Assembly: GCA_029558515.1 (NCBI GenBank) | Contig: JAKQEM010000014.1 | Location: 5,759 to 69,758, forward strand | Direction of reading: 5' to 3' | DNA from: a bacterium | GTDB lineage: Bacteria > Patescibacteriota > Gracilibacteria > Peribacterales > Peribacteraceae | Length of the DNA: 64,000 nucleotides | Shown here: positions 1 through 64,000 of the stretch, piece by piece | Layout: the number at the start of each line of letters is the position of its first letter | Numbering within the stretch: the first letter of the stretch is position 1 | Made by a program: the position numbers and the translations under genes | The notes under the pieces: generated by a model | The model's input: the letters and a program-made list of their open reading frames with translations, nothing else | The model's database searches: none | Told to the model about the DNA's origin: nothing

Positions 1-2506
<2,506 letters not shown>

Positions 2507-2689
2507 AACGGAGGAATGGGAAGGAAATGGGGAATACGACAGTCCGCCACCCACCGCACGATTCCCCCTTGAGAAAGAGGAAATTCGAAACAGTCAGGCA
2601 GCGCTCACAACACAATCGTAGCCGCTGAAGACGGGGAAAGTGTAGGGGAGATGAAGATGATGTCAATGTCAGCAAGCCTTTCTGCGTCC

Positions 2690-2870
2690 TATTCCCCCAC
2701 CCCAACCCTCCCCCGCCACGCACCACCGACTCGCAGGGGGAGGGCGCAACCCTTCTGCTTTCAAATAATTTCTCCAATCAGAAAAAATCTCGTCTCCCCT
2801 CCCCCGGTAGTCGGCCGCGGCCGACGTGGCAAGCGGGTGTGGAGGGGGAGGGGTCGGGGGAGAGGGTATC
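2690..2870. repeat. GC-rich MITE-like element, long form (copy 1)
   Basis: Alignable along its length with 15270-15445. Shared blocks are CACCCCAACCCTC..CC, GGGAGGGCGCA.CCCT, ATCA.AAAAAATCTCG, GTCGGCCGCGGCCGACGTGGCAAGCGGGTGTGGAGGGGGAGGGG. It lies between the sod stop and the rpoB start. Confidence 0.8.
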
Positions 2871-2896
2871 CCCCGCAGGGCAGAGAGGTACAGGCT

Positions 2897-3499
2897 TCAG
2901 ACAGGGCCACTCAACCTCCTCCCCACCTCATCCCAATCGACCACGCTCCACCACGCAGCAATGTACTCCGGGCGGCGATTTTGGTAGTACAGATAGTACG
3001 CATGCTCCCAGACATCGAGACCCAGGATGGGCGCCATGCCAAGACTCAACGGACTGTCTTGATTGGGGAGACCGAGCACCTTCAGCTTGCCATTGTCACG
3101 GACCAGCCACGCCCAGCCGGATCCGAACTGCAACGTTGCTTTCTCACTAAACTGCGTCTTGAAATCCTGCACCGAGCCAAAGGCTTCCGTGAGCGCTCCG
3201 GCCACCTCCGCACTCGGCTCCGTCTGCTCCGGCGTCATCATCTGCCAGAAAAGCGTGTGATTGTGAAATCCTCCGCCGTGATTGCGAACGGCCGTGCGTT
3301 TGTCCTCGGGCACATCATCAAGATTGCGAAGAATGTCTTCGATCGGCATTTCTTCCCATTTGGTTCCTACGATCGCGGCATTGAGCTTGTCACAGTACGC
3401 CTGATGGTGCTTGGCGTAATGGATCTCCATGGTGCGCGCATCGATGTGCGGCTCCAGGGCATCGAAGGAATACGGCAGGGGGGAGAGGGAGAAGGGCAT
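2897..3499 (-). CDS. Fe/Mn-family superoxide dismutase
   Basis: The 200-aa ORF carries LPYSFDALEPHID..TMEIHYAKHH, FNHTLFW and DVWEHAYYL.YQNRRPEY motifs typical of the SodA/SodB family. Confidence 0.95.
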   Translation of the reverse strand: MPFSLSPLPYSFDALEPHIDARTMEIHYAKHHQAYCDKLNAAIVGTKWEEMPIEDILRNLDDVPEDKRTAVRNHGGGFHNHTLFWQMMTPEQTEPSAEVAGALTEAFGSVQDFKTQFSEKATLQFGSGWAWLVRDNGKLKVLGLPNQDSPLSLGMAPILGLDVWEHAYYLYYQNRRPEYIAAWWSVVDWDEVGRRLSGPV

Positions 3500-3648
3500 G
3501 GGCGAGGGAAGTGAGGGAGGTGAGAAAAGTGAGAAAAGGCAGGAAGGGCAGGAAGGGCGAAGGAATGAGGACGAAGATCAAATGGCAAAGGTCGAAACTG
3601 TATTGTATGACGTTGGGGAGAAGAATCAATGTCCGGCGAACAAATGTA

Positions 3649-3725
3649 CGTTACTTCGTTACTTCGTAGTATGGGATATGCTCTTTTCTGTGATTCGAGA
3701 TAACGAGATAACGAATCAACGAAAT
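3649..3725. repeat. oligomer-array hairpin (CGTTACTT x2 ... CGAGATAA x2)
   Basis: Imperfect inverted arms, each made of tandem 8-mers, in the divergent sod/femX spacer. Confidence 0.75.
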
Positions 3726-3750
3726 CCTCAACGCGTTCTATACTTCATCT

Positions 3751-4965
3751 ATGACTATCCGCCTGCTCTCCTCCCCCGCCGACCTCACCGCCTACAACGC
3801 CTGGGTTGCCGCCCATCCGCACGGCAGCCTGTGGCAGTCGGTGACATGGAAGAAGTTCCAGGAAGCGATCGGGCGCGAGGTGCGCATCTTTGCTGCATTC
3901 GATGAGGGAACGATACGAGCATCCGCGTTGGTCGTGATCGATAAGACGAGTTTTGGACTGAGTACGTGGGACATACCGCGCGGCCCTCTGGGGCCGGCGG
4001 AAATGCTAAATGCTAAATGCAAAATGCAAAATGATCCGGTGAAAGTGCTCTTGCAGACAATCGTTGATGATGCACGGAAGATGCGCAGTCTCAGTGTGTA
4101 CTATTCTCCTCAGCAACCATTGCTCATTTCTCATTTTGCATTTCGCATTCGCGCCTCAGCGCGACATGAGCAACCCGAAGCCACGCGCATCCTCGACCTG
4201 ACGCAAGCGGAGGAAGCGATCCTCGCGCAGATGCATCCCAAAGGAAGATACAACATCAAAGTGGCGCGGAAGCATGGCGTGCGCGTGGAACAATCGGCCG
4301 CGACCGATGCGAACTCCTTCGCATATCTCGCGCAGGAGACCGCCAAACGCGACGGGTTTCGGGCGCTTTCCGCCGCGCATTACCGGGCGTTTCTGGAGAA
4401 TGTGGAGGGGAGTTTCCTATTGATTGCGAGCGCACCCTTCCTCTCCCCCCCGGCCCCCCTCTCCACGGGAGAGGGGGGAGACAAGCCTTGTCCCCCCTTC
4501 CTCCCATGGAGGAAGGGGCCGGGGGATGGAGGAAAAGAACCTATCGCCGCCCTCATCGGCACCGTCTGGAACAAAACCGGTTATTACTATTACGGCGCAT
4601 CCGACTACGCGCACCGCAGCCTGATGGCCCCGTACCTCTTACAGTGGGAGGCGATGCGGTACTGCAAAGAGCGAGGATGTGAGAAGTATGATTTGCTGGG
4701 AATCGCCCCTCTCCCCCCTTCCCCCTCTCCACGGGAGAGGGGGGGGACCAATTTCGGTACCAGTCTCCCCTTCCTCCCGCTTGCCCTGAGCGTAGTCGAA
4801 GGGTGGAGGAAGGGGCCGGGGGATGGAGGTCATCCCTGGCAAGGAGTTTCTTCCTTCAAGGAAAAATTCGGCGGCACCGTCGTCTCCTATCCCCCGGAGC
4901 AGGAGATTTTGCTCCGGCCGATGCTGAAGAGAATGCTGGGGTGGAAGAGGAGGATGGTGGGGTAA
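3751..4965 (+). CDS. FemAB-family peptidoglycan interpeptide-bridge aminoacyltransferase (FemX/MurM-like) carrying in-frame repeat insertions
   Basis: Family-typical motifs are present: HPKGRYNIKVARKHGV, GYYYYGASDYAHRSLMAPYLLQWEAMRYCKERGCEKYDLLGI and SSFKEKFGG. The ORF is about 75 aa longer than the conserved blocks require because of two GC-rich palindromic inserts. Confidence 0.8.
   Translation: MTIRLLSSPADLTAYNAWVAAHPHGSLWQSVTWKKFQEAIGREVRIFAAFDEGTIRASALVVIDKTSFGLSTWDIPRGPLGPAEMLNAKCKMQNDPVKVLLQTIVDDARKMRSLSVYYSPQQPLLISHFAFRIRASARHEQPEATRILDLTQAEEAILAQMHPKGRYNIKVARKHGVRVEQSAATDANSFAYLAQETAKRDGFRALSAAHYRAFLENVEGSFLLIASAPFLSPPAPLSTGEGGDKPCPPFLPWRKGPGDGGKEPIAALIGTVWNKTGYYYYGASDYAHRSLMAPYLLQWEAMRYCKERGCEKYDLLGIAPLPPSPSPRERGGTNFGTSLPFLPLALSVVEGWRKGPGDGGHPWQGVSSFKEKFGGTVVSYPPEQEILLRPMLKRMLGWKRRMVG
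4001..4035. repeat. heptamer array AAATGCT AAATGCT AAATGCA AAATGCA AAATGAT inside femX-like ORF
   Basis: Five tandem 7-mers, translated as (E)MLNAKCKMQND. An inverted partner lies at 4123-4152. Confidence 0.85.
4123..4152. repeat. heptamer array CTCATTT CTCATTT TGCATTT CGCATTC inside femX-like ORF
   Basis: Reverse complement of the AAATGCA-type units at 4001-4035. Translated as LISHFAFRIR. Confidence 0.8.
4435..4532. repeat. GC-rich nested-palindrome element, short form, in frame inside femX-like ORF
   Basis: CCCCCGGCCCC-CCTCTCC-ACG-GGAGAGG-GGGGAGACAAGCCTTGTCCCCCC-TTCCTCC-CAT-GGAGGAA-GGGGCCGGGGG. Translated as PFLSPPAPLSTGEGGDKPCPPFLPWRKGPGDGG. Confidence 0.9.
4706..4829. repeat. GC-rich nested-palindrome element, short form with expanded loops, in frame inside femX-like ORF
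   Basis: Same modules as 4435-4532, with extra sequence in two loops. Translated as PLPPSPSPRERGGTNFGTSLPFLPLALSVVEGWRKGPGDGG. Confidence 0.85.
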
Positions 4966-5097
4966 CCCCCCGGCCCCTCCTGCCCTCTGGGGATTCCTCT
5001 CCCCCCCGGCCCCCCTCTCCGGTGGAGAGGGGGGAGACAAGCCTTGTCTCCCCTTCCTCCCATGGAGGAAGGGGCTGGGGGATGGAGGAAAAGGAGG
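4966..5097. repeat. GC-rich nested-palindrome element, short form, immediately after femX-like stop
   Basis: Near-identical to 4435-4532 (CCTCTCC-GGT-GGAGAGG variant). Confidence 0.9.
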
Positions 5098-5131
5098 AAG
5101 CACAGGAAGGGAGCCGAGGGGATGTAGGAAT

Positions 5132-5166
5132 AAAAAAAAAACCCCCTCTCTCGAGGGGGTTTTTTC
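5132..5166. terminator. bidirectional intrinsic terminator
   Basis: A10-CCCCCTC-TCTC-GAGGGGG-T6, between the convergent femX-like and S-layer genes. Confidence 0.8.
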
Positions 5167-5213
5167 GTCCCGTACGGGACCTAAAACTTCAGTGGAATGC
5201 TATGCGATGACGA

Positions 5214-8200
5214 TCAGTCAGCCATCAACGTGGAGAAGATCGTCGTTTCTGCGTTCTCAACCCAGAAGAAGGTCTCGTAGCCATCGGTCCACTTGATGTT
5301 GCCATCCGTGTCGGCAAACGCGTTCTCCGCCTGGTCGCTGAAGTTCGTAAGAGAAACCTGCAGCGAGGAGTTCGATGTATCAGTGACGTGGTTGTCATCG
5401 ACATCGGCCTCCAAGGAGAATGAAACAGACTGACCGCTCTTCACCTCTGTATCGAGGGACGTGCTGTCATCGCTGCAACGAACTTTCAGAGCACCGGTGG
5501 ACGCAGTTGCACTGGCGGTGCATTCAATCTTCGTCGTGGGCTGGTCGGTCCTGTACCACTTGAACTGTCCGCTGTCGAAGTCGATGTTCGTCGCCGCAAC
5601 CGTGAAGGTCACGCCCGTGAGGGTGGCGGAGTTCGTACCGCCCGCCGTGTTCGTGTTCGTCGGAGCCGTGAACTCGAAGCGAGCGATTTCCTGGTCGATA
5701 CCGCTCGGCAGAGCGCGAGCAGGCATCTTGTTCGCGATCGCAGAGAACTTGGCAAGCACGATGTCGTTGGCACTGCCCGTGATGCTGGTGCTGGTGGCAC
5801 TCGTGCGGTTGCCGAAGACCACTTCACCATCGGCAGTGTCGTCATTGTTGTTCACGCTCAGCTCGTTGCTGGACTGGACGCCCGTGGCGACGACGCCGCC
5901 GGAACCGGTCCAGAAGGTGACACCCGTCGACGAATTGGCGCCTAAGACATCGTTATTGACGCGGGGGCGCACCGTCAGAACAACCGGCGTGTCCTTCTTT
6001 ACAATGAGCTGGCTGGTGCCAAGGTTCACGCAGAAGACCGTTCCTTCATCCGCCAAGTTCGACACTGTCACCGTGCAGGGAGAGAGCGTCGCCAACTTGG
6101 TCGTCTCTGCATCCTTGAAGATCTCCAGTTGGGAGATGGCTGCTGCGGCATCTGCCGTCGCACCCGTCGCCGCAATGCGGATGGTATCCACACGGACGTC
6201 TTCATTCTGCGATGTCAGTTCCAGGCGGAGGACGGAGTCACCCAGCGTACCTGCCAGAATCTGGCGGGAACGCGGCTTGGTGTCTTCCTCCACGAACAGA
6301 TCACCCTGGTTCACGATGGTGTAGTTCTTACCGGCTGTCGTGTCCGGCGTCACCGTGATGCTGGATCCGGCATCTGCTTCCTCCATTTCCATGGCGTTCA
6401 TTTTGATTTGCAGCGCGTTCATATTCGGCGGATTGGAAGCGACATCTGCATGCACTTCGAAGATGACCGTTGCTTCCGCCGCCACTTCAAATCCTTTGCC
6501 GCCATTCAAATCATCAAACGTTACGGTTCCGCCGGAAGCGGAAGCCGCCACGCCCTTCTCGAGGATCGTATCGACGATGGTGTCACCGTCACTGTCCACC
6601 CACAGCGCGTAGTTCTGCGCGTTGAGCAGGTTGCCGGCGGCATCCTCGAAGGTGGCACTCGTCACCAGAGCATCGGAGGCCGCACCGGGCGTCACGTCAA
6701 ACCGGAGCAGGTTGATGTTCTGAGCCTTGCGCACCGTCGTTTCCGTCGCTCCGATGCTGCGCACCGCGACCGTCACCGTGGGAGCGACGATGATGTGCGT
6801 GCTTCCCGTCACGATGGAACCAGGGCGAATATCCGTGAGCGTCTTGCCCGTGGTCACGCCTTCCGCATCAACGTTTTGCAAAGGTGTGAAAGGAGCGCCA
6901 CATGCACCATCCTTGGTACAAATGGCGGCCTGGAAGCGGCTGTTGGCTACGACGCCGGTGATGAAGTCCACCGTCAATTCGAAGTTCTCCTGCTTCTCGA
7001 TGAGGAAATCATCGAAGCGGTAGATGTAGTAGCCTGCTGTGGAGCTCGCGCCGACCGCAGTCGCGGAGATGGAGCGGGCGGTCTTGGTGTTACGCAGCGT
7101 GACATCCTCCACATAAAGCGGGATATCCGCCGCCGTCTGCGCCGTTCCGGCGCTATCGGTATGATAGATCGCAACGAACAAATCACGAACGTCGACGGCT
7201 TCCGCACCCGGGGTGAAGATCACCTCGGCGAGCACTGCGTCATCACTGTCATCCGTGTACTTCTGCTGTGCGGGCCCATCGACCTCCACGGTCAACTGAC
7301 CTGCCTGCAGCGTCACGGGTGTCGCTGCGGGATCACCGTCTCTGGCAACCGGCGAACCGAAGAGCTGACCGCTCTTCCCCTTGCCGTACAGCGAACCGAC
7401 GACAAAGAGATCGGACAGTTCTTCGAGTTCAAACTTCACGGTATCGGCAGCGCCACCGACGGTGTCGGCGAGCACTTCGATGAGCAGGGTGTCTCCTGAC
7501 AAAATGACGCGGGGAGGATCGAACGTGAAGGTCACGTAGTCACCCGTTGTCGTCGCAACAGTGTTGCTCAGGACCGTGCCGTCCGTGCGCGCGAGGCGCA
7601 GGTTGGTCAGGTCGCCATCGGACGCCGTACCCGTCTGCTCCAGCGTGATGCTGTAGACAGCTTGGTCTTCATTGCTATCAGCGGCGAGTTCGAACTTCCC
7701 GACTTTCACTTTGCTCTCGCCGACATCCACGGTGGCGGGCGTCACGCTCTTGTACTCGAGCGTCACGGTCCCGGACGTCACGGCGGCAAGCTTGAAGGTG
7801 TTCCCGGCCATCGGGAAGCTTCCCGTCACTTCCTTCGCGTTGCTCTGGAAGTCGGTCTTCATTTCCACACCCAGGACGTGCTCGGCACCGGCAATCTTAT
7901 CGGTGGCGATGTCCGCGACGATATCGATCGTCTCAGAACGGCATGCCTGAATGGTCAGAGGATTCGTCAAACGCAAATCGGCCGTCTGATCATTGGTATC
8001 CAGCGATCGTCGGCGGGAGATGCGACCGCCATCCTTCGTCACGTAGACACCAAGGAGATCGGTCGTCAGTCCGTACCCGTCGTGCAAGACGGTGATCTCT
8101 TCGATCGTCACATCGTCATCGCAGGATGCCTCCAGATCCAGGCTCAGCATCACGACGCCGACTGCGCCCTGGGGCACTGTGTCGCCATCGGGGCTATCGG

Positions 8201-9194
8201 AAGCCACGGAGACTTCCAGGATGCCGTCACCCAGAACGATCTCCGTGTAACCGGAGAAGTCCATGGAGTCGGAAAAGGTCTCGCCGTCCGCCGCTTCCAT
8301 ATCGGTCACGGTGACGGTGTAGTCGCCGTCGGCATCGGTGGCCTCCGCGAGCGTGAGCTCGACGGTGGTGTCATCGACGACTTCGACAGACTCGACGTCG
8401 ATATCCGCGTCGCCGCTGATGGCGTAGCTGGCTGCCTCGGCAGCTGCTTCCTCATCCACGGCAACCGTGAAAGCGACTTCGATGACGTCCTCGGAGAGAG
8501 GCGTGACATCCTTGATGCCGGCCTCGGCGTCGCCGCCGCGCGCACAGTCCACACCGTAGGTGAGGTTCTGGTCCACGCGGTTGAGCATGACGACCATCTC
8601 GGCGCGGTTCATGTTGTCGCCGGGACGAGCGCGGCCCGTGGACTCATCGCCCTGCAGGACGCAGCTGTCGGCCGCCGTCTGCACGACGTCCGTGTACCAC
8701 TGTCCCGCGGGAACGTCCACGAAGGCGGGAGCGTCACCCGTCGCTTCCAGCGCGAATGCGCGAACGATGAGTGCCGCGGCCTCCGCGCGGTTGATGTTGG
8801 CGCCGGGTCGTGCGTTGCACGGCTTGGTGCCGGTGACATAACAGTCGTTGTCACCTTTGAGCCAGCCCTCCTTGGCTGCCTCTTCCATGTACCCGTAGTA
8901 CCATGCACCCGTCGCCACGTCGGCGAAGCTGGGGACGGCCGGGGGGGTGGAGAGAATTCCACCGTTGAGCTCAACGATGAGCTTGGTGAACTCCGCGCGG
9001 TTGGCGAGATCGCCGCCGCGGAAGCGGGTCTGGGTTGCGTCCAGGTAGCCGGCGTCCGTAAACGCTTCGACTGCCTCTTCGTACCAGACTCCTGCGGGAA
9101 CGTCGCTGTAGGCCGCAAATACGCTTCCCGCTTGGGTGAGCGCAATCGCCACGGCAGACATCCCTGCGAACAGTTTCTTCATGGAACTGGTCAT
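5214..9194 (-). CDS. SLH-domain S-layer-like giant surface protein
   Basis: Signal peptide MKKLFAGMSAVAIALTQAGSVFA is followed by three SLH-like repeats (YSDVP.G.WY...V....G, NRAEF/NRAEAAALIVRA). A Thr/Val/Asp-rich beta-type region of about 1100 aa follows. The start is placed at an internal ATG (9194, or 9182) just before the signal peptide. Confidence 0.8.
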   Translation of the reverse strand: MTSSMKKLFAGMSAVAIALTQAGSVFAAYSDVPAGVWYEEAVEAFTDAGYLDATQTRFRGGDLANRAEFTKLIVELNGGILSTPPAVPSFADVATGAWYYGYMEEAAKEGWLKGDNDCYVTGTKPCNARPGANINRAEAAALIVRAFALEATGDAPAFVDVPAGQWYTDVVQTAADSCVLQGDESTGRARPGDNMNRAEMVVMLNRVDQNLTYGVDCARGGDAEAGIKDVTPLSEDVIEVAFTVAVDEEAAAEAASYAISGDADIDVESVEVVDDTTVELTLAEATDADGDYTVTVTDMEAADGETFSDSMDFSGYTEIVLGDGILEVSVASDSPDGDTVPQGAVGVVMLSLDLEASCDDDVTIEEITVLHDGYGLTTDLLGVYVTKDGGRISRRRSLDTNDQTADLRLTNPLTIQACRSETIDIVADIATDKIAGAEHVLGVEMKTDFQSNAKEVTGSFPMAGNTFKLAAVTSGTVTLEYKSVTPATVDVGESKVKVGKFELAADSNEDQAVYSITLEQTGTASDGDLTNLRLARTDGTVLSNTVATTTGDYVTFTFDPPRVILSGDTLLIEVLADTVGGAADTVKFELEELSDLFVVGSLYGKGKSGQLFGSPVARDGDPAATPVTLQAGQLTVEVDGPAQQKYTDDSDDAVLAEVIFTPGAEAVDVRDLFVAIYHTDSAGTAQTAADIPLYVEDVTLRNTKTARSISATAVGASSTAGYYIYRFDDFLIEKQENFELTVDFITGVVANSRFQAAICTKDGACGAPFTPLQNVDAEGVTTGKTLTDIRPGSIVTGSTHIIVAPTVTVAVRSIGATETTVRKAQNINLLRFDVTPGAASDALVTSATFEDAAGNLLNAQNYALWVDSDGDTIVDTILEKGVAASASGGTVTFDDLNGGKGFEVAAEATVIFEVHADVASNPPNMNALQIKMNAMEMEEADAGSSITVTPDTTAGKNYTIVNQGDLFVEEDTKPRSRQILAGTLGDSVLRLELTSQNEDVRVDTIRIAATGATADAAAAISQLEIFKDAETTKLATLSPCTVTVSNLADEGTVFCVNLGTSQLIVKKDTPVVLTVRPRVNNDVLGANSSTGVTFWTGSGGVVATGVQSSNELSVNNNDDTADGEVVFGNRTSATSTSITGSANDIVLAKFSAIANKMPARALPSGIDQEIARFEFTAPTNTNTAGGTNSATLTGVTFTVAATNIDFDSGQFKWYRTDQPTTKIECTASATASTGALKVRCSDDSTSLDTEVKSGQSVSFSLEADVDDNHVTDTSNSSLQVSLTNFSDQAENAFADTDGNIKWTDGYETFFWVENAETTIFSTLMAD

Positions 9195-9763
9195 AGGAGT
9201 GTAAAGGATGAGAGAAATAAAAAAGGAGTACGTTTGGGTGTGCGATGTGGGGTTCCGTCGGATCCTTTGTGTTGTGGGGGAGGAATCGATCACTCGCCTC
9301 CTTACAACTAAAGAGAGAACACCGGATGCGGCGGCGCGCTTTGGCGCGATGGTTGATACGGAAAATGCACGATCGCCTTCTGCCTACTATAAGAAGGAAG
9401 AAAGGATGTGGAAACTCGCGACGGTCCACAGTCACGGGAACGTACGAGGGGCCGGTATGTGAATGATCCGTGCACAGATCCCACTGTCTTTCCGTACTGG
9501 CAAAAGAGGAGTGGAACCCGAGGATGCTACCGATGTGCCCTTGGTCACGGCAAGACATCGAAATCTCCTCGCGCACTCCCACAAACGCCCTCGTACCGCA
9601 CTCCGTTACGAGGCAAGAAAGAGCGACGGGACATTCTCGCAAGATAAATGGTCCAAATCGACAATGCATCAGTGGATTTCGCATGGGAAAATGATCAATT
9701 TTCTTATTCTCTCACGCAGCAACTTGTGTTGATGAAATGGGGAGTTGTGTTCTAAAAGTTTTC

Positions 9764-9950
9764 CCTCCTCACCATCCTCTCCTCACCCTCCCACCTCCTC
9801 ACCCCTATCCCCTCTCCTTCCCGCCTTCACGCCTGCAGGAGAGAGGGATGTTTGTGTTTTGTGGTTGTTTGTATCTGTTCACAAATCTTCTCCTCCCCCT
9901 CTCCAGTTGGCGTCGAGAAGGAATGGAGAGGGGGTCGGGGGGTGAGGAGA
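9764..9950. repeat. GC-rich MITE-like element, long form (TTTGTGTTTTGTG-centre subfamily)
   Basis: Termini are CCTCCTCACC...CTCCTCACCCCTATCCCCTCTCC and GGAGAGGGGGTCGGGGGGTGAGGAG. Alignable with 13471-13642. Confidence 0.85.
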
Positions 9951-9958
9951 AAAAAGCG

Positions 9959-11389
9959 TCACCTCCTCCTGACCACCACCTTCTTTCCTGTGATCTGCAC
10001 TGCGTACCCTTCCGCAATCAACCGATCGCGAATGGCATCCGACGCGGCGAAATCTTTCCGCGCGCGCGCATCCTCCATCTGCTTCACACGGTCGAGCACA
10101 TCCGCGGGCACTGTCTCCTCTTCAGGGTCGAAGCAGCCAAACGTCTCACGCACCATCTCCACAAAAGATTGTACAGACGTTCCGGTGGAACGTCTCTTCA
10201 TACAATCAAAGATCACCGCCAGCGCCGCAGGCGTATTCAGATCGCCGTCCATCGCGGAACGAAATGAATCGATGAACAATCGTACGTCGTCGGTTCCCTC
10301 GGAATCCTCGGTTGCCTCGGTTGCTTCGCTACTCATCATCCACTCCACAATCTTCATCCTCGCCTTCCGCGCATCCTCCATCCCCTTCCAGGTAAATTTC
10401 AAATTGGTGCGGTAGTGCACCGACAGTAAATAGTACCGGAGATCGAGCGGAGAAAATCCCTTCGCGATGATCTGATCGAGCGTGAGCACATTGCCCAGAC
10501 TCTTGCTCATCTTCTCTCCGGCGAGATCGATCCGTCGCTTGTGCACCCAGTACTTCACGAACGGTGATTTGCCGGACACCGCCTCGCTCTGCGCGATCTC
10601 ACACTCATGGTGCGGGAAGATGTTGTCCTCGCCGCCGGTGTGCAGATCGATCTGCTGTCCGAGAAGCGCCGCACTCATTGCACTGCACTCGATGTGCCAG
10701 CCAGGGAATCCGTCGGGCAATTGTTCTCCCGATGGTCCGAGGGGCGAACTCCACCGCAGCGCATGGTGCTCGTTTTGTCCCACGCAAAATTTCCACAGCG
10801 CGAAATCCGCCGGGTGCCGCTTGCCTTCATGCACCGCGATGCGCGCACCGCTCTTCACCGCATCGACTTTGTTTCCGGAAAGTTGTCCGTACTGAGGAAA
10901 GCGAGAGACATCATAATAGATGCCGTCTTCGGTGACATAGGCAATCTCCTTCCGTAGCAAATCCGCAATCATCTCCTTCATCTGTTCGGTGTACTCCGAT
11001 GCCCGCGGGCGCTCATCGGGCGGAAGAATGTTCAATAATTTTTCATCCGCAATGAATTGCTCCTCGTACCCGCGCGCGATCTTCAAAACCGTCTCGTGCG
11101 TCACCCTGCCATATTCCTCGCGCGCCTTCTTTTCAATTTTATCTTCTCCGCTGTCTCCGTCGGCAACCAAATGCCCCACGTCCGTGATGTTCATGACGTG
11201 CTTCACCTCATACCCGCTGACCCGTAACCACCGCTTGAGGAGATCGGCCAGAAGATAACTGCTGAAGTTCCCGATGTGCGCGCGACCGTAGACCGTGGGG
11301 CCGCAGGTGTACATGGTCACCGCGGGCGGGCGGGCGGGAGCGAAAACTTCCTCCTTCTTCGTGAGGGTATTGAAGAGATGCAGGGGCAT
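9959..11389 (-). CDS. cysS: cysteine--tRNA ligase
   Basis: Contains MYTCGPTVYGRAHIGN (HIGH-type motif), KMSKSLGN and a class I synthetase layout. Start placed at MPLHLFNTL. Confidence 0.95.
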   Translation of the reverse strand: MPLHLFNTLTKKEEVFAPARPPAVTMYTCGPTVYGRAHIGNFSSYLLADLLKRWLRVSGYEVKHVMNITDVGHLVADGDSGEDKIEKKAREEYGRVTHETVLKIARGYEEQFIADEKLLNILPPDERPRASEYTEQMKEMIADLLRKEIAYVTEDGIYYDVSRFPQYGQLSGNKVDAVKSGARIAVHEGKRHPADFALWKFCVGQNEHHALRWSSPLGPSGEQLPDGFPGWHIECSAMSAALLGQQIDLHTGGEDNIFPHHECEIAQSEAVSGKSPFVKYWVHKRRIDLAGEKMSKSLGNVLTLDQIIAKGFSPLDLRYYLLSVHYRTNLKFTWKGMEDARKARMKIVEWMMSSEATEATEDSEGTDDVRLFIDSFRSAMDGDLNTPAALAVIFDCMKRRSTGTSVQSFVEMVRETFGCFDPEEETVPADVLDRVKQMEDARARKDFAASDAIRDRLIAEGYAVQITGKKVVVRRR

Positions 11390-11529
11390 GGGGGTAGAAT
11401 AATGGGAAATAGGGAATGGAGTAAGAGGGAGATACAAAAAAAACGGCCCACCTCTCTTGGAGTGATGAGCCGTTGCCTGGAGAGACTATAGATTGATGAA
11501 CTCTCCGGGCGAAAAATTCGCGCCTTCCG

Positions 11530-11682
11530 CTAGTTCCACAGAAGGCGTTCCTCTTCGGCCGTGATGATCTCTGCGATCACCTCGGCCAGGAGTTCCATGG
11601 AGCATTGCGCTCCGGAACCCCTTTTTTGCAGCATTCGGAGGACGTCCTCCTCCAACGCTGCAAGGTCGATCCGTTCTTCCAT
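11530..11682 (-). CDS. hypothetical 50-aa acidic protein (MEERIDLAALEEDVLRMLQKRG...)
   Basis: Canonical SD GGAGGAAAAATC lies directly before the ATG, which is rare in this window. A TTGACG-15nt-TGgTACAAT promoter sits about 85 nt upstream. No homology recognised. Confidence 0.45.
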   Translation of the reverse strand: MEERIDLAALEEDVLRMLQKRGSGAQCSMELLAEVIAEIITAEEERLLWN

Positions 11683-11773
11683 GATTTTTCCTCCATGAAA
11701 GATCGACGCCGCGTCGGTCCCACCCATCCGTTGCGTGGGGTCGCGGTAGTGCTATTGTACCACATTTGAAATT

Positions 11774-11800
11774 TCGTCAAACCAATCTTACTTGTTACCA
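11774..11800 (-). promoter_or_regulatory. sigma70-like promoter (TTGACG-15nt-TGgTACAAT)
   Basis: Read on the minus strand. About 85 nt upstream of the 50-aa ORF. Confidence 0.45.
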
Positions 11801-11828
11801 GAGAATTATTGTGACAGTATTTTGATAC

Positions 11829-11857
11829 TTGACAAGTCACCAAAAGTCGGCATACTG
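11829..11857 (+). promoter_or_regulatory. sigma70-like promoter (TTGACA-16/17nt-CATACT)
   Basis: Back to back with the minus-strand promoter. It points into the gene-poor repeat-rich stretch. Confidence 0.4.
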
Positions 11858-11917
11858 GTGCACTTTCTCCTGCTCCTTCTCTTTTCCGATGCGACGATGA
11901 CGGACGACGCGTGCACG

Positions 11918-12112
11918 TCACCCTGAGCATGCCGAACGGGTGACGAAGGCTTGATCTCCGATGGCGGTACATTTACCCTTCGTACCGATGAAGCAGTACT
12001 GCACCGTCGGCATGCACTTCTCCTGCTTCTCTTTTACGAAGCAGCGCGCGGCGTGATGTGGGAACAATCGGACCCCCTTCACCCCGCACGAGGAAAGCGG
12101 GGCGGTTTGCAT
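11918..12112 (-). CDS. possible small Cys-rich protein (MQTAPLSSCGVKGVRLFPHHAARCFVKEKQEKCMPTVQYCFIGTKGKCTAIGDQ...)
   Basis: Open frame with non-repetitive composition and a CTCTCCTC-ATG start context like other genes here. It lies antisense to a predicted plus-strand promoter, and no homology was recognised. Confidence 0.25.
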   Translation of the reverse strand: MQTAPLSSCGVKGVRLFPHHAARCFVKEKQEKCMPTVQYCFIGTKGKCTAIGDQAFVTRSACSG

Positions 12113-12250
12113 GAGGAGAGAGTGATCATTCACCCATTCGATTCCCTCAGGGTAAAAAGGCAAAGCTCCTTCACAGCAGCGGCTCAAGATATGCACTTTG
12201 TGGGGTGTGGTCTCATGGAAAGGGCCAAGGAGGCCCGAGGGCTCACACCT

Positions 12251-12290
12251 ATCTCCCCTCACCCCCCCGAACGGGGGGAAAGGAAAGATA
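12251..12290. repeat. short fragment of the GC-rich element (CTCCCCTCACCCCCCCGAACGGGGGGAAAGGAAAG)
   Basis: Shares the CTCACCCC terminus and a CCCCCC-GAAC-GGGGGG hairpin. Confidence 0.5.
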
Positions 12291-12430
12291 TGAATTATTC
12301 GAAGAGAGCTTCGGCGGCAACGCCGAAGCAGAAACATCTGTCTGCGCGCAAGCGCAGGCAGATACGACGCCGCTGCCGGCCTACCGGCGGCGGCAAGAAT
12401 CTAGCTGCCCTCTACGCAAAAAGGGCGTAG
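12290..12430 (+). CDS. possible 46-aa highly basic peptide (MNYSKRASAATPKQKHLSARKRRQIRRRCRPTGGGKNLAALYAKRA)
   Basis: An AAGGAAAGAT SD-like sequence lies before the ATG. The ORF sits inside a repeat-rich, gene-poor stretch. No homology recognised. Confidence 0.2.
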   Translation: MNYSKRASAATPKQKHLSARKRRQIRRRCRPTGGGKNLAALYAKRA

Positions 12431-12438
12431 AGAGCAGC

Positions 12439-12478
12439 AAAAAAATGCCCGGGGCCCCTCTTTGAGGAGGCCCCGGGC
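12439..12478 (-). terminator. intrinsic terminator (minus strand)
   Basis: GCCCGGGGCC / GGCCCCGGGC 10-bp stem. On the minus strand it is followed by ATTTTTTT. Confidence 0.6.
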
Positions 12479-12566
12479 AAAAAGCCACCTTCGACTCCAC
12501 CCCACATCGTGTATCCATCGCCCCATGGATCTGTCACCAAAGGGAAAGGAGGAAGGTGACAGAACC

Positions 12567-12605
12567 GGTGGAGAAGTCTCTACAGCAGCTTCTCCACCAT
12601 TTTTC
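12567..12605 (+). terminator. intrinsic terminator (plus strand)
   Basis: GGTGGAGAAG-loop-CTTCTCCACC followed by ATTTTTCTCTCT. It is preceded by a hairpin CTGTCACC-AAAGGGAAAGGAGGAA-GGTGACAG. Confidence 0.6.
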
Positions 12606-12748
12606 TCTCTGATGCCAGGTCCATGGGGCGCCCCGATTTTTCACACCACCGCACCATTGCCATCGATCTGCATTCGCAACTCCCGAAATGGAAGTAAGGC
12701 CCGGAATGGATCCGGCGCGGGAGGACGCGATGCAGAAAGGAGTCATCC

Positions 12749-12907
12749 ATGACCCAACGGAAAGACCTCCCGTGGCGGCTCGCCACGGAAGAGGTCTACA
12801 GGCGGGAGTTTCCGGTGCTCCGGACTCCCGCCAAAAAAATGAAGCCAAGGGCTCCGGTTCATCCGGCGCCTCTGGCGGGTCGTGCCCGCAAGCCAACGCC
12901 CAAGTAG
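12749..12907 (+). CDS. possible 52-aa basic peptide (MTQRKDLPWRLATEEVYRREFPVLRTPAKKMKPRAP...)
   Basis: AAGGAG lies 6 nt upstream of the ATG. The ORF is not in the track (<60 aa) and was translated by hand. No homology recognised. Confidence 0.2.
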   Translation: MTQRKDLPWRLATEEVYRREFPVLRTPAKKMKPRAPVHPAPLAGRARKPTPK

Positions 12908-13005
12908 GCTTGCGGGAATCAGGCGCCGGACACATCCTTGCGATGATGTCCGGCGCTACCAGTTCTTCGAATGCAGGTCGATCGCAATACGTTCCTCGTT
13001 CACAC

Positions 13006-13215
13006 TCTCCTCACCCCTATCCCCTCCCTGGCCGTCCGAAGCTGCGAGCATCGGCGAGGAGCGTAGGCGGCTCCATTCCTCCCCGACGCCAACGGAAGAG
13101 GGGATGTTTTCTTGTGTGGTTGTTCCCTCCATCCCCCTGCCCCTTCCTCCACGGGAGGAAGGGGGGGCAAGGCCTGTCTCCCCCTCTCCGGTGGAGAGGG
13201 GGTCGGGGGGAGAGG
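13006..13215. repeat. composite GC-rich element: long-form left half fused to a reverse-oriented short form
   Basis: CTCCTCACCCCTATCCCCTCCC...CCCCGACGCCAACGGAAGAGGGG is followed by CCTTCCTCC-ACG-GGAGGAAGG, GGGGGCAAGGCCTGTCTCCCC, CTCTCC-GGTG-GAGAGG and GGGTCGGGGGG. Confidence 0.85.
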
Positions 13216-13267
13216 TTTTACAACGAGGAGGGGAAGGGGGTGAAGGAAATCGAGGAGAGAGAGCTTG

Positions 13268-13299
13268 AAAAAAGGACACCCGCGCACGCGCGGATGTCC
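13268..13299 (-). terminator. intrinsic terminator (minus strand)
   Basis: On the minus strand, GGACATCCGCGCGTGCGCGGGTGTCC followed by TTTTTT. Confidence 0.6.
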
Positions 13300-13470
13300 C
13301 CGTCCTGTCCTTTTGGCTGTGGCGACTGCGCAGAGTGCGCACGGGGAGCAAAAGACACCCCCACGATCGGCCCCTGGCCGTGGTGGACAGGACTCCCCAC
13401 CTCGCAAGAGCGAAGGGGTCCGCAAGTATCCCCCTTTGAGGAGGAGATGCAAGAGGGAGCTTTTCTTTTC

Positions 13471-13642
13471 CTCCTCACCCCTACCCCCTCTCCCTCCTGC
13501 CCCGACGCCAACGGGAGAGGGGAATCTTTGTTTTGTGTTTTTTGTTTTCTCTCATGACAAATAGCGCCTCCCTCTCCAGGGGGCATGCGGGCGGAATGGA
13601 GAGGGAGGTTGGGAGGGTGAGGAGGGAATAAGGAGAGTGAGG
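13471..13642. repeat. GC-rich MITE-like element, long form
   Basis: CTCCTCACCCCTACCCCCTCTCC...CGACGCCAACGGGAGAGGGG...TTTGTTTTGTGTTTTTTG...GGAATGGAGAGGGAGGTTGGGAGGGTGAGGAGG. Confidence 0.85.
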
Positions 13643-13664
13643 AAAATAAGAAGAGTTCATCAAG

Positions 13665-13701
13665 AAAAAGCCCCTCGTCTCCAGCAAACGGGGGCTTTTT
13701 T
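13665..13701. terminator. bidirectional intrinsic terminator downstream of csrA
   Basis: AAAAA-GCCCC-15nt loop-GGGGC-TTTTTT. Confidence 0.65.
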
Positions 13702-13724
13702 GGGCTGAAGCGGCGTACGCCGCC

Positions 13725-13919
13725 TCAGGCCTTATTTTCGGCGGCCGTAGCCGCCGTTTCTGGATGCTTCCGCATCCAGACTTCCTTTCGATCCACATCG
13801 ACGTCCGCCGGCGCCTCAATCGACAGCCGCACTCGGCCGCCCTGGATCCTCTCGACCGTCACTCGAATGCGATCGTCGATCACGATCGTCTCGCCGCATT
13901 TCCTTGACAACACTAACAT
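13725..13919 (-). CDS. csrA: carbon storage regulator CsrA (RNA-binding translational regulator)
   Basis: MLVLSRKCGETIVIDDRIRVTVERIQGGRVRLSIEAPADVDVDRKEV matches the CsrA family almost position by position. It is preceded by GGAGGAGGGAGCC-ATG. Confidence 0.95.
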   Translation of the reverse strand: MLVLSRKCGETIVIDDRIRVTVERIQGGRVRLSIEAPADVDVDRKEVWMRKHPETAATAAENKA

Positions 13920-14055
13920 GGCTCCCTCCTCCCCCCTACGGGGGACAACAAAAAAAATGTGAAAAACCGGAAGCTCTGCCCTAAACTGGACAGGGCAGAA
14001 TAAACAAAGTCTAATGAACTTTGCATCATTTGCAAGACTTTTCGCGCTCCCCGCT

Positions 14056-14143
14056 CATGGCTATTGGCTATTCGCCCTTCGTCATTTTGCATTTCCCATT
14101 TCCCATTTTGCATTATCCATTCTCAATTATCCATTATCCATCC
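14056..14143. repeat. long 7-nt-periodic array (GGCTATT x2; CATTTTG CATTTCC CATTTCC CATTTTG CATTATC CATTCTC AATTATC CATTATC)
   Basis: Direct 7-nt periodicity over about 88 nt in the divergent csrA/fbaB spacer. Confidence 0.8.
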
Positions 14144-14183
14144 TTCTATGCTACCCTTTCCCCCGATCCTTCCCCCCTCCCCC

Positions 14184-15251
14184 ATGCGCTCCATCGCCGA
14201 TATTCGCTCTCTCCTGGGTGATTCCGCCTTCCTGCTCGATCACACGTGCCAAACCATTCCCAAAGAGAAACTTCATCTGCCCTCGGTGCAGACGGTCCAG
14301 AGCGTCTTTGAACAGAGCGATCGTCCGGGCAAAGTCATCAAGAATCTCCTGGATCTCTACAATCACGGACGACTTGCGGGAACAGGGTACCTCTCTATCC
14401 TCCCCGTCGATCAGGGCATCGAACACTCCGCGGGCGCCAGCTTTGCCAAGAATATTGAGTACTTCGACCCGGAGAACATCGTGAAGCTCGCCGTCGAAGG
14501 CGGCTGCTCCGCGGTGGCCTCGACGCTCGGGGTGCTGGGCATGGTCAGCAAGAAGTATGCGGCGCAGATCCCCTTCATCGTGAAGATCAATCACAACGAA
14601 CTCCTCACGTACCCGAACAAATTCGATCAAGTGATGTTTGGCTCCGTGCAGCAGGCCAAGGACATGGGAGCTCTGGGAGTGGGAGCGACCATCTACTTCG
14701 GGTCGCCGGAGAGTTCGCGACAGATCGTGGAAGTGAGCCAAGCCTTTGCAGAAGCGCACCGGCTGGGACTCTTCACGGTGCTGTGGTGCTACCTGCGCAG
14801 CAGCGGCTTCAAGAAGGACGGCAAAGATTTCCATGTCTCGGCCGATCTCACGGGACAGGCCAATCACTTGGGAGTAACCATCGAAGCAGACATCATCAAG
14901 CAGAAATTGCCGGAAAACAATGGCGGCTACCTCGCGCTGGGACAGGAAAGCTCCTACGGCAAAACCGACAAGCGCGTGTACGAGCAACTCACGACCGATA
15001 ACCCCATCGACCTCACCCGCTACCAAGTGGCCAACTGCTACATGGGACGCATCGGGCTCATCAACAGCGGCGGCGCGTCGGGCGAAAACGACCTGCAGCA
15101 AGCGGTGATGACCGCGGTGGTGAACAAGCGTGCCGGCGGCAGCGGCCTCATCTGCGGCCGGAAGGCGTTCCAGAAATCTCGGGAGGAAGGCGTTGCATTG
15201 TTGAATGCGATACAGGATGTGTATCTGTGTGAAGAGGTAACTGTGGCGTAA
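14184..15251 (+). CDS. fbaB: class I fructose-bisphosphate aldolase (DhnA/FbaB type)
   Basis: Near-collinear with E. coli FbaB: [78 protein letters not shown] and [16 protein letters not shown]. Start placed at MRSIADIR. Confidence 0.95.
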
Positions 15252-15269
15252 AGATTGCCCTTCCTTTGT

Positions 15270-15445
15270 GTCCTCACCCCAACCCTCTCCCTCCCTGCCA
15301 ACGCCAACGGGAGAGGGCGCACCCTCTCTGTTTTCGATACATTTCTTCATCAAAAAAAATCTCGACACCCCCTCTCCTGGAAGTCCGCCGCAGCGGACGT
15401 GGCAAGCGGTGTGTGGAAGGAGAGGGGGACGGGGGGTGAGGAGAG
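15270..15445. repeat. GC-rich MITE-like element, long form (copy 2 of the 2690 type)
   Basis: Termini are TCCTCACCCCAACCCTCTCC and GGAGAGGGGGACGGGGGGTGAGGAGAG. Internal hairpins are GAGAGGG-CGCA-CCCTCTC and GTCCGC-CGCA-GCGGAC. It fills the convergent fbaB/yidC spacer. Confidence 0.9.
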
Positions 15446-15459
15446 TTGAAAGATAAGAC

Positions 15460-16692
15460 TCACCCTTTCACGCTCAAATGCTCTCTATTCACGATCACCT
15501 GCTGCACGATCGCAAACAGCGTGGACACGCCCCAGTAGAGTGACACCGCCGAGGGCATTTTGAGTGCGAAGAATCCGATCATGAGCGGCAACAGGTAGAG
15601 CATCATCTTCTGCTGCAGCTCCTGCGGCGTATCTACTTCCGGCGTCGTCTTCTTCTGCAATTCCTTGCGCTTCTTCTTATCCGCGATATGGAACGTGAGC
15701 TTCATCTGCAAAAATTGCAGCACGACGAGGAGCGGCGGGAAGAGCCACCAGTATGCACGCATGAGATCGAGACCGAGGAACGATGTGTCGAACGTCCAAT
15801 CGAGGTGCTGATACACGGGGTAGATGAGATGGCGGGAGAGATCCAGATGTACGCCGTCACGCACCACGTAGAAGAGCCCGATGAGCACGGGGAACTGCAC
15901 CAGGAGCGGCAGACACGATTGAAACGGATTGATCTTGTGCTCCTTCCAGAGCTTCATCGTCTCCTGCTGGAGCTTCACGGGGTCGTCCTTGTACTGCTTG
16001 CGAATCGCTTCGATCTTGGGTTGCAACAACTGCATCTTCTTCTGTCCTTCCAACGCGTGCTGCGTGGGGAGATACAAGAGTAATTTCACGATGAGCGTGA
16101 GAACGATGATGGCAAGACCCAAATTGTATCCGGGCAGCACCGACCCCAGGAAGATGAGCGCATTGAGGAGCGGCTTGGAGATGAACGCGCGGAACAGCCC
16201 GGTGAAGAAGCCCGGTTCCGTGATCACAAAATCAGCGGAGAGTACCGCACCCGTTCCCGCGTCCATACCGGCGAGTGTCAATCGGTACGTGCCCGTTTCC
16301 GCGAAGAGCGCGCTCTTCCAGGGGGCGAGTGTGATCTCGGCCTTCTTCCCCGCTTCGATCGGTTCGATCTTTTGGCAGAGCTGCGCCGTCTCTTCCGCGG
16401 TGATATCGACGAATGCGCCGGTCGCCGATACGCGTGACACATCGACGGGCGGCAGCGGACAGCGATCGGGAATCGTGAGAGGGGACACCGCATGATTCTC
16501 AATGATGAAGATCGGCACGGCGCCCTGCCGCACGGTCGCGTCCTTCATGCGGATGACGACGGGGGGCAGGTCCGCCTGCGGCGGCGTTACGGGGAAGAGT
16601 ACTTGAAAAATCAATTGATACCCCAGCACGGCGACTGCGACCATGACGAGCAGGTCCCAGATACGCTTGCCTTTCGACGGAGAATCAGCCAT
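15460..16692 (-). CDS. yidC: membrane protein insertase YidC
   Basis: Contains LGLAIIVLTLIVKLLLYLPTQHALEGQKKMQLLQPKIEAIRKQYKDDPVKLQQETMKLWKEHKINPFQSCLPLLVQFPVLIGLFYV. Its start overlaps rnpA by 8 nt. Confidence 0.93.
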   Translation of the reverse strand: MADSPSKGKRIWDLLVMVAVAVLGYQLIFQVLFPVTPPQADLPPVVIRMKDATVRQGAVPIFIIENHAVSPLTIPDRCPLPPVDVSRVSATGAFVDITAEETAQLCQKIEPIEAGKKAEITLAPWKSALFAETGTYRLTLAGMDAGTGAVLSADFVITEPGFFTGLFRAFISKPLLNALIFLGSVLPGYNLGLAIIVLTLIVKLLLYLPTQHALEGQKKMQLLQPKIEAIRKQYKDDPVKLQQETMKLWKEHKINPFQSCLPLLVQFPVLIGLFYVVRDGVHLDLSRHLIYPVYQHLDWTFDTSFLGLDLMRAYWWLFPPLLVVLQFLQMKLTFHIADKKKRKELQKKTTPEVDTPQELQQKMMLYLLPLMIGFFALKMPSAVSLYWGVSTLFAIVQQVIVNREHLSVKG

Positions 16693-17050
16693 GAGTCAGG
16701 AGGGAGAGGAAAGCCCGGACGTCTTGTCGGATGTCTTCAAACGGGGCCTCCAGACTAGCGATGCGCGGGCTGATCAACAACTGTGCGGCGGGAAGCGTGT
16801 CGAGCTCTTTCACGTGGATGCGCCATGCCTCGCGGATGCGCCGCCGCATGCGATTCCTCTTCACGGCGGATTTGTGCAATTTCATCGATGCAAATGTCCC
16901 GAGGTACAGTTCGTGCGCACCCGGATCGATAGCCCGACGGCGCGGTGCCGATGGCAACCAGCGAATCATCATCGTCTTCCCCTTCCACACCCTCCCTTTC
17001 CGCAACAGAAAATCATTGGTCTTCCTGCCGCTGAGACGCCGGAGTTTCAT
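16685..17050 (-). CDS. rnpA: ribonuclease P protein component
   Basis: 121-aa basic protein with the KSAVKRNRMRRRIREA RNR motif, located immediately upstream of yidC. Confidence 0.9.
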   Translation of the reverse strand: MKLRRLSGRKTNDFLLRKGRVWKGKTMMIRWLPSAPRRRAIDPGAHELYLGTFASMKLHKSAVKRNRMRRRIREAWRIHVKELDTLPAAQLLISPRIASLEAPFEDIRQDVRAFLSLLTHG

Positions 17051-17096
17051 GCAAATAGCCTAGCCGAAAAGACACATGCAAACGAACCGAAATACA

Positions 17097-17555
17097 TCAG
17101 AATACTTTTCGAGCCTTTGATGGAGTTCTTCCCGTTCTTCCGGTACGATGACTCAAATATCTGCGTTGATGCCGACCATGCTGCGCTGGATCGGGAATAA
17201 CCTCGCACACAACGGAATGTTCCTGGCTCTGATCAATCGCATTCAGAACATGCCGGACGTTTTCACGCGCTCGACGTATCTCCGCATCCAACAACGAAGA
17301 CCACTCCTGCACAAGCAGAGAAGATTGCAGTTTTCCGTTCAAAAAATCCGCATTAATATTTTGGATTTTCTCATGTAGCAATCGATCATCCTGCACAGCT
17401 TCCATCCACTCAACCAGTGTGTCGGCCAATAGCCCTCTGACGTTTAAAGGCACCGCGGATAATTTTTGCGCAATGGATATGGATAATCCGTTTTTAACTC
17501 CTCTGTTCCTATCAGATCTACTTGGCAGATGAGCACTGTGATATTTGTATTTCAT
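17097..17555 (-). CDS. hypothetical protein, possible ribbon-helix-helix N-terminus
   Basis: AT-richer ORF. The GLSISIAQKLSAVPLNVRGLLADTLVEWMEA segment has a strand-helix-helix pattern. TGTTATAAT lies 6 nt upstream of the ATG. No clear homology. Confidence 0.4.
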   Translation of the reverse strand: MKYKYHSAHLPSRSDRNRGVKNGLSISIAQKLSAVPLNVRGLLADTLVEWMEAVQDDRLLHEKIQNINADFLNGKLQSSLLVQEWSSLLDAEIRRARENVRHVLNAIDQSQEHSVVCEVIPDPAQHGRHQRRYLSHRTGRTGRTPSKARKVF

Positions 17556-17646
17556 ACTTCTATTATAACATATTATATATATTTGTATATACCTCAGTAA
17601 CCGCATTCCATGAAGATTCTATCCACTTCCGCTATTATTTACACCT

Positions 17647-17946
17647 ATGGCCACCCTGACCGCCGCCGAAGTTCGACACATCGCAAAGCTCGCGCGCCTG
17701 CAACTGAGTGACGAGGAAGTGACGAAATTCGCAACGGAACTCACGAGCATCCTCTCCTACATCGATACGCTCCGGGAAGTCGATACCGCGGGCATTGAGC
17801 CGACGGCGCAAGTCACGGGTGCCGTGCATCGCCTGCGAGAAGACGCGCTGCGAGCGGGACCCTTGGCGGACCCGGATGCACTCCTTTCCACGAGTCCGCT
17901 CCCCATCGTCGATCATCAGATCCAGACGCCGTCCGCACACGGATGA
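17647..17946 (+). CDS. gatC: Asp/Glu-tRNA(Asn/Gln) amidotransferase subunit C
   Basis: VRHIAKLARLQLSDEEV..F...L..IL.YID.L.EVDT.G.EP is a typical GatC pattern. The gene is followed by gatA. Confidence 0.93.
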   Translation: MATLTAAEVRHIAKLARLQLSDEEVTKFATELTSILSYIDTLREVDTAGIEPTAQVTGAVHRLREDALRAGPLADPDALLSTSPLPIVDHQIQTPSAHG

Positions 17947-17951
17947 AGGGC

Positions 17952-17979
17952 GAATGTTGAATGGTGAATTTTGAATTTC
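17952..17979. repeat. heptamer array GAATGTT GAATGGT GAATTTT GAATTTC
   Basis: Four tandem 7-mers in the 49-nt gatC-gatA spacer. Confidence 0.75.
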
Positions 17980-17995
17980 GGTTACCTGACTCCTT

Positions 17996-19453
17996 ATGCT
18001 TCACACACTGACTCTCGCAGAGGCACTCCGGAAACTTCGCGCGAAAGAAGTGAGTGCGACGGAACTCACGCAAGCGTGCATCGATCGCATCGATTCCGTG
18101 GATGGCACCCTCAATGCAGTTGTATATAAAAACTTTGACTCAGCCTTGGAGGAAGCTAAAAAGTTTGATGACAATTTTGATACAAGCAAACCACTCGGTG
18201 GCATCCCCTACCTCGCCAAAGATGTCTTCTGCGAAGCGGGTGTCCCCACCACTGCATGCTCGAACATGCTGCGGAGCAAGGACTACCGGCCGCCGTTTGA
18301 TTCCACCACCACGAAACGTTTGAAGGAAGCCGGTGCCATCAGTCTGGGAAAGGCCAATACCGATGAGTTTACGATGGGTGGTTCGACGGAAACTTCCTGC
18401 TACGGCGTCACACGAAACCCGTGGGATTCTTCCCGCGTCGCCGGCGGTTCCTCCGGCGGTTCGGCTGCGGCGATAGCGGCCGATGAGTGCCTGTTTGCAT
18501 TGGGAACGGATACGGGGGGTTCCATACGGCAGCCGGCTGCCTACTGCGGGTGCACCGGCCTTAAGGTGACGTACGGGCGCACGAGCAGATTTGGCGTCAT
18601 GAGCATGGCAAGTTCGCTGGATACCATCGGGGTTCTCACCAAGACCGTGGAAGATGCGGCGGTCCTGCTGCGCCTCATGGCGGGAAAAGACCCGTTGGAT
18701 GGGACGACATCCGATGCTCCTGTTCCGAACTACCCCTCGCTTCTCACGGGATCGATGGAGGGAATGACGATCGGTCTGCCCCAAGAGTACTTCACCGAAG
18801 GAATGGACCCCGAAGTGCGACAGGCCGTGCGCGATGCGGCGAAGACGTTTGAGGAGATGGGCGCAACCGTGATCGACGTCAGCCTGCCGCACACGCGATA
18901 CGGCGTAGCCACCTACTACGTGCTCTGCCCGAGCGAAGTCAGTTCCAATATGGCGCGCTACGACGGCATCCGCTACGGACACACCGAGCAGGCATCCTCT
19001 CTCATTGCGTACTATGAAGCGATACGCAGCGCGGGATTCGGCCCCGAAGTGAAGCGCCGCATCATGATCGGCACCTATGCGCTTTCCGCCGGTTACTTCG
19101 ATGCGTACTACCGTCAGGCGCAGAAAATCCGCACACTCGTCAGACAAGACTTCGATGCGGCTCTGCGACAAGCGGATTTCCTACTGGCTCCCGTCACTCC
19201 CACTCCCGCGTTCGCCATCGGCGCCCATGCGAATGATCCGGTACACATGTATCTGGAAGATGCGCTGACGGTGCCCATTTCCCTCGCCGGCGTACCGGGG
19301 CTCGCCATCCCTTGTGGGCTCACCACCCGACAATTACCGATCGGCATGCAGCTCATCGGCAAGCATTTCGATGAAGCGACGATTCTCCGCGCCGGTCATG
19401 CGTACCAGCAGGCGACGCAGTGGCATACGAGGAAACCGGGATTGGGGGGTTAG
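17996..19453 (+). CDS. gatA: Asp/Glu-tRNA(Asn/Gln) amidotransferase subunit A
   Basis: Amidase signature GGSSGGSAAAIAA plus KDVFCEAGVPTTACSNML and GTDTGGSIRQPAAYCG. Confidence 0.95.
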   Translation: MLHTLTLAEALRKLRAKEVSATELTQACIDRIDSVDGTLNAVVYKNFDSALEEAKKFDDNFDTSKPLGGIPYLAKDVFCEAGVPTTACSNMLRSKDYRPPFDSTTTKRLKEAGAISLGKANTDEFTMGGSTETSCYGVTRNPWDSSRVAGGSSGGSAAAIAADECLFALGTDTGGSIRQPAAYCGCTGLKVTYGRTSRFGVMSMASSLDTIGVLTKTVEDAAVLLRLMAGKDPLDGTTSDAPVPNYPSLLTGSMEGMTIGLPQEYFTEGMDPEVRQAVRDAAKTFEEMGATVIDVSLPHTRYGVATYYVLCPSEVSSNMARYDGIRYGHTEQASSLIAYYEAIRSAGFGPEVKRRIMIGTYALSAGYFDAYYRQAQKIRTLVRQDFDAALRQADFLLAPVTPTPAFAIGAHANDPVHMYLEDALTVPISLAGVPGLAIPCGLTTRQLPIGMQLIGKHFDEATILRAGHAYQQATQWHTRKPGLGG

Positions 19454-19460
19454 GAATGAT

Positions 19461-19570
19461 GTTATTCGTTGATTCGTTATTTCGTTCGTTCGTTATCTCG
19501 TATCATCGGAGATACTCTTTCCCCTGACTCGAAATAACGAGATAACGAGATAACGCACATTCGTTCGTTT
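19461..19570. repeat. oligomer-array hairpin (GTTATTCGTTGATTCGTTATTTCGTTCGTTCGTTATCTCG ... CGAAATAACGAGATAACGAGATAACG)
   Basis: Long inverted arms (CGTTATCTCG/CGAGATAACG, GTTATTTCG/CGAAATAAC) directly after the gatA stop. Confidence 0.85.
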
Positions 19571-19694
19571 TGAACATGAACAATCTTTTTGCATTGCCCT
19601 GATCGGAAGTTTCCCTATCATGCCCCCGCCATGCAGGCTGCGTCCTGCGCGGGCGCATTCCATTTTTTGCTTTTTCCGTTCCCCACCGTACCGT

Positions 19695-20570
19695 ATGTCG
19701 TACACTCCCCTCCGACGAATCTACCTCTTCTCGGATACCTACGGACGCAGCAAAAATCCCTTCGTACAGGACGACGCAGACGCACTCATCTCCACCGACT
19801 TCCGATCTTTCCCGCTGGAGAGCTTCCACCGCGAGTTTGATATCTACGGACGCGAAGCGATCACGGAGCACATTCTTCGTCTCATCTTCGAATTGCACGA
19901 ATGCACGCTGCAATCACCCTATATTTCCGATGCGGTGAAGGAAGAGTATCGCAAAACGACAACGGGTGTGTTCATCAATGCGGCTCCGCGACTGAATAAG
20001 GAGAACGGCACGCCTTTCTACATCGCCACCGGCGACGGCGTACGGATCGTCACGACGAATCCGGCGGGACTCTCCACCATCAAGCACAAACTGACATCGC
20101 TGCACCATTTGGACAATCACAAGAACGTGATCTACGGGAACACCGAACAATTCCGCAGCAGCTACACGCCATTTCTCCTCCATCCCGATCACGACATCGA
20201 CCTCATCGAAGACGATCTCTCTCTGATCCCCGATGAAGTCGCCGACCGATGGGAGCTTGCGTACGTCGATCGCTACGGAAACATGATCACCTATGCGCAC
20301 GACACCGAGCGGCAGTGGGCGCAGATCGAAGCGGCCGCGGATGAGAACAACTCCGTGAAGCTCATCATCGGCAACGTGAGCCAGACGGCTTTTTTGGGTT
20401 CCAGTTTGAAGGACGCCGACCCGGGAGCGCTGGTCGTCTACAAGAACAAGAACATCGACATCCTGCGCAAGTGGATGGTTGATGAAGACAGCTACACCCG
20501 TCTGTACCGGTCGGCGTACCTGCAATTTTCCAAGCCGGATGTCGGCGCGAAGATCCGGATTGCGGATTGA
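19695..20570 (+). CDS. hypothetical protein, divergent DUF62 / SAM hydroxide adenosyltransferase-like fold
   Basis: YVDRYGNMIT resembles the IDxFGN motif. GVFINAAPRL..GTPFYIATGDGVRIVTTNPAGLSTI parallels the VIDPGVGT..LVVPDNGL block, but the DPGVG residues are not conserved. Start placed at MSYTPL. Confidence 0.5.
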   Translation: MSYTPLRRIYLFSDTYGRSKNPFVQDDADALISTDFRSFPLESFHREFDIYGREAITEHILRLIFELHECTLQSPYISDAVKEEYRKTTTGVFINAAPRLNKENGTPFYIATGDGVRIVTTNPAGLSTIKHKLTSLHHLDNHKNVIYGNTEQFRSSYTPFLLHPDHDIDLIEDDLSLIPDEVADRWELAYVDRYGNMITYAHDTERQWAQIEAAADENNSVKLIIGNVSQTAFLGSSLKDADPGALVVYKNKNIDILRKWMVDEDSYTRLYRSAYLQFSKPDVGAKIRIAD

Positions 20571-21788
20571 TCACCTGCCCGCCACCCCGCTTTCCCTGGC
20601 CGCCCGCATCACCGCCGGAGCGACGGTCGTGAGGAGACGCGGATCGAAGGGTTTGGGCAGCAGATACTCACGACCAAAGGTGAGGGAAGCAATGCCGTAC
20701 GCCTCCAGTACCGAGGACGGCACCGCCTCTCTGGCCAATCCCGCAAGCGCGTGCACCGTCGCCCGTTTCATCGCCTCATTGATGGTGCGCGCACGACTGT
20801 CCAGCGCCCCGCGAAAGAGGAACGGGAAGCAGAGGACGTTATTCACCTGATTGGGCTCATCGCTCCGACCGGTCGCAAGGAGGACATCGGGGCGCGTCCG
20901 CCGCGCAAGGGCGGGATCAATCTCGGGATCGGGGTTGGCGAGCGCGAACACAATCGGGTCACGCGCCATGGACGAGAGCATGGCAGCCGTCAGCATCCCC
21001 GCTTTGGAGACTCCGATGAACACATCCGCCCCCCGCACGGCTTCGGCAAGAGTACGGTGCTCGGTTGTTCGTGCAAACGGCACTTTGGACGCATGCAGAT
21101 CCGTACGGTCCGCAGAAATCACGCCGCGCGAATCACACACGAGCAACCGTTCCGGATTGACCCCGAGCGTCCGCAGCATTTTTGCGATGGCGATGCCCGC
21201 CGCACCCGCGCCGTTGAGCACGACGAAAACGTGCGCGAGCTCCTTCCCCGTGACCGTGAGCGCATTGAGCAGACCGGCGCAGACCACGACAGCCGTCCCA
21301 TGCTGATCGTCGTGAAACACGGGGATCGCCATCCGTTCGATCAACGCCTCTTCGATGGCGAAACATTCCGGCGCTTTGATGTCCTCCAGATTGATGCCGC
21401 CGAACGTCGGTTCCAGCAGCGCGACCGTGCGGATGATGTCTTCGGGATCTTCGCTGTTGATCTCCAGATCGAACGCATCGATATCGGCAAATTTCTTGAA
21501 GAGCGCCGCCTTCCCCTCCATCACGGGTTTGCTCGCGAGCGCTCCGCGGTTTCCAAGTCCCAAAATCGCCGTACCGTTGGTGACCACCGCGACGAGATTG
21601 CCTTTGCCCGTATAGCGGTACGCATCCTCCGGATGCTCCGCGATCCTGCGCACGGGCTCGGCTACGCCCGGACTGTAGGCAAGCGCCAGATCATCGGCCG
21701 TCGCCATGGGTTTGGTGGGAATGACGGAGAGTTTTCCAAACGGCAATGATTCGTGGTACGCGACGGATCGATCGGAGAGGGAGGGCAT
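20571..21788 (-). CDS. NAD(P)-dependent malic enzyme
   Basis: Contains [68 protein letters not shown] and [14 protein letters not shown]. Confidence 0.93.
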
Positions 21789-21867
21789 GGGGAAGAGCGG
21801 GAACAAAAGAATGACGACTCAAAATTTCTGCCGGATAAGGATGGCAGCATAGCAGTGCGACTCAAAA

Positions 21868-22164
21868 CTAAGAAGCGCGAGGAGTCCAATACTCATCCAT
21901 AGCCTCGGCGGCAAGCCGATCAAATACCTTTCTACGTCCAGACGTATTCATTGTTATTGCTTTCACGTTCTCCAATACTTCCCTGCTGCAGCCTTCTGTA
22001 GCAGTGCCATCACATCCATTACGACAGGTATATTTGATTGCTTCAGCAATTGCAACCTGAAAATACAATTGTTCCATCGGCGTCAATCCCAAAGCCACCT
22101 TCACAGCGCGCGTCACAACGGCCGCAGGGCATGGAGGGGGTTCATCCAATTCGGCTTCTTCCAT
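21868..22164 (-). CDS. hypothetical protein (possibly the tail of a decayed gene)
   Basis: 98-aa ORF in a lower-GC patch. Upstream fragments in other frames look like remnants of the same gene. Confidence 0.3.
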   Translation of the reverse strand: MEEAELDEPPPCPAAVVTRAVKVALGLTPMEQLYFQVAIAEAIKYTCRNGCDGTATEGCSREVLENVKAITMNTSGRRKVFDRLAAEAMDEYWTPRAS

Positions 22165-22535
22165 GAACTCAAAATAGAACGATGGATACTCATCCGCAAG
22201 ACACCATTTTTTATCGCCTCCCTTGACTGCACGTTACACACTTATGACACTTCTTGTCCTGAGGCCGAAACAAACTGCCGTGAAAGGGGTCAATTACTGC
22301 CTGCTGCCCAAGTCGGTCCTTTTGGTGCAAACACTCGCTGGCCGGAATGATATGCCCCTGACGCAATAAGCGCATGAACTCCTTGAACAGGGATTGGAAT
22401 CGGAAAAGGATCGCATCCTCAACGCGATTCAGAATATTCAGCTGGTCGTGCGGTATTGATCATCTGCAAACGGGACAAGGTGTATCAAGAGGCGCTGAAA
22501 AGATGAAGAGAGGTATAAATGTACGGCACGCCGCT

Positions 22536-24302
22536 TCACCCGCAGGAACCGGGAACCATCATGCCGGAGCCGGATGTCGTGATGTCTTCCATGGTCTCCG
22601 GCCACACGAATGGTTGGTCGAAAAGAAAAGCAGCCTCTTCATCGATGGTGCGGCGGGTCTCTTGTTCGTAGAGATCCGTGTGCGTCGCAAGCTGGAGATC
22701 GCGGATGCCGCGGCGGACGCACTGCGCACGATCGAGCGGATCGAATCCGATCTTATCGTCTAACACTGCAACCGCGTGCGCGCGACTCGCCGTCCATTCC
22801 TGCCACGACCGATCTTCAAGGAGGCGCATCAATTTCCCTTCCAGCTGAGCGACGGTGATCTTCGCATCCGCCAAGAGCGTCTTCTCCTCCTCCGAAAACT
22901 CCGTCTTCGTCCGAAGCGCTTCGTACCGCGCATCCGCTTCGGCGATGGCCGCCTCCCACCCCTCCACGGCATCGGGCGACAGCCTGCTGATGGTGACGAT
23001 ATCCGGCCGCATGTCGCGGGGAGGTTGAGCCAAAGCAATCATCACATCAATATTGATCGCATTGAGAAGAAGCACCACAAACGCACTCGCGATCGCCGCG
23101 CCGCCCAGGAGCGTTCGCTCCGTCATGGTGCGCAACGCATTGAGCGCGAAGAGCAGCATGATCATCGTCAGAAGCCACAGCAGAAAGATGGCGCCGATGA
23201 TGCGCACGCGCGTGAGTCCGTACATTTCGATGTACATCCAATCGCGCTTCGCCGCGGATGCCAGGAGCAACAACAGTTCCACAAGCAGCACGCCGTTCAC
23301 CCACCCAAGCGCGCGCACCCGCCCGCTGTCCGTCAGCGTGCGCTGTTTGAGAATGACGGCGTAGGTAAGAACGGACCCTGCAAAAGACGCCACGAGCAAT
23401 TCCAGGAATCCGCGCCGCACGTACTCGGCGTACGTAATATCGAGCGTGAAAAAACCCGCATGCGTTCCGAAGAGATAGCGTGCCTGCACGGAGAGGAATA
23501 CTCCGAAGAGCAGCGCCAAACTCACCGCCGGCACACAGACGTCCCAAAAACTCACCATCGTCAGTTGCGGTACCTTCTCTTGCCATTTGGTCGGCACCCT
23601 TACCGTTGCGAAGAGCAGCAATCCCGCGAGGAGGAGAGCGGAGAGCGCCATGCGTCCCAACGCCTGCTGCCGCACTTCACGCACGAGCTGATCGAACACG
23701 GGATCCGCTGCGGAGAGAATCCAGGAGAAGAAGAGGAGCACGATCAGCGTGATCCCCGCGATTTTGAGCGTTTGCAGCATCTTCGCGCCGTGCGACGTTT
23801 TCGCGGGACGCAGCATCGTTCCGAGGGAGAAGAGTCGGTGCACCGCACGCACGAGGAATCCGACCTGCATCTTCAGCAACCATACACCGTGCCAGCGAAT
23901 CTCCCCGATACTGCGAAGAAAAAGGAGCGTCGCCGCACAGGCGGCGGCCGTCACGACGTTCACGATCTGCACAAATTCGTTCGCTCGGAATCCGAAGAGC
24001 ACGCATGCGACCATCCCCGTGATCGTCAGAAACCAGATCTCCTTTCCCCTCCGCTCCGATGGAAAAAGCAGCACGATGGCAAGGAAGACGCAGAACCCGA
24101 ACAGTCCGTACCCGATGCCGAACTCCGCGTCGTACGCAAACACATTCAGCGCGACGACGGCCAGCGCCAGGCTCCACCCCAAGAGAGGCGGAAACCGCAC
24201 CGGTTCATCGGCGCCCAGCGGCGAGGTTTTTATCAACCGCAGCACCCGCAGCGCCAGGAGCCCAAGGAGGAAGAGAGCGAAGACGAAGAGGATGAATGGC
24301 AT
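22536..24302 (-). CDS. polytopic membrane protein with C-terminal soluble domain (DUF4153/DUF4173-like)
   Basis: About 12 hydrophobic segments are followed by a charged helical C-terminus. Start placed at MPFILFVFALFLLGLL. The family assignment is tentative. Confidence 0.6.
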   Translation of the reverse strand: MPFILFVFALFLLGLLALRVLRLIKTSPLGADEPVRFPPLLGWSLALAVVALNVFAYDAEFGIGYGLFGFCVFLAIVLLFPSERRGKEIWFLTITGMVACVLFGFRANEFVQIVNVVTAAACAATLLFLRSIGEIRWHGVWLLKMQVGFLVRAVHRLFSLGTMLRPAKTSHGAKMLQTLKIAGITLIVLLFFSWILSAADPVFDQLVREVRQQALGRMALSALLLAGLLLFATVRVPTKWQEKVPQLTMVSFWDVCVPAVSLALLFGVFLSVQARYLFGTHAGFFTLDITYAEYVRRGFLELLVASFAGSVLTYAVILKQRTLTDSGRVRALGWVNGVLLVELLLLLASAAKRDWMYIEMYGLTRVRIIGAIFLLWLLTMIMLLFALNALRTMTERTLLGGAAIASAFVVLLLNAINIDVMIALAQPPRDMRPDIVTISRLSPDAVEGWEAAIAEADARYEALRTKTEFSEEEKTLLADAKITVAQLEGKLMRLLEDRSWQEWTASRAHAVAVLDDKIGFDPLDRAQCVRRGIRDLQLATHTDLYEQETRRTIDEEAAFLFDQPFVWPETMEDITTSGSGMMVPGSCG

Positions 24303-24396
24303 GGGATGGCAGCATAGCACAGAGACCCGCAAATCTCATGGAAGCATCCACCATGGTTGAACATACCTTGCATCGAGCAACACAAACGGTTATCAT

Positions 24397-24684
24397 GTGT
24401 ACATGAAGAAAGGTTCCGCCAGTCTCCACATTCGCATTCCGGCCAAATTGAAAAAAGAGGCGGAAGCGGTGCTCTCCGCTCTCGGTCTCGATACCTCCTC
24501 GGCCATTCGATTGTTTTATGCACAGGTCGCACTCAACCAAACGCTCCCCTTCTCCCTCCCCGCTCTGCGCATTGCGTCCCCGCAAACCCAAAAAATTGTG
24601 ACCGATGCATTGGAGGACACAGGAGCCTTGGGTCCGTTTGACGACGCCGACAGCGCACTCAAAGCCCTGTATGCCGCAACTTAA
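24397..24684 (+). CDS. dinJ: type II antitoxin, RelB/DinJ family
   Basis: SLHIRIPAKLKKEAEAVLSALGLDTSSAIRLFYAQVALNQTLPF matches the DinJ RHH N-terminus. The gene overlaps the toxin gene by 14 nt. The probable true start is ATG 24403. Confidence 0.85.
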   Translation: MYMKKGSASLHIRIPAKLKKEAEAVLSALGLDTSSAIRLFYAQVALNQTLPFSLPALRIASPQTQKIVTDALEDTGALGPFDDADSALKALYAAT

Positions 24685-24940
24685 GTTCTCCAGGCAATTT
24701 CTGAAAGACGTTCAGAAATGGCGAAAATCAGGGCAAAGCATGGAGAAATTCGACGCTTTCGTGAGGACGATTGCGCATACATGGCCACCGCCTCCACAAT
24801 ACGATCCGCATCTCCTGCAAGGGCCATTCGCCGGAGTGTGGGATGTTCATTTGCGGCACAACTGGGTACTTCTCCTCAGCCTTCAAGAAGGCACCGTGCT
24901 TTTCCTCCGTATGGGAACGCATGCCGAACTCGGACTATAG
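24671..24940 (+). CDS. yafQ: type II toxin, YafQ/RelE-family mRNA interferase
   Basis: F.KDV.K..K.G......F...I.........YDPHLLQGPFAGVWDVHLRHNWVLLLSLQEGTVLFLRMGTHAELG parallels E. coli YafQ (DHPLQG...DAHVEPDWILIY...RTGTHAALF). Confidence 0.85.
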   Translation: MPQLKFSRQFLKDVQKWRKSGQSMEKFDAFVRTIAHTWPPPPQYDPHLLQGPFAGVWDVHLRHNWVLLLSLQEGTVLFLRMGTHAELGL

Positions 24941-25116
24941 CGTGCAGGATATTCGTGCACCGCAAAACACTCCAAAGGAGGATTGCACCCGTTCTCGAAG
25001 CCTGATACAGTTTCGCGGCTTTGGAGGGTCGGAGTGACGCGGTGACGCCATTTCTCCGATACCCGATAAGTTTGCTCCATCATTCACCATTTTCATACTC
25101 TCTGGGACCGTAGTTC

Positions 25117-25190
25117 CCGCCTTCGTCCGCCGCCGCGGACTACGTCGGGCAGGCAGCTGGCACACCAGCTTCACCCGATACTCTGTTCTT
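25117..25190. repeat. fragment related to the right half of the long GC-rich element
   Basis: CTTCGTCCGCCGCCGCGGACTACGTCGGGCAGGCAG compares with GAAGTCCGCCGCAGCGGACGTGGCAAGCGG at 15380-15410. It also shares CTACG.CGGGCAGGCAG with 50788-50803. Confidence 0.6.
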
Positions 25191-25202
25191 TTTTCACTTC
25201 GT

Positions 25203-25279
25203 GGGACCGTAGTTCAGCTGGCTAGAACGCCACACTGTCACTGTGGAGGTCGCGGGTTCGAGTCCCGTCGGTCCCGCCA
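25203..25279 (+). tRNA. tRNA-Asp (anticodon GUC), CCA encoded
   Basis: Hand-folded cloverleaf. Acceptor stem is GGGACCG/CGGTCCC, the anticodon arm is CCACA-CTGTCAC-TGTGG, the T arm is GCGGG-TTCGAGT-CCCGT, and the discriminator is G followed by CCA. Confidence 0.9.
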
Positions 25280-25306
25280 GCTATTGACAACAATATAGAT
25301 ATAGAA

Positions 25307-25546
25307 TTGAATGATGTTATGGGTGATGAGGTGAGTCAATGGAAGAATGAAGGCCCTGCATTAGACATTGTTGCTGCCGCTCGGCTCCAACTGAGCGCTC
25401 ATCTGCTGCGGCTTCAAACTGAAGGTTCTGAATTGAGAGCGCAGATCGCAGAAAATAGGAGGGATCTCACTTTCATGATCGGTTCAATACCGTCTGTGAT
25501 CGGCGCAGGCGGCTCCGAAATCAAGGATGACTGCTCGGCAATTTGA
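25307..25546 (+). CDS. hypothetical small protein
   Basis: ORF only, with a TTG start (internal ATG 12 nt downstream), in a lower-GC patch downstream of the tRNA. No homology. Confidence 0.25.
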   Translation: MNDVMGDEVSQWKNEGPALDIVAAARLQLSAHLLRLQTEGSELRAQIAENRRDLTFMIGSIPSVIGAGGSEIKDDCSAI

Positions 25547-25642
25547 ATCGAGTACAACATACGTTTGCATCACGTTCAGGAAGTCCCGCCATCCTCACAT
25601 CCAATCAGTGTCCCTTTTTTGGAGAAAGCGACGATGCCGTTT

Positions 25643-25664
25643 AAAAAGACGGCTTTCGGCCGTG
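25643..25664 (-). terminator. intrinsic terminator (minus strand)
   Basis: ACGGC-CGAAA-GCCGT followed by CTTTTTAAA on the minus strand, after the 49-aa membrane ORF. Confidence 0.5.
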
Positions 25665-25699
25665 CCGCACCGGGCAAAGGACGCACGCAAGACACAATC

Positions 25700-25849
25700 T
25701 CACAGCACCCCCATCGCCCACGCGTTGGCCGCCACCACGAAGACGGCTGCGACGATGACCCACAGGATCACGGCCACGGCGATGTGCTCTTCCGGGAGAC
25801 CGGGCTGAACGGGGACTTGGTTTGCCGGATCGGATGTCTGTGTTCGCAT
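25700..25849 (-). CDS. possible 49-aa single-pass membrane peptide (MRTQTSDPANQVPVQPGLPEEHIAVAVILWVIVAAVFVVAANAWAMGVL)
   Basis: Hand-translated. One clear TM helix, followed by the ACGGC-CGAAA-GCCGT-CTTTTT terminator. Confidence 0.35.
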   Translation of the reverse strand: MRTQTSDPANQVPVQPGLPEEHIAVAVILWVIVAAVFVVAANAWAMGVL

Positions 25850-25930
25850 TTATACCATTGTAACATTATTTGCATTTCAATGCAATATATTGTCTTTGTG
25901 CGATTAGGGAGATAGTTCTCCGCACTGTCT

Positions 25931-26986
25931 CTATTTCAGGTACAGGACGGGGTTTTTCTTCACGCCATGCACGCGGACCTCGTAGTGGATGTGGATGCCG
26001 GTTTTGCCGTACACGCGACCGGAATTCCCCATCCAAGAAATCTGCTGCCCTCGCGTCACCTGCTCCCCCACGGACACGTAGAGTTCCTTGTTGTGCGCGT
26101 AGAGAGTGACGAGACCGTTGCCATGATCGATCTCGATGACATTGCCGTACCCGCCGTTCCAACCGGTCTCTGCGCGAATGACCGTTCCGGCCTCCGCCGC
26201 AAAGATGGGACCGCCGCCGCGCGTCTGCAAATCCACCGCATAGTGTCCCGCGTGGTAGTACTGCGTGTAGATGCAATTTTCGCACGGCATCTGGAGAATG
26301 CCCGTCGTGGGAGCCGCCGACGTTTTCGTGGGCCGACCGGGTGACGGAGGCGCGGGGCGCGTCTGCGCGGGAGTACCGACGGGTGGCGTCGTGCCCGGCC
26401 GCTGTTGCGGCGGCGTGACGGCCACCTGCACGGGGGGAGGCGGCGCGGCGACGATCGGCGAAGCACCGGGAATAATGAGTTCCTGCCCGGCGATGATGAA
26501 ACCTCCCTGGACGCCGTTCTGGCGGGTGATCTCCTCCGCCGGCACGCTGTAGAGTTCCGCAATGCGCGAAAGCGTCTGTCCGCGGGATACGGTGTGCAGC
26601 ACGCCGTCCACGGGAAGCACGATGAGTTCATCACCCGGTTGCAGCAGAGCATTTCGCTCCAGTTTATTGGCCCAGCGCACGGTATCGGGTTTGATGCCGT
26701 AGCGTTCCGCGATCTGCTCGATACTCTCGCCTTCCCGAACGGTATGTATGAGCCCCTCGGCGTAGGCGCGGCGCGCGCCCTGCTGCGTGAGTGAACTCGA
26801 TTTCATGAGGAACCCGTCCTCCACGAGCACAAACTGCGAGGGCATCCCCACGCTATCCTCCCCGTCCGTCTGCGCCAGCGCTTCCCGCGGGATGTAGGGC
26901 GGTAGCAGCGATCCGACCAGGAAGATCGTGACGCACACGATGCGAATGCGGAGGGACAGCCAGTGTCGAAGGGGGCTCTGAAGCAA
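25931..26986 (-). CDS. LysM-domain M23 family metallopeptidase
   Basis: Two LysM repeats are present (HTVREGESIEQIAERYGI...; HTVSRGQTLSRIAELYSV...). The M23 core has HYAVDL, GYGNVIEIDHGNGLVTLYAHN and GIHIHYEV. The longest ORF reaches 27124 but overlaps the upstream gene by 125 nt. TTG at 26986, before the signal anchor, is preferred. Confidence 0.85.
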   Translation of the reverse strand: MLQSPLRHWLSLRIRIVCVTIFLVGSLLPPYIPREALAQTDGEDSVGMPSQFVLVEDGFLMKSSSLTQQGARRAYAEGLIHTVREGESIEQIAERYGIKPDTVRWANKLERNALLQPGDELIVLPVDGVLHTVSRGQTLSRIAELYSVPAEEITRQNGVQGGFIIAGQELIIPGASPIVAAPPPPVQVAVTPPQQRPGTTPPVGTPAQTRPAPPSPGRPTKTSAAPTTGILQMPCENCIYTQYYHAGHYAVDLQTRGGGPIFAAEAGTVIRAETGWNGGYGNVIEIDHGNGLVTLYAHNKELYVSVGEQVTRGQQISWMGNSGRVYGKTGIHIHYEVRVHGVKKNPVLYLK

Positions 26987-26999
26987 GTGATGGGGGAAA

Positions 27000-27944
27000 T
27001 CAGCGCGGCAAGCTCGCAAGAATCTGTCGCACGTCTTTGTAACGGTCTTGGGAATGCAGCAAAACGGTGACGTACCGTCGGTCTCCTGCCTCCACGATGG
27101 AGAGGAGGCACTGTCCCGCCTCATCGGTGGTGCCGGTTTTGCCCGCCAGGATGGCGGGGTTATCGACCAGTAGCGCGTGCGTGTGGGTGAGGGTCAGCAC
27201 GGAGCCACGCGATCCGGTGATCCGTGCGAAGGACAGAGACATGCGATCGGCAATCGGAGGTTTGGTGAGGACGAAGGTCGCCAGCCACGCCAGATCCCGC
27301 GGACTGCTCCGCTGGGAAGGTGCGTCCAATCCCGCCGGATTCTGATACGAGGTGTGCGTGAGTCCCAATTCCCGCGCGCGCCGGTTCATCTCCCGCACGA
27401 ACGCATCCGTCGATCCGCTGTGAAAGCGAGCGAGCGTGACGGCGGCGTCATTGGCGGACGTAATGAGGAGCGCCGACAGCAAATCTCCCACGCTGAAGCG
27501 TTCTCCCGGTGACAGGTACACGACATTCCCCTCCGTGTCGGCGATATCTGACGGGACCGTCACGAGCTCCTCCGGCGCATGGTTCTCCACGATGAGCAGC
27601 GCCGTCATCAATTTGGTGAGACTGGCCATGGGACGAGCTGTGTCTGCATCGCGGCCAAGGAGCATCTGTCCGCTCTCAAGATCCGTCACGATGACGCCCG
27701 ACGCCGAAAGACCGGCGAGGAAATCCGCAGAGAACATGCGATCGGTGATGGCGGGAGGAGATACCCGGATATCACCCGAGAGCGCGCGCACGTTCGCCTG
27801 CGTTCCCCATGCGGGAACCATACCCATCAGCAGGACGGAGAGGACTGATCCGAACATCGCGGAGGAGTCTAGCGGAGCGGAGCGTTCCGGAAAACGGACG
27901 ACCGAAAAAAAGAGCGCAGAGTTTTTCCGCCAAAGCAAGAGCAA
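27000..27944 (-). CDS. D-alanyl-D-alanine carboxypeptidase (peptidase S11, PBP5-like)
   Basis: SLTK (SxxK), SANDAA (SxN) and KTGTT (KTG) motifs occur in the right order. The alternative start MFGSVLSV is at 27857. Confidence 0.88.
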   Translation of the reverse strand: MLLLWRKNSALFFSVVRFPERSAPLDSSAMFGSVLSVLLMGMVPAWGTQANVRALSGDIRVSPPAITDRMFSADFLAGLSASGVIVTDLESGQMLLGRDADTARPMASLTKLMTALLIVENHAPEELVTVPSDIADTEGNVVYLSPGERFSVGDLLSALLITSANDAAVTLARFHSGSTDAFVREMNRRARELGLTHTSYQNPAGLDAPSQRSSPRDLAWLATFVLTKPPIADRMSLSFARITGSRGSVLTLTHTHALLVDNPAILAGKTGTTDEAGQCLLSIVEAGDRRYVTVLLHSQDRYKDVRQILASLPR

Positions 27945-27946
27945 TT

Positions 27947-28873
27947 CTACTGAAACACCACTTTATCAACCAGACGCAAGTCCACGTACTTCTTGGCCGC
28001 TCCTTCCCCCTCCGTCTGCAGGAACACTCGGTAGCGCGCCAATTGTTCCTCAATGGGCGTGCGAAGATCAAACCACAACGTGTGCGCCGGTGTTTCCAGA
28101 TGGTATTCCCGGCCCCGCAGATACACCGTTCGCAGCGTGACGGCGCGATCGAACTGCTCGCGGAGCATCGTCTCGGCGGTATTCATGGCGGTGAGAAGTT
28201 CCGGCTCCAGGAGCATCGTGCCCGGCGACGGGCGGACGCCCCAGTCCACCACATGCAATTGGAGGAGGTCTGAGCCCGACTGCACCTGCGCATCGGCATA
28301 CGTCACGTACGTACCGTCCACGGTGAGAAAATCGGAGAATGCGGGACCCGCGGCAAGCGCGGCTCCGCTCTCGGCGGAGGCATTGGGGTCTTCGATCGCC
28401 AGACGCGCGACAATGGGCTCGAGCGTGAGCCGCACTTCGAGCGTAGCGGGGTACTGCTTGGTGACGATGACATCCTGCAGATCGGGGACGACTTCCCGTG
28501 TCAGCGCGGTCGCCTCGTGCAACGGCAGGAAGAAGAGATGCCGTCCGAAGAGCGGGGCGAGTCCGTGTTGGATCTCCTCCACGTTGATGCGCGGATCACT
28601 GAGAGGAATGCGCACTTCCTTGATGTGCAGCACGGAAGAGAAGAGCAGGAAGCCGATGCCGGTGACGATGGTGGCGGGAACGGCGAACAGCAGAAACCCG
28701 ACGATGAACGCACGGATCGCTTCCATTCTGCGCTGCCAGAGCTGCACGGTGCGCTGCCAACGCTTGCCGCGATGTTCACTGTGACTGTGCAGGTGCCGTT
28801 CGACGAGACGACGCGTCTGAGGTGTCACCGGCCGATTGAACCGTTCGGGAAGAGGACGCGGTTTGCGGAGCAT
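27947..28873 (-). CDS. cell division protein FtsQ/DivIB-like (TM + POTRA)
   Basis: A basic N-terminus, a single TM segment (AFIVGFLLFAVPATIVTGIGFLLF) and then a POTRA-like IKEVRI...PDLQDVIVTKQYPATLEVRLTLEPIVA segment. It lies in a cell-wall gene neighbourhood. Confidence 0.6.
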   Translation of the reverse strand: MLRKPRPLPERFNRPVTPQTRRLVERHLHSHSEHRGKRWQRTVQLWQRRMEAIRAFIVGFLLFAVPATIVTGIGFLLFSSVLHIKEVRIPLSDPRINVEEIQHGLAPLFGRHLFFLPLHEATALTREVVPDLQDVIVTKQYPATLEVRLTLEPIVARLAIEDPNASAESGAALAAGPAFSDFLTVDGTYVTYADAQVQSGSDLLQLHVVDWGVRPSPGTMLLEPELLTAMNTAETMLREQFDRAVTLRTVYLRGREYHLETPAHTLWFDLRTPIEEQLARYRVFLQTEGEGAAKKYVDLRLVDKVVFQ

Positions 28874-28880
28874 CGGAGAG

Positions 28881-28888
28881 AGTATAGA
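28881..28888. promoter_or_regulatory. overlapping divergent -10 boxes (TATACT on minus, TATAGA on plus) 7-8 nt from both start codons
   Basis: The sequence AGTATAGA lies between the ftsQ-like ATG (28873, minus) and the GT4 ATG (28897, plus). This implies leaderless or near-leaderless mRNAs. Confidence 0.45.
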
Positions 28889-28896
28889 GTCCCCCC

Positions 28897-30030
28897 ATGC
28901 GTCTCGCCATCGTCGCAGACTGGCTGACTACCTTCGGCGGAGCCGAACATGTGCTTGCGCAGTTGCATGCCCTGTATCCGGATGCGCCCCTCTTCACCAC
29001 CGTGGCGCGGCGGGAGAAGCTGGGCCCGCTCGCCGATGCCGACATCCGCACCACCCGACTGCAGCACATCTATCGATGGACAAGTAATCACCAGATCCTG
29101 CTGCCGCTCATGCCGCGCGCGATCGAAGACATCGACCTGACGGGATATGACATCGTGATCAGCTCATCGCATGCCGTTGCCAAAGGCGTCGTCGTTCCCT
29201 CGACTACACTGCATCTGTGCTACTGCCACACACCCATGCGCTACGCGTGGGAAATGGAAGAAGAATATCTGCGTGATTTCGGCATACCGCGACTCCTGCG
29301 ACCGGCTGTCAAAAGGATGCTCTCACGCATGCGCCGCTGGGATCTGACCACCGCAAAACGCGTCGATGTGTTCCTTGCCAATTCCAAGACGACGCAGGAG
29401 CGCATCGCCCGCATCTACGCCAGCGAGAGCATCGTGATCCCTCCGCCGGTGGATGATCGCTTCTTCGGGCATCCCCTCACTACCCACTACCCAATACCCA
29501 ATACCCAATTCCTCGCGATCGGCCGCCTCGTTCCCTACAAGCGTTTCGATTTGCTGATTGCACTCGCCAACGAACTGCACCTTCCGCTCTTGATCGCCGG
29601 ACGCGGACAGGATGAAGCGAGACTGAAGAAACTTGCCGGGCCGACCGTCACGTTCCTCGGCTTCGTACCGGACGAAGATCTCCCCGCGCTCTATGCGCAA
29701 GCAAAAGCTCTCCTGTTTCCTCAGCACGAGGACGCGGGCATCGTCCCGCTGGAAGCGCAAGCCTGCGGCACGCCCGTCATCGCACTCAACAAAGGCGGCG
29801 CACTCGAAACGATTCTTGATGGCATAACCGGGCTCTTCTTCGCCGAGCAATCTACAAAGAGCATCCGCGACGCGCTGCAACGCTTTGACACAATGACGTG
29901 GGATCGACAGAAGATTCGCGATCATGCGCGACAGTTTTCACAAACGGAGTTTCGGAGGAAGATGGAAACAATGATTGCAAAAGAGTATGAAAATTTTCCT
30001 TCCTCTTCCATCTCTCATGGAAATAATTGA
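28897..30030 (+). CDS. glycosyltransferase family 4 (GT-B, RfaG-like)
   Basis: Contains FLAIGRLVPYKRFDLLI, FLGFV.DEDL..LY..AKALLFPQHEDAGIVPLEAQACGTPVIA...GGALETI.DG.TGLFF. An internal heptamer array is also present. Confidence 0.9.
   Translation: MRLAIVADWLTTFGGAEHVLAQLHALYPDAPLFTTVARREKLGPLADADIRTTRLQHIYRWTSNHQILLPLMPRAIEDIDLTGYDIVISSSHAVAKGVVVPSTTLHLCYCHTPMRYAWEMEEEYLRDFGIPRLLRPAVKRMLSRMRRWDLTTAKRVDVFLANSKTTQERIARIYASESIVIPPPVDDRFFGHPLTTHYPIPNTQFLAIGRLVPYKRFDLLIALANELHLPLLIAGRGQDEARLKKLAGPTVTFLGFVPDEDLPALYAQAKALLFPQHEDAGIVPLEAQACGTPVIALNKGGALETILDGITGLFFAEQSTKSIRDALQRFDTMTWDRQKIRDHARQFSQTEFRRKMETMIAKEYENFPSSSISHGNN
29479..29513. repeat. heptamer array ACTACCC ACTACCC AATACCC AATACCC AATTCCT inside GT4 ORF
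   Basis: Five tandem 7-mers translated as THYPIPNTQF, in the inter-domain region of the glycosyltransferase. Confidence 0.85.
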
Positions 30031-30220
30031 AACCCGGCTCGCGCACTTCACCTCCGCGTGGCAAACACATGACATCGATGCTGTCTTGGATCTGTTTGCG
30101 GATGACGTGGAGTACCGGGAAACACCGTTTCAAAAATGTTCCAAAGGTGTGTACCTGATCACGCTGGATGCTCACGATCGTTGTACCTACTTTTTCCACT
30201 GCGGAGAAATAGCTGACTAA
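30017..30220 (+). CDS. SnoaL/NTF2-like protein fragment (probably truncated)
   Basis: MEIIETRLAHFTSAWQTHDIDAVLDLFADDVEYRETPF resembles the N-terminal third of NTF2-like proteins. The ORF ends after 67 aa. Confidence 0.35.
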   Translation: MEIIETRLAHFTSAWQTHDIDAVLDLFADDVEYRETPFQKCSKGVYLITLDAHDRCTYFFHCGEIAD

Positions 30221-30251
30221 ACATTCGTACCCATTCTCCAACCCCCGTCCT

Positions 30252-30275
30252 GTTACTCCGTTACTCCGTTACTCC
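30252..30275. repeat. octamer array GTTACTCC x3
   Basis: Perfect triple repeat ending 4 nt before the nnrD ATG. The same 8-mer recurs at 52573-52604. Confidence 0.85.
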
Positions 30276-30279
30276 TCCC

Positions 30280-31053
30280 ATGTCCCGCTCCCCTGTTTCC
30301 CACAAAGGTGAAAACGGAAAGGTGGCGATCATCGGGGGATCGCGGTGGATCCACGGAGCGCCGCTCCTCTCGGCGCTGGCGGCGGAAAGCTCCGGCGCGG
30401 ATTTGCTCTACCTCTTTGTCCCGCCCTGTCATGAAGAAGTCGCCAAACACACGTCGCTCAATTTCCAGGTGCGCACTTTCGAAGAAGACGCGCTGACAGA
30501 AAGAGACATCGCTCCCATCCTGGAACTGCTCGCGAGCATGGACTGCGCCGTCATCGGACCGGGATTGGATCGGACACCGGAGACGTTGCGCGCCATCGCG
30601 CACCTCATCGGCGGAGCGCTGTGCCCGCTGGTGCTGGATGCCTCTGCGCTGCAACCTGAAACCCCGGACGCCGTGACGGAGAAAGCAGCTGTCCTCACTC
30701 CGCATCTTGGCGAACTGGAACGCATGGGCATTCCCGAAAACGGACTGATGCAAGCGGCGGTAAATCACGGCGTCACCATCCTCCTCAAAGGTCCCGTCGA
30801 TCGCATCGCCGCGCCGGATGGAACCCTCACGGACAGCAGGGGCGGCACTGCGGGGCTCACCGTCGGCGGCACGGGAGACGCGCTTTCCGGACTCATCGCT
30901 GGACTGATCGCGCAGGGAGAAGCACTCCCCCGGTCGGCCATCCGCGCATCGACGATCATCAAGAAAGCGGCGGAGCATCTGTCGGCGCAGGGGCAAAGCG
31001 TGTTCACGGCGCGGGAAGTGATTGAGATGATTCCGTTGCTGATGAGGGAGTAG
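30280..31053 (+). CDS. nnrD: ADP-dependent NAD(P)H-hydrate dehydratase (YjeF C-terminal / Nnr2 type)
   Basis: Contains HKGENGKVAIIGGS....GAP.LSALAA..SGADL, AVIGPGL, VLDA.AL, VLTPH.GE and GGTGDALSG.IAGL.AQG. Confidence 0.88.
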   Translation: MSRSPVSHKGENGKVAIIGGSRWIHGAPLLSALAAESSGADLLYLFVPPCHEEVAKHTSLNFQVRTFEEDALTERDIAPILELLASMDCAVIGPGLDRTPETLRAIAHLIGGALCPLVLDASALQPETPDAVTEKAAVLTPHLGELERMGIPENGLMQAAVNHGVTILLKGPVDRIAAPDGTLTDSRGGTAGLTVGGTGDALSGLIAGLIAQGEALPRSAIRASTIIKKAAEHLSAQGQSVFTAREVIEMIPLLMRE

Positions 31054-31236
31054 GGGGTAGGGGGTAGAAGATTTGAAGGATGACAAAGACTACAAAGAGG
31101 ACAAGGAAGACAAGGAAGACAAGGAACTGCTGGATGGGGTGTGCATGCTATCTGTATCGTGTCCTTGGATTCTTTGAAGCCCATGTAATCCTTGTAGTCC
31201 TCGCAGTCCTTGTCATCTTTTCATCTTCGTCTTCCC
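31051..31236. repeat. oligomer-array hairpin (TAGGGGG x2; GACAAGGAA-type units vs TCCTTGT-type units)
   Basis: The left arm GATGACAAAGACTACAAAGAGGACAAGGAAGACAAGGAAGACAAGGAAC is an imperfect inverted repeat of GTAATCCTTGTAGTCCTCGCAGTCCTTGTCATC. It lies between nnrD and pgeF. Confidence 0.75.
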
Positions 31237-31914
31237 ATGATCGACTCCCCTTTCCACATCTTCGCCCCCTTCGCCGACCGTCTCGCCGTGCGGCTCTGCA
31301 CGAGAGCCGATGCCGTCAACGGCGATGATGCACTGCGCACGCTCCTGCACACCGACCGCATCGCGTCGCTGCATCAAGTGCACGGCAACCATACGATCAT
31401 CGTACAGGAACCGACCTCGCGCACGGAACAAGCCGACGGATTCGTCACCGATACGCCCGACTTGTTCCTGACGATTCGCACCGCGGACTGCCAGAGCATC
31501 CTCGCGTTCGATCCCGCAACAAACGTGCTCGGTATGCTCCACTGCGGCTGGCGCGGGCTCGTGCATGGCGCGATTCCCGCGTTCATCGCAACGTTCCACG
31601 ATCACTTCCACTCGCATCCCGCCGATCTCCTCGTCGGCTGCGGTCCGTCGCTCTGCAAGCGTTGCGCACATTTTTCCGATCCGCGCACGGAACTTCCCGG
31701 CATCCCCGATTACTTCTTCGATGATCACCGCGTCGACCTGCAAGCCGTCGCACATTGGCAACTCACGGAAAGCGGCGTACGAACGAGCAACATCGAACGC
31801 AGCCCCGAGTGCACCAAGTGCAACAATGATCTCTACTGGTCCTATCGCGGCACTGATCGGGACAGAGTGAAAGAGGGATGGACGAACGTGCTGGCCGCAG
31901 CGTTACTTCGTTGA
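31237..31914 (+). CDS. pgeF: peptidoglycan editing factor PgeF / YfiH (DUF152 laccase-domain protein)
   Basis: Contains LHQVHGN, ADGFVTDTPDLFLTIRTADCQSILAFD...GMLHCGWRG, CGPSLCKRC and CT.C....Y.SYR. Confidence 0.88.
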   Translation: MIDSPFHIFAPFADRLAVRLCTRADAVNGDDALRTLLHTDRIASLHQVHGNHTIIVQEPTSRTEQADGFVTDTPDLFLTIRTADCQSILAFDPATNVLGMLHCGWRGLVHGAIPAFIATFHDHFHSHPADLLVGCGPSLCKRCAHFSDPRTELPGIPDYFFDDHRVDLQAVAHWQLTESGVRTSNIERSPECTKCNNDLYWSYRGTDRDRVKEGWTNVLAAALLR

Positions 31915-31950
31915 TTCGTTCTTTCGTTGATGCGTAATTTCGTTCATTCG
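31901..31950. repeat. 8-nt-periodic array CGTTACTT CGTTGATT CGTTCTTT CGTTGATG CGTAATTT CGTTCATT
   Basis: Six tandem 8-mers. The first units encode the last residues and the stop codon of pgeF. Confidence 0.8.
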
Positions 31951-32064
31951 TATGTGCCAGTCAGAGAGGATCGACGCTGCTTCCAATTAATTTACAGACG
32001 TCAGTAAACTGCAATGTAGACTCCTGTTTGCCATCCCCTCAGGGTTCGATACGCTGTACTCCCC

Positions 32065-32763
32065 ATGCATCATCAACTCCGCATCATCCGGGACGCGTAC
32101 GACAAAACGGTTGATCGGTATTTCGCGGGGGTCGAAGACGAAGATTTGCTGCCGGAGGAATTCAAACAGTCCGATCGATACAAACGATTCAAAGCACTGT
32201 TGCACATGCCGGACGGCGGCAGCGGCGATGCCAAAATCCGCGAGTATCTGCAGCCGCAAGCCGGCATGCGTTTTCTGGATGTGGGATGCTGCGCCAACCT
32301 CATGACCAGGAATCTCGCCGCGTGGCCATCGACCTACTACGGCATCGACATCAGCCCGAAACTCATCGAAGCATCGCAGAACTTTGTGAAGAATCACCAA
32401 GTGAACATCGGCGGTCTCGCCGTCGCAGACATGGCGCACATGCCGTTTGACGATCATTTCTTCGATATCTGTGCGGTCATCGGCATAGTGGAGTATTTCG
32501 ATATCGCTTACATTCGCACAGCATTGAAAGAACTGCACAGAGTGATGAAGCCTCAAGGAAGAATCGTTCTGGATTTCCCGAATACCGCACATCCGGATTG
32601 TACAACGATGGTTGAAATGGAAGGCTATCTCGGTCGAACCAGACAGAATGTGCCGACCACGCACGCATTTGAAAAGGAGCTGCGGCCACTCTTTTCTCTG
32701 GAGAAGAGCGATGCGAATGTCATGAAAACGTACTTTCTGGTTTCTCGATCTGATGCCGCATAA
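32065..32763 (+). CDS. class I SAM-dependent methyltransferase
   Basis: FLDVGCCANLM (motif I), YYGIDISPKLIE, the acidic loop MPFDDHFFD and LKELHRVMKPQGRIVLDF. Confidence 0.85.
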   Translation: MHHQLRIIRDAYDKTVDRYFAGVEDEDLLPEEFKQSDRYKRFKALLHMPDGGSGDAKIREYLQPQAGMRFLDVGCCANLMTRNLAAWPSTYYGIDISPKLIEASQNFVKNHQVNIGGLAVADMAHMPFDDHFFDICAVIGIVEYFDIAYIRTALKELHRVMKPQGRIVLDFPNTAHPDCTTMVEMEGYLGRTRQNVPTTHAFEKELRPLFSLEKSDANVMKTYFLVSRSDAA

Positions 32764-32775
32764 TGGGGACCAATA

Positions 32776-33627
32776 TCACCGCAACCCTTTCCGATCACCG
32801 CCTCCCAATTCCTTCGCATTTTTCGGGGATACAATCTTCTCTCCCGTCTCCGCTTCGATTTCCTTGCGCGCATTTCCGGCGATTTGGCCGCCTCGCTTCG
32901 CAACCTTCTTGTTCTGATCGAATGTCACGGGCTTCTTCTCTTTGGAAATTTCCGTGGTCGTCGCTTCCGCCAGCATGTTGAGCACCAGTTCCAGATTCGT
33001 CATGTGATCGCGCAACCCCTCCTTCTTGAGACCTTTGAACTGCTTATATTCACGCACGTTCTTGCCGGACCATGCCCGAGTAATCTCGTCCGTCAGGATC
33101 GCAAACTCCCGCCCTTCTTCCACTCCGCGTTCCCGCCATTCATCCGTCAGTTCTTTGCGGATTTCAATGCTCTTCAACCGTTGATTGATCCATTCCTTGG
33201 AATACCCTTTCTGCAGGTACGTGCGCATCGCCCGCTCGAAGGTCAATTCCGGATCCTCCATTTCTTCCATCCGTTCGTAGCCGACTTTCGCCAGCCAAAT
33301 TTTAAACGGTTCGGCTTTGGGTGACGGGATGGATTGGATGACACGCAAAAGATCTTCCGTCGAAAAACAATCTGTTACCCGCTCTTTTCCATCAGGCGCT
33401 GTCATTTTCAACTGTACGATTTTTTCGTACACTTCACTGCCCTCCTTGCTCAATTTCATCTTTAGATCACTCCAGTATCGCCGAGGATTCGTGGAATCAG
33501 TTAATATTTCAACGATATCAATGATGGAGAAGTACCACAGCTCCCGCTCGTCATCCCAATGTCGACGCACATATTTTTCTTGAAAGAGCACGATGCCTTT
33601 GCCAGTGGGAGAAGATGAAATTGTCAT
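32776..33627 (-). CDS. DinD / Bro-N family DNA-damage-inducible-type protein
   Basis: N-terminus is WYFSIIDIVEILTDSTNPRRYWSDLK (Bro-N/KilA-like). The C-terminus GLKKEGLRDHMTNLELVLNMLAEATTTEI parallels E. coli DinD (KGLKKNQKILDHMGSTELAANLFRATQTEE). Lower GC than the surroundings. Confidence 0.65.
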   Translation of the reverse strand: MTISSSPTGKGIVLFQEKYVRRHWDDERELWYFSIIDIVEILTDSTNPRRYWSDLKMKLSKEGSEVYEKIVQLKMTAPDGKERVTDCFSTEDLLRVIQSIPSPKAEPFKIWLAKVGYERMEEMEDPELTFERAMRTYLQKGYSKEWINQRLKSIEIRKELTDEWRERGVEEGREFAILTDEITRAWSGKNVREYKQFKGLKKEGLRDHMTNLELVLNMLAEATTTEISKEKKPVTFDQNKKVAKRGGQIAGNARKEIEAETGEKIVSPKNAKELGGGDRKGLR

Positions 33628-33682
33628 AGAAAGCAGTGTACGACTGTACACCGTACATGCAAGTGATTTTTCTCGACCCTCT

Positions 33683-33848
33683 CCCGCACCTTTCCTATAC
33701 TTCCCCCGTCTCGGGGATGCGTCAGGACAGAATATTGTTTCTTCCTATCAGCGCTTATGGGAGGCTCAATCCCCCGCACCTTTCGCACGGTACACGCGCT
33801 TGGATGGCATCTGCCATTCATTCCCGTCCCCACCCGGAAAGGTGCGGG
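33683..33848. repeat. MITE-like element of a different family (13-bp perfect terminal inverted repeat)
   Basis: CCCGCACCTTTCC (33683-33695) and GGAAAGGTGCGGG (33836-33848), plus an internal direct copy CCCGCACCTTTCG at about 33774. Confidence 0.7.
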
Positions 33849-33966
33849 GTGCGGTCACCCCCTTGGGAATCCAAGGATGAAGCGTTTCTGTCGCAACGGT
33901 TGCCTGGGACATGATTGATTGAGACGAATGGCACAAGAACGGTGTGGCGCGTAGAATGATTCTTCC

Positions 33967-35007
33967 ATGCTTCCCCTCGCCGATCGCATCGCGCAGGCAA
34001 ATGCCCTCCTCTCCCCGCTGGCGGTGCCCCATGAGGGGAGATTGGGACGCAGGGTGCAGGAACCCGAGGATACCGTGCGGTTTCCGTTTCAACGTGACCG
34101 CGACCGCATCATTCACTCCACGGCGTTCCGGCGCCTGCAGGGGAAGACGCAGGTATTTGTGACGGGCGAAGACGATCACGTCCGCACGCGGTTGACCCAT
34201 ACGATGGAAGTGGCGCAGATTGCGCGCGATCTGGCACGAGCGCTTCGTCTCAACGAAGATCTCGTCGAGTGCATCGCGCTGGCGCATGACCTGGGCCATC
34301 CGCCGTTCGGACACAGCGGCGAAGACGCGCTGGACGCGTGGATGAAGCAGCACGGTGGACACTTCGAACACAACGAACAATCCTTCCGCGTGCTGACGCT
34401 CCTGGAAAAGCACGCGACCTCTGTGCCGGGACTCAACCTCCATCGGGAAGTGGAAGAAGGAGTGCTGAAACACTCGGAGACGATTCGACATTCGCTGGAA
34501 GCGGACATCGCCAACCACGCGGATGCCATCGCGTACCTCTCGCACGATTGCGACGACGGACTGCACGCGGGACTGCTCTCCATGGAGGCACTGATGACGA
34601 TACCGCTCGCGCGTGAGGCCGGGGAACGCGCGCTATCCCGCGGTACCTTCCTGCGCGGGGCTCTCATCGACATGATGAGCAACGACTTACTGGCGCATTC
34701 CGGGGAACACATCGTGTTCTCCCTTTCCATGCAACGAAGCATGGCTGCATTGCGCACTTTCCTCTTTGACACCCTCTACCTGCACCCCGTCGTCCGCCGC
34801 AGAGCCGAAGAAGGCAAGCGCATCGTCACGGCGCTCTGCGAGGGATTTCTGCGACGCCCCGACGACAAAATTCGAGCGCTGCACGCACGAACGGGCGGCA
34901 CTCTGCCCGAAGCGGTGAAAGATTACGTCGCAGGCATGACCGATGCTTTTGCCGGGGAACAAGCAATGGAAACCGGCTTTCTTCCCGCAAAAAAGAGGGC
35001 ATACTGA
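33967..35007 (+). CDS. dgt: dGTPase-family deoxynucleoside triphosphate triphosphohydrolase (HD domain)
   Basis: Contains RFPFQRDRDRIIHSTAFRRLQGKTQVF, DHVRTRLTHTMEVAQIARDLA, ALAHDLGHPPFGHSGE and DDGL. Confidence 0.92.
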   Translation: MLPLADRIAQANALLSPLAVPHEGRLGRRVQEPEDTVRFPFQRDRDRIIHSTAFRRLQGKTQVFVTGEDDHVRTRLTHTMEVAQIARDLARALRLNEDLVECIALAHDLGHPPFGHSGEDALDAWMKQHGGHFEHNEQSFRVLTLLEKHATSVPGLNLHREVEEGVLKHSETIRHSLEADIANHADAIAYLSHDCDDGLHAGLLSMEALMTIPLAREAGERALSRGTFLRGALIDMMSNDLLAHSGEHIVFSLSMQRSMAALRTFLFDTLYLHPVVRRRAEEGKRIVTALCEGFLRRPDDKIRALHARTGGTLPEAVKDYVAGMTDAFAGEQAMETGFLPAKKRAY

Positions 35008-35012
35008 TCCCG

Positions 35013-35975
35013 ATGAATCTCTCCCCGCACGAGAAACGGCGACATATTCGCATCATCCTCTGGGATGTGCTGCACAATGGAAAAGGAAGAGCGGGACACG
35101 CGTTCAATTTCCTGTTGATCATTTTCATTTTGATTTCCGTGGCACTGGTGCCGCTCGAATACTTCCCGACATTCGGCAGTTTTACGACGGGCGCGCACAT
35201 CCTGGAAGCGGTGATCATCGGCATCTTCACCATGGAGTACCTCCTGCGCATCTACGCCGCACCCCGTCGATTGCAGTACATCTTTTCCTTCTTCGGCATC
35301 GTCGATCTGCTCTCCATCATCCCGTTTTACGCAGGGATCTTCGGCACCGAAGCCATTCGCGTGCTGCGTCTCCTGCGCCTCTTCAAGCTGGCGGAAATCG
35401 AAGCGGCCGCCGAGAATGACGAAGCGGACGCCATGCAGCGGGGCATGCAATTGGTGGAGGGGGAATCGGTGGCATACATCGTCACCAAGAGTCCGGTCGT
35501 TCTCTTCCTCGGCGTCATTCCGCCGCTCTTCGCTCTCACGTTCGGCATCGGTCTGCTCCTGATCACGCAGGGAAATATCATCGGACTCGCACTCTCCGTC
35601 GGACTGTTCCTCTTCGCATTCATCTTCCTGTGGAAGACGTGGCTCGATTTCAGCTACGACGTTCTGTACGTCACCAACTATCGTCTGATTTTCCAAAATC
35701 AACATCTGCTGGGCCGCAGCATCAACCAAGTGCAGTTTTCGGCCATCACCAACGTCAAACCGTTTTACCCCAGCAGCATGAGTTACATTCTGCGGTACGG
35801 ATCGCTGGTCATCGATACCGCTGCAGAACACCCGGGACAAATTCGGCTGGATATGGTGCGCAGACACGAACAGGCGGCGCAAGTCATCATGCAGCGATGC
35901 TTCGCGCCGAAGATCAACGATGTTCCCGCGGCGCCTCCAGCAACGGCAACGGATCCGTCTGCGCCCCGTCCTTGA
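35013..35975 (+). CDS. membrane protein: voltage-sensor-like S1-S4 domain fused to a bacterial PH (bPH/DUF304-like) domain
   Basis: Four N-terminal helices end in an S4-like AIRVLRLLRLFKLAEI segment (R/K every third residue). No P-loop or TxGYG follows. A TM hairpin comes next, then LYVTNYRLIFQN...SINQVQFSAITNVKP....YILRYGSLVIDTA, typical of membrane-flanked bPH domains. The gap after dgt is 5 nt. Confidence 0.7.
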   Translation: MNLSPHEKRRHIRIILWDVLHNGKGRAGHAFNFLLIIFILISVALVPLEYFPTFGSFTTGAHILEAVIIGIFTMEYLLRIYAAPRRLQYIFSFFGIVDLLSIIPFYAGIFGTEAIRVLRLLRLFKLAEIEAAAENDEADAMQRGMQLVEGESVAYIVTKSPVVLFLGVIPPLFALTFGIGLLLITQGNIIGLALSVGLFLFAFIFLWKTWLDFSYDVLYVTNYRLIFQNQHLLGRSINQVQFSAITNVKPFYPSSMSYILRYGSLVIDTAAEHPGQIRLDMVRRHEQAAQVIMQRCFAPKINDVPAAPPATATDPSAPRP

Positions 35976-36756
35976 TCACCTCGAAGTGCAGGTGCGCACC
36001 GGTCGTCAGATTCCCCGCGCCCGCCGTACCGGGCCGTCCTCCGCTGAGCGCGATGGGATCACCCACCCGCACCTCCTGCCCCTCTTCCGCCAGGAACGCG
36101 GAAACGTGTCCGTAGAGCGTGGCATAGCCGCTCGCGTGACGAATGACGATGGAATTGAAACCGAGTCCGTTATCGGACACTTTGGCGATGACGCCGTCGG
36201 CGGCGGCCGTGACCACCGACCCCTGCGCGACGGGAATGTCGATGGCCTTGTGCGGCATGCCGAAGCGCTCCTCGTAGCCGTCATCATCGAACGTGGCGGA
36301 AATCCCCAGCAGCGGTTCCACCGGCCAGACGAACGCCACGGGACCGATACCATCCGCCTCCCCGCGCATGCTCAGCGTGAACGCCTGCGCCTCCCAGATC
36401 TGCCGCAGCGACGCGAGGATTTCCCGCTCCGCCGCTCGTTTGTCCCCCAGCAATGCCACGAGACGGGCGCGAGTGTCCGTCAGTTCCACAATCAGCTCCT
36501 CATCGAACGTCCGGTCGATCTCACTCTGCAGCGCATCGAGTTCCTCGCGCAGGATGGACTCGCGCCGATGCAAGACTTCCTGTTCGATGCGCAGATCACG
36601 AATCTGCGTTTCCGCCGCGCGGATCACGACTTGCTCTTCCGAGACCCTGCCTCCCATCGCCCCCACCGCACCGGACGCCCACAGCACCCATCCCACCGTT
36701 GCCACGATGAGAAGGACGAGGGTCCCCGGACGCGGAATATCGATTTCTATGTGCAT
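35914..36756 (-). CDS. M23 family metallopeptidase with N-terminal coiled coil (EnvC-like)
   Basis: A TM anchor, a coiled-coil segment (IRDLRIEQEVLHRRESILREELDALQSEIDR) and an M23 core with HKAIDIP, GFNSIVIRHASGYATLYGHV and GAHLHFEV. Start placed at MHIEIDIP. Confidence 0.88.
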   Translation of the reverse strand: MHIEIDIPRPGTLVLLIVATVGWVLWASGAVGAMGGRVSEEQVVIRAAETQIRDLRIEQEVLHRRESILREELDALQSEIDRTFDEELIVELTDTRARLVALLGDKRAAEREILASLRQIWEAQAFTLSMRGEADGIGPVAFVWPVEPLLGISATFDDDGYEERFGMPHKAIDIPVAQGSVVTAAADGVIAKVSDNGLGFNSIVIRHASGYATLYGHVSAFLAEEGQEVRVGDPIALSGGRPGTAGAGNLTTGAHLHFEVIKDGAQTDPLPLLEAPREHR

Positions 36757-36762
36757 CGAGCC

Positions 36763-36768
36763 AGTATA
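36763..36768 (-). promoter_or_regulatory. -10 box TATACT 6 nt upstream of the M23 gene ATG
   Basis: Minus strand reads CTGCTATACTGGCTCG-ATG. Confidence 0.4.
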
Positions 36769-36797
36769 GCAGATTTTGCTTTCCCATTCCATGGCAG

Positions 36798-36823
36798 GCC
36801 ACGTCGTTCGCGAACGACGTGGC
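36798..36823. other. perfect 26-nt palindrome overlapping the 3' CCA of tRNA-Trp
   Basis: GCCACGTCGTTCG|CGAACGACGTGGC. The right arm contains the discriminator base and the CCA of the minus-strand tRNA. Confidence 0.85.
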
Positions 36824-36895
36824 AGGCGCTGTAGGGATCGAACCTACGACCTTCGGTTTTGGAGACCGACGCTCTACCAACTGAGCTAAGCGCCT
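36820..36895 (-). tRNA. tRNA-Trp (anticodon CCA), CCA end encoded
   Basis: Minus-strand sequence is AGGCGCTTAGCTCAGTTGGTAGAGCGTCGGTCTCCAAAACCGAAGGTCGTAGGTTCGATCCCTACAGCGCCTGCCA. The anticodon loop is CTCCAAA and the acceptor stem is AGGCGCT/AGCGCCT. Confidence 0.9.
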
Positions 36896-36946
36896 ATACC
36901 GCACTCATCATACCGCAATACGCATACATCCTGCTACAGTGCCGCC

Positions 36947-37279
36947 ATGCCCTTCTTCTACCTCGCTCGCTGCGCCGATGGGTCGCTCTACTGCGGCGCA
37001 TGCAACGAGCTGCAGGCTCGCGAGGCGGCGCACAACAGCGGAAAAGGCGCGAAGTACACCCGCTCGCGTCTTCCGGTGCGCATGGTGTATGCCGAGGAGT
37101 TCCCCACCCTCGGCGATGCGCTGCGGCGGGAAGCGGAGGTGAAGAAGTGGAAAAAGGCGAGGAAAGAGCGTCTTCTCTCCTCCACCCCTTCCACCCTGCA
37201 ATGCACCCATCCAATGACTCAAGCAATATTTTTGATGATTACACAAGAGTTGCCGGGAGACAAAGAATCTGTTTTATGA
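36947..37279 (+). CDS. GIY-YIG nuclease family protein (UPF0213/YhbQ-like)
   Basis: FFYLARCADGSLYCGACNELQAREAAHNSGKGAKYTRSRLPVRMVYAEEFPTLGDALRREAEVKKWKKARK matches the small stand-alone GIY-YIG family. Confidence 0.85.
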   Translation: MPFFYLARCADGSLYCGACNELQAREAAHNSGKGAKYTRSRLPVRMVYAEEFPTLGDALRREAEVKKWKKARKERLLSSTPSTLQCTHPMTQAIFLMITQELPGDKESVL

Positions 37280-37295
37280 TATAATAGAACGTTCA

Positions 37296-39161
37296 TTGCA
37301 TATGCAACAAAAAACACACATCCGTACCGGCTTCCGCATGCGCACATGGGTCGGCATCCTGCTGCTCACGCTCTTCCTGCAGAACATGCTCGCAGATCTG
37401 CCGGCAACATGTGCGGCCGCGGCCTCCGGCAATCCTCTCTTCTTGGTGAACACAGAGGCATTCCAAGTGATCGATGATTCCGATGACGCCGGGAATCCCA
37501 CACTGAAATTCGGCGAAGGGTTGAATAAAACGCTCCTGTTCAATCGGGAAACCGAACAATTCGAACTCAATGACGATCTGGAAGTGATGGGAACGCTCTC
37601 CGGCTCCTCACTCACCGTTTCCGATTTGAAAAACTGCAATACGATCGATACCGATGAAAACGGGGTGCTGATCTGTGGAACGGACGAAGGAGGAGCGGGT
37701 GGATTGAGTAGAGAAATCGCAGACACTCTGTACGTCAATCAAGCGGGAGACACGATGACGGGCGCACTCGTCATCGATGTGGAGGGAGGCGATGTGAACA
37801 CGTTCGGACTGCGCATCATGAACACGCTCTCCGGCGCCATCCTCCACGCGGAACAAGCACTCACCTCTTCCGGCGCGTTCACGACGGACGGCCGCGCGAC
37901 ATTCAATGACGTCGCTGTCTTCAATGAAGAGGGAACGGATGCCGGTCACGTCCGCATGGAGAGCGATACGCAGGAAAACTTTTTCTTCTTCCACGCGGGA
38001 CTGGGCCGCATCGGCATCGGCGGAACGGACACCCCGGAAACGACGCTCGAAGTGCAGGGTACTATTTCAGGTGCGCTCCTGACGCAAAACGGAGCGGGCA
38101 ACAACTACTTCATGGGCAACGTCGGCGTCGGTACGACGAGTCCGAATACCCGTTTGGAAGTGAGGGGATTCGCCAGCAATCCGCAGAATGGTCTCTTCGT
38201 CACCACCGACACCTTCTCCTTCCTATCGGCTGGCTCTCTGCTGAGATTCGGTCACGGGGCTGCGAGCGGAGATACGTACGGAGAAATCGATAATTTGACC
38301 GCCGGCGGAGGCGCCTGGGGCAATCTGGTGTTGCAATCGGGCGGCGGTAACGTCGGCATCGGGACGACCACTCCCGACAATCTCTTCCATCTCAATTCGG
38401 GGGCGACACCAAATATTTCACAACTGAAAATTACAGCAAATGATGCAGGGCCCGTATCGATATTGAGCTACGGCGTCGATAACCAGCAAATTGGATTTGA
38501 TACGGATTATGATTTCGGTTGGAAGGCCAGATATTCCAGCCCCGGCATATTCAGAAAAGTTGCGGGGCAATTTCGGTTCTCGGGAGATACCGGCATTACC
38601 CCGGATACCGTGTACACGCCAACCGATCGAATGACGATTGATTTCGCAACCGGCAACATCGGCATCGGCACCACTGCTCCCGAAACGAAACTGGAAGTCG
38701 ACGGCACCATCTCCGGAGCGACGCTCCATGCATATGATTTTCTTGGATCACAATCGGCAACCTCGGGATCCGTGCTCGTCTCGCGCACGTCCGGCGCGCC
38801 GGAATGGAGGAACCCCGTCGGTTCCATGGTGTGGTACATCGATGGCACCGCCGCCCTTGGAACAAGGCAGAGTGCCACCGTCACGATGCCCTTCGGCATG
38901 ACGGCAACATCCGTGAACCTCCGCGTCGCTGGAGCCCCGACAGGTGCGGCAATCATCGTGGACATCAACGAAGCCGGAACGACGCTCTTCTCCACGCGTC
39001 CGCAAATCGACGACGGCTCGGTGACTGGAGGAGGAGGCGCATCCTTCAGCGACACGGCCATCGCGGCGGGATCGGAGCTTTCTATCGATATTGATCAGAT
39101 CGGCTCGACGTTCGCCGGATCGGGACTGACGATCCAGCTGAACGGGATACGGAAATATTGA
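37296..39161 (+). CDS. secreted tail-fibre-like repeat protein (surface paralogue 1)
   Basis: A signal peptide is present. The N-module LFLVNTEAFQVIDDSDDAGNPTLKFGEGLNKTLLFNRETEQFELNDDLEVMGTLSGSSL is shared with the 41808 and 43183 genes. GNVGIGTTSPNTRLEV, NVGIGTTTPDNLFHL and NIGIGTTAPETKLEV motifs recur, as seen in tail-fibre domain proteins. Confidence 0.7.
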   Translation: MHMQQKTHIRTGFRMRTWVGILLLTLFLQNMLADLPATCAAAASGNPLFLVNTEAFQVIDDSDDAGNPTLKFGEGLNKTLLFNRETEQFELNDDLEVMGTLSGSSLTVSDLKNCNTIDTDENGVLICGTDEGGAGGLSREIADTLYVNQAGDTMTGALVIDVEGGDVNTFGLRIMNTLSGAILHAEQALTSSGAFTTDGRATFNDVAVFNEEGTDAGHVRMESDTQENFFFFHAGLGRIGIGGTDTPETTLEVQGTISGALLTQNGAGNNYFMGNVGVGTTSPNTRLEVRGFASNPQNGLFVTTDTFSFLSAGSLLRFGHGAASGDTYGEIDNLTAGGGAWGNLVLQSGGGNVGIGTTTPDNLFHLNSGATPNISQLKITANDAGPVSILSYGVDNQQIGFDTDYDFGWKARYSSPGIFRKVAGQFRFSGDTGITPDTVYTPTDRMTIDFATGNIGIGTTAPETKLEVDGTISGATLHAYDFLGSQSATSGSVLVSRTSGAPEWRNPVGSMVWYIDGTAALGTRQSATVTMPFGMTATSVNLRVAGAPTGAAIIVDINEAGTTLFSTRPQIDDGSVTGGGGASFSDTAIAAGSELSIDIDQIGSTFAGSGLTIQLNGIRKY

Positions 39162-39200
39162 TCCCGTTCTCTGCCCCACTGTCTGCTACAATCGACGTCG

Positions 39201-41672
39201 ATGCGTAGCCCAGACGCTCCGTTGATCGCTGCAGGAAAACAGGTACTGCTCATCGCAGCGCTGTGTACGGCAGCGTGCTTTGCAGAGAAAGCGCAGGCGC
39301 TGGCGGTGCCGCTCTACTTCGACTTCGGTAATGCCGGTACGTACATTATGGAGGGCTACACCGGAGTAGGGCCGCGCGATACGTACAACACCACGCGCCA
39401 CTACGGGTGGTCCGCACGCGTCGCAGCTGCCGATCGCCCCTCCTCGGGGTGGGATTATCTCCTGCGCGACGCGCATACCACGTCGGACGCTACCTTCCGG
39501 ACGGAACTCAATGCGGGGACCTATAACGTCCGCGTCTGGCTGTCCAACGGGCTCGGGACCGGCGGCTACGAGTACACGTACGACAACGTCGAGGTGACCA
39601 TCGAAGGCTGTGATGCGGTCTTCTATTCCTCCCTCCCGCCGGGGGAAATCACGTATACGGACTGCGAAACCGGCGATCCGGGGGCGGACGGCATCCTGGA
39701 TATCCGCATAAGGGACACGGGCGGCGGGCAGAACCTGACCTGCATGACGAACGGCGTGGAAATCACGGCGGGGGCGACGTCCCAGAGCATCACCGGCACG
39801 GTCTATACCGATGAGGGTTCCACGGTCCTCGCAAACGCGCTCGTCGGCGTGAGCGTGAACGGAGGCGCCGTCTCCGGACAGGACACGACCGACGCCGGAG
39901 GCCAGTACACGCTGGATGCAGGAACGCTGACCGGAGGCAGCATCGTGACGCTCTTCCTCAAAGGCGCGACTGTTCCGGCCATGACGGTGACGCGGGGAAG
40001 CGGGAGCTCCATGACCGGCGTGCATCTGTACCAAAACCGGCTGATTCTGCGCAGCAATACGGGGAGCGACGCCAACGCGCCTCCGCTCACTACGGCGCAC
40101 CTCGCTATCGCCGACAACGCAACGGAAACAGGGATCACCCTCCTCTACAACGTGCGCAGTAACGTCCTCACGATGAACGCGGGCGAACTCCTCATCTGGA
40201 CCGGCAGCACGTTCCGGCCGGGGAAGTACGTGGAGCTCTACGATCTGGACATCAACGGGACGCTCTCGCTCGAGGCGTACACGGGGTCGGTCATCCGGAA
40301 CTTCGACAGCGCCGAGGGGACGTTCTCCGGAACGGGCGCACTCTCCTTCACGAACATCGGCACGGGAGGAACGATCACGACCACCGGAGACAGCCTTCCG
40401 ACTGTGTCCTTCGGAGGCGTGCAGGACATCGACCGCAACGGCCTCATCGTCTGGCTGGACGCCGATGACAGCTCCACACTGCGCCTGAGCGGCACCGGGG
40501 TCGTCATGTGGTACGACAAGTCGGGCAAAGGCAACCATGCTCGGCCCCCGACAAACAGCCTCTACCAGCCGGATATCCGTGTGGGCGGAGGCAGCGGCCG
40601 CACCGTCATCAACTTCGACGCCAACGACGGCATGAACATCGACGAAACGATTTCCGCCGCCCCCTACACGATCTATATCGTGTACAATACGACCAGTCTC
40701 GGCGGCACTAGGAGAGCGATTCAGGGAAGCGCAAACTGGTTCATTGGTTTTGGCAGTCCTTACGACGGTTGGCACAGCCACTACGCGAATGGCTGGGTAG
40801 CCAGCCAAGGAGAAAACCCTGCTTCCAATGGAGAATTTGCCATCGCCGGGGCAACGAACAATGGCAGTGCTTCAGCATTCTACGTCAATGCCACCAACGA
40901 AACGGACAATTCCTCGTACGTTGGCACTCCCGAGAGCCTCTGCCTCGGCGGCTCTACCGGCAACGGCGTCTGCGGCGCATACAATGAGCCGCTCGTCGGT
41001 GACATCGCGGAAATCATCATCTACAACAGAGTCCTCACCGGAAACGAGCTCACGACGCTCGAGTGCTACCTGAGCAGCAAGTGGGATATCGACGTCAGCG
41101 CTTCCTGCGCGGGGGTTTCGCAGACCACGATGTCCGGCACGTACACCCTCGGTTCCGCACTCGACTTGAACGGGGATTTGATCATCGAGGACCAAAGCAT
41201 CCTCGACGTCTCCGCGAGCAACTATGGGATAACGCTGAGCGGATCGTGGATCAACAAATCTGGAACGGGAGGATTTGTGAAACGCAGCGGCACGGTGGAA
41301 TTGGACGGCGGTTCTCAGACACTCTCGGGGTTCACACTCTTCCACACGCTCTCCAAAACCACCTCGACGCCCAAGACGCTGACGTTCGATCCGAACGGAA
41401 TGGTGACGGTCAGCGGAGCGCTCATCCTCCGCGGAACGGTCGATAATCTCCTCAGCATCCGCAGCCAGGCGGATGGAAGCGCCGCCCGACTGGTCCTCGA
41501 TCCCGACGGCTCACAGACTATCGATTACGTGAACGTGAAGGACAGCGATGCATCCGGCGGGCAAGAGCTCGATGCATTGCCCGGGGGTATCAACGGAGGA
41601 AACACCACCCACTGGTTCTTCGGAGCTGTCTCCACCGTCAAACAACATTTCTTCCACCTCTTCGGATTCTAA
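39201..41672 (+). CDS. secreted LamG / concanavalin-A-like lectin domain giant protein
   Basis: A signal peptide is present. The LamG_3-type block is LIVWLDADDSS...WYDKSGKGNHA...GDIAEIIIYNRVLTGNELTTLECYLSSKW. Confidence 0.7.
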   Translation: MRSPDAPLIAAGKQVLLIAALCTAACFAEKAQALAVPLYFDFGNAGTYIMEGYTGVGPRDTYNTTRHYGWSARVAAADRPSSGWDYLLRDAHTTSDATFRTELNAGTYNVRVWLSNGLGTGGYEYTYDNVEVTIEGCDAVFYSSLPPGEITYTDCETGDPGADGILDIRIRDTGGGQNLTCMTNGVEITAGATSQSITGTVYTDEGSTVLANALVGVSVNGGAVSGQDTTDAGGQYTLDAGTLTGGSIVTLFLKGATVPAMTVTRGSGSSMTGVHLYQNRLILRSNTGSDANAPPLTTAHLAIADNATETGITLLYNVRSNVLTMNAGELLIWTGSTFRPGKYVELYDLDINGTLSLEAYTGSVIRNFDSAEGTFSGTGALSFTNIGTGGTITTTGDSLPTVSFGGVQDIDRNGLIVWLDADDSSTLRLSGTGVVMWYDKSGKGNHARPPTNSLYQPDIRVGGGSGRTVINFDANDGMNIDETISAAPYTIYIVYNTTSLGGTRRAIQGSANWFIGFGSPYDGWHSHYANGWVASQGENPASNGEFAIAGATNNGSASAFYVNATNETDNSSYVGTPESLCLGGSTGNGVCGAYNEPLVGDIAEIIIYNRVLTGNELTTLECYLSSKWDIDVSASCAGVSQTTMSGTYTLGSALDLNGDLIIEDQSILDVSASNYGITLSGSWINKSGTGGFVKRSGTVELDGGSQTLSGFTLFHTLSKTTSTPKTLTFDPNGMVTVSGALILRGTVDNLLSIRSQADGSAARLVLDPDGSQTIDYVNVKDSDASGGQELDALPGGINGGNTTHWFFGAVSTVKQHFFHLFGF

Positions 41673-41807
41673 TCTGCTCCCTGAGCATGTGAAAAAGTGC
41701 CATAAGCACGATGAAGCGATGAAAGGAAGAGTATCATGCTGAGGTGCGATCCTCGGCTCGCCGAAGACGAGCCGTGAAGCAGCGACACGAGCTTGTTCAA
41801 CACCCTC

Positions 41808-43073
41808 TTACGGCGTCGTCGTCTCGAAATTCAGATTCAGGAAACCGGCTTCGGCAAACTTCGTCGCGAGCGCCGCGAGTTTGATATACACGGTGATGTA
41901 CCCTTTCGGCGCCCATGTCCCGCCGGAGAGCGTGATATTCGCCGTCGTGAAGGACGCGTTTGCGAGCCCTTCGTTTCCGGTCAGAGCCACCGCTGCATTT
42001 TCTGTATCCTTCATTCGCAACGTTACATGGTTGTTGTCGGCTGTACCATCAGCGGTGCGATACCGCAGTTCGATCGGCTTCACCGGATCCCACGAACCGA
42101 AGTTATCCGGCAGCCGCACGCGCACGCTGATCCAGTAATCCTGCAATCCGGCCTTCGTGGTAGCCCAATGGTAATAATTCTCCATGTCCGCCGTGCCGCC
42201 GGACGCCGAGAGCTGTCCGATGAAGCTGGCGCCGCTCGAGAAGTACACGGCATTGGGATACTCCGGATGCAGGGAGAGAATACCGCCGCTGCCATTGCCG
42301 ACTGTGACGGCCTCCCATGTCAAATTTCCGGCGCCATCCGTCTTCAAGAAGGTCCCCGCGCTCTGCGTACCGGGCGCATTCAATACCTGACCGCCCCACG
42401 TGATCGCGCCGTCCACCGTCAGGGTGGAACCGGAGAGATTGCCGACTACGGACACGTCCTTGCTGAATTGAAACTGCTGCGTGGCATGCACGAATTTCAA
42501 CGTTTGATTGGCGGTTTGATTGCCGAATGTCAGCGTCGCGTCCGCGCCCGTCGTTCGGTCATCGTTGATCGTCAGATTGTCATCGGTGCGCATCGCGCCC
42601 GTCACGGAGAGAGCTCCGTCGATTTCCGCATCTCCGCTCACTCGCAGGGTCGCACCGGAGAGACGCCCTTGCGTCGTCATATCGCCGACCGCGTTCACCG
42701 TCGACCCGAAGTACGCCGCCCCTTCGATCGACATCGTGCCGCTTCCGGTTATATTGCCGGTCACGTTCGCATTGCCGTCAATCTGGAGCGCAGAACCGGA
42801 GAGCGTACCCAGGACGCTCAAATCATCGGTGAATTGAAACGATTCCTTCGTGCGATTCCATAGGAGTTTCTCATTGAGCGTGCCGCCGAAGCGCAGTTCG
42901 ATGTCCGTCGTTCCGTCTCCGTCATCGATGGACTGAAACGATTCCGTATTCACGAGGAGCGTCGGATTCCACGAGGAAACAGCCGCCCATGTGAGCTGTG
43001 GCGTCAGCATGCCGATCAGCGCGCACAGTGCGATAACCCGCTTGGGAACCGAAAGGTGTTGGTATGTGTGCAT
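41808..43073 (-). CDS. secreted surface protein (paralogue 2; shared N- and C-modules)
   Basis: A signal peptide is followed by LLVNTESFQSIDDGDGTTDIELRFGGTLNEKLLWNRTKESFQFTDDLSVLGTLSGSAL. The C-terminal module LSLHPEYPNAVY...LQDYWISVRVRLP... is shared with the 43183 gene. Confidence 0.7.
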   Translation of the reverse strand: MHTYQHLSVPKRVIALCALIGMLTPQLTWAAVSSWNPTLLVNTESFQSIDDGDGTTDIELRFGGTLNEKLLWNRTKESFQFTDDLSVLGTLSGSALQIDGNANVTGNITGSGTMSIEGAAYFGSTVNAVGDMTTQGRLSGATLRVSGDAEIDGALSVTGAMRTDDNLTINDDRTTGADATLTFGNQTANQTLKFVHATQQFQFSKDVSVVGNLSGSTLTVDGAITWGGQVLNAPGTQSAGTFLKTDGAGNLTWEAVTVGNGSGGILSLHPEYPNAVYFSSGASFIGQLSASGGTADMENYYHWATTKAGLQDYWISVRVRLPDNFGSWDPVKPIELRYRTADGTADNNHVTLRMKDTENAAVALTGNEGLANASFTTANITLSGGTWAPKGYITVYIKLAALATKFAEAGFLNLNFETTTP

Positions 43074-43098
43074 GTGTTGTAGGAAAACGTTTCCGCTT

Positions 43099-43128
43099 AC
43101 TATACCATAGTGCCGCAGGTTTTACCAA
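43099..43128 (-). promoter_or_regulatory. sigma70-like promoter (TTGGTA-18nt-TGgTATAGT)
   Basis: Read on the minus strand, upstream of surface paralogue 2. Confidence 0.45.
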
Positions 43129-43182
43129 CCACGTAAAATTGACGAAAAATATTATGATTTTCTTATAATACTCTTCACCACC

Positions 43183-45207
43183 TCACTCACCGAAGGTGAC
43201 ATACCGGAGCGTCACGCTCCCCAACTGCATCTGTGCGCTGTCGACCGCGGCAAGCGTGAAGACGAAGAGAACATCTCCATCCGGCGTCCACGTGGGTGTT
43301 CCCGCAAATCCGAGATCAGCCATCGCCCAAGAAGCGGACGCAAGATCGGACGCCGTCCCCGTGAGACTCACCGCTTGATCTGCCGTATCGAACACCGCCA
43401 CGGAGAGCGCATTCTCGCTGGCATTCGCCGTCGCAGACCGGTATTCGACGCGCAGCGGTTCTTCCTCCCAACGAAGAAACGCCGCGGGGAGACGCACTTT
43501 CAATTGAATCGCGTAGTCTTGGAGCGTGGTGCGCGTACTCGTCCACAGATAGGCATTCTTCTTCGCCACATCATCAAAATCAACGACCAGCTGCCCCACG
43601 TTATTCGTGCCGTCCGCCTGGTAGCTTGCATTGGGAAACTGCGGATGCAGTGAAAGTTGCACCGTCCGCTCCCGATCACCGCCCGGCAAGCTGGCGATGT
43701 CGACGCCGTTGATGAGTCCCGTCACCGTCAGATCTCCTTCGATGCGCAGATCATCATTGAAGGTGAATCGTCCGTTGAGGAGATCGTACGACAGTGTTTT
43801 CGCAAGATCGGTACCAAACTGCAGATCGATGCGTTCGGTCTCGGAATCGTTCGCGTCCATGACAAACGAGCCGGCGTTCGTTCCGCCCGGCACCATCTCC
43901 ACGGGCAATGTCCCGCCGCTCCCCAGGAGCGGAATGGAACCGCTCCCCGTTCCGATATCGCGAAAATCGAGAAGATCCGCGTTGCGTGTGAACGGGAGAG
44001 AGAGAATCGGAGAACGATCTTTCGCCGGATCTCCCACATTCACATCCAGCATTTGGTACGACGCATCGGGTGCGGCGACCGGTTTGACGTCCACCTGCAG
44101 GAAGAGATCGATGTCCGACGCCGTGGGAAGCGGTGACGACGCTCCGAGCACGACGGAGAAAAATCCGCGCGCATCGGGCGTGACTGCGTGTGTTTCCGAC
44201 CAAGAGGTATACTCCGCCGCCGCTTCATTGATGGAACCGTCCGGTAAACTATCCCCATCCAGTTTGTCCTCGCTGCGCCATTGGCTGAATCGAATGGAGA
44301 ACGTGCCGGTCGCGGGGACGCCGTCCTTGGTGAGGAGATGTCCGTTATAGACATACTGTTGCGGCACCGTCGTGGCGGCGTCCGCACGCGGAATCAGAAG
44401 CTCGGGCAAAAACGGGCTGAAGCTCGCCAACGTGCAGAGGATGCCCAGAAGCAGGACGAACCGACGCAGCCATTTCCTCCGACGCAGTTGCAGGGATCTC
44501 GCGATGCTCGCACAGGTAATGAGTACGCCTCCCATGAATGCCAAGATCAGATACACAATCGTGATGCATCGACACCTCTTCGACACGATGCGTTCCACGG
44601 GCCATGCTTCAGAGGCATCCGTCGATGACATCGACGATGCGTCAAAAGAAGATCGGCCGTCCATGATCGCCTGTGACATCGCAGGCACACTGCTCACGGA
44701 CATCGGCACTGCGATCTGACCGGTCGGCGGCCGTATGCCCCTGCGGGAGGAAGATGCCACGGGCGCCCCAAAGTGGAATCGTTCGGAGGAAGAAGAGGAA
44801 GAGGATGAAGAGGAGGAAGAGGAGGAAGAAGAAGTGGAAAACCGATGGAATCCGCCGCCCCCGCCATCATCCCGGGACGTATCGTCAGACGTATCCGACG
44901 AGGACGCGACGCTGCTGCTTGACTCACTGCTCTCGCTTGAACCGGCATGTGCACCCGCATCCAAGTAGATCGGCACGACGATAAAGTCTTCGCTCACCCC
45001 GCTGCGATTGAACGCATCCAAACGCGCAAACGAATCAAAATCATCCGAACCGGACAACCCCACCACCGCATCACCGAATGACTGTGTGGAAAGCAAATAG
45101 TCGTCGCTCTCCAGAGCTAAAGCTGCTCTCGGCATCAGGAGTGCGGCGCACACGTACACGTATGCCAGAGAAGGAAACAGCCTGTACTTGCTTGTTTGTG
45201 AAAACAT
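43183..45207 (-). CDS. bipartite surface protein: signal peptide + Ser-rich region + internal TM pair + paralogue 3 module
   Basis: An S17 homopolymer tract is encoded by GAA/GAG-type repeats at 44770-44830. Two internal TM helices are present. The protein then carries the shared modules (IDLQFGTDLAKTLSYDLLNGRFTFNDDLRIEGDLTVTG; LSLHPQFPNASY...LQDYAIQLKVRLP). Confidence 0.65.
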   Translation of the reverse strand: MFSQTSKYRLFPSLAYVYVCAALLMPRAALALESDDYLLSTQSFGDAVVGLSGSDDFDSFARLDAFNRSGVSEDFIVVPIYLDAGAHAGSSESSESSSSVASSSDTSDDTSRDDGGGGGFHRFSTSSSSSSSSSSSSSSSSERFHFGAPVASSSRRGIRPPTGQIAVPMSVSSVPAMSQAIMDGRSSFDASSMSSTDASEAWPVERIVSKRCRCITIVYLILAFMGGVLITCASIARSLQLRRRKWLRRFVLLLGILCTLASFSPFLPELLIPRADAATTVPQQYVYNGHLLTKDGVPATGTFSIRFSQWRSEDKLDGDSLPDGSINEAAAEYTSWSETHAVTPDARGFFSVVLGASSPLPTASDIDLFLQVDVKPVAAPDASYQMLDVNVGDPAKDRSPILSLPFTRNADLLDFRDIGTGSGSIPLLGSGGTLPVEMVPGGTNAGSFVMDANDSETERIDLQFGTDLAKTLSYDLLNGRFTFNDDLRIEGDLTVTGLINGVDIASLPGGDRERTVQLSLHPQFPNASYQADGTNNVGQLVVDFDDVAKKNAYLWTSTRTTLQDYAIQLKVRLPAAFLRWEEEPLRVEYRSATANASENALSVAVFDTADQAVSLTGTASDLASASWAMADLGFAGTPTWTPDGDVLFVFTLAAVDSAQMQLGSVTLRYVTFGE

Positions 45208-45223
45208 GTTTATTTGTGTAACT

Positions 45224-45252
45224 ATTATAACATTATTATGTTTATTTGTCTA
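45224..45252 (-). promoter_or_regulatory. sigma70-like promoter (TAGACA-17nt-TGtTATAAT)
   Basis: Read on the minus strand, 16 nt upstream of the ATG at 45207. Confidence 0.5.
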
Positions 45253-45353
45253 TATGTTGCATGACACAAGATACGCCTCCATACAATGTGCAAGGGCTTT
45301 ATTCGGCCAATATGCACTTTCGATGCTAGAATGGCGCCACTTTCCCATTCATC

Positions 45354-46370
45354 ATGTTCACCACACTCTCCTTCATCACTTGGACACTATTGGCAGGCAC
45401 TCCCCCTGCGCTCGCCCAGCAAACATCCTTTTCCGATCTGCCGGCCGGGCATCCCGCCCATCAAGCCGTGATGTACCTGAAAGAACAGGGATACGTGCAA
45501 GGGTTTCCCGACGGTACGTTCAAACCGAATCAACCGGTGAATCGCGCCGAAGCGGTCAAGATGATTGTGGCTCCACTCGTGGCTCCCGATCAGTTGCCGC
45601 TCGATACGTCGGTGTTTGCGGACGTTCCCCGAGACGCTTGGTTCGCACGGTACATCGAAGCGGCGCGCACGACGTTGGCCATGATTGACAGCCCGCCGCA
45701 AGCGTTCTCTTTCTATCCGACACGCACCGTCAACAAGGCGGAGTTTTTGAAACTCTCGCAGCTCGCAAACAAAGAACAACCGCTGACCTCCTACGGCGAG
45801 TTGCGTCTCCCGCTCGCTCCGGATGTACAGAATCCCGGTGAGTGGTTCTATCCCTACGTACGTCTCGGCATCGCGCTCTCCATGGTGCAGATCGGACAGG
45901 ACGGACTCATGGATCCGGGCCGTCCGCTCACGCGAGGTGATACCGCCAATTTGATCTATCGATTGTTGATGTATAAGCAGGGTCGACGGACGCAAGCACT
46001 CCTTTCGGAAGCGGAATCCGACATCATCAATGTCCTGCAGATGATCGAAGCCAGGAATGTGGAACAAGCAAGCTATGCTTCGGCGCGCGCGATGCTCGCT
46101 GCGCGCGGCGCACTGACGAGCAGACCGGATGAACCTTTGATCAAAGGAGCCGTCAAAATTTCGGAGGGATTCCAATCGATCGTCCTCGCGTACAAAGCGG
46201 GCATGACGGGCAATCTCGACGAGACGGTCCGTCGTACGAAGGAAGCGTGGGACCTTGCGGATCAAGCGAAAGCCTTTTCACCGTCTCTGGAAACCCTCGC
46301 ATCCCAACTGCAAACGATCGCGAAGAATATGGCGGACGAGGCTCGCACGCTCCAATCGCAAGCGCAATGA
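45354..46370 (+). CDS. SLH-domain protein with helical C-terminal region
   Basis: A signal peptide is followed by SLH-like repeats (FSDLPAGHPAHQAVMYLKEQGYVQGFPDGTFKPNQPVNRAEAVKMIV; FADVPRDAWFARYIE...VNKAEFLKL). Confidence 0.75.
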   Translation: MFTTLSFITWTLLAGTPPALAQQTSFSDLPAGHPAHQAVMYLKEQGYVQGFPDGTFKPNQPVNRAEAVKMIVAPLVAPDQLPLDTSVFADVPRDAWFARYIEAARTTLAMIDSPPQAFSFYPTRTVNKAEFLKLSQLANKEQPLTSYGELRLPLAPDVQNPGEWFYPYVRLGIALSMVQIGQDGLMDPGRPLTRGDTANLIYRLLMYKQGRRTQALLSEAESDIINVLQMIEARNVEQASYASARAMLAARGALTSRPDEPLIKGAVKISEGFQSIVLAYKAGMTGNLDETVRRTKEAWDLADQAKAFSPSLETLASQLQTIAKNMADEARTLQSQAQ

Positions 46371-46376
46371 CGCCGC

Positions 46377-48746
46377 TCACGCACTCTTTCTCCTCCCCTT
46401 CCATGCCCTCTTGGGAACCCCGCGGCGCTTCTCCAGCAGATCCGCGGCATCTGCGGGAGTGATCGTCTCCGGCGTGAACTTCCTGCCGAGCGACGCATTG
46501 GTCGTGCCGTCCGTGACGTAGGGTCCGAAGCGGCCGTCCTTCACGAAGATGTCACTCCCCGAAACCGGATCTTTTCCCAGGGACTTCAAGGGCTCAGCGG
46601 CTTTCTTCTTGCGCTCCAGCGCTTCCTCCATCATCGCCACGGCATTACGCAAGGTGAGGAGCGAGGGGTCTTTGTCTCCGACGGACACCGTCGTCTTGCC
46701 GTTCTTGATGTACGGACCGAAGCGTCCCAGCACCACGGAAACCTCCTCGCCGCCGTGCATGCCGAGCACTTTGGGGAACGCAAGGAGCGCGAGTGCCTGC
46801 TCCAGCGTGACGTGCTCCGGCGACGTGGTTTTGGGCAATGACGCCGTGCGCAACTGCTCTTTCTTCTTCACACCCTTCGCCCCTTTCCCCTTCTTGCGCT
46901 CCGTCGGCGCCGGTCGCCCCAATTGCACGTAGGGTCCGAAACGTCCCGTGCGCGCCACCACCGGCAAGCCCGAAGCGGGATCGATGCCCAATTCATACTC
47001 TTTGAGCACATCGGATTTCTTGATCTCCTTCGTCTTGCTTTCGACGAGATCCTTGAACGGTCCGAAGAATCCTCGCAAAAACGATCCGCCCTTCTCCTCT
47101 CCTTCCGCGATGTCATCGAGGGACTGCTCCATCTGCGCGGTGAACGTGAGATCGACGATGTCGGTGAAGTGTGTCTTGAGGAGATCGGTGACGGTGAATG
47201 CGATGTCCTCGGGCACCAGGGTACGCCCCTCCTTGCGCACATAGCCGCGCTGCTGAATGACACTGATGGTCGGCGCGTAGGTGCTCGGTCGCCCGATGCC
47301 CTCCTCCTCCAACTTTTTCACGAGGCTCGCTTCGGTATAGCGGGCGGGAGGCTTGGTGAAGTGCTGCTCGGGAATGATCTCCGTGCAACGCACGTCTTCC
47401 TGCGCAGAAAGCGGCGGAAGGATCTTCTCGCCGTCCTCGGACAACGCTTCGTCCTCGTCATCGCGGCCCTCCAGATACAAGCGCATGAAGCCGTCGAAGA
47501 TCATGGTCTGTCCCGTTGCGCGGAACACATACGTGGTCTTTCCGTCGGTTTCAATGTCCGCGGCGACCCGCTTGAATTCCGCCGGCGGCATCTGCGTCGC
47601 CATCGTGCGATTCCAGATGAGCGTGTAGAGCTTGAGCTGCTGATGATCCAATACGTCGGCAAGTGACTCGGGCGTGCGACTGATTTCCGTCGGGCGAATG
47701 GCTTCGTGCGCTTCCTGCGCTCCCTTTGTTTTCGTCTTGTACGTGCGCGGCTCACTGAGCACGTACTCGCGCCCGAACTGCCGTTCGATCGTCCGCTTGG
47801 CGTCATCGAGCGCCTTCACGCTCAGGTTCACGGAATCCGTACGCATGTAAGTGATGAGTCCGGCGGACCCCTCGCCCTTGCCCAGACTCACGCCTTCGTA
47901 CAGCTGCTGCGCCACCACCATCGTCTGCTTCACGGAAAATCCCAGCTTGCGCGACGCTTCCTGCTGCAAGGTGGATGTGGTGAAGGGCGGAGCGGGTGTG
48001 CGCTGCACGTCCTTCTCCTCCACGCTCGCCACGGTGAAGGTCGCATCCTTGATCTCCGCGAGGACGGCATCCGTTTCTTCCTTCGTATGCAGCTCCAGCT
48101 TCTTCCCGTCTTTCCGATCGAGCATCGCGGAAAAATTCTGCTTCGCAGCGGTCTCCAATCGTGCTTCCACCGACCAGTACTCTTTGGGCAAAAATGCTCG
48201 GATCTCGCGCTCGCGATCGACGATGATACGCACCGCCACCGACTGCACGCGTCCGGCGGAGAGCCCGCTGTACACCTTCTTCCAGAGGAACGGCGAGAGC
48301 GTGTACCCGACGAGCCGATCGAGGATGCGCCTGGCCTGTTGCGCATCGACAAGGCGCATGTCGAGCGTGCGCGGATGCCCGACGGCTTCCTTGATGGCGC
48401 TCTCCGTGATCTCGTGGAACACGATGCGCTTCACTTCCGTCTCCTCCTCCCCCAGCACCTGCGTCAGATGCCAGCCGATCGCTTCCCCCTCACGATCTTC
48501 ATCAGTCGCGATCCACAGATCATCGACCTGCTTGCGCGCGTCTTTCAACTTCTTCACAACGCTCTGCTTTCCCTCGGCCACTTCGTACGTCGGTTCAAAA
48601 CCGTGATCGATATCCACGCCCAGTCCCGACTGCGGAAGATCACGCACGTGACCCATGCTCGCCTCCACCAGAAAATCTTTTCCCAAAAAACGTTTGATGG
48701 TTTTTGCCTTGGCCGGAGATTCGACAATGACGAGGTGCTGAGGCAC
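46377..48746 (-). CDS. topA: DNA topoisomerase I
   Basis: LVIVESPAKAKTIKRFLGKDF.V.AS.GHVRDL (Toprim), the GLITYMRTDS active-site region, and C-terminal GRFGPYV repeats without Cys4 zinc ribbons. The longest ORF starts at TTG 48848. GTG 48746, just before VIVESPAKAK, is preferred. Confidence 0.93.
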   Translation of the reverse strand: MPQHLVIVESPAKAKTIKRFLGKDFLVEASMGHVRDLPQSGLGVDIDHGFEPTYEVAEGKQSVVKKLKDARKQVDDLWIATDEDREGEAIGWHLTQVLGEEETEVKRIVFHEITESAIKEAVGHPRTLDMRLVDAQQARRILDRLVGYTLSPFLWKKVYSGLSAGRVQSVAVRIIVDREREIRAFLPKEYWSVEARLETAAKQNFSAMLDRKDGKKLELHTKEETDAVLAEIKDATFTVASVEEKDVQRTPAPPFTTSTLQQEASRKLGFSVKQTMVVAQQLYEGVSLGKGEGSAGLITYMRTDSVNLSVKALDDAKRTIERQFGREYVLSEPRTYKTKTKGAQEAHEAIRPTEISRTPESLADVLDHQQLKLYTLIWNRTMATQMPPAEFKRVAADIETDGKTTYVFRATGQTMIFDGFMRLYLEGRDDEDEALSEDGEKILPPLSAQEDVRCTEIIPEQHFTKPPARYTEASLVKKLEEEGIGRPSTYAPTISVIQQRGYVRKEGRTLVPEDIAFTVTDLLKTHFTDIVDLTFTAQMEQSLDDIAEGEEKGGSFLRGFFGPFKDLVESKTKEIKKSDVLKEYELGIDPASGLPVVARTGRFGPYVQLGRPAPTERKKGKGAKGVKKKEQLRTASLPKTTSPEHVTLEQALALLAFPKVLGMHGGEEVSVVLGRFGPYIKNGKTTVSVGDKDPSLLTLRNAVAMMEEALERKKKAAEPLKSLGKDPVSGSDIFVKDGRFGPYVTDGTTNASLGRKFTPETITPADAADLLEKRRGVPKRAWKGRRKSA

Positions 48747-48993
48747 GAGTGCGTGGAAGGAGAATGCGAATGACGCGCAGCCTACGGAGAGACGGGGGGC
48801 GTTGTCAAAGAAGTCTCCGCATCTCCCGAGGACGATCCAACGGAACAAAATCGGTGCATCACCTCACCGAACGCCCGAAAAGCCAGTAAAACGCCGATTC
48901 TCTGAACAGCGTTTGTGCTCAGGTCTTTTGGCTTTCGAAAGCCCTCGCTGCCTCTTTTTGGCTAACAAAAGCCAATGAAGTTAGGGAAATGGC

Positions 48994-49021
48994 TTGCATG
49001 AGCGGATTTTCGATCTATAGA
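48994..49021 (+). promoter_or_regulatory. sigma70-like promoter (TTGCAT-16nt-TATAGA) for hup
   Basis: Located 44 nt upstream of the hup ATG. Confidence 0.5.
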
Positions 49022-49064
49022 CTGTCTCTTGTCTTCTCCTTTACCTTCTTTTCCCCCTTCCTCT

Positions 49065-49340
49065 ATGTCCAAGCAGGATCTTATCAATACCATCGCGAAC
49101 TCCGCGGGCATCACCAAGCGTGCGGCGGCGGCGGCGCTCGAGTCCCTGACGAACGTCATCACGAAGGAACTGAAGCGCGGCAACTCCGTGACCATCACGG
49201 GCTTCGGAACCTTCCGTGTCTCCAAGCGCGCGGCGCGCACGGGCGTGAACCCGCGCAATCCTTCGCAGAAGATCTCCATCCCCGCGATGAAGGTCCCCTC
49301 CTTCAAGGCAGGCAAGACGCTGAAGGATGCCGTTCGGTAA
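49065..49340 (+). CDS. hup: HU family DNA-binding protein
   Basis: MSKQDLINTIANSAGITKRAAAAALESLTNVITKELKRGNSVTITGFGTFRVSKRAARTGVNPRNPSQKISIPAMKVPSFKAGKTLKDAV. Confidence 0.95.
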   Translation: MSKQDLINTIANSAGITKRAAAAALESLTNVITKELKRGNSVTITGFGTFRVSKRAARTGVNPRNPSQKISIPAMKVPSFKAGKTLKDAVR

Positions 49341-49398
49341 ATGTGATACGTGTCATGAATACAACGGAGTCTTGTGGAAACACAGGGCTCCGTTTTGC

Positions 49399-49476
49399 GA
49401 ATGACCAATGACCAAGCACCAATGACCAACCCGCTCCGAAGAAACTTGGTCATTGGGATTTGGGATTTGGTCATTT
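49399..49476. repeat. oligomer-array hairpin (AATGACC units vs GGTCATT / TTGGGAT units)
   Basis: GAATGACCAATGACCAAGCACCAATGACCAAC ... CTTGGTCATTGGGATTTGGGATTTGGTCATTT, between hup and khpB. Confidence 0.8.
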
Positions 49477-49528
49477 CCGATATTCCATTCTCCCTCCCCC
49501 CTTCTCTCTGCTATAGTCCCCCCATCTC

Positions 49529-50074
49529 ATGGACAACACCCTCATCGCATCGGCACTCGCGGAACTCCTCCGGCATCTCGGTCTGCCGCAGAGCGACATC
49601 AAGGTCTACGCGGAGGATGACGTCACGCGCGTCGACATCACGTCGGATGACGCCAGCCGCATCATCGGGTGGCACGGCGAAACGTTGAACTCCGTTCAGC
49701 ATCTGCTCAAGTCCATCGTCCGCTCGGCGCTGAAGCTCGACCGCACGCCGCTGATCGTCGTGGACGTCGACGGGTATCGCCGCATGCAGGAAGACAAGGT
49801 GAAGCACATCGCCGACACCAAAGCCGATTTCGTCCGTCGCACGGGCAACCGCATCGCGCTCTCTCCCATGTCTCCCTACTTTCGCCGCATCGTGCATCTC
49901 TACGTCGCCAATAATCCTGCGCTGCAAGATCTGACGACCGAGAGTGTGGGCGAAGGCGACTACCGCCAGATCGTCCTGCGTCTCAAAGAGGAAAAGAAGG
50001 GAGGAGTGAAGAGCGGTGAGGAACTCTCTCCGGTCATTGCGGCGGATGACGGTCTGGAGAATTTGGATATTTGA
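49529..50074 (+). CDS. khpB: Jag/KhpB RNA-binding protein (KH + R3H domains)
   Basis: IIGWHGETLNSVQHLL (KH) and L.PMSPYFRRIVHLYV (R3H). Confidence 0.8.
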   Translation: MDNTLIASALAELLRHLGLPQSDIKVYAEDDVTRVDITSDDASRIIGWHGETLNSVQHLLKSIVRSALKLDRTPLIVVDVDGYRRMQEDKVKHIADTKADFVRRTGNRIALSPMSPYFRRIVHLYVANNPALQDLTTESVGEGDYRQIVLRLKEEKKGGVKSGEELSPVIAADDGLENLDI

Positions 50075-50078
50075 ATGA

Positions 50079-50110
50079 GGTGGTAGGGGGTAGGGAGTAG
50101 GGAGTAGGTG
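50079..50110. repeat. heptamer array GTAGGGG GTAGGGA GTAGGGA GTAGGTG
   Basis: Four tandem 7-mers just after the khpB stop. Related to TAGGGGGTAGGGGGTAG at 31051. Confidence 0.75.
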
Positions 50111-50200
50111 TCGCCAATATATGCATTTGCCTTGAAACATTTGTTGCATGTATATTTTAAAAGTGTACAATAGAAGCACATTCTACTGTACCCTTCTCCT

Positions 50201-50455
50201 ATGCCCAAAGACGTTCCCATCAAAGAATTCCGCGATAATCTGGCCGACTATGCCAATCGCATCGAAGCGGGGGAATCATTTCGCGTCATCCGTCGGTCCA
50301 AGCCGTCATTCATCGTCATGCATGTCAACGGGGACGGAGAGAACGATGAGCAGTGGGAAACAATCGTCGATTGTACGGAAAACGGAAAACATCCCGGGAT
50401 GCCCGCCGATGATCTCCTGAAACTTTTGCAGAAGATTCGTCGCTCCGATGGATAA
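50201..50455 (+). CDS. type II antitoxin, Phd/YefM family
   Basis: The VPIKEFRDNLADYANRIEAGESFRVIRRSKPSFIVM N-terminus is typical of Phd/YefM. The gene overlaps the toxin gene by 8 nt. Confidence 0.75.
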   Translation: MPKDVPIKEFRDNLADYANRIEAGESFRVIRRSKPSFIVMHVNGDGENDEQWETIVDCTENGKHPGMPADDLLKLLQKIRRSDG

Positions 50456-50690
50456 GATTGAAAAAGCATTGCGAGCGATTCCCTTGCGTGACCGTTCGCG
50501 TATCGAAGAAGCCATCATTCTCCTTCTTGCAAGAAAATTGGAGACTCTGCAGTGCGGTAAACTGCAAGGATACGACTGCATCTACCGCGTGCGCGTGGGA
50601 CGCTACCGCATCATCTACTATGATGACGGGGACAATATAGTGATCAAAGCCATCAAAAAACGAAACGAGTCGACGTATCGGGCGGTGTGA
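50448..50690 (+). CDS. type II toxin, RelE/ParE family
   Basis: KLQGYDCIYRVRVGRYRIIYYDDGDNIVIKAIKKRNESTY matches the RelE/StbE core (YR.RVGDYRIIY...V..I.HR...Y). Confidence 0.8.
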   Translation: MDKIEKALRAIPLRDRSRIEEAIILLLARKLETLQCGKLQGYDCIYRVRVGRYRIIYYDDGDNIVIKAIKKRNESTYRAV

Positions 50691-50718
50691 ATCAATACAC
50701 CTCTGCGAGATAACAGGT

Positions 50719-50816
50719 TCCACCCTTCGACTCCCCCTCGACAAGCTCGGAGCGCTCCCACCTCCGCTCCTTCATTACATTCGGAGCTACGGCGGGCAGG
50801 CAGGGTGAATCCTGCA
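50719..50816. repeat. GC-rich repeat related to 25117-25190 and 56144-56167
   Basis: CCTTCGACTCCCC...GGAGCGCTCC...CTACGGCGGGCAGGCAGGGTGAATCCTG. The CCTTCGACTCC start also occurs at 12488. Confidence 0.5.
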
Positions 50817-50824
50817 CAAAGCCA

Positions 50825-52513
50825 TCAATAGACAGCAGCCAGATAGCAGGATTCACAGTACACGATCTCCGGCCGCTCGGGCGAATAGCTTGTGGCTATT
50901 GGCTGTTGGCATTTGGCACATTGACGGTTCCACAATTTTCTGGGATTCCTCAGTGCCATCCTCCTCCTGTGCCGTTCATCGGGATGGAAACGCGGGACGG
51001 GAAGGCGCATCTGTCTGTAGAATTCCAGTTCCTGCTTGATGATCTTGAAGGGTCGTTTGGTTGCTTCACATTCGATGGCCCAATTGAGAATATCACCCGG
51101 GATATCGTCGATGGAATCGGGTAATTGTGCGGCGGGAATGATCTTCTCCACTTTGGGAAGTTCATCGGTTTGGTCTCTCCACTTCCAGCCTCTTTCCAGA
51201 ACTTCCTCTTTGGTTAAGGGGAAGTATTCCTGAGCGACGGTTTCGTTGTACGCAAAGGGAGACATGGTCACGGGGAAAAACTCTCCCCACTCCCCATCGG
51301 CTCGCATCTTTGCAATGATCTTGGGAACAAGATCGTTGTACTCTTCTTTCGTGTACTGCTTGTTGAGGATGCAGTGGTGCTTGTGGCGGAGGCCGATGCA
51401 GCCGAAGCAATCCGAACAGGAATAACAGTGCTCACAATAATACGCATCCATCGCACTCTTGCTGGCATGGCAGAACAACACATGACTACTCCCATAACCG
51501 GCATTCATCAGCTCGTAACAAAGCTCCAAACCGGTTATGCCGCACTTGGATAAATCATAGGAATTCTTCGCATCAAATACGCGAAAACAGAATTTAACGT
51601 CTTCACAACGCTTGAGATCATAAGACAGGCCACAATTCCGACATTCGATAAACTCATTTCCTGTGCAATTCTCCGACATCGTTTGACGCATGCAGACGTG
51701 TGGCAACTTTCGCTCCGTCTCCTGCAATTTGCCGCGCATATTGGCGATGGTTCCATGGGTAAGAGGAACTGCGAGCCGTGCGCGTATTGCTTGGAATTCC
51801 GCTTCATTGACCTGCTGATTGAATACGAAAAATCGCTGGTTTTTCAGCCCAAAGCATCCGATGCACTCACTGCAGTTGTTACAATCCTTCAAGAATAATG
51901 AATCGTGACAGTTGATGCAGTTCTGTGAGAAAAACAGGTTGTACCCATTTTTACAGTTGATGCATTCGTAGGAGATTTCCATGCTCTCACACAACAAGCA
52001 ATCGTTTGTGTTTTTACAGGAATATATGGAGTCTCCAAAATAACAGTCCTCGCTCTGGAAACATGGCGACGCAAGATAACAATTCTTGTTGTCGCCACCG
52101 ATAGCGACATACTCGCTGTTGATTGAATTAAAATTTCCAAGCGACAAACGCGGCACGGACAATTGTAACTCAAGCAATTGCTCAAAACATGGTCTTGAAA
52201 ATTCAAAATCAAAGCCATATTTCATCGGCTCCCATGCATCACTCCACCAATCATGCTGGTTATAAATTGTATGAGGTTTGTCGGGCGATGCAGTGGACAG
52301 AATCTTTTGTCCAGTCAGGTCACACGAACGCTTATAGAGAACGTGAGCATTGCGGAATGCAAGCCTCCGTTGCTGCCGACAGTCGGGGCAGAGGGTCGGT
52401 GGCGGGATCGGCTCCTTCTTGCCGTTAAACACCGGACTGACTTTGTCGTAGAACGCGAGGTCGGCGGGGGTGATTTCAAAGGATTGCTGACATTGGCGAC
52501 AGGTTTGCTGCAC
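50825..52513 (-). CDS. large Cys-rich protein with zinc-ribbon-like terminal modules (function unknown)
   Basis: About 60 Cys in roughly 560 aa. The N- and C-terminal modules are related (C..C...F.I...DL.FY......P..CP.CR..RR.A.RN...LY.R.C). The central part carries CxNCxxSxxLxxC-type repeats. Lower GC. The track ORF start at 52567 runs into a repeat arm, so GTG 52513 is preferred. Confidence 0.7.
   Translation of the reverse strand: MQQTCRQCQQSFEITPADLAFYDKVSPVFNGKKEPIPPPTLCPDCRQQRRLAFRNAHVLYKRSCDLTGQKILSTASPDKPHTIYNQHDWWSDAWEPMKYGFDFEFSRPCFEQLLELQLSVPRLSLGNFNSINSEYVAIGGDNKNCYLASPCFQSEDCYFGDSIYSCKNTNDCLLCESMEISYECINCKNGYNLFFSQNCINCHDSLFLKDCNNCSECIGCFGLKNQRFFVFNQQVNEAEFQAIRARLAVPLTHGTIANMRGKLQETERKLPHVCMRQTMSENCTGNEFIECRNCGLSYDLKRCEDVKFCFRVFDAKNSYDLSKCGITGLELCYELMNAGYGSSHVLFCHASKSAMDAYYCEHCYSCSDCFGCIGLRHKHHCILNKQYTKEEYNDLVPKIIAKMRADGEWGEFFPVTMSPFAYNETVAQEYFPLTKEEVLERGWKWRDQTDELPKVEKIIPAAQLPDSIDDIPGDILNWAIECEATKRPFKIIKQELEFYRQMRLPVPRFHPDERHRRRMALRNPRKLWNRQCAKCQQPIATSYSPERPEIVYCESCYLAAVY
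50893..50920. repeat. heptamer array TGGCTAT TGGCTGT TGGCATT TGGCACA inside Cys-rich ORF
   Basis: Four tandem 7-mers on the plus strand, encoding (minus strand) CAKCQQPIAT in the C-terminal zinc-ribbon-like module. Confidence 0.65.
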
Positions 52514-52519
52514 GAGGAA

Positions 52520-52604
52520 AGAATAACAGAATAACAGAATAACAGGACGAATAATCTCGATCAGCACCAGCTGTTACTCCGTTACTCCGATATTCCGTTA
52601 CTCC
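52520..52604. repeat. oligomer-array hairpin (GAATAACA x3 ... GTTACTCC-type x3)
   Basis: The arms pair with A-C mismatches on the plus strand. These become G-U wobbles on the minus-strand RNA, and both flanking genes are on the minus strand. Confidence 0.85.
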
Positions 52605-52607
52605 TCT

Positions 52608-53078
52608 TCATCCTTCACTGATCCGCACGATCTTCACCTTGTCCTCGCGGGGAATCAGAATTTTCAGAATGCATTCTTTGTTGAACGTCGCACGGACTTT
52701 CTTCGCGTCAATGGTGAAGGGCAACGTGACGGAGCGGGAAAACTCCCCCCAGTAGCACTCCTGCAAATAGTACTGATCGGCGGGAACGGCGTCGCCCTGA
52801 TGACGCGCGCCGCGGATGGTGATGACATTGTCGACGATTTCCAAATCGAGGTCACTCATGCGCACGCCTGCGATGGGCACCTTGATGATGACGTATCCGT
52901 CCTGCTCGAAGATGTCCACGGCCACCTGTCCCTGTTGCGAACGTCCCGCGCCGGAAGCGGCAGGCATCGAGGGCGCACGTTCTTCGACGGCACGCGTCTC
53001 CCGCAAGAGCGCGCTCTCCTGCAAGTCGTCCTGTCCGAGAGAAGAGAAAATGCCGTGGAAAGGAAACGGGGAGGACAT
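52608..53078 (-). CDS. Hsp20/alpha-crystallin small heat-shock protein
   Basis: Alpha-crystallin domain: VDIFEQDGYVIIKVPIAGVRMSDLDLEIVDNVITIRG......YYLQECYWGEFSRSVTLP..IDAKKVRATFNKECILKILIP. Confidence 0.88.
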   Translation of the reverse strand: MSSPFPFHGIFSSLGQDDLQESALLRETRAVEERAPSMPAASGAGRSQQGQVAVDIFEQDGYVIIKVPIAGVRMSDLDLEIVDNVITIRGARHQGDAVPADQYYLQECYWGEFSRSVTLPFTIDAKKVRATFNKECILKILIPREDKVKIVRISEG

Positions 53079-53164
53079 GGGTTCATCGTATGATACGCAA
53101 TGAGCGGCCACTTGCGCAAAAAGAATGAATGGAAGTGTGCGGCGGATGTGACATACTGCACGGC

Positions 53165-53968
53165 ATGACGATGCTGCAAGCGATGCTCATCGGCGCGATG
53201 CAGGGGCTGACGGAATTCCTGCCGATCTCCAGCGACGGACATCTGGTGCTGGCGGGTCTGCTGCTGCAGATTCCCTTGGAAGGACGCGATGCACTGGGAT
53301 TTGACGTACTCCTGCACGGGGGCAGTCTGCTCGCGCTGCTCCTCGTCTACCGGCGCATGTGGACCGGATTGATCATCGATGCCCTCAACGCAGCGCGCGA
53401 TGCACGCCGCATGATCGGATGGCTTGCGCTGGGCACGATCCCCGGGGTGCCGGCGGGACTGGCGCTGCAAGAGACGATCGGCGAGATGCGGTCGCTCTCC
53501 GCGGCCGGCATCGGATTTCTGATTACCGGCATCGTGCTCATTGCGGGGGAGGCAATCGGAAGGGTTCGAGCAACCACATCCGACGATCGCATGACGACGG
53601 CGCGCGCGCTCCTCATCGGCGGCGCACAGGCGGTTGCGATTCTGCCGGGCGTGTCGCGTTCGGGACTGACGATCTCCACGGGGCGCGCTCTGGGGATGCG
53701 ACGGAGCGCCGCGCTCGACTTCTCCTTCCTCCTCGCAGTGCCAATCATCGCGGGAGCACTGGGAAAAACACTGCTGGATGCAGGATCGGGAGAGGTCGTG
53801 TTCCCCTCATCGACGATCGCCCTCGCGGGATTTCTCACATCCTTCCTCGTCAGCACCGCCGCCATTCATCTGCTGCGCGTGCTGGTGACACAGCGAAGCC
53901 TCGCCGTGTTCGCGTGGTACCTCATTCCTCTGGGAACAACGCTGCTCGTTATTTCGTTGAATCGATGA
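53165..53968 (+). CDS. uppP: undecaprenyl-diphosphate phosphatase
   Basis: GLTEFLPISSDGHLVL, GVSRSGLTISTG and multiple TM helices. Confidence 0.92.
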   Translation: MTMLQAMLIGAMQGLTEFLPISSDGHLVLAGLLLQIPLEGRDALGFDVLLHGGSLLALLLVYRRMWTGLIIDALNAARDARRMIGWLALGTIPGVPAGLALQETIGEMRSLSAAGIGFLITGIVLIAGEAIGRVRATTSDDRMTTARALLIGGAQAVAILPGVSRSGLTISTGRALGMRRSAALDFSFLLAVPIIAGALGKTLLDAGSGEVVFPSSTIALAGFLTSFLVSTAAIHLLRVLVTQRSLAVFAWYLIPLGTTLLVISLNR

Positions 53969-54040
53969 CAAGTGGAATCCCAAATGACGAGAGAACGAAA
54001 TAACCAGATAACGAAATAACGAAGTAACGTATAACGAATC
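53947..54040. repeat. oligomer-array hairpin (CGTTATTTCGTTGAATCG ... CGAGAGAACGAAATAACCAGATAACGAAATAACGAAGTAACGTATAACGAATC)
   Basis: The left arm is the last 18 nt of uppP coding sequence. The right arm is an 8-nt-periodic array. Confidence 0.75.
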
Positions 54041-54126
54041 AGTACAATCGACCTTGCATCACTCACCGGACTTTGTAGAATGACGCTCCGCCTTCGCGAC
54101 AACGTATCTTCCTCCCCCTTCCTCGT

Positions 54127-54351
54127 ATGTCAGACGTACAACTGCGCAATAACATCCGCCGTTTGCGCTTCGATCGCAATATGACGCAGGAGGAGTTGGC
54201 GCTGCGCACGGGGGTGAGTCGACAGACGATCATGAGCATCGAGCGCGGACAGACAAACCCCTCCGTTCTCCTCGCCTACAAAATAGCCGCCGCATTCGAC
54301 GTGCCGATTACGGAGGTGTTTGATATGGAGGGCAAACTGGCGCCGGTCTGA
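54127..54351 (+). CDS. XRE-family helix-turn-helix transcriptional regulator
   Basis: NIRRLRFDRNMTQEELALRTGVSRQTIMSIERGQTNPSVLLAYKIAAAFDVPITEVF. Confidence 0.88.
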   Translation: MSDVQLRNNIRRLRFDRNMTQEELALRTGVSRQTIMSIERGQTNPSVLLAYKIAAAFDVPITEVFDMEGKLAPV

Positions 54352-54355
54352 GAAA

Positions 54356-54450
54356 AGTATTGGGTATGAAGTATTGAGTATCGTGGATATTTTGGAGTGT
54401 GCATCCGTCACTCTCAATACTCAATACTCAATACTCAATACTCAATACTG
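54356..54450. repeat. oligomer-array hairpin (AGTATTG units vs CTCAATA x5)
   Basis: AGTATTGGGTATGAAGTATTGAGTATCG ... CTCAATACTCAATACTCAATACTCAATACTCAATACTG in the convergent xre/recJ spacer. The last codons and stop of recJ lie in the array. Confidence 0.85.
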
Positions 54451-56057
54451 CTTCGTATATCCGTCACCATGAGCTGCACGCTCTCCCGCCCGTTCCACGT
54501 ATCGATGCCAAGCCGCACGGCGAGATCGACCGGAGCACGGAGATGATCGAGCAGCGGCCCCAGACCGAAGCCGATGATTTTGACATGTCCCACCGTTGCC
54601 TGCAGATGCGCGCCGGCTTTGCCGCACAGCCGCGGAGCGGTGAGCGTCACGTTTGGTATGAGGAAGAGCGGCTCGGGATTGCCCTGACCGAACGGCTCCA
54701 GTGTGCGCAACGACGCACAGAGATCGCGCGTGAGCACGGCGGGAGACAGTATGCCGTCCATGGTGAGTGCGGGCACCAGTTGATCCGGCGGAATGCGCTC
54801 CGATGCATCCGCCTCCAGCAAGGCAAAGAGTTCCGTCGCGTGCGCGAGCGGAAACGTGGCGCCCGCCGCCTGCGCATGTCCGCCGAAATTCGTGAGCAGA
54901 TGTGCGACGCGCGTGAGCGCTTCGGTGACGTGGTAGCCGGTAGGAGAGCGCAGCGACGCCGTGCACACGTCATCCGCAATGTGCGCGACCAGACTCGGAC
55001 GTCCGTACCGTTCGGACAATTTCCCCGCGATGAGTCCGACGGTTCCCGGCGTGTACGACGCGCTCGCAGCCGTGAGGAAGGGGGGCAGCGATCCCGTTTG
55101 ACGACCTCCCATCTCGCGCAGCGCGTGCGTCACCGCGCGCTCGGTTTCCTCCTGACGACGCGTATTGAGCATATGAAGATGCTCCAGCGCTTCCCCGCCG
55201 ATGAGGAGCGCATCGAGCGCAAGCAGGGGGTCTGCCATTCGTCCCGCTGCGTTGATGCGCGGTGCGATTCGAAAGGCGATATCGCTCGCGGAGAGAGCGG
55301 ACCCGTTGCCGATACTGTCCACGAAGGTACGCAGCGGCCCCGCGGGCAAGCGTCGCACCGCGGAGAGCCCTTCGATCACCAGACGTCGATTGGCACCCAG
55401 GAGCGGCACGACATCCGCGATCGTTCCCATCATCGCCAGCGCAAGATCCGTATCGCGATCCGGCCAGTCCTCCCCCTCCACCGCATGGACAAAAGAAAAG
55501 ACGACGCCTGCGGCCGAGGGATGCGGCTCGGGAAACGCCTGCGCAAACGCCGGATGCACGATCGCAAAGGCATCGGGACGCTCCTCGCAGTGATGATGAT
55601 CGAGGATGATGACATCGATCCCTTTTGCCCGCGCCGATTCCAACGCATCAAACGCGACGATGCCCGTATCGACGGTGACGATGAGCGTCACGCTCCGTGC
55701 GGCGAACTCGTCGATGTGCGAAGGTTTGAGACCGTACCCGTCGTGCACGCGGTGCGGCAGACGAACGACCGGTTCCACTCCGTGACGACGGAAGAGCCGG
55801 AGCATCTGCGCGGTCGAAGTGATGCCATCGCAGTCGTAATCGCCGAAGATGCCGACCGTCTCCCCTCGCGCGCAGGCGGCACGCACCCGCTCCGCCGCCT
55901 TTCGCGCATCGGGATAGCGCAACGGATCGTACCAAGATGTGCCGTCGTCCTCGGTGATGCCGCGCCTCCGACGCAGTTGCTCGACAACGGAGCCGGCGTC
56001 ATCCGCCGCCGCATCGAGCACCCAACGCTTGCCGGTGAAGGAGAGGAATGGTTCCAC
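54435..56057 (-). CDS. recJ: single-stranded-DNA-specific exonuclease RecJ
   Basis: DHH motifs are present: VGIFGDYDCDGITS, HRVHDGYGL, IVTVDTGI and IILDHHH, followed by DHHA1 (GGHAQAAG). GTG start. Confidence 0.92.
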   Translation of the reverse strand: MEPFLSFTGKRWVLDAAADDAGSVVEQLRRRRGITEDDGTSWYDPLRYPDARKAAERVRAACARGETVGIFGDYDCDGITSTAQMLRLFRRHGVEPVVRLPHRVHDGYGLKPSHIDEFAARSVTLIVTVDTGIVAFDALESARAKGIDVIILDHHHCEERPDAFAIVHPAFAQAFPEPHPSAAGVVFSFVHAVEGEDWPDRDTDLALAMMGTIADVVPLLGANRRLVIEGLSAVRRLPAGPLRTFVDSIGNGSALSASDIAFRIAPRINAAGRMADPLLALDALLIGGEALEHLHMLNTRRQEETERAVTHALREMGGRQTGSLPPFLTAASASYTPGTVGLIAGKLSERYGRPSLVAHIADDVCTASLRSPTGYHVTEALTRVAHLLTNFGGHAQAAGATFPLAHATELFALLEADASERIPPDQLVPALTMDGILSPAVLTRDLCASLRTLEPFGQGNPEPLFLIPNVTLTAPRLCGKAGAHLQATVGHVKIIGFGLGPLLDHLRAPVDLAVRLGIDTWNGRESVQLMVTDIRSSIEY

Positions 56058-56184
56058 GATGCCAGTATGCGGTCAGAAGCCACATACCTCAATATTGCTC
56101 TACGCAAAGAAAAACGAACAACGAAATAACCCGTCTCCGCCTAGGGCTCCGCCGAGGCAGGCGAATCAACTAAATTACGTCGTT

Positions 56185-56775
56185 TCACCGTTTCTCCATC
56201 TTCCGTGCCCTTCGCAAGATCCATCCGACCGTTCCAATCAATAAAAGAACGGCACCCGCCGTCGCCGGTCCGGTATCGCTCATGAGGGGTGCGCCGCCGT
56301 GGAGCGATTGCGTCTGGGAGATCCACTGGAGCTGCGCCTGCAGACGATCCTGCTCCTGCTGTGCTTTGATACGTTCCAGGATACGTGCATCGCGCAGGTC
56401 GGTCGTACCATCCTCTTCCTCCATCGCTTTGATGGCGGAAAGCAGTTTCTCCAGATCCGTCTGCTCCTCGGCGGCGGCGTGCGTCTGCTCGTCCTCTTCG
56501 TCCTCCTGCGCAACCGTCGTCTCCGGCAGTCCGTTCCCGATGATCTTCTGCCTTTCCGCCTCCCGCGCAGCCGCGATCTCGGCGGCTTGCTCCGCAGCCA
56601 CGCGTTCATAGTCGCGCGGGGACGTGGGTGGCGGATCCAAGAAACGCGTCGAGAAATCTCCGTCATCCAGCATCTCCTCCGGCGAGACGTACGCAGCGGC
56701 GGCCATCGGAGTCAGCAGACCCGAGAGGAGAAGGCTCAGAGAGAGAAGGAGTCGGTACATCATAGTATTATACAT
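56185..56775 (-). CDS. secreted acidic coiled-coil protein with C-terminal hydrophobic anchor and basic tail
   Basis: Signal peptide MMYRLLLSLSLLLSGLLTPMAAAA. The C-terminus is ...PLMSDTGPATAGAVLLLIGTVGWILRRARKMEKR. The probable true start is 56763/56760, just downstream of a TATAAT box. Confidence 0.55.
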   Translation of the reverse strand: MYNTMMYRLLLSLSLLLSGLLTPMAAAAYVSPEEMLDDGDFSTRFLDPPPTSPRDYERVAAEQAAEIAAAREAERQKIIGNGLPETTVAQEDEEDEQTHAAAEEQTDLEKLLSAIKAMEEEDGTTDLRDARILERIKAQQEQDRLQAQLQWISQTQSLHGGAPLMSDTGPATAGAVLLLIGTVGWILRRARKMEKR

Positions 56776-56797
56776 ATTTGTACATGAAAGTGCAAGA

Positions 56798-57805
56798 TCA
56801 GGGACACTGCTGGGAATTCTTCCCCGTCGCCAGGCACTGGAGCACCTTCAGCTTGTCACCAACGCCATCGGTGCCGCTCGCCCAGAGCAGAGGGTCGGTT
56901 TCGCCGCTGTCGACGATGCCATTGAGATTCTTGTCTTCGCCCATAAAGATCCACTGATTCTGGACCTGCACGCGGCAGAACCCGTCACAGAGTTCATCAC
57001 GATCGGAATCTATCTTGCGCGGGTCGGTCTCGTCCTTGTCCACCCGCCCGTTCCAGTTGCTATCCTCGATGCCGTCCAGGACATTGTCACTGTCAGAGTC
57101 CCTGAGCAGCGGATCGGTGCCCGTGAAATACTCCACGCCGTCACTGATGCCGTCTTGGTCGGTATCGGCCATTGTCGCATCGGTGCCGATTTCCCGTTCA
57201 AGTTTTGCATTGAGGCGGTCGGCATCATGATCCATACCGATGGCGAGCGACTCCTCCGCCATCACGTAACAGAGCGTACGGGGGCGGAAGATCTCCAATT
57301 GATGACGAATGACGGGTCGTTGCGGATTATTTTTATTCTCGATGGCGCTGTCCGTCGGCGGCGTGAAGGGGTTGAAAACCGGCGCGCGCTTCTTCGCCTC
57401 CGCGTCACGAACCGCGCGTTCCTTCTCCGACAGGAACAGCAATCCTTGGAATCCCACCCGACGATCTACGCTCTGCGGATCATAGTTCTGCGGGAAACAG
57501 TACCCCCAGTATCGTGTGCTCGCGCCCTTGTGACCCAGGAGCGTTTCACGCGGGATCGACTCAAACGTATCGGGGAGATGGAAAACGACGTGCGTACTCG
57601 CCGGGATGATTGCGCCGCTCTCCACCTCCGCGGGGGAGAGAGACTTCCAGGGCAGTTCCTCCTGCTGAGGCTTTAACAGCCGCGCCTGGACCGAGGACCC
57701 CTGCTGCACAAAAGGAAGGACAGTCGCACCCGCGAGCGCCAGACCGACCGTCAGGGTGGACCAGGCGAAGACGCGCCGCAGACGATGAAGGGGTGTCGAT
57801 GCCAT
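56798..57805 (-). CDS. secreted protein with thrombospondin type-3-like Ca-binding repeats
   Basis: A signal anchor is followed by DTDQDGISDGVEY.TGTDPLLRDSDSDNVLDGIEDSNWNGRVDKDETDPRKIDSDRDELCDG...DKNLNGIVDSGETDP, which are D-x-D-x-D-G-type repeats. Confidence 0.65.
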   Translation of the reverse strand: MASTPLHRLRRVFAWSTLTVGLALAGATVLPFVQQGSSVQARLLKPQQEELPWKSLSPAEVESGAIIPASTHVVFHLPDTFESIPRETLLGHKGASTRYWGYCFPQNYDPQSVDRRVGFQGLLFLSEKERAVRDAEAKKRAPVFNPFTPPTDSAIENKNNPQRPVIRHQLEIFRPRTLCYVMAEESLAIGMDHDADRLNAKLEREIGTDATMADTDQDGISDGVEYFTGTDPLLRDSDSDNVLDGIEDSNWNGRVDKDETDPRKIDSDRDELCDGFCRVQVQNQWIFMGEDKNLNGIVDSGETDPLLWASGTDGVGDKLKVLQCLATGKNSQQCP

Positions 57806-57839
57806 CGGGATATGATAGCATAGAATGGCACCAGATACC

Positions 57840-58913
57840 ATGGCGAAGGACCCCTATGCCACTCTCGGCATTGCCCGTGATGCCTCCCCGGAGGACATCA
57901 AACGCGCGTATCGGAAACTCAGCAAAGAATGGCATCCAGACAAGCATAAGGGCGACAAAGCGGCGGAGGACCGGTTTAAGGAGATCAACGAAGCCTATGA
58001 AGTGGTGGGAAACGCCGAAAGACGCGCCCAGTACGATCGCTTCGGGACGACGGGAAACGGCAACGGCGCGCAGGGGGGATTTGGCGGATTTGATTTCGGG
58101 GGGTTTGATTTCGGGCAGGCCTCCGACCTCGGGGATCTGTTCGAGGGATTCTTCGGCGGCGGGCGCAGGAGGTCGGCTTCCGAAGAGGGCGCGAGCCGGC
58201 AGGTCCGTCTGGAGATCGATCTCCAAGACGCACTGCACGGCGCACGCAAGACCATCCGCCTCCGGCGCATGGTCGGCTGCTTAGTCTGCGGAGGCAGCGG
58301 CGCGGAACCGGGTGCATCGCTCATATCCTGCGCGACCTGCGGCGGCACGGGCCAGGTGACGCATCAGGTGCAATCCTTCTTCGGACGCATCGAGCAACGC
58401 ACGGTTTGCCCGACCTGCGAGGGACGCGGCCGGGTGCCGGAGAAGCCCTGCAAAGAGTGCCGGGGCGAAGGACGCAGGCAGGAATCCTCGGACATTTCCT
58501 TCGATATTCCAACGGGCATCGAAGACGGCCAGACCATGCGCCTTTCCGGCCAAGGAGATGCGGGCCAGCGGGGGTCTGCGTCCGGCGATGTACTCGTCAC
58601 CATCCGCGTCCGCGGCGATCCACGCTTCCGACGTGAAGGCGCGGACATCCACGGCGCCGCCACCGCTTCCGTCCTGGATGCGCTCCTGGGGGGAACTCTC
58701 ACGATTGAAACCGTGCAGGGCCCCGCGACGTTGCAGATTCCCGAAGGCATGCAACCGGGACAAATCTTCCGCCTGCGCGGCAAGGGCATGCCCGTGCTGA
58801 ACACGTCTCGCTTCGGCGATCACTTCGTGACGGTCACCGTGGAGATCCCCAAGAAACTCAGCAGAGCGGAGAAGAAGGTGCTGGAGGAGTGGAGGGCGTT
58901 AAAGAATGAGTAA
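57840..58913 (+). CDS. dnaJ: molecular chaperone DnaJ
   Basis: J domain (DPYATLGIARDASPEDIKRAYRKLSKEWHPDK), a G/F region and four CxxCxGxG zinc-finger repeats. Confidence 0.95.
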   Translation: MAKDPYATLGIARDASPEDIKRAYRKLSKEWHPDKHKGDKAAEDRFKEINEAYEVVGNAERRAQYDRFGTTGNGNGAQGGFGGFDFGGFDFGQASDLGDLFEGFFGGGRRRSASEEGASRQVRLEIDLQDALHGARKTIRLRRMVGCLVCGGSGAEPGASLISCATCGGTGQVTHQVQSFFGRIEQRTVCPTCEGRGRVPEKPCKECRGEGRRQESSDISFDIPTGIEDGQTMRLSGQGDAGQRGSASGDVLVTIRVRGDPRFRREGADIHGAATASVLDALLGGTLTIETVQGPATLQIPEGMQPGQIFRLRGKGMPVLNTSRFGDHFVTVTVEIPKKLSRAEKKVLEEWRALKNE

Positions 58914-58989
58914 TGATTGCACAAAAATAACATCACTGTTGAGTTCAGGAGGAGTGTGAGTACTTTGATTCCTCAATCATTTTGAAAAC

Positions 58990-59447
58990 CTATTCTCTCA
59001 GCGTAGCAATCAATCTCTGTTCATCGATAAACAAGTCCAATGCATCATTCACATTCGGTACGATTATGTCTGCGGCAAGAAAGGTTTTTGCGTGCACCCC
59101 TTCACCCTGCAAGACTACGATGCCGATCTTCACGCGCTGAATGAGCTGTAAATCGATCAGTCCATTTCCTATGACAGCACAGGTATCCGCTTGAAGTTTT
59201 TCCGCTTCTCTCGCTTTGTCCTGCCCCGTCGCAGTGTGCACAAAAGCGATTCCCAATGTATTGGCGATTTGCGCAGCATCGCCTCGCGTGTCTCCCGAGA
59301 AAAGCACTATGCGAAATTTTTGCTCAGTTTCTGAATGCGTGATGCCACTCCGGATACAGGCTTGCCACCAACGCACAAAGTCCCGTTCAGATCGAGGATG
59401 ATCGTCTCAATCGTCAAAAGGCCGTTGCCGGGGATATCAATTTTCAT
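58990..59447 (-). pseudogene. COG4087-type soluble P-type-ATPase-like HAD protein, split by a 1-nt frameshift
   Basis: Hand translation from ATG 59447 gives MKIDIPGNGLLTIETIILDLNGTLCVGGKPVSGVASRIQKLSKNFA*, with the stop at 59307. The rest (..FRIVLFSGDTRGDAA....AVIGNGLIDLQLIQRVKIGIVVLQGEGVHAKTFLAADIIVPNVNDALDLFIDEQRLIATLRE) continues in another frame (58990..59376). The shift lies in 59307-59376, which includes an A5/T5 run. Confidence 0.6.
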
Positions 59448-59496
59448 AGGAACGGGAAAAAGACACTATAAACCTCTTCTTCTGTCTTGCGATAGG

Positions 59497-60507
59497 TCAG
59501 AACTTATCCGGCACATGCCAATTCACAGGATGAGCAGTTTTTTCGATTTGATCCGCCACATCCAGCACTAAAGCAAAGATCGCCATCCTTACAGGGATAC
59601 CGTTATCGGTCTGGTTAAACATCGCCAGACGCGGATCGCCATCCAAATCATGGTCCAGCTCGTTTGATGCCTCTCTGCTATCCCTCGGCATCGGATGAAG
59701 GAGCATTACATCGGGCTTGGCAATGGAATCCAATGTTTTCCTGTCGATTCTCAATTTTCCACGATATCTCTGAAACTCGGCGGGATCATCAAATCGTTCC
59801 TCCTGCATGCGGGTGAGGTAGATGACGTCCGCATCGGAGATGGCATCAATGGAATTGTGGAAGGTCATCGTGTGTTTTCTGCCTGTCGATCCAACGCTTT
59901 CTTGCACGTTCGCAGGCATCTGAAGACCGTTCGGCGCGATGAATTTGAAATTGATCCCCTCATACATTTTTGAAAGTAGACGCACGAATGAATGGATGAC
60001 TCTCGCAAATTTTAGATCACCCGCAATCGCTATGGTTTTCCCATTCGGCTCGCCGATTCTTGCCTCGATAGTATAGACATCAAGCAACGCCTGCGTCGGG
60101 TGTTCTCCGATACCGTCACCACCGTTGATGACCGGAACACCCACGGCATCAGCCACTTCCTTCGCCGCTCCGGTTTGAGGATGTCGTACTGTGATGACAT
60201 CTGCATAGCCACCAACGACTCGCGCAGTGTCACGCAAACTCTCACCTTTGACCAATGACGTCGTTTCAACTCCACTGGTATCCCGAACAGATCCTCCCAA
60301 GCGATTGAAAGCTGTTCCAAAACTGATACGTGTTCTTGTGCTCGGCTCAAAAAACAAATTGGCCAACACTGCTCCTTCTAAAACGCGGGTGACCCTTTGT
60401 CGGAATGCAAAAGGCTCGATCACCTTTGACAAATCAAATATGGCCCTTGCATCGGAAGCAGCCAAAGTCTCAATACTGATGATGTCCTTTCCTTCCAGAG
60501 GATTCAT
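59497..60507 (-). CDS. pyrB: aspartate carbamoyltransferase catalytic subunit-like
   Basis: FFEPSTRTRISF, VRHP, INGGDGIGEHPTQALLD and LHPMPR (ATCase-type HPxPR). No pyrI or other pyr genes nearby. Lower GC. Confidence 0.85.
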   Translation of the reverse strand: MNPLEGKDIISIETLAASDARAIFDLSKVIEPFAFRQRVTRVLEGAVLANLFFEPSTRTRISFGTAFNRLGGSVRDTSGVETTSLVKGESLRDTARVVGGYADVITVRHPQTGAAKEVADAVGVPVINGGDGIGEHPTQALLDVYTIEARIGEPNGKTIAIAGDLKFARVIHSFVRLLSKMYEGINFKFIAPNGLQMPANVQESVGSTGRKHTMTFHNSIDAISDADVIYLTRMQEERFDDPAEFQRYRGKLRIDRKTLDSIAKPDVMLLHPMPRDSREASNELDHDLDGDPRLAMFNQTDNGIPVRMAIFALVLDVADQIEKTAHPVNWHVPDKF

Positions 60508-60638
60508 AGAGAACTATTGAAAAAGAGATTGTTAGTATATATGAATACATGATTAAGTCCAGTATGGATTCAACATGAAATTCGGGGCGATGCACTGCCT
60601 CTTTCTGATAGCACCCCTCTCTGATACCCTGCGGAGTG

Positions 60639-61262
60639 ATGATAAAAACAGTCTTTTTTGATTTTGACGGGGTTCTCACCACGGATGGCTCGGGCTCGTT
60701 TACGACCTGCACGAATATCCAAAAACTCATCCCCGATGTTACATTTGATCATATTCTCAGGTGTTACAAGGTATATCACCCAAAAATGCTCTTAGGGCAG
60801 ATGACCCACGCAGCCATCTGGAAAGAATTTTGCAACTGCATCGGTAAAGACAACTATCTTGATAGTACGGTTCTTCATGAGGCTTTTAGAAATACTCCGA
60901 TGAATACAAAGATGATGGATCTGGCAAAAAAACTAAAGAAGCACTACAAGCTGGGGATCATTACGGACAACAGTAAAGAGCGATTTGATGTATTACAATC
61001 GAAAATGAAGCTGTCTGATGTATTTGAAATTATTGTTGTCTCCGGTGAAACTGGAATACGAAAAGACAGTGATGAAACTTTTGAGAGAGCGCTTTCACTT
61101 GCAGATTGCAAACCCGAGGAATGCGTTTTTATCGATAACAACGAGGATAATCTTATCGCTCCTCGAAAATTGGGATGGAACACGATTCTTCATGATCATA
61201 GGAAAAATGATGTCGATCTTGTGATTGGTGCATTAAAGAAATTGGGAGTCTTAATTACATGA
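60639..61262 (+). CDS. HAD-superfamily hydrolase, subfamily IA
   Basis: VFFDFDGVL (motif I), GIITDNS (motif II) and FIDNNEDN (motif IV). Confidence 0.8.
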   Translation: MIKTVFFDFDGVLTTDGSGSFTTCTNIQKLIPDVTFDHILRCYKVYHPKMLLGQMTHAAIWKEFCNCIGKDNYLDSTVLHEAFRNTPMNTKMMDLAKKLKKHYKLGIITDNSKERFDVLQSKMKLSDVFEIIVVSGETGIRKDSDETFERALSLADCKPEECVFIDNNEDNLIAPRKLGWNTILHDHRKNDVDLVIGALKKLGVLIT

Positions 61263-61273
61263 GTATTGCTGCA

Positions 61274-63034
61274 TTACGTTTGTCTCCAATGAGACGATGA
61301 CTGGCGCATCCATAATTCCAACGTAACCAGAGCCCAGATCACCCTTCCGTGGCTTTGCTGCTTGCTGTCATTTTCCTGAATGAAATGGGCAAGGACATCG
61401 GGCTTGATCCATTTGCGAGTGAGTGCATTATCATCGAGCAACATATCAGAAGCCCAGACTGCACCTTCACCGGAAGTCCATTGGTCCACGAGACTGGGGA
61501 AGTGCACTTTCTCGCGATAGAGTATTTCATCTGGCAAAAATGGCTTTGCGACGGCCTGTAAAAATTGCTTTCCTGAAGAGCCGACGATTCCGGCATGAGG
61601 AATTTGCAGGGCGATCTCCACGATGCGTCGATCGAGGAAGGGCACTCTCGCTTCGACGCCATGCGCCATCGTCATGCGGTCGAGTCTGTTGCAATGATAC
61701 TCGGTCAGTCGGTCGAAGCGCTCGAACTGGAGAGCCTGATCTACACTTGTAAACGGTTCCACCGGTTCACCAACGTAGTCGATCATGGGTCGGAGTTTGG
61801 ATTTTGCTTCGTCGGTATAGAGTTCATCCGCTTCTTGAGGAGACAGCGTCCACAGACGCGGTGGGTATTCCATAGTCGGATTTGCACCTTTTTCAAACCA
61901 AGGCTTATGCCTGCTGTAGCCGATGAAAAATTCGTCAGAACCGTCTCCGGTAAGCACTGATTTAATTCCAAGTTCTTGTGCCCGCTTCGCCAGAAGATAC
62001 GTTCCAATGTGAATGGGATTCTCCAGGGGGTCATCCATGAAGACCACGGCTTCTTCCAAGGTTTTTCTTGCGTTTTCGTCCGACACGTCCACCCATTCAA
62101 AAGAAGTACCGAGGTGTTTCTCAAGCAATGCAGCGTATGGTTCATCTTCAACCGAATTCGGTAAGAATCTGAGTGATATCGGTTGCTGGTACGTCGACTC
62201 ATTCTGCAACCCGATGGCCGTTATCAAAGATGAATCTAAGCCGCCTGATACGAAGTATCCTCCCTTCACATCGGCTTTTGTGTTCTCCTGTACGACGCGC
62301 AGCAGCAGTCCCCGGAATTCTTCGACTCTTTTCTCTTCGTTAACTTCGGAAGTTTTGGCATTGGGCCGGAGCTTCCAGTATTGCCGATGTGATTCCTGAT
62401 GCCCCTGAAACACAACCCTCTCGCCTGGAAGTACGCGATGGATATTTGGAAACACAGTCGATCTTCCGGGATGGAATCGATACTTTAAGCAATCATCGAT
62501 CGCAGAAAAATCAGCCTCTTGAATAGGATCCACAACGGCATGTACTGCTTTTGCTTCGGATGAGAAAACAACACGCCCATCCGAATGGGAGTAGTAAAGT
62601 GGTTTGATCCCGAGAGGATCGCGCCACAGTTGCAGCGTGTTATTCAAACGATCATAAATTGCAATTGCAAACATTCCCGCCAGCTTCTCAACAAAATTTT
62701 CTCCGTATTGTTCAAAAAGGGGCAAGATCACGGCGCTGTCACCCAGATCGATGCCGGGCGCATTGTTCAAACCCTTCCTCAGATCAATATGGTTTACGAT
62801 TTCTCCGTTGAAGACTGCGAAACGTGTACGATCCCTCGTCGACTGCACCGTAGAGCGAATTTCAGGAGCAACTATCGCCAATCTATTCATACCGAATGCC
62901 GCTTTCTCGAAGACCACAGCCTCCGAGTCGTCGGGTCCACGATGCTTGATGATTTGCTGCATCAGACTGATCTTCAGGGGAAGATCTTCGCTGTTCCTGC
63001 CATTGAAGTCGACGATTCCGTTCATGCCGCACAT
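61274..63034 (-). CDS. asnB: asparagine synthase (glutamine-hydrolysing) family amidotransferase
   Basis: N-terminal MCG nucleophile, an Ntn-amidotransferase domain, and the SGGLDSS PP-loop. Confidence 0.9.
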   Translation of the reverse strand: MCGMNGIVDFNGRNSEDLPLKISLMQQIIKHRGPDDSEAVVFEKAAFGMNRLAIVAPEIRSTVQSTRDRTRFAVFNGEIVNHIDLRKGLNNAPGIDLGDSAVILPLFEQYGENFVEKLAGMFAIAIYDRLNNTLQLWRDPLGIKPLYYSHSDGRVVFSSEAKAVHAVVDPIQEADFSAIDDCLKYRFHPGRSTVFPNIHRVLPGERVVFQGHQESHRQYWKLRPNAKTSEVNEEKRVEEFRGLLLRVVQENTKADVKGGYFVSGGLDSSLITAIGLQNESTYQQPISLRFLPNSVEDEPYAALLEKHLGTSFEWVDVSDENARKTLEEAVVFMDDPLENPIHIGTYLLAKRAQELGIKSVLTGDGSDEFFIGYSRHKPWFEKGANPTMEYPPRLWTLSPQEADELYTDEAKSKLRPMIDYVGEPVEPFTSVDQALQFERFDRLTEYHCNRLDRMTMAHGVEARVPFLDRRIVEIALQIPHAGIVGSSGKQFLQAVAKPFLPDEILYREKVHFPSLVDQWTSGEGAVWASDMLLDDNALTRKWIKPDVLAHFIQENDSKQQSHGRVIWALVTLELWMRQSSSHWRQT

Positions 63035-63052
63035 ACAGCAAAGAGAAGAAAA

Positions 63053-64000
63053 TCAATGCAGCCTACGCACGATTTGATTGATAGGATCGAAAAACACTCG
63101 CATGCCGGTCTTCAATTGTCTCGATTTGATTCCACCGATTGCACCTTTACCGAGTTCGCGCGCGCGTTGAGCGCCGTGCGCAACGATACCTGCATTTTCG
63201 ATCACTAATCCCGCAGCTTGTGCTATGAATGGGTCATGGCTCAAATTCATTTGAGTCGCAACCAACACGATAGGAACGCCCGCTTCCTGGTTTTTTCTTA
63301 TGAGATCTGCAATATCTTCCGTGGCTTTATGTTCGTCGATATTCACAACAACACCCTCCACAATCGACCCCTCCGCGAGAAATTTCCCAGTTGCCTTATC
63401 AAATTCGTACTCCTTCTCGGAGCGCAGTGATATATGATCCACATTTGATTCAGTAATCACACTTGGCATTTCTATCGCCTCGTAATTCTTGAAAGATTGT
63501 TTTCGAGATCGTATGAGATGGAGCATCGATTCCGGATCAGCGATCAACACTTCAAGTTCCCGGGGATACAGGAAGTAAATGTCGCCGCTTTCCATATTCA
63601 ATCTCTTTTCCAATACTTCAAGTGTGTCTCTCAAAAGCAGGTATTGTTTTGTGAAAAGATACTTTGCCGTTTCTCGGAGTGCCATATACGTCTGAGAAGC
63701 AGCGATGACTTCCGAAAGTTCCGATCTGTCATCAGCGGACACTCTGGCAAGAATGGATTCTGCTGCCTGAATTCTTTCAGATCTTTGCGCCTCGAATCGA
63801 GCGCGGTAATTCCCTGCCTGTCGAATTCCCCTCACGTAGGTGTGCAATGCCTGAGGATCATCGCGCATCGGCTTATGACGAATTTCCAACATTTCGCCCG
63901 TGCTGTAGTGACCAATCAATTTCTTCGCGAGGACGATTGCCCCCTCTTCAGTGGCGGCATCTGCGATAGCGATGTTTGCCTCGGTAATAGCGCTCCTGTC
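63053..64000 (-). CDS. PEP-utilising-enzyme (PpsA / phosphotransferase-like) protein, C-terminal part with mobile phospho-His domain (partial; continues beyond window end)
   Basis: GSIVEGVVVNI.........PIVLVATQMNLSHDPFIAQAAGLVIENAGIVAHGAQRARELGKGAIGG matches the swivel domain. The frame stays open upstream of the track start (TTG 63919) to position 64000. Confidence 0.75.
   Translation of the reverse strand, partial: DRSAITEANIAIADAATEEGAIVLAKKLIGHYSTGEMLEIRHKPMRDDPQALHTYVRGIRQAGNYRARFEAQRSERIQAAESILARVSADDRSELSEVIAASQTYMALRETAKYLFTKQYLLLRDTLEVLEKRLNMESGDIYFLYPRELEVLIADPESMLHLIRSRKQSFKNYEAIEMPSVITESNVDHISLRSEKEYEFDKATGKFLAEGSIVEGVVVNIDEHKATEDIADLIRKNQEAGVPIVLVATQMNLSHDPFIAQAAGLVIENAGIVAHGAQRARELGKGAIGGIKSRQLKTGMRVFFDPINQIVRRLH

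What the first reader, a model, noticed from the sequence alone, without database searches (positions are those of the whole stretch)
4435..5097. GC-rich nested-palindrome elements inserted in frame in a FemAB-family gene (Rickettsia-RPE-like behaviour)
Three copies of one 95-130 bp element lie within 660 bp. The element is built from an outer CCCCCGGCCCC/GGGGCCGGGGG clamp around three hairpins. The hairpins are CCTCTCC-N3-GGAGAGG, GGGGAGACAAGCCTTGTCTCCCC and CCTTCCTCC-CAT-GGAGGAAGG. Two copies (4435-4532 and 4706-4829) sit inside the femX-like ORF without breaking it. They add PFLSPPAPLSTGEGGDKPCPPFLPWRKGPGDGG-type peptides between well-conserved Fem blocks (FLLIA / PIAALIGTVWNKTGYYYYGASD, and KYDLLGIA / HPWQGVSSFKEKFGG). 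The third copy starts one nucleotide after the stop codon. A reverse-oriented copy lies at about 13120-13215. In-frame, tolerated palindromic insertions in essential genes are well known only for Rickettsia palindromic elements. Seeing the same behaviour here, in a high-GC genome with a different element, would be new.
Basis: partly seen in the sequence, partly recalled or inferred. Interest (0 to 1): 0.85.

Follow-up and report, generated by a model that had tools for sequence, protein, structure and literature searches.

The report
Triplex-motif palindromes inside a FemX gene
A cell-wall enzyme gene (FemX) of an uncultured Peribacteria bacterium carries two copies of a small GC-rich palindromic repeat in frame in two surface loops. 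The repeat is a paired form of the known BoxC/"triplex motif" repeat of E. coli and seems to be the gene-less relative of a widespread DUF559 nuclease cassette that also sits in frame inside housekeeping genes.

Summary
Four copies of a 90-122 nt nested palindrome lie at 4440-4532, 4708-4829, 4996-5088 and 13126-13215. Two are in frame in an intact FemAB/FemX ORF (3751-4965). The third lies in its 3' UTR, after a 28-nt fragment that abuts the stop codon. Two independent assemblies give identical DNA.

The AlphaFold2 model keeps a confident FemX fold, and both inserts are low-confidence coils between conserved elements.

Among 87 syntenic Peribacteria orthologues, 37 have neither loop expanded, 40 have site 1 expanded and 25 have site 2 expanded. 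The five orthologues whose DNA I examined carry different GC-rich palindromes, so these loops are recurrent insertion hot spots.

The element is not a new kind. Each half is an intrastrand purine-motif triplex repeat, the architecture of E. coli BoxC/PIT/TMECO, arranged as an inverted doublet.

Two things look unreported. The first is frequent in-frame colonisation of housekeeping genes in a CPR lineage. The second is a strong link to DUF559 (Vsr-like nuclease) genes: triplex units occur at 2.6/kb beside them against 0.06/kb elsewhere. DUF559 cassettes bounded by these units sit in frame in ribE, rsmG, tsaB and other genes. Translation of the inserts is inferred, not shown.

The parts
3751..4965 (+). 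FemAB/FemX-family aminoacyl-tRNA-dependent peptidoglycan bridge transferase gene (404 aa), the host of the two in-frame inserts
   Evidence: Pfam PF02388 1e-40 and PF13480. AF2 model with pLDDT 87.7 and pTM 0.85. Best Foldseek matches are FemX 6snr and W. viridescens FemX (TM 0.71-0.73 normalised by target). Orthologues are 322-335 aa when uninserted.
4440..4532 (+). Copy 1: a 93-nt inverted doublet in frame (insert 1, aa ~228-263, peptide APFLSPPAPLSTGEGGDKPCPPFLPWRKGPGDGG). It has a triplex unit on the - strand at 4440-4479, a palindromic spacer AGACAAGCCTTGT at 4480-4492, and a triplex unit on the + strand at 4493-4532.
   Evidence: Length 93 = 31 codons, with no stop in six frames. Coil with pLDDT 52-69 between strands 221-227 and 264-273.
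4708..4829 (+). Copy 2: a 122-nt variant of the doublet in frame (insert 2, aa ~320-361, peptide PLPPSPSPRERGGTNFGTSLPFLPLALSVVEGWRKGPGDGG). It has a triplex unit on the - strand at 4709-4745, a spacer enlarged by 7 nt, a second hairpin at 4767-4815 whose loop is enlarged to 25-27 nt, and a third-strand segment GGGGATGGAGG at 4819-4829.
   Evidence: Coil with pLDDT 39-53 between strand 312-314 and helix 364-371.
4966..4993 (+). Truncated repeat unit (CCCCCGGCCCCTCCTGCCCTCTGGGGA) that abuts the stop codon
   Evidence: Inverted-repeat pair I25, 74% complementary to 4499-4525.
4996..5088 (+). Copy 3: a 93-nt doublet in the femX 3' UTR, 95% identical to copy 1. Triplex units lie at 4996-5035 (-) and 5049-5088 (+).
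5135..5166 (.). Bidirectional intrinsic terminator between the convergent femX and SLH-protein genes. It shows that copy 3 lies inside the femX transcript.
   Evidence: The sequence is A10-CCCCCTCTCTCGAGGGGG-T6.
13126..13215 (-). Copy 4: a 90-nt doublet in reverse orientation. It lies in the long spacer between the cysS side and csrA. A gene caller's 275-aa ORF without any Pfam hit reads through it and is probably spurious.
9760..9950 (.). Related long-spacer element (CCTCACCCC-type end units around a T/G-rich spacer), intergenic. Sister copies lie at 13463-13630. A second subtype lies at 2690-2870 and 15270-15445.
   Evidence: (families D5, D6, D14, D17, D19).
4002..4149 (+). A separate, AT-richer pair of inverted arms made of 8-nt periodic repeats (4002-4034 and 4124-4149). 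They are in frame in femX and flank 89 nt of conserved coding sequence. This is a different repeat class.
   Evidence: (I15). The two peptide segments have lowered pLDDT (68-81) in the model.

Best explanation
What it is. The element is selfish, non-autonomous repeat DNA of the BoxC/PIT/'triplex motif' kind. Each half is a C-rich stem, a 3-nt loop, the complementary G-rich stem, a 3-nt loop (CCG) and a mirror-image G-rich segment. An example is CCCCTTCCTCC-CAT-GGAGGAAGGGG-CCG-GGGGATGGAGG. Two such units on opposite strands, separated by a 13-nt palindromic spacer, make the 93-nt doublet, which can fold as a long hairpin or as a cloverleaf.

What happened in this genome. In this Peribacteria genome the doublet landed in or was copied into femX twice and its 3' UTR once. 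Copy 1 and copy 3, 556 nt apart, are 95% identical.

Why the gene survives. The two genic copies survive for three reasons. (a) They lie in two surface loops. (b) The net insert length keeps the reading frame. (c) The G/C-rich sequence has no stop codons in the frame that is read. I infer that they are transcribed and translated as about 34 and 42 extra Pro/Gly/Ser-rich, disordered residues that leave the FemX fold intact.

Why in-frame copies are seen. Survival of in-frame copies is a selection filter, not a property of the element: the lengths of 45 doublets are spread evenly over the three residues modulo 3.

How it moves (inferred). The doublet is probably the ORF-less derivative of a cassette with the same layout, a triplex unit on the - strand, then a DUF559 (Vsr-like PD-(D/E)XK nuclease) gene, then a triplex unit on the + strand. 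That nuclease would supply the DNA cleavage that drives copying.

Shown: the anatomy, the copies, the loop location, presence/absence among orthologues, the DUF559 association and the in-frame cassettes. Inferred: translation of the inserts, tolerance of them, and the role of DUF559 in mobility.
For: - Copies and statistics.
- Triplex architecture: my detector recovers the published E. coli TMECO #9 as a positive control. It finds 7 units in the window, paired -/+ in copies 1, 3 and 4, and 0 in 10 shuffles.
- Published definition and E. coli sequences of the motif, including inverted pairs.
- Independent assemblies are identical.
- Loop location in a confident FemX fold.
- Orthologues: the basal loop is 5-7 aa at site 1 and 9-10 aa at site 2. 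Of 87 orthologues, 40 are expanded at site 1, 25 at site 2, and 37 at neither.
- In the five orthologues with DNA in hand, all expanded loops are GC-rich nested palindromes (-25 to -97 kcal/mol). Several pass the triplex detector.
- Within one clade that shares a site-1 insert, site 2 is empty (P0119) or holds different inserts (P0035, P0047, P0059, P0065). This implies repeated events.
- The same 25-mer doublets lie in frame in an NTP-transferase and an aroD-aroE fusion of other Peribacteria, verified by Pfam.
- DUF559 link: units occur at 2.61/kb within 200 nt of DUF559 against 0.061/kb elsewhere in the same 80 metagenome loci (42 of 80 loci, Poisson P about 1e-96). The commonest layout is unit(-) ... 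DUF559 ... unit(+) (hairpin-only version).
- DUF559 bounded by these units is embedded in frame in ribE (about 10 Peribacteria species), rsmG, tsaB, an inositol-monophosphatase-family gene, an epimerase and Type ISP/Eco57I-like enzymes.
- E. coli K-12 ycjD (DUF559) lies 167 nt from TMECO #9.
- Doublet length modulo 3 is unbiased: 15/16/14.
Against: - There is no expression or peptide evidence, so translation of the inserts is an inference from frame conservation. Predicted proteins are also biased towards intact ORFs.
- No orthologue closer than about 51-61% identity exists in the databases searched. An empty site in a sister genome therefore cannot be shown for these particular two inserts.
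- No DUF559 gene is present in the 64-kb window or in the 6 kb upstream of it.
- No target-site duplications are seen, so classical MITE transposition is not supported.
- About half of the sampled DUF559 genes have no triplex unit nearby. One Fimbriimonadales DUF559 gene has none at all.
- The strict E. coli consensus CCCTCNCCC...GGGNGAGGG is not matched letter for letter.
- The E. coli correlation between ycjD and TMECO number is confounded by phylogeny.
Confidence: 0.75

Rival explanations
1. The inserts are not translated. The stable stem that joins both ends of each insert extrudes it from the mRNA, and it is then excised or bypassed by the ribosome, as in the 50-nt hop of phage T4 gene 60. 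Mature FemX would therefore lack the extra peptides.
For: Each insert closes on itself with a very stable helix (-74 to -79 kcal/mol). Mobile-element-borne bypass signals exist (title and abstract of bioRxiv 10.1101/2022.08.31.505936, listed).
Against: Every insert seen in 87 orthologues, and in ribE, rsmG, tsaB and other genes, keeps the reading frame and lacks stops. Removal would not require this. However, the FemX sample consists of predicted intact proteins, which is a biased sample. No take-off/landing codon pair or splice-like motif is evident. The less biased sample is the ribE loci found by DNA motif: about 9 of 10 are open through the whole cassette.
Confidence: 0.07
2. The femX copy in the window is a decaying pseudogene that happens still to be open, because the G/C-rich inserts carry no stop codons.
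For: Copies 1, 3 and 4 are stop-free in all six frames, so an open frame is weak evidence on its own. No expression data are available.
Against: The ORF has the full length, and all residues invariant among 118 orthologues are retained. The model is confident outside the inserts. Both net insert lengths are multiples of three. The gene sits in conserved synteny. Insert-bearing orthologues are common and all intact.
Confidence: 0.05
3. The extra segments are ordinary lineage-specific low-complexity linkers that grew in place, and the similarity to intergenic repeats is convergent.
For: The two loops vary in length across the family. Staphylococcal FemA/FemX carry about 100 residues between the aligned blocks in this region, against 63 here. 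Whether this is the known coiled-coil arm is inferred from prior knowledge, not tested here.
Against: There is 95% nucleotide identity between the genic copy 1 and the non-coding copy 3, and about 90% with the reverse copy 8 kb away. The inserts keep full palindromic and triplex symmetry, which a protein linker has no reason to keep.
Confidence: 0.02
4. The doublets have been domesticated. As DNA or RNA structures inside and just after femX they tune its expression, through transcription or replication pausing at triplex DNA or through mRNA stability and translation speed. Alternatively, the added loops have acquired a function. This is compatible with the insertion origin.
For: Three copies cluster on one transcript. 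All repeat-type elements of the window cluster in 2.7-15.5 kb, in the conserved rpoB...csrA neighbourhood. In one clade the insert stems are conserved while the loop codon varies (VPSP-x-GGGV).
Against: Insert sequences differ completely between lineages, and 37 of 87 orthologues lack them. The peptides are predicted to be disordered. BoxC/PIT elements showed no promoter or terminator activity in E. coli, according to the introduction of PMC4666352.
Confidence: 0.1

Closest known systems
BoxC / PIT / TMECO intrastrand triplex repeats (E. coli and other Proteobacteria, cyanobacteria; Holder et al. 2015, PMC4666352)
   Same: The unit architecture is the same: a C-rich stem of 9-12 nt, a loop of 3-6 nt, a complementary G-rich stem, a 1-3 nt loop (CCG, TTA, TCG) and a mirror G-rich third strand. 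The units often occur as inverted pairs about 100 nt long. They are dispersed, multi-copy and of unknown function. One E. coli copy lies next to a DUF559 gene.
   Different: The stem sequence is shifted (CCCCTTCCTCC or CCCCCCTCTCC instead of CCCTCNCCC). The host is a CPR bacterium. Copies lie in frame inside protein-coding genes, whereas the E. coli copies are described as intergenic. A link to DUF559 is not mentioned in that paper: 'endonuclease' and 'intragenic' each have 0 occurrences in its main text.
Rickettsia palindromic elements (RPE; Ogata et al. 2000, as summarised in PMC10969869)
   Same: Both are palindromic repeats of about 100-150 nt inserted in frame in unrelated housekeeping genes, at positions compatible with the protein fold, as well as in intergenic DNA.
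   Different: There is no sequence relationship. RPEs are AT-rich and restricted to Rickettsia, while these elements are 75-80% G+C with purine/pyrimidine mirror symmetry. RPEs have no known associated enzyme. RPEs encode a conserved peptide, whereas here the same element is read in different frames.
REP/REPIN elements with their RAYT transposases
   Same: Both are short imperfect palindromes that occur singly or as inverted doublets forming hairpins. Both are multi-copy. In both, a single-copy enzyme gene is flanked by the repeat units in inverted orientation.
   Different: There is no conserved GTAG/CGTC tag. The associated gene is a DUF559 PD-(D/E)XK (Vsr-like) nuclease, not a Y1 (IS200/IS605-like) transposase. 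REPs are essentially extragenic.
Vsr-like homing endonucleases (I-Bth0305I family; PMC2677866, PMC3239194)
   Same: In both, a Vsr-fold nuclease gene is carried by a selfish element that interrupts conserved genes.
   Different: Those nucleases ride in group I introns, inteins or 'fractured genes' and are spliced out. The DUF559 cassettes here have no intron or intein features and appear to be read through. DUF559 is a different Pfam family, and no activity is known for it.
Other coding palindromes: PARCELs of Mollicutes (PMC2996958) and Nematomorpha mitochondrial coding palindromes (PMC6649704)
   Same: These are palindromic DNA that is part of an open reading frame and translatable in more than one orientation or frame.
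   Different: They have a different sequence, host range and presumed origin. I did not read these papers beyond the title and abstract shown.

Membership tests
BoxC/PIT/TMECO intrastrand triplex motif repeats | Three consecutive blocks: a pyrimidine stem, the complementary purine stem, and a mirror purine (G/A/T) third strand. Stems are 6-15 nt with at most 1 mismatch, and loops are 1-6 nt (the ITxF definition). | tested here: met
   Detector with stems of 9-12 nt and at most 1 mismatch per pairing: 7 units in the window and 0 in 10 shuffles. It recovers the published E. coli TMECO #9.
BoxC/PIT/TMECO intrastrand triplex motif repeats | Sequence pattern CCCTCNCCC-N3-6-GGGNGAGGG-N3-GGGNGAGGG. 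| tested here: not met
   The window units read CCCCTTCCTCC-CAT-GGAGGAAGGGG-CCG-GGGGATGGAGG and CCCCCCTCTCC-CGT-GGAGAGGGGGG-CCG-GGGGGGAGAGG. The design and the CCG loop are the same, but the register and letters differ. This is therefore a relative of TMECO, not TMECO itself.
BoxC/PIT/TMECO intrastrand triplex motif repeats | Dispersed multi-copy occurrence, often as two units in inverted configuration. | tested here: met
   There are four doublets in the window, and 45 -/+ doublets in the window and loci L001-L092. Inverted pairs in E. coli are described.
BoxC/PIT/TMECO intrastrand triplex motif repeats | Actual formation of a triplex by the single strand (CD/NMR in the published work). | not testable with these tools
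   Only the base-triplet rules (G*G-C, A*A-T, T*A-T) were checked.
Rickettsia palindromic elements (RPE) | Sequence membership in one of the RPE families of Rickettsia. | not tested
   No RPE sequence was compared. The composition (75-80% G+C) and the host (a CPR bacterium) make homology very unlikely.
Rickettsia palindromic elements (RPE) | In-frame insertion in unrelated protein-coding genes at fold-compatible positions. | tested here: met
   femX twice. NTP-transferase and aroD-aroE in other Peribacteria.
REP/REPIN-RAYT | A conserved GTAG or CGTC tetranucleotide at one end of the palindrome (PMC3733652 abstract). | tested here: not met
   The unit ends are CCTC.../...GAGG. The inter-stem loop varies (CCG, CTG, CAG, TCG, TTA, GTA).
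REP/REPIN-RAYT | Association with a RAYT (Y1 transposase) gene flanked by REPs. | not tested
   No systematic domain scan of the window or loci for Y1_Tnp was run. The gene found flanked by the units is DUF559 instead.
MITE (non-autonomous derivative of an autonomous element) | Terminal inverted repeats shared with a longer, enzyme-encoding element. | tested here: met
   The ribE cassette ends are CCTCCATCCCCCGGCCCCTTCCTCC-GGA-GGAGGAAGGGG ... CCCCTCCTCC-CCC-GGAGGAGGGGGCAGGGGTGGAGG, compared with the doublet ends. The layout unit(-)/DUF559/unit(+) is seen in 11 loci.
MITE (non-autonomous derivative of an autonomous element) | Target-site duplications, and a transposase in the autonomous partner. 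| tested here: not met
   There are no direct repeats flanking the four copies or the ribE cassette. The partner encodes a Vsr-like nuclease domain, not a transposase.
FemAB family (host gene) | The FemAB Pfam domain and the two-GNAT-domain FemX fold. | tested here: met

The most novel reading that the evidence does not exclude
BoxC/PIT/'triplex motif' repeats have been orphan repeats since the 1990s. They may be the termini and ORF-less derivatives of a pan-bacterial selfish cassette that encodes a DUF559 (Vsr-like) nuclease. Both the cassette and its miniature doublets would colonise protein-coding genes in frame, without any splicing. This would add disordered loops or a whole nuclease domain to housekeeping enzymes such as FemX, RibE, RsmG, TsaB, CysQ-like phosphatases and Type ISP restriction enzymes. 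It appears especially frequent in the reduced genomes of Peribacteria (CPR). If correct, it would assign a function to DUF559/YcjD, explain the origin of BoxC, and account for part of the unexplained insertions in CPR proteins.
Probability: 0.45. Interest if true: 0.85.

Novelty: new variant of a known kind. Interest (0 to 1): 0.68.

Why it matters
1. The finding shows that part of the extra, disordered sequence in proteins of uncultured CPR bacteria is translated selfish DNA. This matters for annotation, for alignments and for structure prediction.
2. The two FemX loops are a natural map of insertion-tolerant sites in a cell-wall enzyme family. They were hit repeatedly by different palindromes in 50 of 87 orthologues.
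3. It extends Rickettsia-type in-frame repeat colonisation to a G+C-rich free-living or episymbiotic lineage, and to a repeat class (BoxC/triplex motif) previously treated as intergenic.
4. The statistical and structural link between these repeats and DUF559 nuclease genes gives a testable hypothesis for two long-standing orphans: the BoxC repeat and the DUF559/YcjD protein family of E. coli.

Tried and rejected
- Rfam: no family reaches threshold. There are only generic sub-threshold hairpin (miRNA-precursor) hits on the elements.
- Literature searches for the exact sequences of this element found nothing relevant. 'Peribacteria + palindromic' and 'DUF559' gave no paper on such repeats. A search with the generic end sequence led to the triplex-motif paper.
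- I tested the idea that the element is built to be frame-neutral, with a length that is a multiple of 3. Copies 1, 3 and 4 are 93, 93 and 90 nt, but 45 doublets from many genomes give 15/16/14 for length modulo 3. Rejected.
- Target-site duplications: none.
- DUF559 in the window or its upstream flank: none by tblastn.
- The first DUF559 alignment (A4) was too diverse for the locus search. A narrower one (A5) worked.
- I looked for an E. coli 'empty site' for ycjD. Genomes without ycjD carry the eefRABCD operon there instead, so there is no clean presence/absence junction.
- TMECO number per strain against ycjD. Counts are 19-30 in phylogroups A/B1/C, with one strain at 13 (UMNK88). They are 1-2 in B2, 11 in E and 12-15 in D. 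The phylogroup assignments come from my own knowledge. The result is suggestive but confounded by phylogeny.
- A sister genome with uninserted femX: the closest non-identical homologue is only 51% identical over the whole length, and 55-61% over aligned columns.
Full report

Yes. Reading 3300-5400, running the repeat finder and aligning the copies shows four copies of one element:
- copy 1 at 4440-4532 (93 nt);
- copy 2 at 4708-4829 (122 nt);
- copy 3 at 4996-5088 (93 nt, 95% identical to copy 1 over 100 nt);
- copy 4 at 13126-13215 (90 nt), reverse-oriented.

The invariant 25-mer GGAGGAAGGGGCNGGGGGATGGAGG occurs four times in 64 kb, against none in 100 dinucleotide shuffles.

Copies 1 and 3 fold at -75 to -79 kcal/mol, with z-scores of -5.5 to -6.3. 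They fold either as one long hairpin or as a cloverleaf of three hairpins closed by an outer stem.

The ORF 3751-4965 (404 aa) is a FemAB-family protein (Pfam 1e-40, split into three stretches by the inserts). Copies 1 and 2 lie in it in frame.

The stop codon is at 4963-4965. A 28-nt truncated unit follows at once (4966-4993), and the full third copy starts at 4996. A bidirectional intrinsic terminator lies at 5135-5166, so copy 3 belongs to the femX 3' UTR.

The identical protein and identical DNA over window 3001-5400 occur in two independent assemblies, ENA MEGAHIT and JGI. An assembly artefact is therefore very unlikely.

**2. Organism and gene.**

The best homologues are FemA/FemB-family proteins of Candidatus Peribacteria/Peregrinibacteria, which belong to the CPR.

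Orthology is supported by conserved synteny, rpoB-sodA-femX-SLH protein-cysS-csrA-deoC, in three of the five other genomes examined; the other two contigs are too short to show more than sodA next to femX.

An AlphaFold2 model built on 118 sequences is confident (pLDDT 87.7, pTM 0.85). It matches solved FemX structures: 6snr, and W. viridescens FemX with TM 0.71-0.73 normalised by target.

Insert 1 (aa ~228-263) is coil with pLDDT 52-69, in the turn between strands 221-227 and 264-273. Insert 2 (aa ~318-362) is coil with pLDDT 39-53, between strand 312-314 and helix 364-371.

**3. Are they insertions?**

The copies in non-coding DNA (copy 3 and copy 4) show that the genic segments are instances of a dispersed repeat, not native linkers.

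In 87 orthologues that could be parsed, the basal loop is 5-7 aa at site 1 and 9-10 aa at site 2. Of the 87, 37 have neither loop expanded, 40 have site 1 expanded (up to 56 aa), 25 have site 2 expanded (up to 44 aa), and 15 have both. The extra residues are rich in Pro, Ser and Gly.

For five orthologues I fetched the DNA. Every expanded loop is itself a GC-rich nested palindrome (-25 to -97 kcal/mol), and the sequences differ between lineages.

One clade shares a site-1 insert (TQTPTPVPSP-x-GGGVPRRGGVGDE, in which only the hairpin-loop codon varies). Within it, site 2 is empty in one member and holds different inserts in others.

So the same two loops were hit repeatedly and independently. 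They are hot spots, most simply because insertions elsewhere in the gene are not tolerated.

Some orthologues carry a different, AT-richer class of palindrome at these same loops (peptides such as SDQRTADS and KLKAQS).

**4. What is the element?**

Each half of the doublet has three blocks. An example is CCCCTTCCTCC - CAT - GGAGGAAGGGG - CCG - GGGGATGGAGG. The third block is the mirror image of the second, with G opposite G and A or T opposite A. This is the rule for an antiparallel purine-motif intrastrand triplex.

The other half is the same design on the opposite strand: CCCCCCTCTCC - CGT - GGAGAGGGGGG - CCG - GGGGGGAGAGG.

A literature search with the generic end sequence led to Holder et al. 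2015 (PMC4666352). That paper describes exactly this architecture as the 'TMECO' motif, earlier called BoxC or PIT. Its pattern is CCCTCNCCC-N3-6-GGGNGAGGG-N3-GGGNGAGGG. It was found 3610 times in 262 proteobacterial genomes. G/C-rich triplex motifs in general are also abundant in cyanobacteria. The motif often occurs as inverted pairs, and its function is unknown.

A detector I wrote for the three-block rule recovers a published E. coli copy as a positive control. It finds seven units in the window, paired -/+ in copies 1, 3 and 4, and none in shuffles.

The window element is thus an inverted doublet of BoxC-like triplex units. It is a relative of TMECO, not TMECO itself, because the letters and register of the stems differ.

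Rfam has no matching family.

**5. Distribution.**

The 25-mer was found in 92 stretches of one-genome-per-species DNA. Among the 80 listed stretches, about 45 come from Peribacteria, Peregrinibacteria or Patescibacteria of many species. The rest come from Nodosilinea and Leptolyngbyaceae (cyanobacteria), Fimbriimonadaceae, Anaerolineae and a Kiritimatiellales genome.

In these loci the unit appears in three forms: with the partner unit and a spacer of 3-108 nt (45 doublets), as solo units, or in tandem arrays.

In the window all repeat-type hairpins lie between 2.7 and 15.5 kb, and none lies in the other 48 kb. This region includes four longer elements with CCTCACCCC-type ends.

**6. In-frame copies elsewhere.**

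I scanned the motif-bearing loci for open frames that extend at least 60 codons on both sides. This found doublets in frame in a nucleotidyl-transferase (L031, including a tandem PVHSSIPRPLPP repeat) and in an aroD-aroE fusion (L081). Both are confirmed by Pfam.

It also found, in about ten Peribacteria species, a riboflavin synthase (two Lum_binding domains) with a complete DUF559 domain between the two barrels. The DNA shows the DUF559 ORF bounded by one triplex unit on each side, in inverted orientation: CCTCCATCCCCCGGCCCCTTCCTCC-GGA-GGAGGAAGGGG ... DUF559 ... CCCCTCCTCC-CCC-GGAGGAGGGGGCAGGGGTGGAGG. This is the layout of the 93-nt doublet with the 13-nt spacer replaced by a nuclease gene.

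**7. The DUF559 link.**

A protein search with the cassette found the same arrangement in four other settings:
- in rsmG;
- in a PduO-type adenosyltransferase;
- in mnmE;
- as a free-standing gene flanked by both units.

A metagenome scan with a DUF559 alignment gave 80 loci with G+C from 27 to 72%. In these loci:
- Hairpins of this class occur at 2.78/kb within 150 nt of the DUF559 match, against 0.08/kb elsewhere in the same loci.
- Full three-block units occur at 2.61/kb within 200 nt, against 0.061/kb elsewhere. They are present in 42 of 80 loci, with Poisson P about 1e-96.
- Even if every distant unit lay in intergenic DNA (my assumption of about 12% of the sequence), the excess would still be about five-fold.
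- The commonest layout is unit(-), DUF559, unit(+) (11 loci). The reverse layout also occurs.

Pfam confirms DUF559 embedded in frame between parts of host domains in Type ISP and Eco57I-like restriction-modification enzymes, an inositol-monophosphatase-family protein, an NAD-dependent epimerase, TsaB and GidB/RsmG. In iPGM it follows the host domains at the C-terminal end.

Twenty positions are invariant across 14 diverse cassette copies (for example RFRRQ, D45, E56-x-D58-G59 and H62). This suggests the nuclease domain is maintained by selection.

In E. coli K-12 the DUF559 gene ycjD lies 167 nt from TMECO #9. With 23 copies in 4.6 Mb, the chance of one falling within 200 nt of a given gene is about 0.002 (my estimate).

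The gene ycjD is present in 3378 of 5426 complete E. coli genomes. Where it is absent, the eefRABCD operon occupies the site.

Published TMECO counts are 19-30 in A/B1/C strains, which carry ycjD, apart from UMNK88 at 13. They are 1-2 in B2 strains, 11 in E and 12-15 in D. The phylogroup assignments are from my own knowledge. This agrees with the link but is confounded by phylogeny.

Neither 'endonuclease' nor 'intragenic' occurs in the main text of the triplex paper. None of the 25 papers in the library that mention DUF559 appears, from its title or abstract, to concern repeats. I therefore regard the link as unreported within what I could search, not as proven new.

**8. How it most likely works.**

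Shown:
- the doublet is a dispersed repeat;
- it lies in frame in two loops of an otherwise intact, well-conserved FemX;
- such insertions recur at the same loops and in other genes;
- the units bound DUF559 cassettes.

Inferred:
- The inserts are transcribed and translated into disordered Pro/Gly/Ser-rich loops that the fold tolerates.
- In-frame survival is a selection filter, because doublet lengths show no bias towards multiples of three.
- The doublet is the miniature, ORF-less derivative of the DUF559 cassette, and is copied with the help of that nuclease.

How the copying happens cannot be decided here. It could be nicking at the structured unit followed by repair-templated copying, or a homing-like process. 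There are no target-site duplications, which argues against classical cut-and-paste MITE transposition. The near-identity of copies 1 and 3, 556 nt apart, suggests local copying or gene conversion.

**9. Rivals.**

- Removal or ribosomal bypass of the inserts is not excluded. It is disfavoured because every insert keeps the frame. However, predicted proteins are a biased sample.
- A pseudogene is unlikely, given the retained invariant residues and the many intact insert-bearing orthologues.
- Native linkers are excluded by the non-coding copies.
- An assembly artefact is excluded by the independent assemblies.
- A regulatory or structural role acquired after insertion is possible, but the sequences are too variable between lineages to support it.

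**10. Comparison with what is known, and novelty.**

The behaviour is that of Rickettsia palindromic elements, but the element is unrelated to them. In-frame MITE fusions are also known from several other bacteria.

The repeat unit belongs by architecture to the known BoxC/PIT/triplex-motif class. It fails the defining tests for REP-RAYT (no GTAG/CGTC tag) and for classical MITEs (no target-site duplication, no transposase).

I rate the finding a new variant of a known kind. It is a known repeat class showing RPE-like in-frame colonisation in a CPR lineage, with a newly visible partner gene.

The interest of the FemX finding on its own is moderate. The DUF559-BoxC link that it led to is what raises the score.

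Noticed in passing
window 4002-4034 and 4124-4149 (inside femX); also 3649-3725, 14082-14114, 19457-19555, 30250-30275, 31891-31959, 52571-52604, 53977-54035, 54356-54449: This is a second, AT-richer repeat class: inverted arms made of tandem 8-nt units (AATGCAAA, TTCGTTAC, GTTACTCC, ATACTCAA and others). Each locus has its own 8-mer, and the arms flank 30-100 nt. Inside femX the arms are in frame (NAKCKMQND / LISHFAFRI) and enclose 89 nt of conserved coding sequence. Three of the five orthologues examined have arms of quite different sequence that are still complementary, at the same two positions (for example GCTGGCTTCCAGCC.../...GGCTGGAAGCCAGC in L095). A fourth (L098) has only a short 10-nt repeat elsewhere, and none was reported for L099. 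One such pair brackets a promoter-like stretch just upstream of femX.
   Followed up: partly
L013 6330-6880 (-); also L026, L030, L034, L060, L068, L074, L077, L078, L046: Riboflavin synthase of about ten Peribacteria species carries a whole DUF559 (Vsr-like nuclease) domain in frame between its two lumazine-binding barrels. The domain is bounded by one triplex unit on each side. In L046 the DUF559 part has a frameshift, but the assembly coverage is only about 3.8x.
   Followed up: yes
L104-L183 (for example L112 332-4207, L135 1852-3396, L153 1631-3178, L106 2057-3199, L108 710-1837, L155 11-4714): DUF559 cassettes with triplex-unit ends are embedded in frame in Type ISP/Eco57I-like restriction-modification enzymes, an inositol-monophosphatase-family protein, an epimerase, TsaB and RsmG. 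The host bacteria range from 27 to 72% G+C. Several other loci have DUF559 open in the same frame as a downstream gene (gmk, sufS, recQ).
   Followed up: partly
L184 (E. coli K-12 NC_000913.3 1349500-1352500), unit at 1351205-1351239, ycjD at 1351407-1351760: The E. coli DUF559 gene ycjD lies 167 nt from a BoxC/TMECO repeat. The gene is accessory: it is present in 3378 of 5426 complete genomes. It is replaced by the eefRABCD efflux operon in the others, and similarity breaks about 40 nt from the repeat.
   Followed up: partly
L001, L006, L009, L015, L016, L020, L029, L035, L047, L057, L058, L066 (Nodosilinea sp. P-1105); L002, L004, L008, L010, L019, L022 and others (Fimbriimonadaceae/Fimbriimonadales): The exact 25-mer of the Peribacteria element also occurs many times in cyanobacteria (as a near-identical ~100-nt repeat) and in Armatimonadota (as a solo hairpin plus third strand with a long inner loop). 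Whether this reflects horizontal spread or a shared constraint was not examined.
   Followed up: no
L012 1-70, L031 5292-5352, L067 1-35, L080 1-40 (Peribacteria MAG CAYHOS01): Tandem arrays with a 36-nt period (GGAGGAAGGGGCCGGGGGATGGAGGAGTGAACAGGA) lie at several contig ends, so assemblies break on them. In L031 the array lies in frame in an NTP-transferase as repeated PVHSSIPRPLPP.
   Followed up: no
window 2700-15450 versus 16000-64000: All GC-rich palindromic elements of the window cluster in the rpoB-sodA-femX-SLH-cysS-csrA neighbourhood, which has unusually long intergenic spacers. None lies in the remaining 48 kb.
   Followed up: no
window 12730-13557 (+): Gene callers of two assemblies annotate a 275-289 aa ORF without any Pfam hit that reads through copy 4 and a long-spacer element. 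Its translation is low-complexity, and it is probably a spurious ORF created by stop-free repeat DNA.
   Followed up: no
window 3478-3590: A purine-rich low-complexity stretch (GGGAGAGGGAGAAGGGCATGGGCGAGGGAAGTGAGGGAGGTGAGAAAAGTGAGAAAAGGCAGGAAGGGCAGGAAGGGCGAAGGAATGAGG) lies between the divergent sodA and femX genes, with its first ~22 nt overlapping the start of sodA (2897-3499). It was not analysed.
   Followed up: no
window 4767-4815; L036 about 5230-5280: The enlarged loop of the second hairpin in copy 2 (GCTTGCCCTGAGCGTAGTCGAAGGG) resembles an enlarged loop at the same position of a doublet in another Peregrinibacteria genome (GCCTGCCCTCCGTAGCCTTGGCGAAGGAGGG). This suggests a nested small palindrome that travels with the element.
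   Followed up: no

Follow-up and report, generated by a model that had tools for sequence, protein, structure and literature searches.

A boxB–boxA module, SD-led small ORFs and an exceptional hairpin load in the expanded cysS–csrA spacer of a Peribacteria genome

What occupies the long interval between cysS and csrA in this genome, and does it serve the neighbouring csrA? The host is an uncultured member of the Peribacteria (CPR) with a tiny genome of 1.3 Mb and a median spacer of 107 nt, and the gap at 11728–13724 of the window (the whole 64,000-nt stretch of DNA analysed) ranks eighth in length among 823 gaps genome-wide. A preliminary description had read it as about 2 kb without a convincing protein gene, rich in hairpins and GGA, and possibly encoding Csr/Rsm-type decoy RNAs or a compact CsrA regulon. 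The lack of a convincing gene is confirmed, since with a genome-trained codon model all ORFs in the gap score 0.03 per codon or less, compared with 0.16–0.31 for csrA, cysS and the aldolase gene. Tiny ORFs may nonetheless be present, because this model also gives a negative score to one small basic ORF for which selection is demonstrable in relatives.

The cysS–csrA spacer has expanded by about 2 kb of non-coding DNA that is specific to this species. The two genes are 2335 nt apart here, compared with about 170–380 nt in relatives that share the gene order (167 nt in L120, a metagenome Peribacterium with the order S-layer–cysS–csrA–aldolase–yidC, 274 nt in G010 and 379 nt in G011). For the unique 1.3 kb, no counterpart turned up among 200 family genomes or in plasmids or phages; BLAST against the 200 genomes recovered just two pieces that recur, of which 12126–12181 is one. 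The dominant features of the interval, namely a boxB–boxA module, an extreme hairpin load, dispersed repeats and an acquired csrA (Table 1), are absent from the earlier reading.

Table 1. Features of the cysS–csrA interval, in window coordinates.
Feature	Position	Strand	Details
Terminator-like hairpin 3' of orf50	11547–11521	−	hairpin scan
orf50, orphan 50-aa acidic two-helix protein	11530–11682	−	GGAGG-7 nt-ATG; frame-specific codon score 0.25
AT-rich divergent promoter region	11754–11856	both	consensus scan and reading by eye
Minus promoter candidate TTGACG(11780–75)-15-TGgTACAAT(11759–54)	11780–11754	−	read by eye
Minus promoter candidate TTGTCA-16-CACAAT	11835–11808	−	consensus scan
Plus promoter TTGACA(11829–34)-16-CATACT(11851–56)	11829–11856	+	10/12; best in 11000–14400 by consensus scan
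Presumed untranslated leader	11863–12125	+	fold z-score only −1.1
CU-rich direct repeats (D4)	11867–11892 and 12017–12042	+	repeat scan; inside leader
Dispersed hairpin GTCACCCTGAGCATGCCGAACGGGTGAC, one copy	11917–11944		reverse orientation, inside leader; inverted pair I10
boxB-like hairpin TTCACCC 12129–12135 / GGGTAAA 12150–12156	within 12126–12181	+	16S leader homology
boxA #1 GCTCCTTCACAGCA	12165–12178	+	3' of boxB-like hairpin
Hairpin domain 2	12185–12520	+	closing helix 12188–12212 with 12493–12517; seven near-perfect hairpins, two with GCAA loops; contains orf46
GGA-loop hairpin GGGCC-AAGGA-GGCCC	12222–12236	+	loop listing of predicted fold
orf46, small basic ORF	12290–12430	+	AAGGA-5 nt-ATG; start 112 nt past boxA #1 end
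Strong intrinsic-terminator-like hairpin	12446–12479	−	13 pairs then TTTTTTT; hairpin scan
Hairpin domain 3	12515–12635	+	helix 12519–12547 with 12602–12630 (24/29 paired, I3)
GGA-loop hairpin, alternative fold	12531–12562	+	enclosed in domain 3
Terminator-like hairpin with T-run	12567–12605	+	hairpin proper 12567–12598, then T-run; 10-nt loop; within larger helix (domain 3)
boxA #2-like site TTTTTCACACCACCG	12637–12651	+	core match to host 16S boxA
Hairpin domain 4	12650–12995	+	21-bp closing helix 12656–12676 with 12968–12988 (19/21 paired, I8); contains orf52
GGA-loop hairpin CCGGA-AUGGA-UCCGG	12701–12715	+	loop listing; domain 4
GGA-loop hairpin AGAAAGGA	12733–12742	+	at orf52 SD; ~25 nt from 12701–12715 hairpin; domain 4
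orf52, small basic ORF	12749–12907	+	AAAGGAG-6 nt-ATG; start 98 nt past boxA #2 end
GC-rich palindromic repeats, BoxC/'triplex-motif' type	13000–13630		copies ~13005–13230 (incl. 13106–13216), 13463–13627
Terminator-like hairpin then TTTTTT	13268–13299	−	read from sequence; unlisted by minus-strand scan
Bidirectional terminator-like hairpin directly past csrA stop	13665–13701	both	plus site 13677–13695 by scan; minus T-run read from sequence
csrA, 64 aa	13725–13919	−	Pfam CsrA E=2e-20

The assignment of csrA is upheld by its Pfam match. A role linked to CsrA could take two forms, with the plus-strand RNA titrating the protein, or with the SD-led small ORFs and the csrA leader making up a small regulon. 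Three plus-strand hairpins do expose GGA in their loops, the last two about 25 nt apart, and at orf52 the 12701–12715 hairpin lies some 25 nt 5' of a second GGA that overlaps the SD. A(N)GGA is also 1.6–1.8-fold over shuffles (p=0.01–0.05), with 14 A(N)GGA and AGGA motifs against 8.5 expected in 11860–12605 of the plus strand (p=0.05), although GGA itself is at expectation there (15 observed, 17.0 expected), which is about one per 50 nt, and the stretch is thus not GGA-rich as had been described. CsrB and RsmY/Z carry GGA about once per 15–20 nt. The best 150-nt windows reach only about the 99th genome percentile and lie partly within repeats, and GGA occurs in only 3 of 18 predicted plus-strand loops where about 1.5 are expected. 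Rfam gave nothing significant (the best Csr/Rsm match, RsmY, has 15.2 bits and E=1.2, where the gathering score is 57), no GacA-box-like site was found in the region, and the unique 1.3 kb lacks a counterpart among the 200 genomes. Like CsrB, CsrC, RsmX, RsmY and RsmZ of Gammaproteobacteria, the stretch offers a series of stem-loops, a few with A(N)GGA, and it adjoins csrA; unlike them it shows no GGA enrichment, most of its loops are without GGA, and it has no Rfam match or GacA-type upstream site, and compared with RsmY and RsmZ it is ten times as long and not conserved. We therefore find no support for a Csr/Rsm sponge locus, given GGA at expectation, most loops without GGA and an RsmY score below the gathering score.

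A compact local regulon, with the SD-led starts of csrA, orf46 and orf52 as candidate targets, has some logic, because in a genome that does not use SDs the few SD-led starts would be natural CsrA targets. The lineage has no FliW antagonist, and csrA also lies 2–4 kb from a small-ORF spacer in G001, G002, G004 and G005. Against this, L120, G010 and G011 have csrA without such a spacer, and csrA is a recent import, so that any co-adapted local RNA would need to be very young. Taken in both its forms, we regard a CsrA-linked locus as very improbable.

The core and SD of csrA (13766–13929) are 91.5–92.9% identical in DNA to Pirellulaceae MAGs, Pirellulaceae origin does not extend to the C-terminal tail or to either flank, the protein is only 44–60% (about 50%) identical to those of genus-mates, and in a tree it falls into a clade (100/98) that also has six Pirellulaceae rows, separate from the Peribacteria clade. 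We conclude from these sequence comparisons that csrA is a xenolog whose core and SD came recently from a planctomycete of the Pirellulaceae, an origin that also explains a strong SD in an otherwise SD-less genome. Gene transfer between CPR and other bacteria has been used to infer the hosts of Saccharibacteria. As in such transfers, a housekeeping-type regulator gene is more than 90% identical in DNA across phyla, but here only about 165 bp (csrA core and SD) are shared, and they occupy the position of the native csrA in related Peribacteria, so the event looks like a patch replacement.

Within the unique part, the recurring piece at 12126–12181 is 75–78% identical over 56–60 nt to sequences in G077, G076, G145 and G042; in the first three the matching module lies about 120–330 nt 5' of the 16S gene, and the G042 copy is a non-rRNA module. 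boxA #1 agrees with the relatives' 16S leader consensus at 14 of 14 positions, with matching hairpin and spacing, and the boxB stem has a single C·A mismatch. A covariance model of the module (R1) matches 111 of the 121 genomes of the family, and a 16S 5' end follows 100–240 nt downstream at 20 of its 30 best loci; the window's own 71-bit score is circular, as the window sequence was included in training. By homology, the piece is a copy of the boxB–boxA module that precedes 16S rRNA throughout the family. The host rRNA leaders themselves carry boxA (GCTCTTTCACACCA for 16S and GGTCCTTCACAGCA for 23S). The core of boxA #2, TTTCACACCA, is identical to that of the host 16S boxA and lies 470 nt beyond boxA #1 on the same strand, for which we estimate a chance expectation of about 0.003, and its 12-mer TCACACCACCGC is common to the equivalent leader in G001.

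boxA elements are known ahead of CRISPR arrays as well. The window sites stand ahead of neither an rRNA gene, a Nus-factor gene nor a CRISPR array, and they differ from known sites in forming a tandem pair, each about 100–110 nt (not <50 nt) before a small ORF, with a putative function. They resemble rRNA-operon boxB–boxA–(boxC) antitermination leaders in the hairpin before boxA, the promoter upstream, the homology to the family's own 16S leader, and a sequence near the gammaproteobacterial consensus GYTCTTTAANA (PMC5725501), with which GCTCTTTCACA and GTCCTTCACA of the host 16S and 23S leaders, respectively, can be compared. An SD-led ORF with boxA in its 5' leader is also the arrangement at E. 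coli suhB (Baniulyte et al. 2017, PMC5725501). Rho is absent from the host, so the usual rationale for boxA outside rRNA operons falls away, and the logic of promoting or blocking Rho at suhB and CRISPR boxA cannot apply as such. NusB and RNase III are both encoded, as neighbours.

Upstream of the module, the back-to-back promoters described earlier stand in part: the plus site is the best in its region, and a minus promoter is plausible, but at 11780–11754 or 11835–11808 and not at the place first given. The former candidate (TTGACG/TACAAT) has the same −35 hexamer as the host 16S and 23S promoters. Inside the leader, the GTCACCCTGAGCATGCCGAACGGGTGAC hairpin belongs to a family found in many genera, and model R1 picks it up on the minus strand at 23 bits.

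The host genome is SD-less and largely leaderless, with an SD at 12% of real gene starts against a background of 13%. The claim that the stretch holds the window's only canonical SDs is thus too strong in its letter, as the window has 67 SD+ATG strings, mostly chance strings inside genes; its substance survives in that gene starts lack SDs and that the gap, with 8 such strings where 2.6 are expected, is 3-fold enriched. The 50-aa ORF, orf50, has the clear SD ascribed to it and is coding-like; its only database match is itself, with no Pfam, NCBIfam or PHROG match, and its AlphaFold model is a two-helix hairpin (pLDDT 86) with no PDB match. For orf46, which spans four perfect hairpins, we found no homologue or family and a codon score of −0.04, and for orf52 no homologue. 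At the same place in five relatives there are units of a boxA-like site, an SD and a small ORF, always directed away from cysS; they are firm in G012 and G005, and those of G001/G002 and G004 are weaker. G012 shows a promoter and a pair of boxA sites, and about 100–135 nt after each of them come AAGGAG or GGAGG, an ATG and a small ORF; the G005 boxA unit scores 19.8 bits; boxA-like matches are weak in G004 (E=0.27) and G001 (E=0.96). The small ORFs of different species cannot be aligned with each other. Between G001 and G002, sORF3 has 18 synonymous and 15 non-synonymous codon differences and no indel, and sORF1 and sORF2 show no synonymous excess.

The richness in hairpins noted at the outset is strongly borne out. 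Domain 2 folds to a minimum free energy of −193.6 kcal/mol, where shuffles reach −118 (z=−11.8), domains 3 and 4 have z-scores of −6.7 and −10.9, and the 200-nt windows at 12243 and 12743 rank first and second of 13,003 in the genome for over-folding. The four terminators once listed are present as hairpins: those at 12446–12479 and 13268–13299 have minus-strand T-runs, the one at 13665–13701 is bidirectional, and the one at 12567–12605 has a 10-nt loop and sits inside a larger helix. One explanation for such folding is that a boxA-loaded polymerase makes a long untranslated RNA, as in an rRNA operon, from which RNase III releases three domains of about 330, 110 and 330 nt as stable structured RNAs by cutting at the long-range helices, the small ORFs being accidents of GC-rich palindromes. 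Each boxA is 10–20 nt 5' of a closing-helix arm (12165–78/12188; 12637–51/12656), as in the 16S leader–trailer helix (PMC10250234), and the genome's most extreme fold z-scores, the GCAA loops on two hairpins and the adjacent RNase III and NusB genes would fit. Yet both strands fold equally (−193.6 and −195.5 kcal/mol, 14 G-U pairs each), so that the hairpins look like DNA palindromes and nothing favours a plus-strand RNA; perfect hairpins rarely make up natural structured RNAs, Rfam has no match, and neither sequence nor hairpin load is conserved, the relatives' gaps reaching only z −5 to −8 and keeping boxA, SD and small ORF instead of structure. This explanation seems to us improbable.

Strand symmetry also suits a mostly functionless spacer, in which an rRNA-leader fragment strayed in among palindromic or REP-like elements and BoxC repeats that accumulated beside a horizontally acquired gene, and promoter, boxA and small ORFs are incidental. 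Consistent with this, the unique 1.3 kb is without homologues, known dispersed repeats make up a third of the stretch, other spacers of the host have smaller arrays of unique hairpins, the boxB-like hairpin comes from a dispersed family also seen inside genes, and relatives' spacers vary in content. Set against it are the complete boxA match with its hairpin and spacing, the second boxA core on the same strand, the SD+ATG about 100–110 nt past both boxA with the same architecture in place in G012, G005, G004 and G001/G002, and the fact that a 1.3-Mb genome with such short spacers seldom retains 2 kb of junk. On balance we consider an inert spacer rather unlikely.

We tentatively favour, as a possibility and not with confidence, a plus-strand unit under Nus/boxA control that bears small ORFs and many palindromes. 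The sigma-70-type promoter at 11829–11856 would give an RNA whose CU-rich leader, about 260 nt long, ends in the boxB-like hairpin and boxA #1 and is followed later by the boxA #2-like site, with a putatively translated SD-led basic ORF 98–112 nt past each (orf46 after the first, orf52 after the second). NusB and NusE(S10), with NusA and NusG, would load on the nascent boxA, and the loaded polymerase would stay processive through the hairpin stack and the terminator-like 12567–12605; because Rho is absent, the task of boxA would be folding and read-through and not an anti-Rho function. By analogy with suhB, Nus factors may also set translation of the small ORFs. In this species the units sit deep within hairpin domains of exceptional stability that long-range helices close. 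Points against this unit are the equal folding of both strands, a hairpin load that relatives do not share, orf46 with neither coding signal nor homologue, small ORFs that cannot be aligned between species, the lack of a synonymous excess in sORF1 and sORF2, the C·A mismatch in the boxB stem, the weak boxA-like matches in G004 and G001, and the absence of Rho.

The right-hand third (13000–13630) consists of ordinary dispersed BoxC-type palindromes, with the csrA xenolog at its far end. The GC-rich repeats reported there earlier (13106–13216 and 13463–13627) do belong to a dispersed family, with copies 73–97% identical elsewhere in the host genome and in other genera. As an intergenic pile-up of GC-rich palindromes, the stretch as a whole resembles REP/BIME clusters and BoxC/PIT 'triplex-motif' repeats; the hairpins of 12185–12995 differ in being single-copy, with none elsewhere in the genome or family, and it is 13000–13630 that holds true BoxC-type copies.

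The contig that carries the window is 80 kb long and belongs to a 1.3-Mb genome in 49 contigs; the features of the cysS-csrA region are collected in the table below. The csrA assignment is certain (PF02599, E=2.2e-20, with residues 1-49 matching positions 1-49 of the 53 in the profile). We scored coding potential with a codon log-odds model trained on the long genes of this genome; cysS, the aldolase gene, csrA and the small ORF orf50 score 0.21, 0.31, 0.16 and 0.25 per codon respectively. Between 11728 and 13724, where the preliminary description saw no convincing protein gene, the remaining ORFs score at most 0.03 per codon and no frame is prominent. Among the 823 gaps left when genes are called by the same model, this one ranks 8th in size, and the median gap measures 107 nt. 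The codon test has little power on very small basic ORFs: a 72-aa ORF on which selection is clearly purifying in two relatives is scored at -0.21. None of the small ORFs has a Pfam, NCBIfam or PHROG match, and orf50 and orf52 have no homologue among 5.8 billion proteins. A profile search ruled out orf46 as L34, and orf50 is predicted to fold as a two-helix hairpin for which no structural relative was found. The csrA-aldolase interval holds heptamer arrays at 14060-14140 (CATTTCC, CATTTTG and TTATCCA units), a tandem 7-8-mer repeat class.

Features of the cysS-csrA region and its flanks, in window coordinates
Feature	Position	Strand	Remark
S-layer protein gene	5214-9293	-	
cysS	9959-11389	-	
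orf50	11530-11682	-	small ORF
Promoter match	11829-11856	+	
boxB-boxA module	12126-12181	+	contains boxA #1, 12165-12178
Long-range helix	12188-12212/12493-12517		5' arm 10-20 nt past boxA #1
orf46	12290-12430	+	small ORF
Long-range helix	12519-12547/12602-12630		closes middle domain; 24/29 paired
boxA #2	12637-12651	+	
Long-range helix	12656-12676/12968-12988		19/21 paired; 5' arm 10-20 nt past boxA #2
orf52	12749-12907	+	small ORF
csrA	13725-13919	-	Pfam CsrA, E=2e-20
DeoC/LacD-family aldolase	14184-15251	+	followed by yidC

Csr/Rsm decoy sRNAs carry GGA or A(N)GGA about once per 15-25 nt, well in excess of the frequency that base composition gives. They also present GGA in most of their stem-loop loops, whereas here GGA occurs in only 3 of the 18 terminal loops predicted for the plus strand and in none of the 19 predicted for the minus strand. 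Nor is the region GGA-rich as had been thought, with 15 GGA against 17.0 expected on the plus strand of 11860-12605. The suspected A(N)GGA enrichment of this interval is borderline (A(N)GGA and AGGA together 14 against 8.5 expected, p=0.05) and falls short of a decoy-level excess. When 150-nt windows are ranked for these motifs they peak at about the 99th percentile of the genome, the best of them lying partly within repeats. Nothing in the stretch reaches the gathering score of any Rfam model, group I and II introns and large ncRNAs included, and the sole Csr/Rsm match at a relaxed threshold, to RsmY, has 15.2 bits (E=1.2; gathering score 57). No GacA/UvrY palindrome (TGTAAGN6CTTACA) with three or fewer mismatches is present in 11400-14100, and FliW is absent from this genome and 30 relatives (31 genomes). 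The unique part (11728-13010) matches nothing in the 200 family genomes compared; BLAST finds no match among plasmids or phages either, and we rejected a plasmid or phage origin for lack of such a match. On these counts the stretch does not look like a CsrA sponge. A link of the locus to CsrA, which we regard as improbable, would be most plausible at orf52, where one GGA site falls on the Shine-Dalgarno (SD) sequence and another is about 25 nt away.

The csrA gene itself has a planctomycete affiliation. Database searches return Pirellulaceae MAGs at 87-92% protein identity, whereas the CsrA proteins of the same genus and family are just 44-60% identical. In a nucleotide comparison, 13766-13929 matches two Pirellulaceae contigs at 91.5-92.9% identity and four others at 83-86%. 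This similarity extends from the SD as far as codon 52; the C-terminal tail and the flanks on either side show no relationship. In a maximum-likelihood tree the window's CsrA falls in a clade with six Pirellulaceae rows (support 100/98), and a separate Peribacteria clade of 18 rows holds every genus-mate CsrA. By these comparisons csrA is a xenolog that a CPR genome recently received from another phylum. Its position is native: a metagenomic Peribacterium locus (L120) has the order S-layer gene-cysS-csrA-aldolase-yidC with a native-type csrA; the cysS-csrA spacing is 167 nt there, and 274 nt and 379 nt in the relatives G010 and G011. It thus looks as if planctomycete DNA had patched the core of the resident csrA, bringing the strong SD of the gene along. 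An assembly chimera is unlikely, because another public assembly, possibly built from the same reads, agrees at 100% identity along 12.2 kb, and because the sequence on either side of the shared 165 bp is syntenic and resembles Peribacteria. That the hairpin region was transferred together with csrA can be rejected, as there is no DNA or translated similarity to Pirellulaceae beyond 13766-13929, and the Pirellulaceae csrA loci have no hairpin-dense DNA alongside. If confirmed, the transfer names Pirellulaceae as a candidate host or partner of Peribacteria.

Genome-wide, SD cores precede 12% of gene starts compared with 13% of random intragenic positions. A -10 box stands 6-12 nt ahead of many start codons (TATACT, TACAAT, TATAAT or TATAGT; for example at 3751, 25849, 28873, 39201, 45207 and 49529), indicating largely leaderless mRNAs, and translation in this genome is largely leaderless and essentially SD-less. 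Strings of an SD plus ATG occur at 1.05 per kb everywhere and at 3.2 per kb in the gap (8 against 2.6 expected), and five of these eight precede ORFs of 31-64 aa, including csrA, orf50, orf46 and orf52. The preliminary description had placed the only canonical SDs of the window here; because SDs are unused across the genome but enriched in the gap, the contrast drawn there is essentially correct, but "only" overstates it. The 3' tail of the single 16S rRNA reads ...GGAACAUCUCCUUACC, giving an anti-SD core of UCUCC and not CCUCC.

The reported richness in hairpins is real and extreme. RNA folds compared with dinucleotide shuffles give z-scores of -11.8 (12185-12520), -6.7 (12515-12635) and -10.9 (12650-12995), and 12243-12442 and 12743-12942 are the two most over-folded of 13,003 genome windows (200 nt, G+C-corrected), exceeding rRNA genes and known palindromic repeats. 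The GC-rich repeats at 13106-13216 and 13463-13627, noticed earlier as repeat copies, belong to a dispersed BoxC/PIT-type palindrome family with 73-97% identical copies on contigs C4, C19, C30, C31, C35, C38, C44 and C47 and in the relatives G007, G010, G016 and G018. Unlike these repeats, the hairpins of 12185-12995 have no copies elsewhere in the genome or in related genera. The 21-bp terminal inverted repeat raised the candidates of an integron attC site or a MITE, both rejected since there is no second copy and, by eye, no GTTRRRY core. The hairpins fold equally well on either strand and contain 14 G-U pairs on each, so these pairs do not reveal which strand would be the RNA; smaller arrays of unique hairpins also occur in other spacers of the genome. 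Both observations argue against a role of the hairpins at the RNA level, and they make a functionless pile-up, which we consider rather unlikely, the main rival to a regulated unit.

Several other palindromic elements occur. A BoxC-type repeat, 82% identical to 13126-13215 and with z=-11, directly follows the aldolase gene of L120 (5996-6086). Contig C7 (2579 bases), among the most over-folded DNA of the genome, has repeated CCGTGGAC-N4-GTCCACGG hairpin units flanking a minus-strand ORF and resembles an IS200/IS605-type or REP-associated transposase unit. The hairpin at 11912-11948 (GTCACCCTGAGCATGCCGAACGGGTGAC) is one of just two pieces of the stretch that recur in a family-wide BLAST. Its family (GTCACCCTGAGC.TGCCGAACGGGTGAC; 11917-11944 in the window, 4386-4422 and 4891-4928 in the compared loci L100 and L101) is dispersed over many genera, is found inside coding sequence too in relatives, and when reversed is the boxB-like hairpin of 16S leaders.

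The second recurring piece, 12126-12181, has homologues at 75-78% identity over 56-60 nt; those in three relatives (G076, G077 and G145; 77-78%) sit about 120-330 nt before a 16S rRNA gene, and the copy in G042 is at a non-rRNA site. It comprises a hairpin (TTCACCC...GGGTAAA; one mismatch in the 3' arm of the boxB stem) and, after 8 nt, GCTCCTTCACAGCA. This boxA agrees in sequence with those of the genome's own 16S leader (GCTCTTTCACACCA, 32 nt past its promoter) and 23S leader (GGTCCTTCACAGCA), and with the bacterial consensus GYTCTTTAANA, which is gammaproteobacterial (PMC5725501). A covariance model of the module matches in 111 of 121 family genomes, and a 16S 5' end lies within 100-240 nt downstream in 20 of the 30 best model loci. 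The leader homology, the likeness to the genome's own boxA and the model loci before 16S together identify 12126-12181, at the level of sequence, as an rRNA-leader-type boxB-boxA module at a non-rRNA site. The best promoter match of the region (10/12, by sequence) lies about 300 nt upstream on the same strand, and a second, boxA-like site (boxA #2, TTTTTCACACCACCG) has a 10-nt core identical to that of the genome's 16S boxA. Each boxA precedes a small ORF: orf46 starts 112 nt past the end of boxA #1 (AAGGA-5 nt-ATG at 12290) and orf52 98 nt past the end of boxA #2 (AAAGGAG-6 nt-ATG at 12749). The genome encodes NusB (C4:6489-6857, 109.5 bits) next to RNase III (C4:5986-6375). It lacks the Rho RNA-binding domain, so any boxA function must be Rho-independent; the suhB boxA, in contrast, works with Rho and other boxA elements against it. 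If confirmed, an rRNA-leader module outside an rRNA operon in a host without Rho would mean that the CPR Nus complex has non-rRNA, non-anti-Rho targets and functions.

The genome's 16S gene is single-copy (C42:57065-60100; L118 1501-4400) and is interrupted close to the 3' end by a group I intron (RF00028, 66.9 bits). The boxA region of its leader recurs inverted in the 16S trailer, and the two form a leader-trailer helix. In the window, 12156-12172 at boxA #1 is complementary at 14 of 17 positions to 13453-13469, 1.28 kb on at the edge of a BoxC-type repeat; this statistically marginal pairing would mimic a leader-trailer helix around the entire structured part. We rejected a relic of a former 16S site, as the genes that precede the 16S leaders in relatives have their counterparts here on C42, the contig of the genome's own 16S, and a replication origin, the contig having neither a GC-skew switch nor a DnaA-box cluster.

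In genus-mates too, the aldolase gene and cysS are separated by 1.5-4.9 kb that is poor in ORFs. In one of these relatives, G012, a promoter in the gap points away from cysS, and there are two boxA-like sites; about 100-135 nt past each of them come AAGGAG or GGAGG, an ATG and a small ORF. A model match of 19.8 bits in G005, in the same orientation, and weaker ones in G004 and G001/G002 each have a stem, an SD and a small ORF downstream, and G001 has a 12-mer (TCACACCACCGC) that is also present in the window's boxA #2. G001 and G002 can be aligned across the entire gap and have in common three SD-led small basic ORFs (L085 4670-5578, L086 4668-5889), which have their own terminators. The third (72 aa) has 18 synonymous and 15 non-synonymous codon differences and no indel, and the first two show no synonymous excess. 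This 72-aa ORF (MRHQTVPS...) is under purifying selection, yet its codon usage looks non-coding. Small ORFs of different species have no similarity and cannot be aligned with one another. Closer relatives were not found in metagenomes, where the best aldolase match is only 78% identical and the gene order recurs at just two loci.

Relatives thus keep the position, the orientation and the boxA-stem-SD-small-ORF layout but not the hairpin load; their gaps are only mildly structured, with z down to -8. Because this layout is conserved, we tentatively favor, at somewhat less than even confidence, a Nus/boxA-controlled plus-strand unit with SD-dependent small ORFs that was heavily invaded by, or built from, palindromes in this species. 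If confirmed, SD-led small ORFs conserved in position but not in sequence at one locus would provide a system for asking about the roles left to SDs and to CsrA, a regulator that binds them, in such cells. That the stretch is instead an rRNA-operon-like non-coding RNA unit seems improbable. It is a long shot that the plus-strand unit could be a new Nus/boxA-dependent ncRNA locus of this kind, perhaps csrA-linked, in a Rho-less CPR bacterium. The Nus antitermination/chaperone complex, otherwise reserved for rRNA, would then transcribe and fold a 1.1-kb RNA, from which RNase III would release helix-closed domains; the RNA may cooperate with the csrA imported from a planctomycete, an import that may point to Pirellulaceae as partner or host for this Peribacterium.

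Non-rRNA boxB-boxA modules also occur in another genus (L110/L200, G042:C71:1275-1348, 72 bits; L209, G061:C24:9367-9441, 58 bits), where each has its own promoter before it and is followed about 12 nt on by AAAAGGAGGTG-GTG and an ORF of about 285 aa.

What the first reader, a model, noticed from the sequence alone, without database searches (positions are those of the whole stretch)
15270..15445. About 180-bp MITE-like family with CTCCTCACCCC / GGGGTGAGGAG termini filling intergenic spacers
Copies at 2690-2870, 9764-9950, 13006-13215 (composite), 13471-13642 and 15270-15445 share C-rich/G-rich terminal inverted repeats and conserved internal hairpins. The internal hairpins are GGGAGAGGG.CGCA.CCCTCTC and GTCCGCCGCAGCGGAC-GTGGCAAGCGG. 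Two subfamilies are visible, one with an A8-TCTCG centre and one with a TTTGTGTTTTGTG centre. Five long copies plus at least four short forms in the first 16 kb, against almost none in the remaining 48 kb, is a strikingly uneven distribution. The copies sit exactly at gene ends and starts: upstream of rpoB, downstream of cysS, and between convergent fbaB and yidC. This placement suggests they double as terminators, UTR structures or recombination hot spots. No transposase gene is present in the window.
Basis: seen in the sequence. Interest (0 to 1): 0.6.

Follow-up and report, generated by a model that had tools for sequence, protein, structure and literature searches.

The report
Paired BoxC/triplex-motif palindromes in a CPR genome
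The roughly 180-base repeats between genes of this uncultured Peribacteria bacterium are real; they are gene-less, paired copies of the long-known but unexplained BoxC/"triplex-motif" repeat of E. coli and many other bacteria, not classic transposon-derived MITEs, and they sit in spacers that differ between related species.

Summary
Five long copies (2691-2866, 9794-9950, 13006-13215, 13470-13625, 15271-15445) and short forms (4438-4534, 4706-4830, 4994-5090, 13126-13215) all lie in the first 16 kb. None lies in the other 48 kb.

Each long copy is a palindrome of two inverted units, CCTCACCCC-N2-5-CCCTCTCC-loop-GGAGAGGG, around an AT- or T/G-rich centre. This is the block order and sequence of E. 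coli BoxC/PIT/TMECO, but the first loop is 17-41 nt instead of 3-6.

The exact terminal motif occurs in at least 120 loci across more than a dozen phyla. Eight of those 120 loci have a DUF559 nuclease gene within 289 bp, against 0 of 56 control loci. All five inverted pairs spanning 470-800 bp enclose DUF559.

No target-site duplication, transposase or DUF559 gene is found in the window. Subfamily A has only its two window copies in the source metagenome. Subfamily B also occurs in three other Peribacteria assemblies.

The fbaB-yidC spacer holds different inserts in different species, so the element is not a conserved UTR.

Verdict: a new long-loop, locally clustered variant of a known repeat class. 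The spreading mechanism is inferred, not shown.

The parts
15271..15445 (.). Focal copy, subfamily A: a paired triplex-motif (TM) palindrome that fills the spacer between the convergent fbaB (stop at 15251) and yidC (stop at 15460)
   Evidence: Sequence; alignments. As single-stranded DNA the termini pair and inner hairpins form, z = -2.7.
15272..15317 (+). Left TM unit of the focal copy: outer block CCTCACCCC (15272-15280), AA, C-arm CCCTCTCCC (15283-15291), 17-nt loop, G-arm GGGAGAGGG (15309-15317)
   Evidence: long-loop TM pattern matched on the minus strand.
15309..15329 (+). Alternative inner hairpin GGGAGAGGG-CGCA-CCCTCTCT followed by GTTTTCG; the only terminator-like site in this spacer (for fbaB)
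15330..15367 (.). AT-rich centre with an A8 run (15352-15359) and TCTCG. The A run is A9 in a near-identical strain from a soil metagenome
   Evidence: (X2: an A put in behind 15351).
15368..15443 (+). Right TM unit of the focal copy: C-arm CCCCCTCTCCT, 39-nt loop holding the hairpin GTCCGCCGCAGCGGAC (15384-15399) plus GTGGCAAGCGG, G-arm AGGAGAGGGGG (15418-15428), AC, outer block GGGGGGTGAGG(AG)
2691..2866 (.). Second and only other subfamily A copy, between the sodA stop (2897) and the rpoB promoter-like site (2639-2666). Weaker inverted repeat extends to about 2678-2890. Its stems carry compensatory C/G changes relative to the focal copy
9794..9950 (.). Subfamily B copy, 8 nt from the cysS stop. 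Extra partial end copies lie at 9761-9793. The whole element folds as one long hairpin (z = -5.5)
13006..13125 (.). Left half of a subfamily B copy (part of the composite)
   Evidence: (D10).
13126..13215 (.). Short-form TM pair, the inverted copy of the femX-type element, fused to the half copy. Its units recur on at least 5 other contigs of the same depth in the source metagenome
   Evidence: (I1-I3, I6).
13470..13625 (.). Subfamily B copy, just outside the csrA terminator (13677-13695). A weaker outer inverted repeat extends to about 13657
4438..4534 (.). Short-form TM pair (loops of 3-4 nt, close to the strict E. coli form) read in frame inside femX
   Evidence: (D2, D3).
4706..4830 (.). 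Short-form TM pair with one expanded loop (CCCTTCGACTACGCTCAGGGCAAGCGG on the minus strand), inside femX
4994..5090 (.). Short-form TM pair in the femX-SLH spacer, beside a separate bidirectional terminator (5135-5166)

Best explanation
The roughly 180-bp 'MITE-like' copies are paired, gene-less members of the BoxC / PIT / TMECO 'intrastrand triplex motif' repeat class.

Anatomy:
- Each copy consists of two inverted units. A unit is an outer block CCTCACCCC, a 2-5-nt linker, a C-arm CCCTCTCC, a loop, and a G-arm GGAGAGGG.
- The units point outward from an AT- or T/G-rich centre, so the whole element is a long imperfect palindrome.
- Compared with the E. coli consensus, the first loop has been expanded to 17-41 nt by a second small module, a GC hairpin followed by GGCA(A/G)GCGG.

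What is shown and what is inferred:
- Shown: these copies are inserts in slots between stop codons, terminators and promoters, and those slots hold different content in related species.
- Inferred: they are selfish or near-neutral DNA and not conserved regulatory RNA elements. I also infer that the slots are dispensable and recombination-prone.
- Inferred, not shown: they multiply rarely and mostly locally by a DNA-level copy process, meaning break- or nick-initiated gene conversion or template switching at hairpin- or triplex-prone DNA.
- The only protein found tied to the same ends is the small Vsr-like DUF559 nuclease. In other genomes, including one Peribacteria assembly, its gene sits between or beside such units. 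DUF559 acting in trans is therefore the leading candidate partner, with my odds about 0.25-0.3.
- Whether this genome encodes a DUF559 could not be tested.
For: Identity:
- The blocks match the published TMECO consensus CCCTCNCCC-N3-6-GGGNGAGGG-N3-GGGNGAGGG in order and sequence. A long-loop version of that pattern hits five units of the long copies. The strict version hits the E. coli K-12 control beside ycjD and the Peribacteria loci L009 and L005.
- The short forms in the same window have loops of 3-4 nt.
- The G-arm and the outer block are mirror repeats, as a purine-motif triplex requires (read directly from the sequence).
- The exact motif CTCCTCACCCC-N3-5-CCCCTCTCC occurs in at least 120 loci of more than 12 phyla.

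Link to DUF559:
- 9 of 120 motif loci carry DUF559 by HMM, 8 of them within 289 bp of the motif. The control set gave 0 of 56 loci in 336 kb.
- All 5 inverted pairs spanning 470-800 bp enclose a Pfam-confirmed DUF559 gene.
- In Peribacteria locus L087 a DUF559 gene is followed by two tandem gene-less pairs with the same layout as the focal copy.

Not a conserved element:
- The fbaB-yidC spacer holds different content in relatives.
- The closest relative (YidC 75%, FbaB 87% identical) lacks the element at this site. It does carry a subfamily B copy downstream of pheS, 87% identical over 76 nt to copy 9794.

Structure is maintained:
- The stems differ between copies by paired changes, for example CCCTCTCCC/GGGAGAGGG against CCCTCCCCC/GGGGGAGGG.
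- Copy 9794 folds with z = -5.5.

Placement:
- Copies lie outside canonical terminators and promoters.
Against: - No DUF559 gene was found in the 64-kb window or in 35 syntenic Peribacteria loci.
- No strain-level presence/absence or empty site was seen. Near-identical strains in three other metagenomes carry the focal copy unchanged apart from one A in the A run.
- Copy number is low and the copies are old: about 84% identity within subfamily A over a gapped alignment.
- The strict TMECO loop lengths are not met.
- 93% of motif loci have no DUF559 nearby, so the association could be a one-way preference, with the gene landing in or being flanked by the repeats, and not a partnership.
- Several distant relatives have triplex-motif hairpins in the same spacers (SLH-femX in L005 and L014; yidC-fbaB in L009 and L172). 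This would also fit a conserved local role.
Confidence: 0.68

Rival explanations
1. Classic MITE. The copies are internally deleted derivatives of a DNA transposon. A transposase encoded elsewhere in the genome recognises the CTCCTCACCCC ends and moves them by cut-and-paste.
For: - The copies are small and have no ORF.
- They have terminal inverted repeats of about 25 bp.
- There are two subfamilies.
- Occupancy of the same spacer differs between species.
Against: - No target-site duplication at any of 8 window copies or 5 copies in relatives.
- The same ends occur in more than 12 phyla, which is unlike a transposon family's ends.
- No transposase was found between inverted pairs in 120 loci. 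The only recurring gene there is DUF559.
- Subfamily A has just two copies in the source metagenome.
Confidence: 0.06
2. Functional cis-elements. The palindromes are kept because they act as bidirectional terminators, mRNA 3'-end stabilisers or UTR structures, or as GGA-rich decoys for the neighbouring CsrA, for highly expressed genes of this block.
For: - The inner hairpin 15310-15329 followed by GTTTTCG is the only terminator-like site between the convergent fbaB and yidC.
- Stems are kept by paired changes.
- Triplex-motif hairpins recur in the same spacers of distant relatives.
- Three copies lie next to csrA, and the G-rich halves are full of GGA.
Against: - The content of the orthologous spacer is replaced wholesale between species.
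- Other copies sit beside separate canonical terminators.
- Copies are also read in frame inside femX, and inside cysS in L010.
- Published tests found no promoter or terminator activity for E. coli PIT elements (cited in PMC4666352).
- The GGA motifs lie in stems and not in loops.
- No RNA data exist: no RNA runs were found.
Confidence: 0.1
3. No dedicated enzyme. The copies arise and spread only through host replication and repair acting on hairpin- and triplex-prone DNA (template switching, slippage, gene conversion between nearby palindromes). This gives local clusters without true mobility. DUF559 genes are merely frequent neighbours.
For: - Clustering is extreme: all copies lie within 13 kb.
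- Copies are mosaic or modular, for example the composite at 13006-13215 and the left and right arms swapped between L172 and L161.
- There is no target-site duplication.
- Published work links TMECO sites to raised local variability.
- Gene order around fbaB differs by small inversions among relatives.
Against: - Near-identical end motifs across more than 12 phyla, and 87% identity between copies at non-orthologous sites of two species whose genes are 75-82% identical, are hard to get without a sequence-specific agent or horizontal spread.
- The gene-inside-the-pair layout held in 5 of 5 long pairs.
Confidence: 0.16

Closest known systems
BoxC / PIT (potential intrastrand triplex) / TMECO repeats of E. 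coli and other Proteobacteria, Synechocystis and H. influenzae (Holder et al. 2015, PMC4666352, which cites the earlier BoxC and PIT papers)
   Same: - The three blocks have the same order and nearly the same sequence. E. coli has CCCTCACCC-TAA-CCCTCTCCCC and the window has CCTCACCCC-TAT-CCCCTCTCC.
- The G blocks are mirror-repeats.
- Both are intergenic, and paired inverted copies are known (5 pairs in K-12).
- Loci vary between relatives.
- No known function.
   Different: - The first loop is 17-41 nt instead of 3-6, and carries an extra hairpin module.
- The linker is often 2 nt instead of 3.
- An AT- or T/G-rich centre of 40-60 nt separates the two units.
- The host is a candidate-phyla-radiation bacterium.
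- The copies are tightly clustered, and short forms are read inside genes.
DUF559 (PF04480, YcjD-like, Vsr-fold) genes bracketed by inverted triplex-motif units. Seen here in 5 of 5 long pairs and noted many times earlier in this scan; to my knowledge not described in print as a system
   Same: Identical end motif (GGAGAGGGG-N-GGGGGTGAGGAG) and the same outward-facing orientation of the units. In Peribacteria locus L087 gene-less pairs stand in tandem right after the gene.
   Different: The window's elements carry no gene. No DUF559 was found in the window or in the syntenic loci of relatives.
MITEs of bacteria (e.g. Correia/NEMIS of Neisseria, Nezha of cyanobacteria)
   Same: Small, non-coding, with terminal inverted repeats, intergenic, and with subfamilies.
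   Different: No target-site duplication, no transposase partner, ends shared across phyla, and very low copy number.
Rickettsia palindromic elements (RPE)
   Same: Palindromic repeats that survive both in spacers and in frame inside protein genes. Here the short forms do so in femX, and in L010 in cysS.
   Different: I know of no sequence relation (not tested). RPEs are AT-rich and lineage-restricted. This is an analogy of behaviour only.
REP elements with RAYT, and NTS/SRM hairpin repeats with Ssn nucleases (Chenal et al. 2025, PMC11893778)
   Same: This is the model for how the system might work: a small nuclease gene associated with dispersed hairpin repeats that it recognises.
   Different: The nuclease folds differ (HUH and GIY-YIG against the Vsr-like PD-(D/E)xK fold). 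The repeats have different sequences. No biochemical link is shown for DUF559.

Membership tests
BoxC / PIT / TMECO triplex-motif repeat | Three blocks in the order C-block, G-block, G-block, of about 9 nt each (CCCTCNCCC, GGGNGAGGG, GGGNGAGGG), with the two G blocks mirror-symmetric | tested here: met
   Both units of the focal copy and units of 2691, 9794 and 13470 match a block pattern with a free loop length. The arms are listed.
BoxC / PIT / TMECO triplex-motif repeat | First loop of 3-6 nt | tested here: not met
   The strict pattern gives 0 hits in the window. It gives 1 hit in the E. coli control locus and 1 each in Peribacteria L009 and L005. The long copies have loops of 17-41 nt. 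The short forms in the same window have loops of 3-4 nt.
BoxC / PIT / TMECO triplex-motif repeat | Second loop of 3 nt (types TTA or CCG) | tested here: inconclusive
   The focal copy has AA and AC (2 nt, or 3 if one G or C is counted as loop). The B copies have TAT, TAC and TC. The short forms have CGG, which is type B. L172 and L161 have TTA, which is type A.
BoxC / PIT / TMECO triplex-motif repeat | Intergenic, sometimes in inverted pairs, with loci that vary between relatives | tested here: met
   All 5 long copies are intergenic and are inverted pairs. The orthologous spacer differs among species. Exception: the short forms lie inside femX.
BoxC / PIT / TMECO triplex-motif repeat | Forms an intrastrand triplex in vitro | not testable with these tools
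   Needs CD or NMR on oligonucleotides. Only the mirror symmetry of the blocks can be read from the sequence.
MITE | Terminal inverted repeats and a small size without an ORF | tested here: met
   Imperfect terminal inverted repeats of about 25 bp; elements of 150-210 bp.
MITE | Target-site duplication flanking each copy | tested here: not met
   The flanks of 8 window copies and 5 copies in relatives show no consistent direct repeat.
MITE | Autonomous partner with the same ends that encodes a transposase | tested here: inconclusive
   None was found in the window. In 120 loci with the same ends, the only recurring enclosed gene is DUF559.
MITE | Many dispersed, similar copies in the genome | tested here: not met
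   Subfamily A has 2 copies in the whole source metagenome at 80% likeness or more. Subfamily B has 3 copies in the window plus 1 on another contig. All window copies lie within 13 kb.
DUF559 cassette bracketed by triplex-motif units | A DUF559 gene between or directly beside the inverted units | tested here: not met
   The centres are 40-60 nt with no ORF. The DUF559 HMM finds nothing in the six frames of the window at E up to 1.
REP / RAYT | Palindromes of 20-40 nt with a conserved GTAG head, and a RAYT (IS200/IS605-like) gene flanked by them | not tested
   The element ends carry no GTAG head (read from the sequence). No RAYT search of the genome was possible.

The most novel reading that the evidence does not exclude
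Triplex-motif pairs such as these would be the non-autonomous offspring of a previously unrecognised, pan-bacterial class of mobile cassette. Its only protein would be the small Vsr-like DUF559 nuclease. The nuclease would recognise the folded hairpin-plus-G-run ends and trigger copy-and-paste by gene conversion. That would explain the absence of target-site duplications, the short-range clustering, the in-frame survival inside genes, and the small inversions around the occupied spacers. It would be a REP/RAYT-like or NTS/Ssn-like partnership with a third nuclease fold, active even in the reduced genomes of the candidate phyla radiation.
Probability: 0.25. Interest if true: 0.75.

Novelty: new variant of a known kind. 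Interest (0 to 1): 0.4.

Why it matters
BoxC/PIT/TMECO repeats have been known since the 1990s, but their origin, means of spread and function are unknown.

- This locus shows that the same motif exists in a candidate-phyla-radiation bacterium. There it forms expanded, paired, locally clustered elements of 150-210 bp that a reader would take for MITEs.
- The spacers holding these elements change between species and coincide with small gene inversions.
- An unbiased sample of loci with the same ends gives an independent, controlled count of the DUF559 association: 8 of 120 against 0 of 56, and 5 of 5 long pairs. This makes a concrete biochemical test of a candidate partner enzyme worthwhile.
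- For annotation, such elements should not be called MITEs or terminators by default.

Tried and rejected
- As a substitute I laid the elements on the contigs of the source metagenome. This detects only copies at 80% likeness or more over about 40 nt, so diverged copies are missed.
- Laying the Peribacteria DUF559 cassette (L087) on the source metagenome found nothing. This is uninformative at the DNA level.
- A subfamily A pattern in the species-representative genomes gave 1 hit, in an alphaproteobacterium; about 0.5 chance hits were expected by my estimate, and I did not inspect the locus.
- The subfamily B centre pattern in the JGI metagenomes gave 40 hits. Only one (L208) is a real relative and the rest are chance.
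- Looking up the exact CysS protein found no record.
- No RNA runs hold the locus, so transcript ends could not be examined.
- Rfam gave only far sub-threshold matches to eukaryotic miRNA-precursor models, meaning generic long hairpins.
- I suspected that the loop module was the widespread 'FDKLRA'-type repeat. That motif was absent from the 120 motif loci, so I dropped the idea.
- No strain-level empty site was found. X2-X4 hold only a few short pieces of the region, and those that cover the focal copy match it.
- Small ORFs in the gene-poor stretch at 11.5-13 kb have no Pfam match.

Full report
**Tools and source**

No whole-genome search of the window's own assembly was therefore possible, and every statement about the rest of the genome rests on indirect evidence.

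The window comes from an uncultured Candidatus Peribacteria (candidate phyla radiation) bacterium. All close protein relatives of its YidC are Peribacteria assemblies. The stretch is fully held, at about 13-14x depth, in one activated-sludge metagenome (X1). Near-identical pieces occur in three further sludge, soil and wastewater runs.

**1. The observation**

The five long copies are present where stated and align as one family.

- Subfamily A is 2691-2866 and 15271-15445. The two copies share the centre A6-8-TCTCG, the inner hairpin GGGAGAGGG-CGCA-CCCTCTC and the loop GTCCGCCGCAGCGGAC-GTGGCAAGCGG.
- Subfamily B is 9794-9950, 13470-13625 and the left half of 13006-13215. These share a GGGATGTTT...TGTGGTTGTT-type centre.
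- The 'composite' at 13006-13215 is a left half of subfamily B joined to a 90-bp short form. That short form is the inverted copy of the elements at 4438-4534 and 4994-5090 (pairs I1-I3).
- The end motif CCTCACCCC-N2-5-CCCTC occurs four times, against 0.01 expected from shuffles.
- A search for perfect polypyrimidine/polypurine hairpins of at least 8-9 bp finds 17, all between 2706 and 15428, and none in the remaining 48 kb. Simple word counts agree.
- The flanking genes are rpoB, sodA, a FemAB-family gene, an SLH-domain S-layer-type gene, cysS, csrA, a DeoC/LacD-type aldolase (fbaB) and yidC.
- The copies stand 8-18 nt from stop codons.

**2. Anatomy**

The focal copy reads:

- outer block CCTCACCCC (15272-15280), then AA;
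- C-arm CCCTCTCCC, a 17-nt loop, and G-arm GGGAGAGGG (to 15317);
- CGCA-CCCTCTCT (an alternative hairpin);
- a 38-nt AT-rich centre;
- C-arm CCCCCTCTCCT (15368-15378), a 39-nt loop that itself holds a GC hairpin, and G-arm AGGAGAGGGGG;
- AC, then outer block GGGGGGTGAGG(AG).

The element is thus two inverted units facing outward. The termini can also pair with each other. As single-stranded DNA the focal copy folds with paired termini and inner hairpins (z = -2.7). Copy 9794 folds into one long hairpin (z = -5.5).

Between the two A copies both stems differ by paired changes: CCCTCTCCC/GGGAGAGGG against CCCTCCCCC/GGGGGAGGG, and CCCCCTCTCC/GGAGAGGGGG against CCCCTCCCCC/GGGGGAGGGG. Other copies use CCCCTTCCTCC/GGAGGAAGGGG. 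Complementarity is therefore maintained while the sequence drifts.

**3. What it is**

I tested this independently.

- The published consensus is CCCTCNCCC-N3-6-GGGNGAGGG-N3-GGGNGAGGG (PMC4666352).
- The strict pattern hits the BoxC copy beside ycjD in E. coli K-12. It also hits solo units in two Peribacteria relatives: L009, directly after the yidC stop, and L005. It hits nothing in the window.
- With the first loop freed to 7-45 nt, the pattern hits five units of the long copies.
- The short forms in the window have loops of 3-4 nt and the type-B linker CGG.
- The G-arm and outer block are mirror repeats (GGAGAGGGG | GGGGTGAGG), as a purine-motif triplex requires. This is read directly from the sequence.

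The long copies are therefore a long-loop, paired variant of this class and not strict TMECO members.

These include Chloroflexota, Planctomycetota, Myxococcota, Bacteroidota, Cyanobacteria, Gemmatimonadota, Armatimonadota, Firmicutes, Fibrobacteria and several candidate phyla, including two other Peribacteria. An end shared this widely is not a lineage-specific transposon end.

**4. Relatives and orthologous sites**

The block gatA-yidC-fbaB-csrA-cysS-SLH-femX-sodA is syntenic in more than 20 Peribacteria assemblies. The yidC-fbaB spacer differs among them:

- an A-type pair in the window;
- a B-type pair filling the spacer from stop codon to stop codon in L172 (FbaB 79% identical);
- a solo strict unit in L009;
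- a 23S-rRNA-intervening-sequence-protein gene (PF05635) between inverted 7-8-mer arrays in L001, with the same layout in L005, L008 and L012;
- bare 7-8-mer palindromes in L019 and L024.

L001 is the closest relative (YidC 75%, FbaB 87% identical) and has no triplex-motif unit there. The same assembly carries a B-type element downstream of pheS (L041). It is 87% identical over 76 nt to copy 9794, which is more than the 75-82% identity of the shared genes.

A third assembly has three B-type copies (L161, L164, L172). One JGI contig (L208) has another. L023, a 44% GC relative, has a 145-bp pair of the same layout next to csrA.

Gene order around fbaB also differs among relatives by small inversions: fbaB alone (L021, L024, L029), the csrA-fbaB pair (L013, L022) and yidC (L003). 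This fits palindromic spacers being recombination-prone, but it is a correlation only.

**5. Copy number in the window's own genome**

- Laid on the source metagenome at 80% likeness or more, the focal copy finds only itself and the 41-nt loop region of copy 2691.
- The B-type and composite region finds copy 9794, plus short-form units on contigs of 19,040, 14,444, 15,055 and 2,760 bp at the same 12-14x depth. One more lies on an 8,079-bp contig.
- The L041 element finds one further B-type end on a 7,634-bp contig, whose adjoining letters look like a B-type centre.
- The family therefore exists outside the window, but at a handful of loci, compared with nine elements inside 13 kb.
- Near-identical strains in other samples carry the focal copy unchanged apart from A8 to A9. 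No empty site was seen.

**6. Partner gene**

No flanks show a target-site duplication. No transposase or DUF559 gene is present in the window, either by tblastn with YcjD or by an HMM built from ten DUF559 sequences.

In the unbiased set of 120 loci with the same end motif:

- Nine loci carry DUF559 by HMM, and eight of these lie within 289 bp of the motif. The 56 control loci (336 kb), fetched by unrelated chance patterns, gave none.
- Among inverted unit pairs the spans fall into three classes: about 86-132 bp (20 pairs), 160-200 bp (3 pairs, the size of the window's elements) and 470-800 bp (5 pairs). All five pairs in the last class enclose a gene that Pfam confirms as DUF559 (E = 1e-28 to 1e-40).
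- In Peribacteria locus L087 a DUF559 gene reads into a unit at its 3' end. It is followed by two tandem gene-less pairs built as unit, about 39 nt of AT-rich centre, and unit ending GGGAGAGGGG-CT-GGGGGTGAGG(AG). This is the same plan as the focal copy.
- In E. coli K-12 the 3' end of ycjD also reads into such a unit, and a strict BoxC lies 160 bp further on.

The association is thus reproduced here with a control. It says nothing yet about the direction of cause, and 93% of motif loci have no such gene nearby.

**7. Function**

Only one inner hairpin of the focal copy (15310-15329 followed by GTTTTCG) passes a simple terminator scan. The copies at 4994-5090 and 13470-13625 lie beside separate canonical terminators (5135-5166, 13677-13695). 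Copy 2691 lies upstream of a promoter-like site for rpoB.

Rfam has no family for the elements. The only hits are far sub-threshold matches to miRNA-precursor models, meaning generic hairpins. No RNA data exist. Published work found no promoter or terminator activity for E. coli PIT elements, but did find raised local variability.

I therefore read the copies as selfish or near-neutral DNA that occupies slots between transcription signals. They may occasionally be co-opted, with the fbaB terminator as the possible case.

**8. Mechanism, with odds**

- Shown: identity of the blocks with BoxC/TMECO; the palindromic paired layout; maintenance of the stems; different inserts at the orthologous site between species; clustering; absence of target-site duplications; association of the same ends with DUF559 elsewhere.
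- Inferred: rare, mostly short-range copying by break- or nick-initiated gene conversion or template switching.
- My odds for the source of that copying: a DUF559 nuclease acting in trans, about 0.25-0.3; host processes alone, about 0.16; a classic transposase-driven MITE, about 0.06; a primarily regulatory element, about 0.1.

**9. Novelty**

The repeat class and its paired form are known (PMC4666352). The following are new:

- the long-loop, 150-210-bp composite form with two subfamilies;
- its presence and local expansion in a candidate-phyla-radiation genome;
- the recurrent use of the same spacers across the class Peribacteria.

The DUF559 link has been noted repeatedly in this scan and is re-tested here with a control. 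In my paper searches DUF559 appeared only as enriched among predicted inversion targets (PMC9881135) and in a PD-(D/E)XK survey, not as a partner of these repeats.

I score interest as moderate. The finding is solid but mostly places a 'MITE-like' family into a known, still unexplained class.

Noticed in passing
L001 7016-7529; also L005 4712-5309, L008 1176-1798, L012 11069-11634; L019 11060-11152 and L024 11069-11205: In relatives the same yidC-fbaB spacer holds a 23S-rRNA-intervening-sequence-protein gene (PF05635, E = 8e-26 in L001) bracketed by inverted arrays of 7-8-base tandem repeats. Two other relatives have only the gene-less inverted arrays. This is a second, unrelated pairing of 'gene inside a palindrome' with a 'gene-less palindrome' at one site.
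   Followed up: partly
window 13700-15460, compared with L013, L022, L021, L024, L029 and L003: Gene order differs among Peribacteria by inversion of fbaB alone, of the csrA-fbaB pair, or of yidC. Each inverted segment is bounded by the spacers that carry the palindromic repeats.
   Followed up: partly
window 25117-25160 (beside tRNA-Asp), 50770-50805, and 4767-4815 on the minus strand; L010 12790-12860 (inside cysS); L041 2650-2700: The insert that lengthens the first loop of the units is a GC hairpin such as TCCGCCGC-N-GCGGA followed by ACG..GGCA(A/G)GC(GG). It is a small repeat in its own right. It also occurs alone next to tRNA-Asp and at 50.8 kb, and inside a unit within cysS of a distant relative.
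   Followed up: partly
window 1-64000: Cumulative GC skew rises to about 4-10 kb and then falls steadily to the window's end. The repeat cluster therefore straddles a skew switch. Only about 6 kb lies on the rising side, so an origin or terminus cannot be called.
   Followed up: no
L010 18232-19437 and 12790-12860: A Rifle-groundwater Peribacteria assembly (YidC 50% identical) also carries several triplex-motif hairpins inside its femX gene and one inside cysS. The same genes tolerate these inserts in distant lineages.
   Followed up: no
window 15352-15359: The A8 run in the centre of the focal copy is A9 in a near-identical strain from a soil metagenome. This is the only difference across the element.
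   Followed up: yes
L172 3315-3463 compared with L161 388-537: Two subfamily B copies of one assembly have their left and right arms swapped relative to the centre (CCCCTCCCC/CCCCTTCTCC against CCCTTCTCC/CCCCCTCCCC). This is as expected if the centre flips by recombination between the inverted units.
   Followed up: no
window 13216-13469: The 250 nt between two elements contain GC hairpins and a stretch (13358-13426) with extra depth in the source metagenome, meaning it is repeated elsewhere. There is no Rfam or Pfam match.
   Followed up: no
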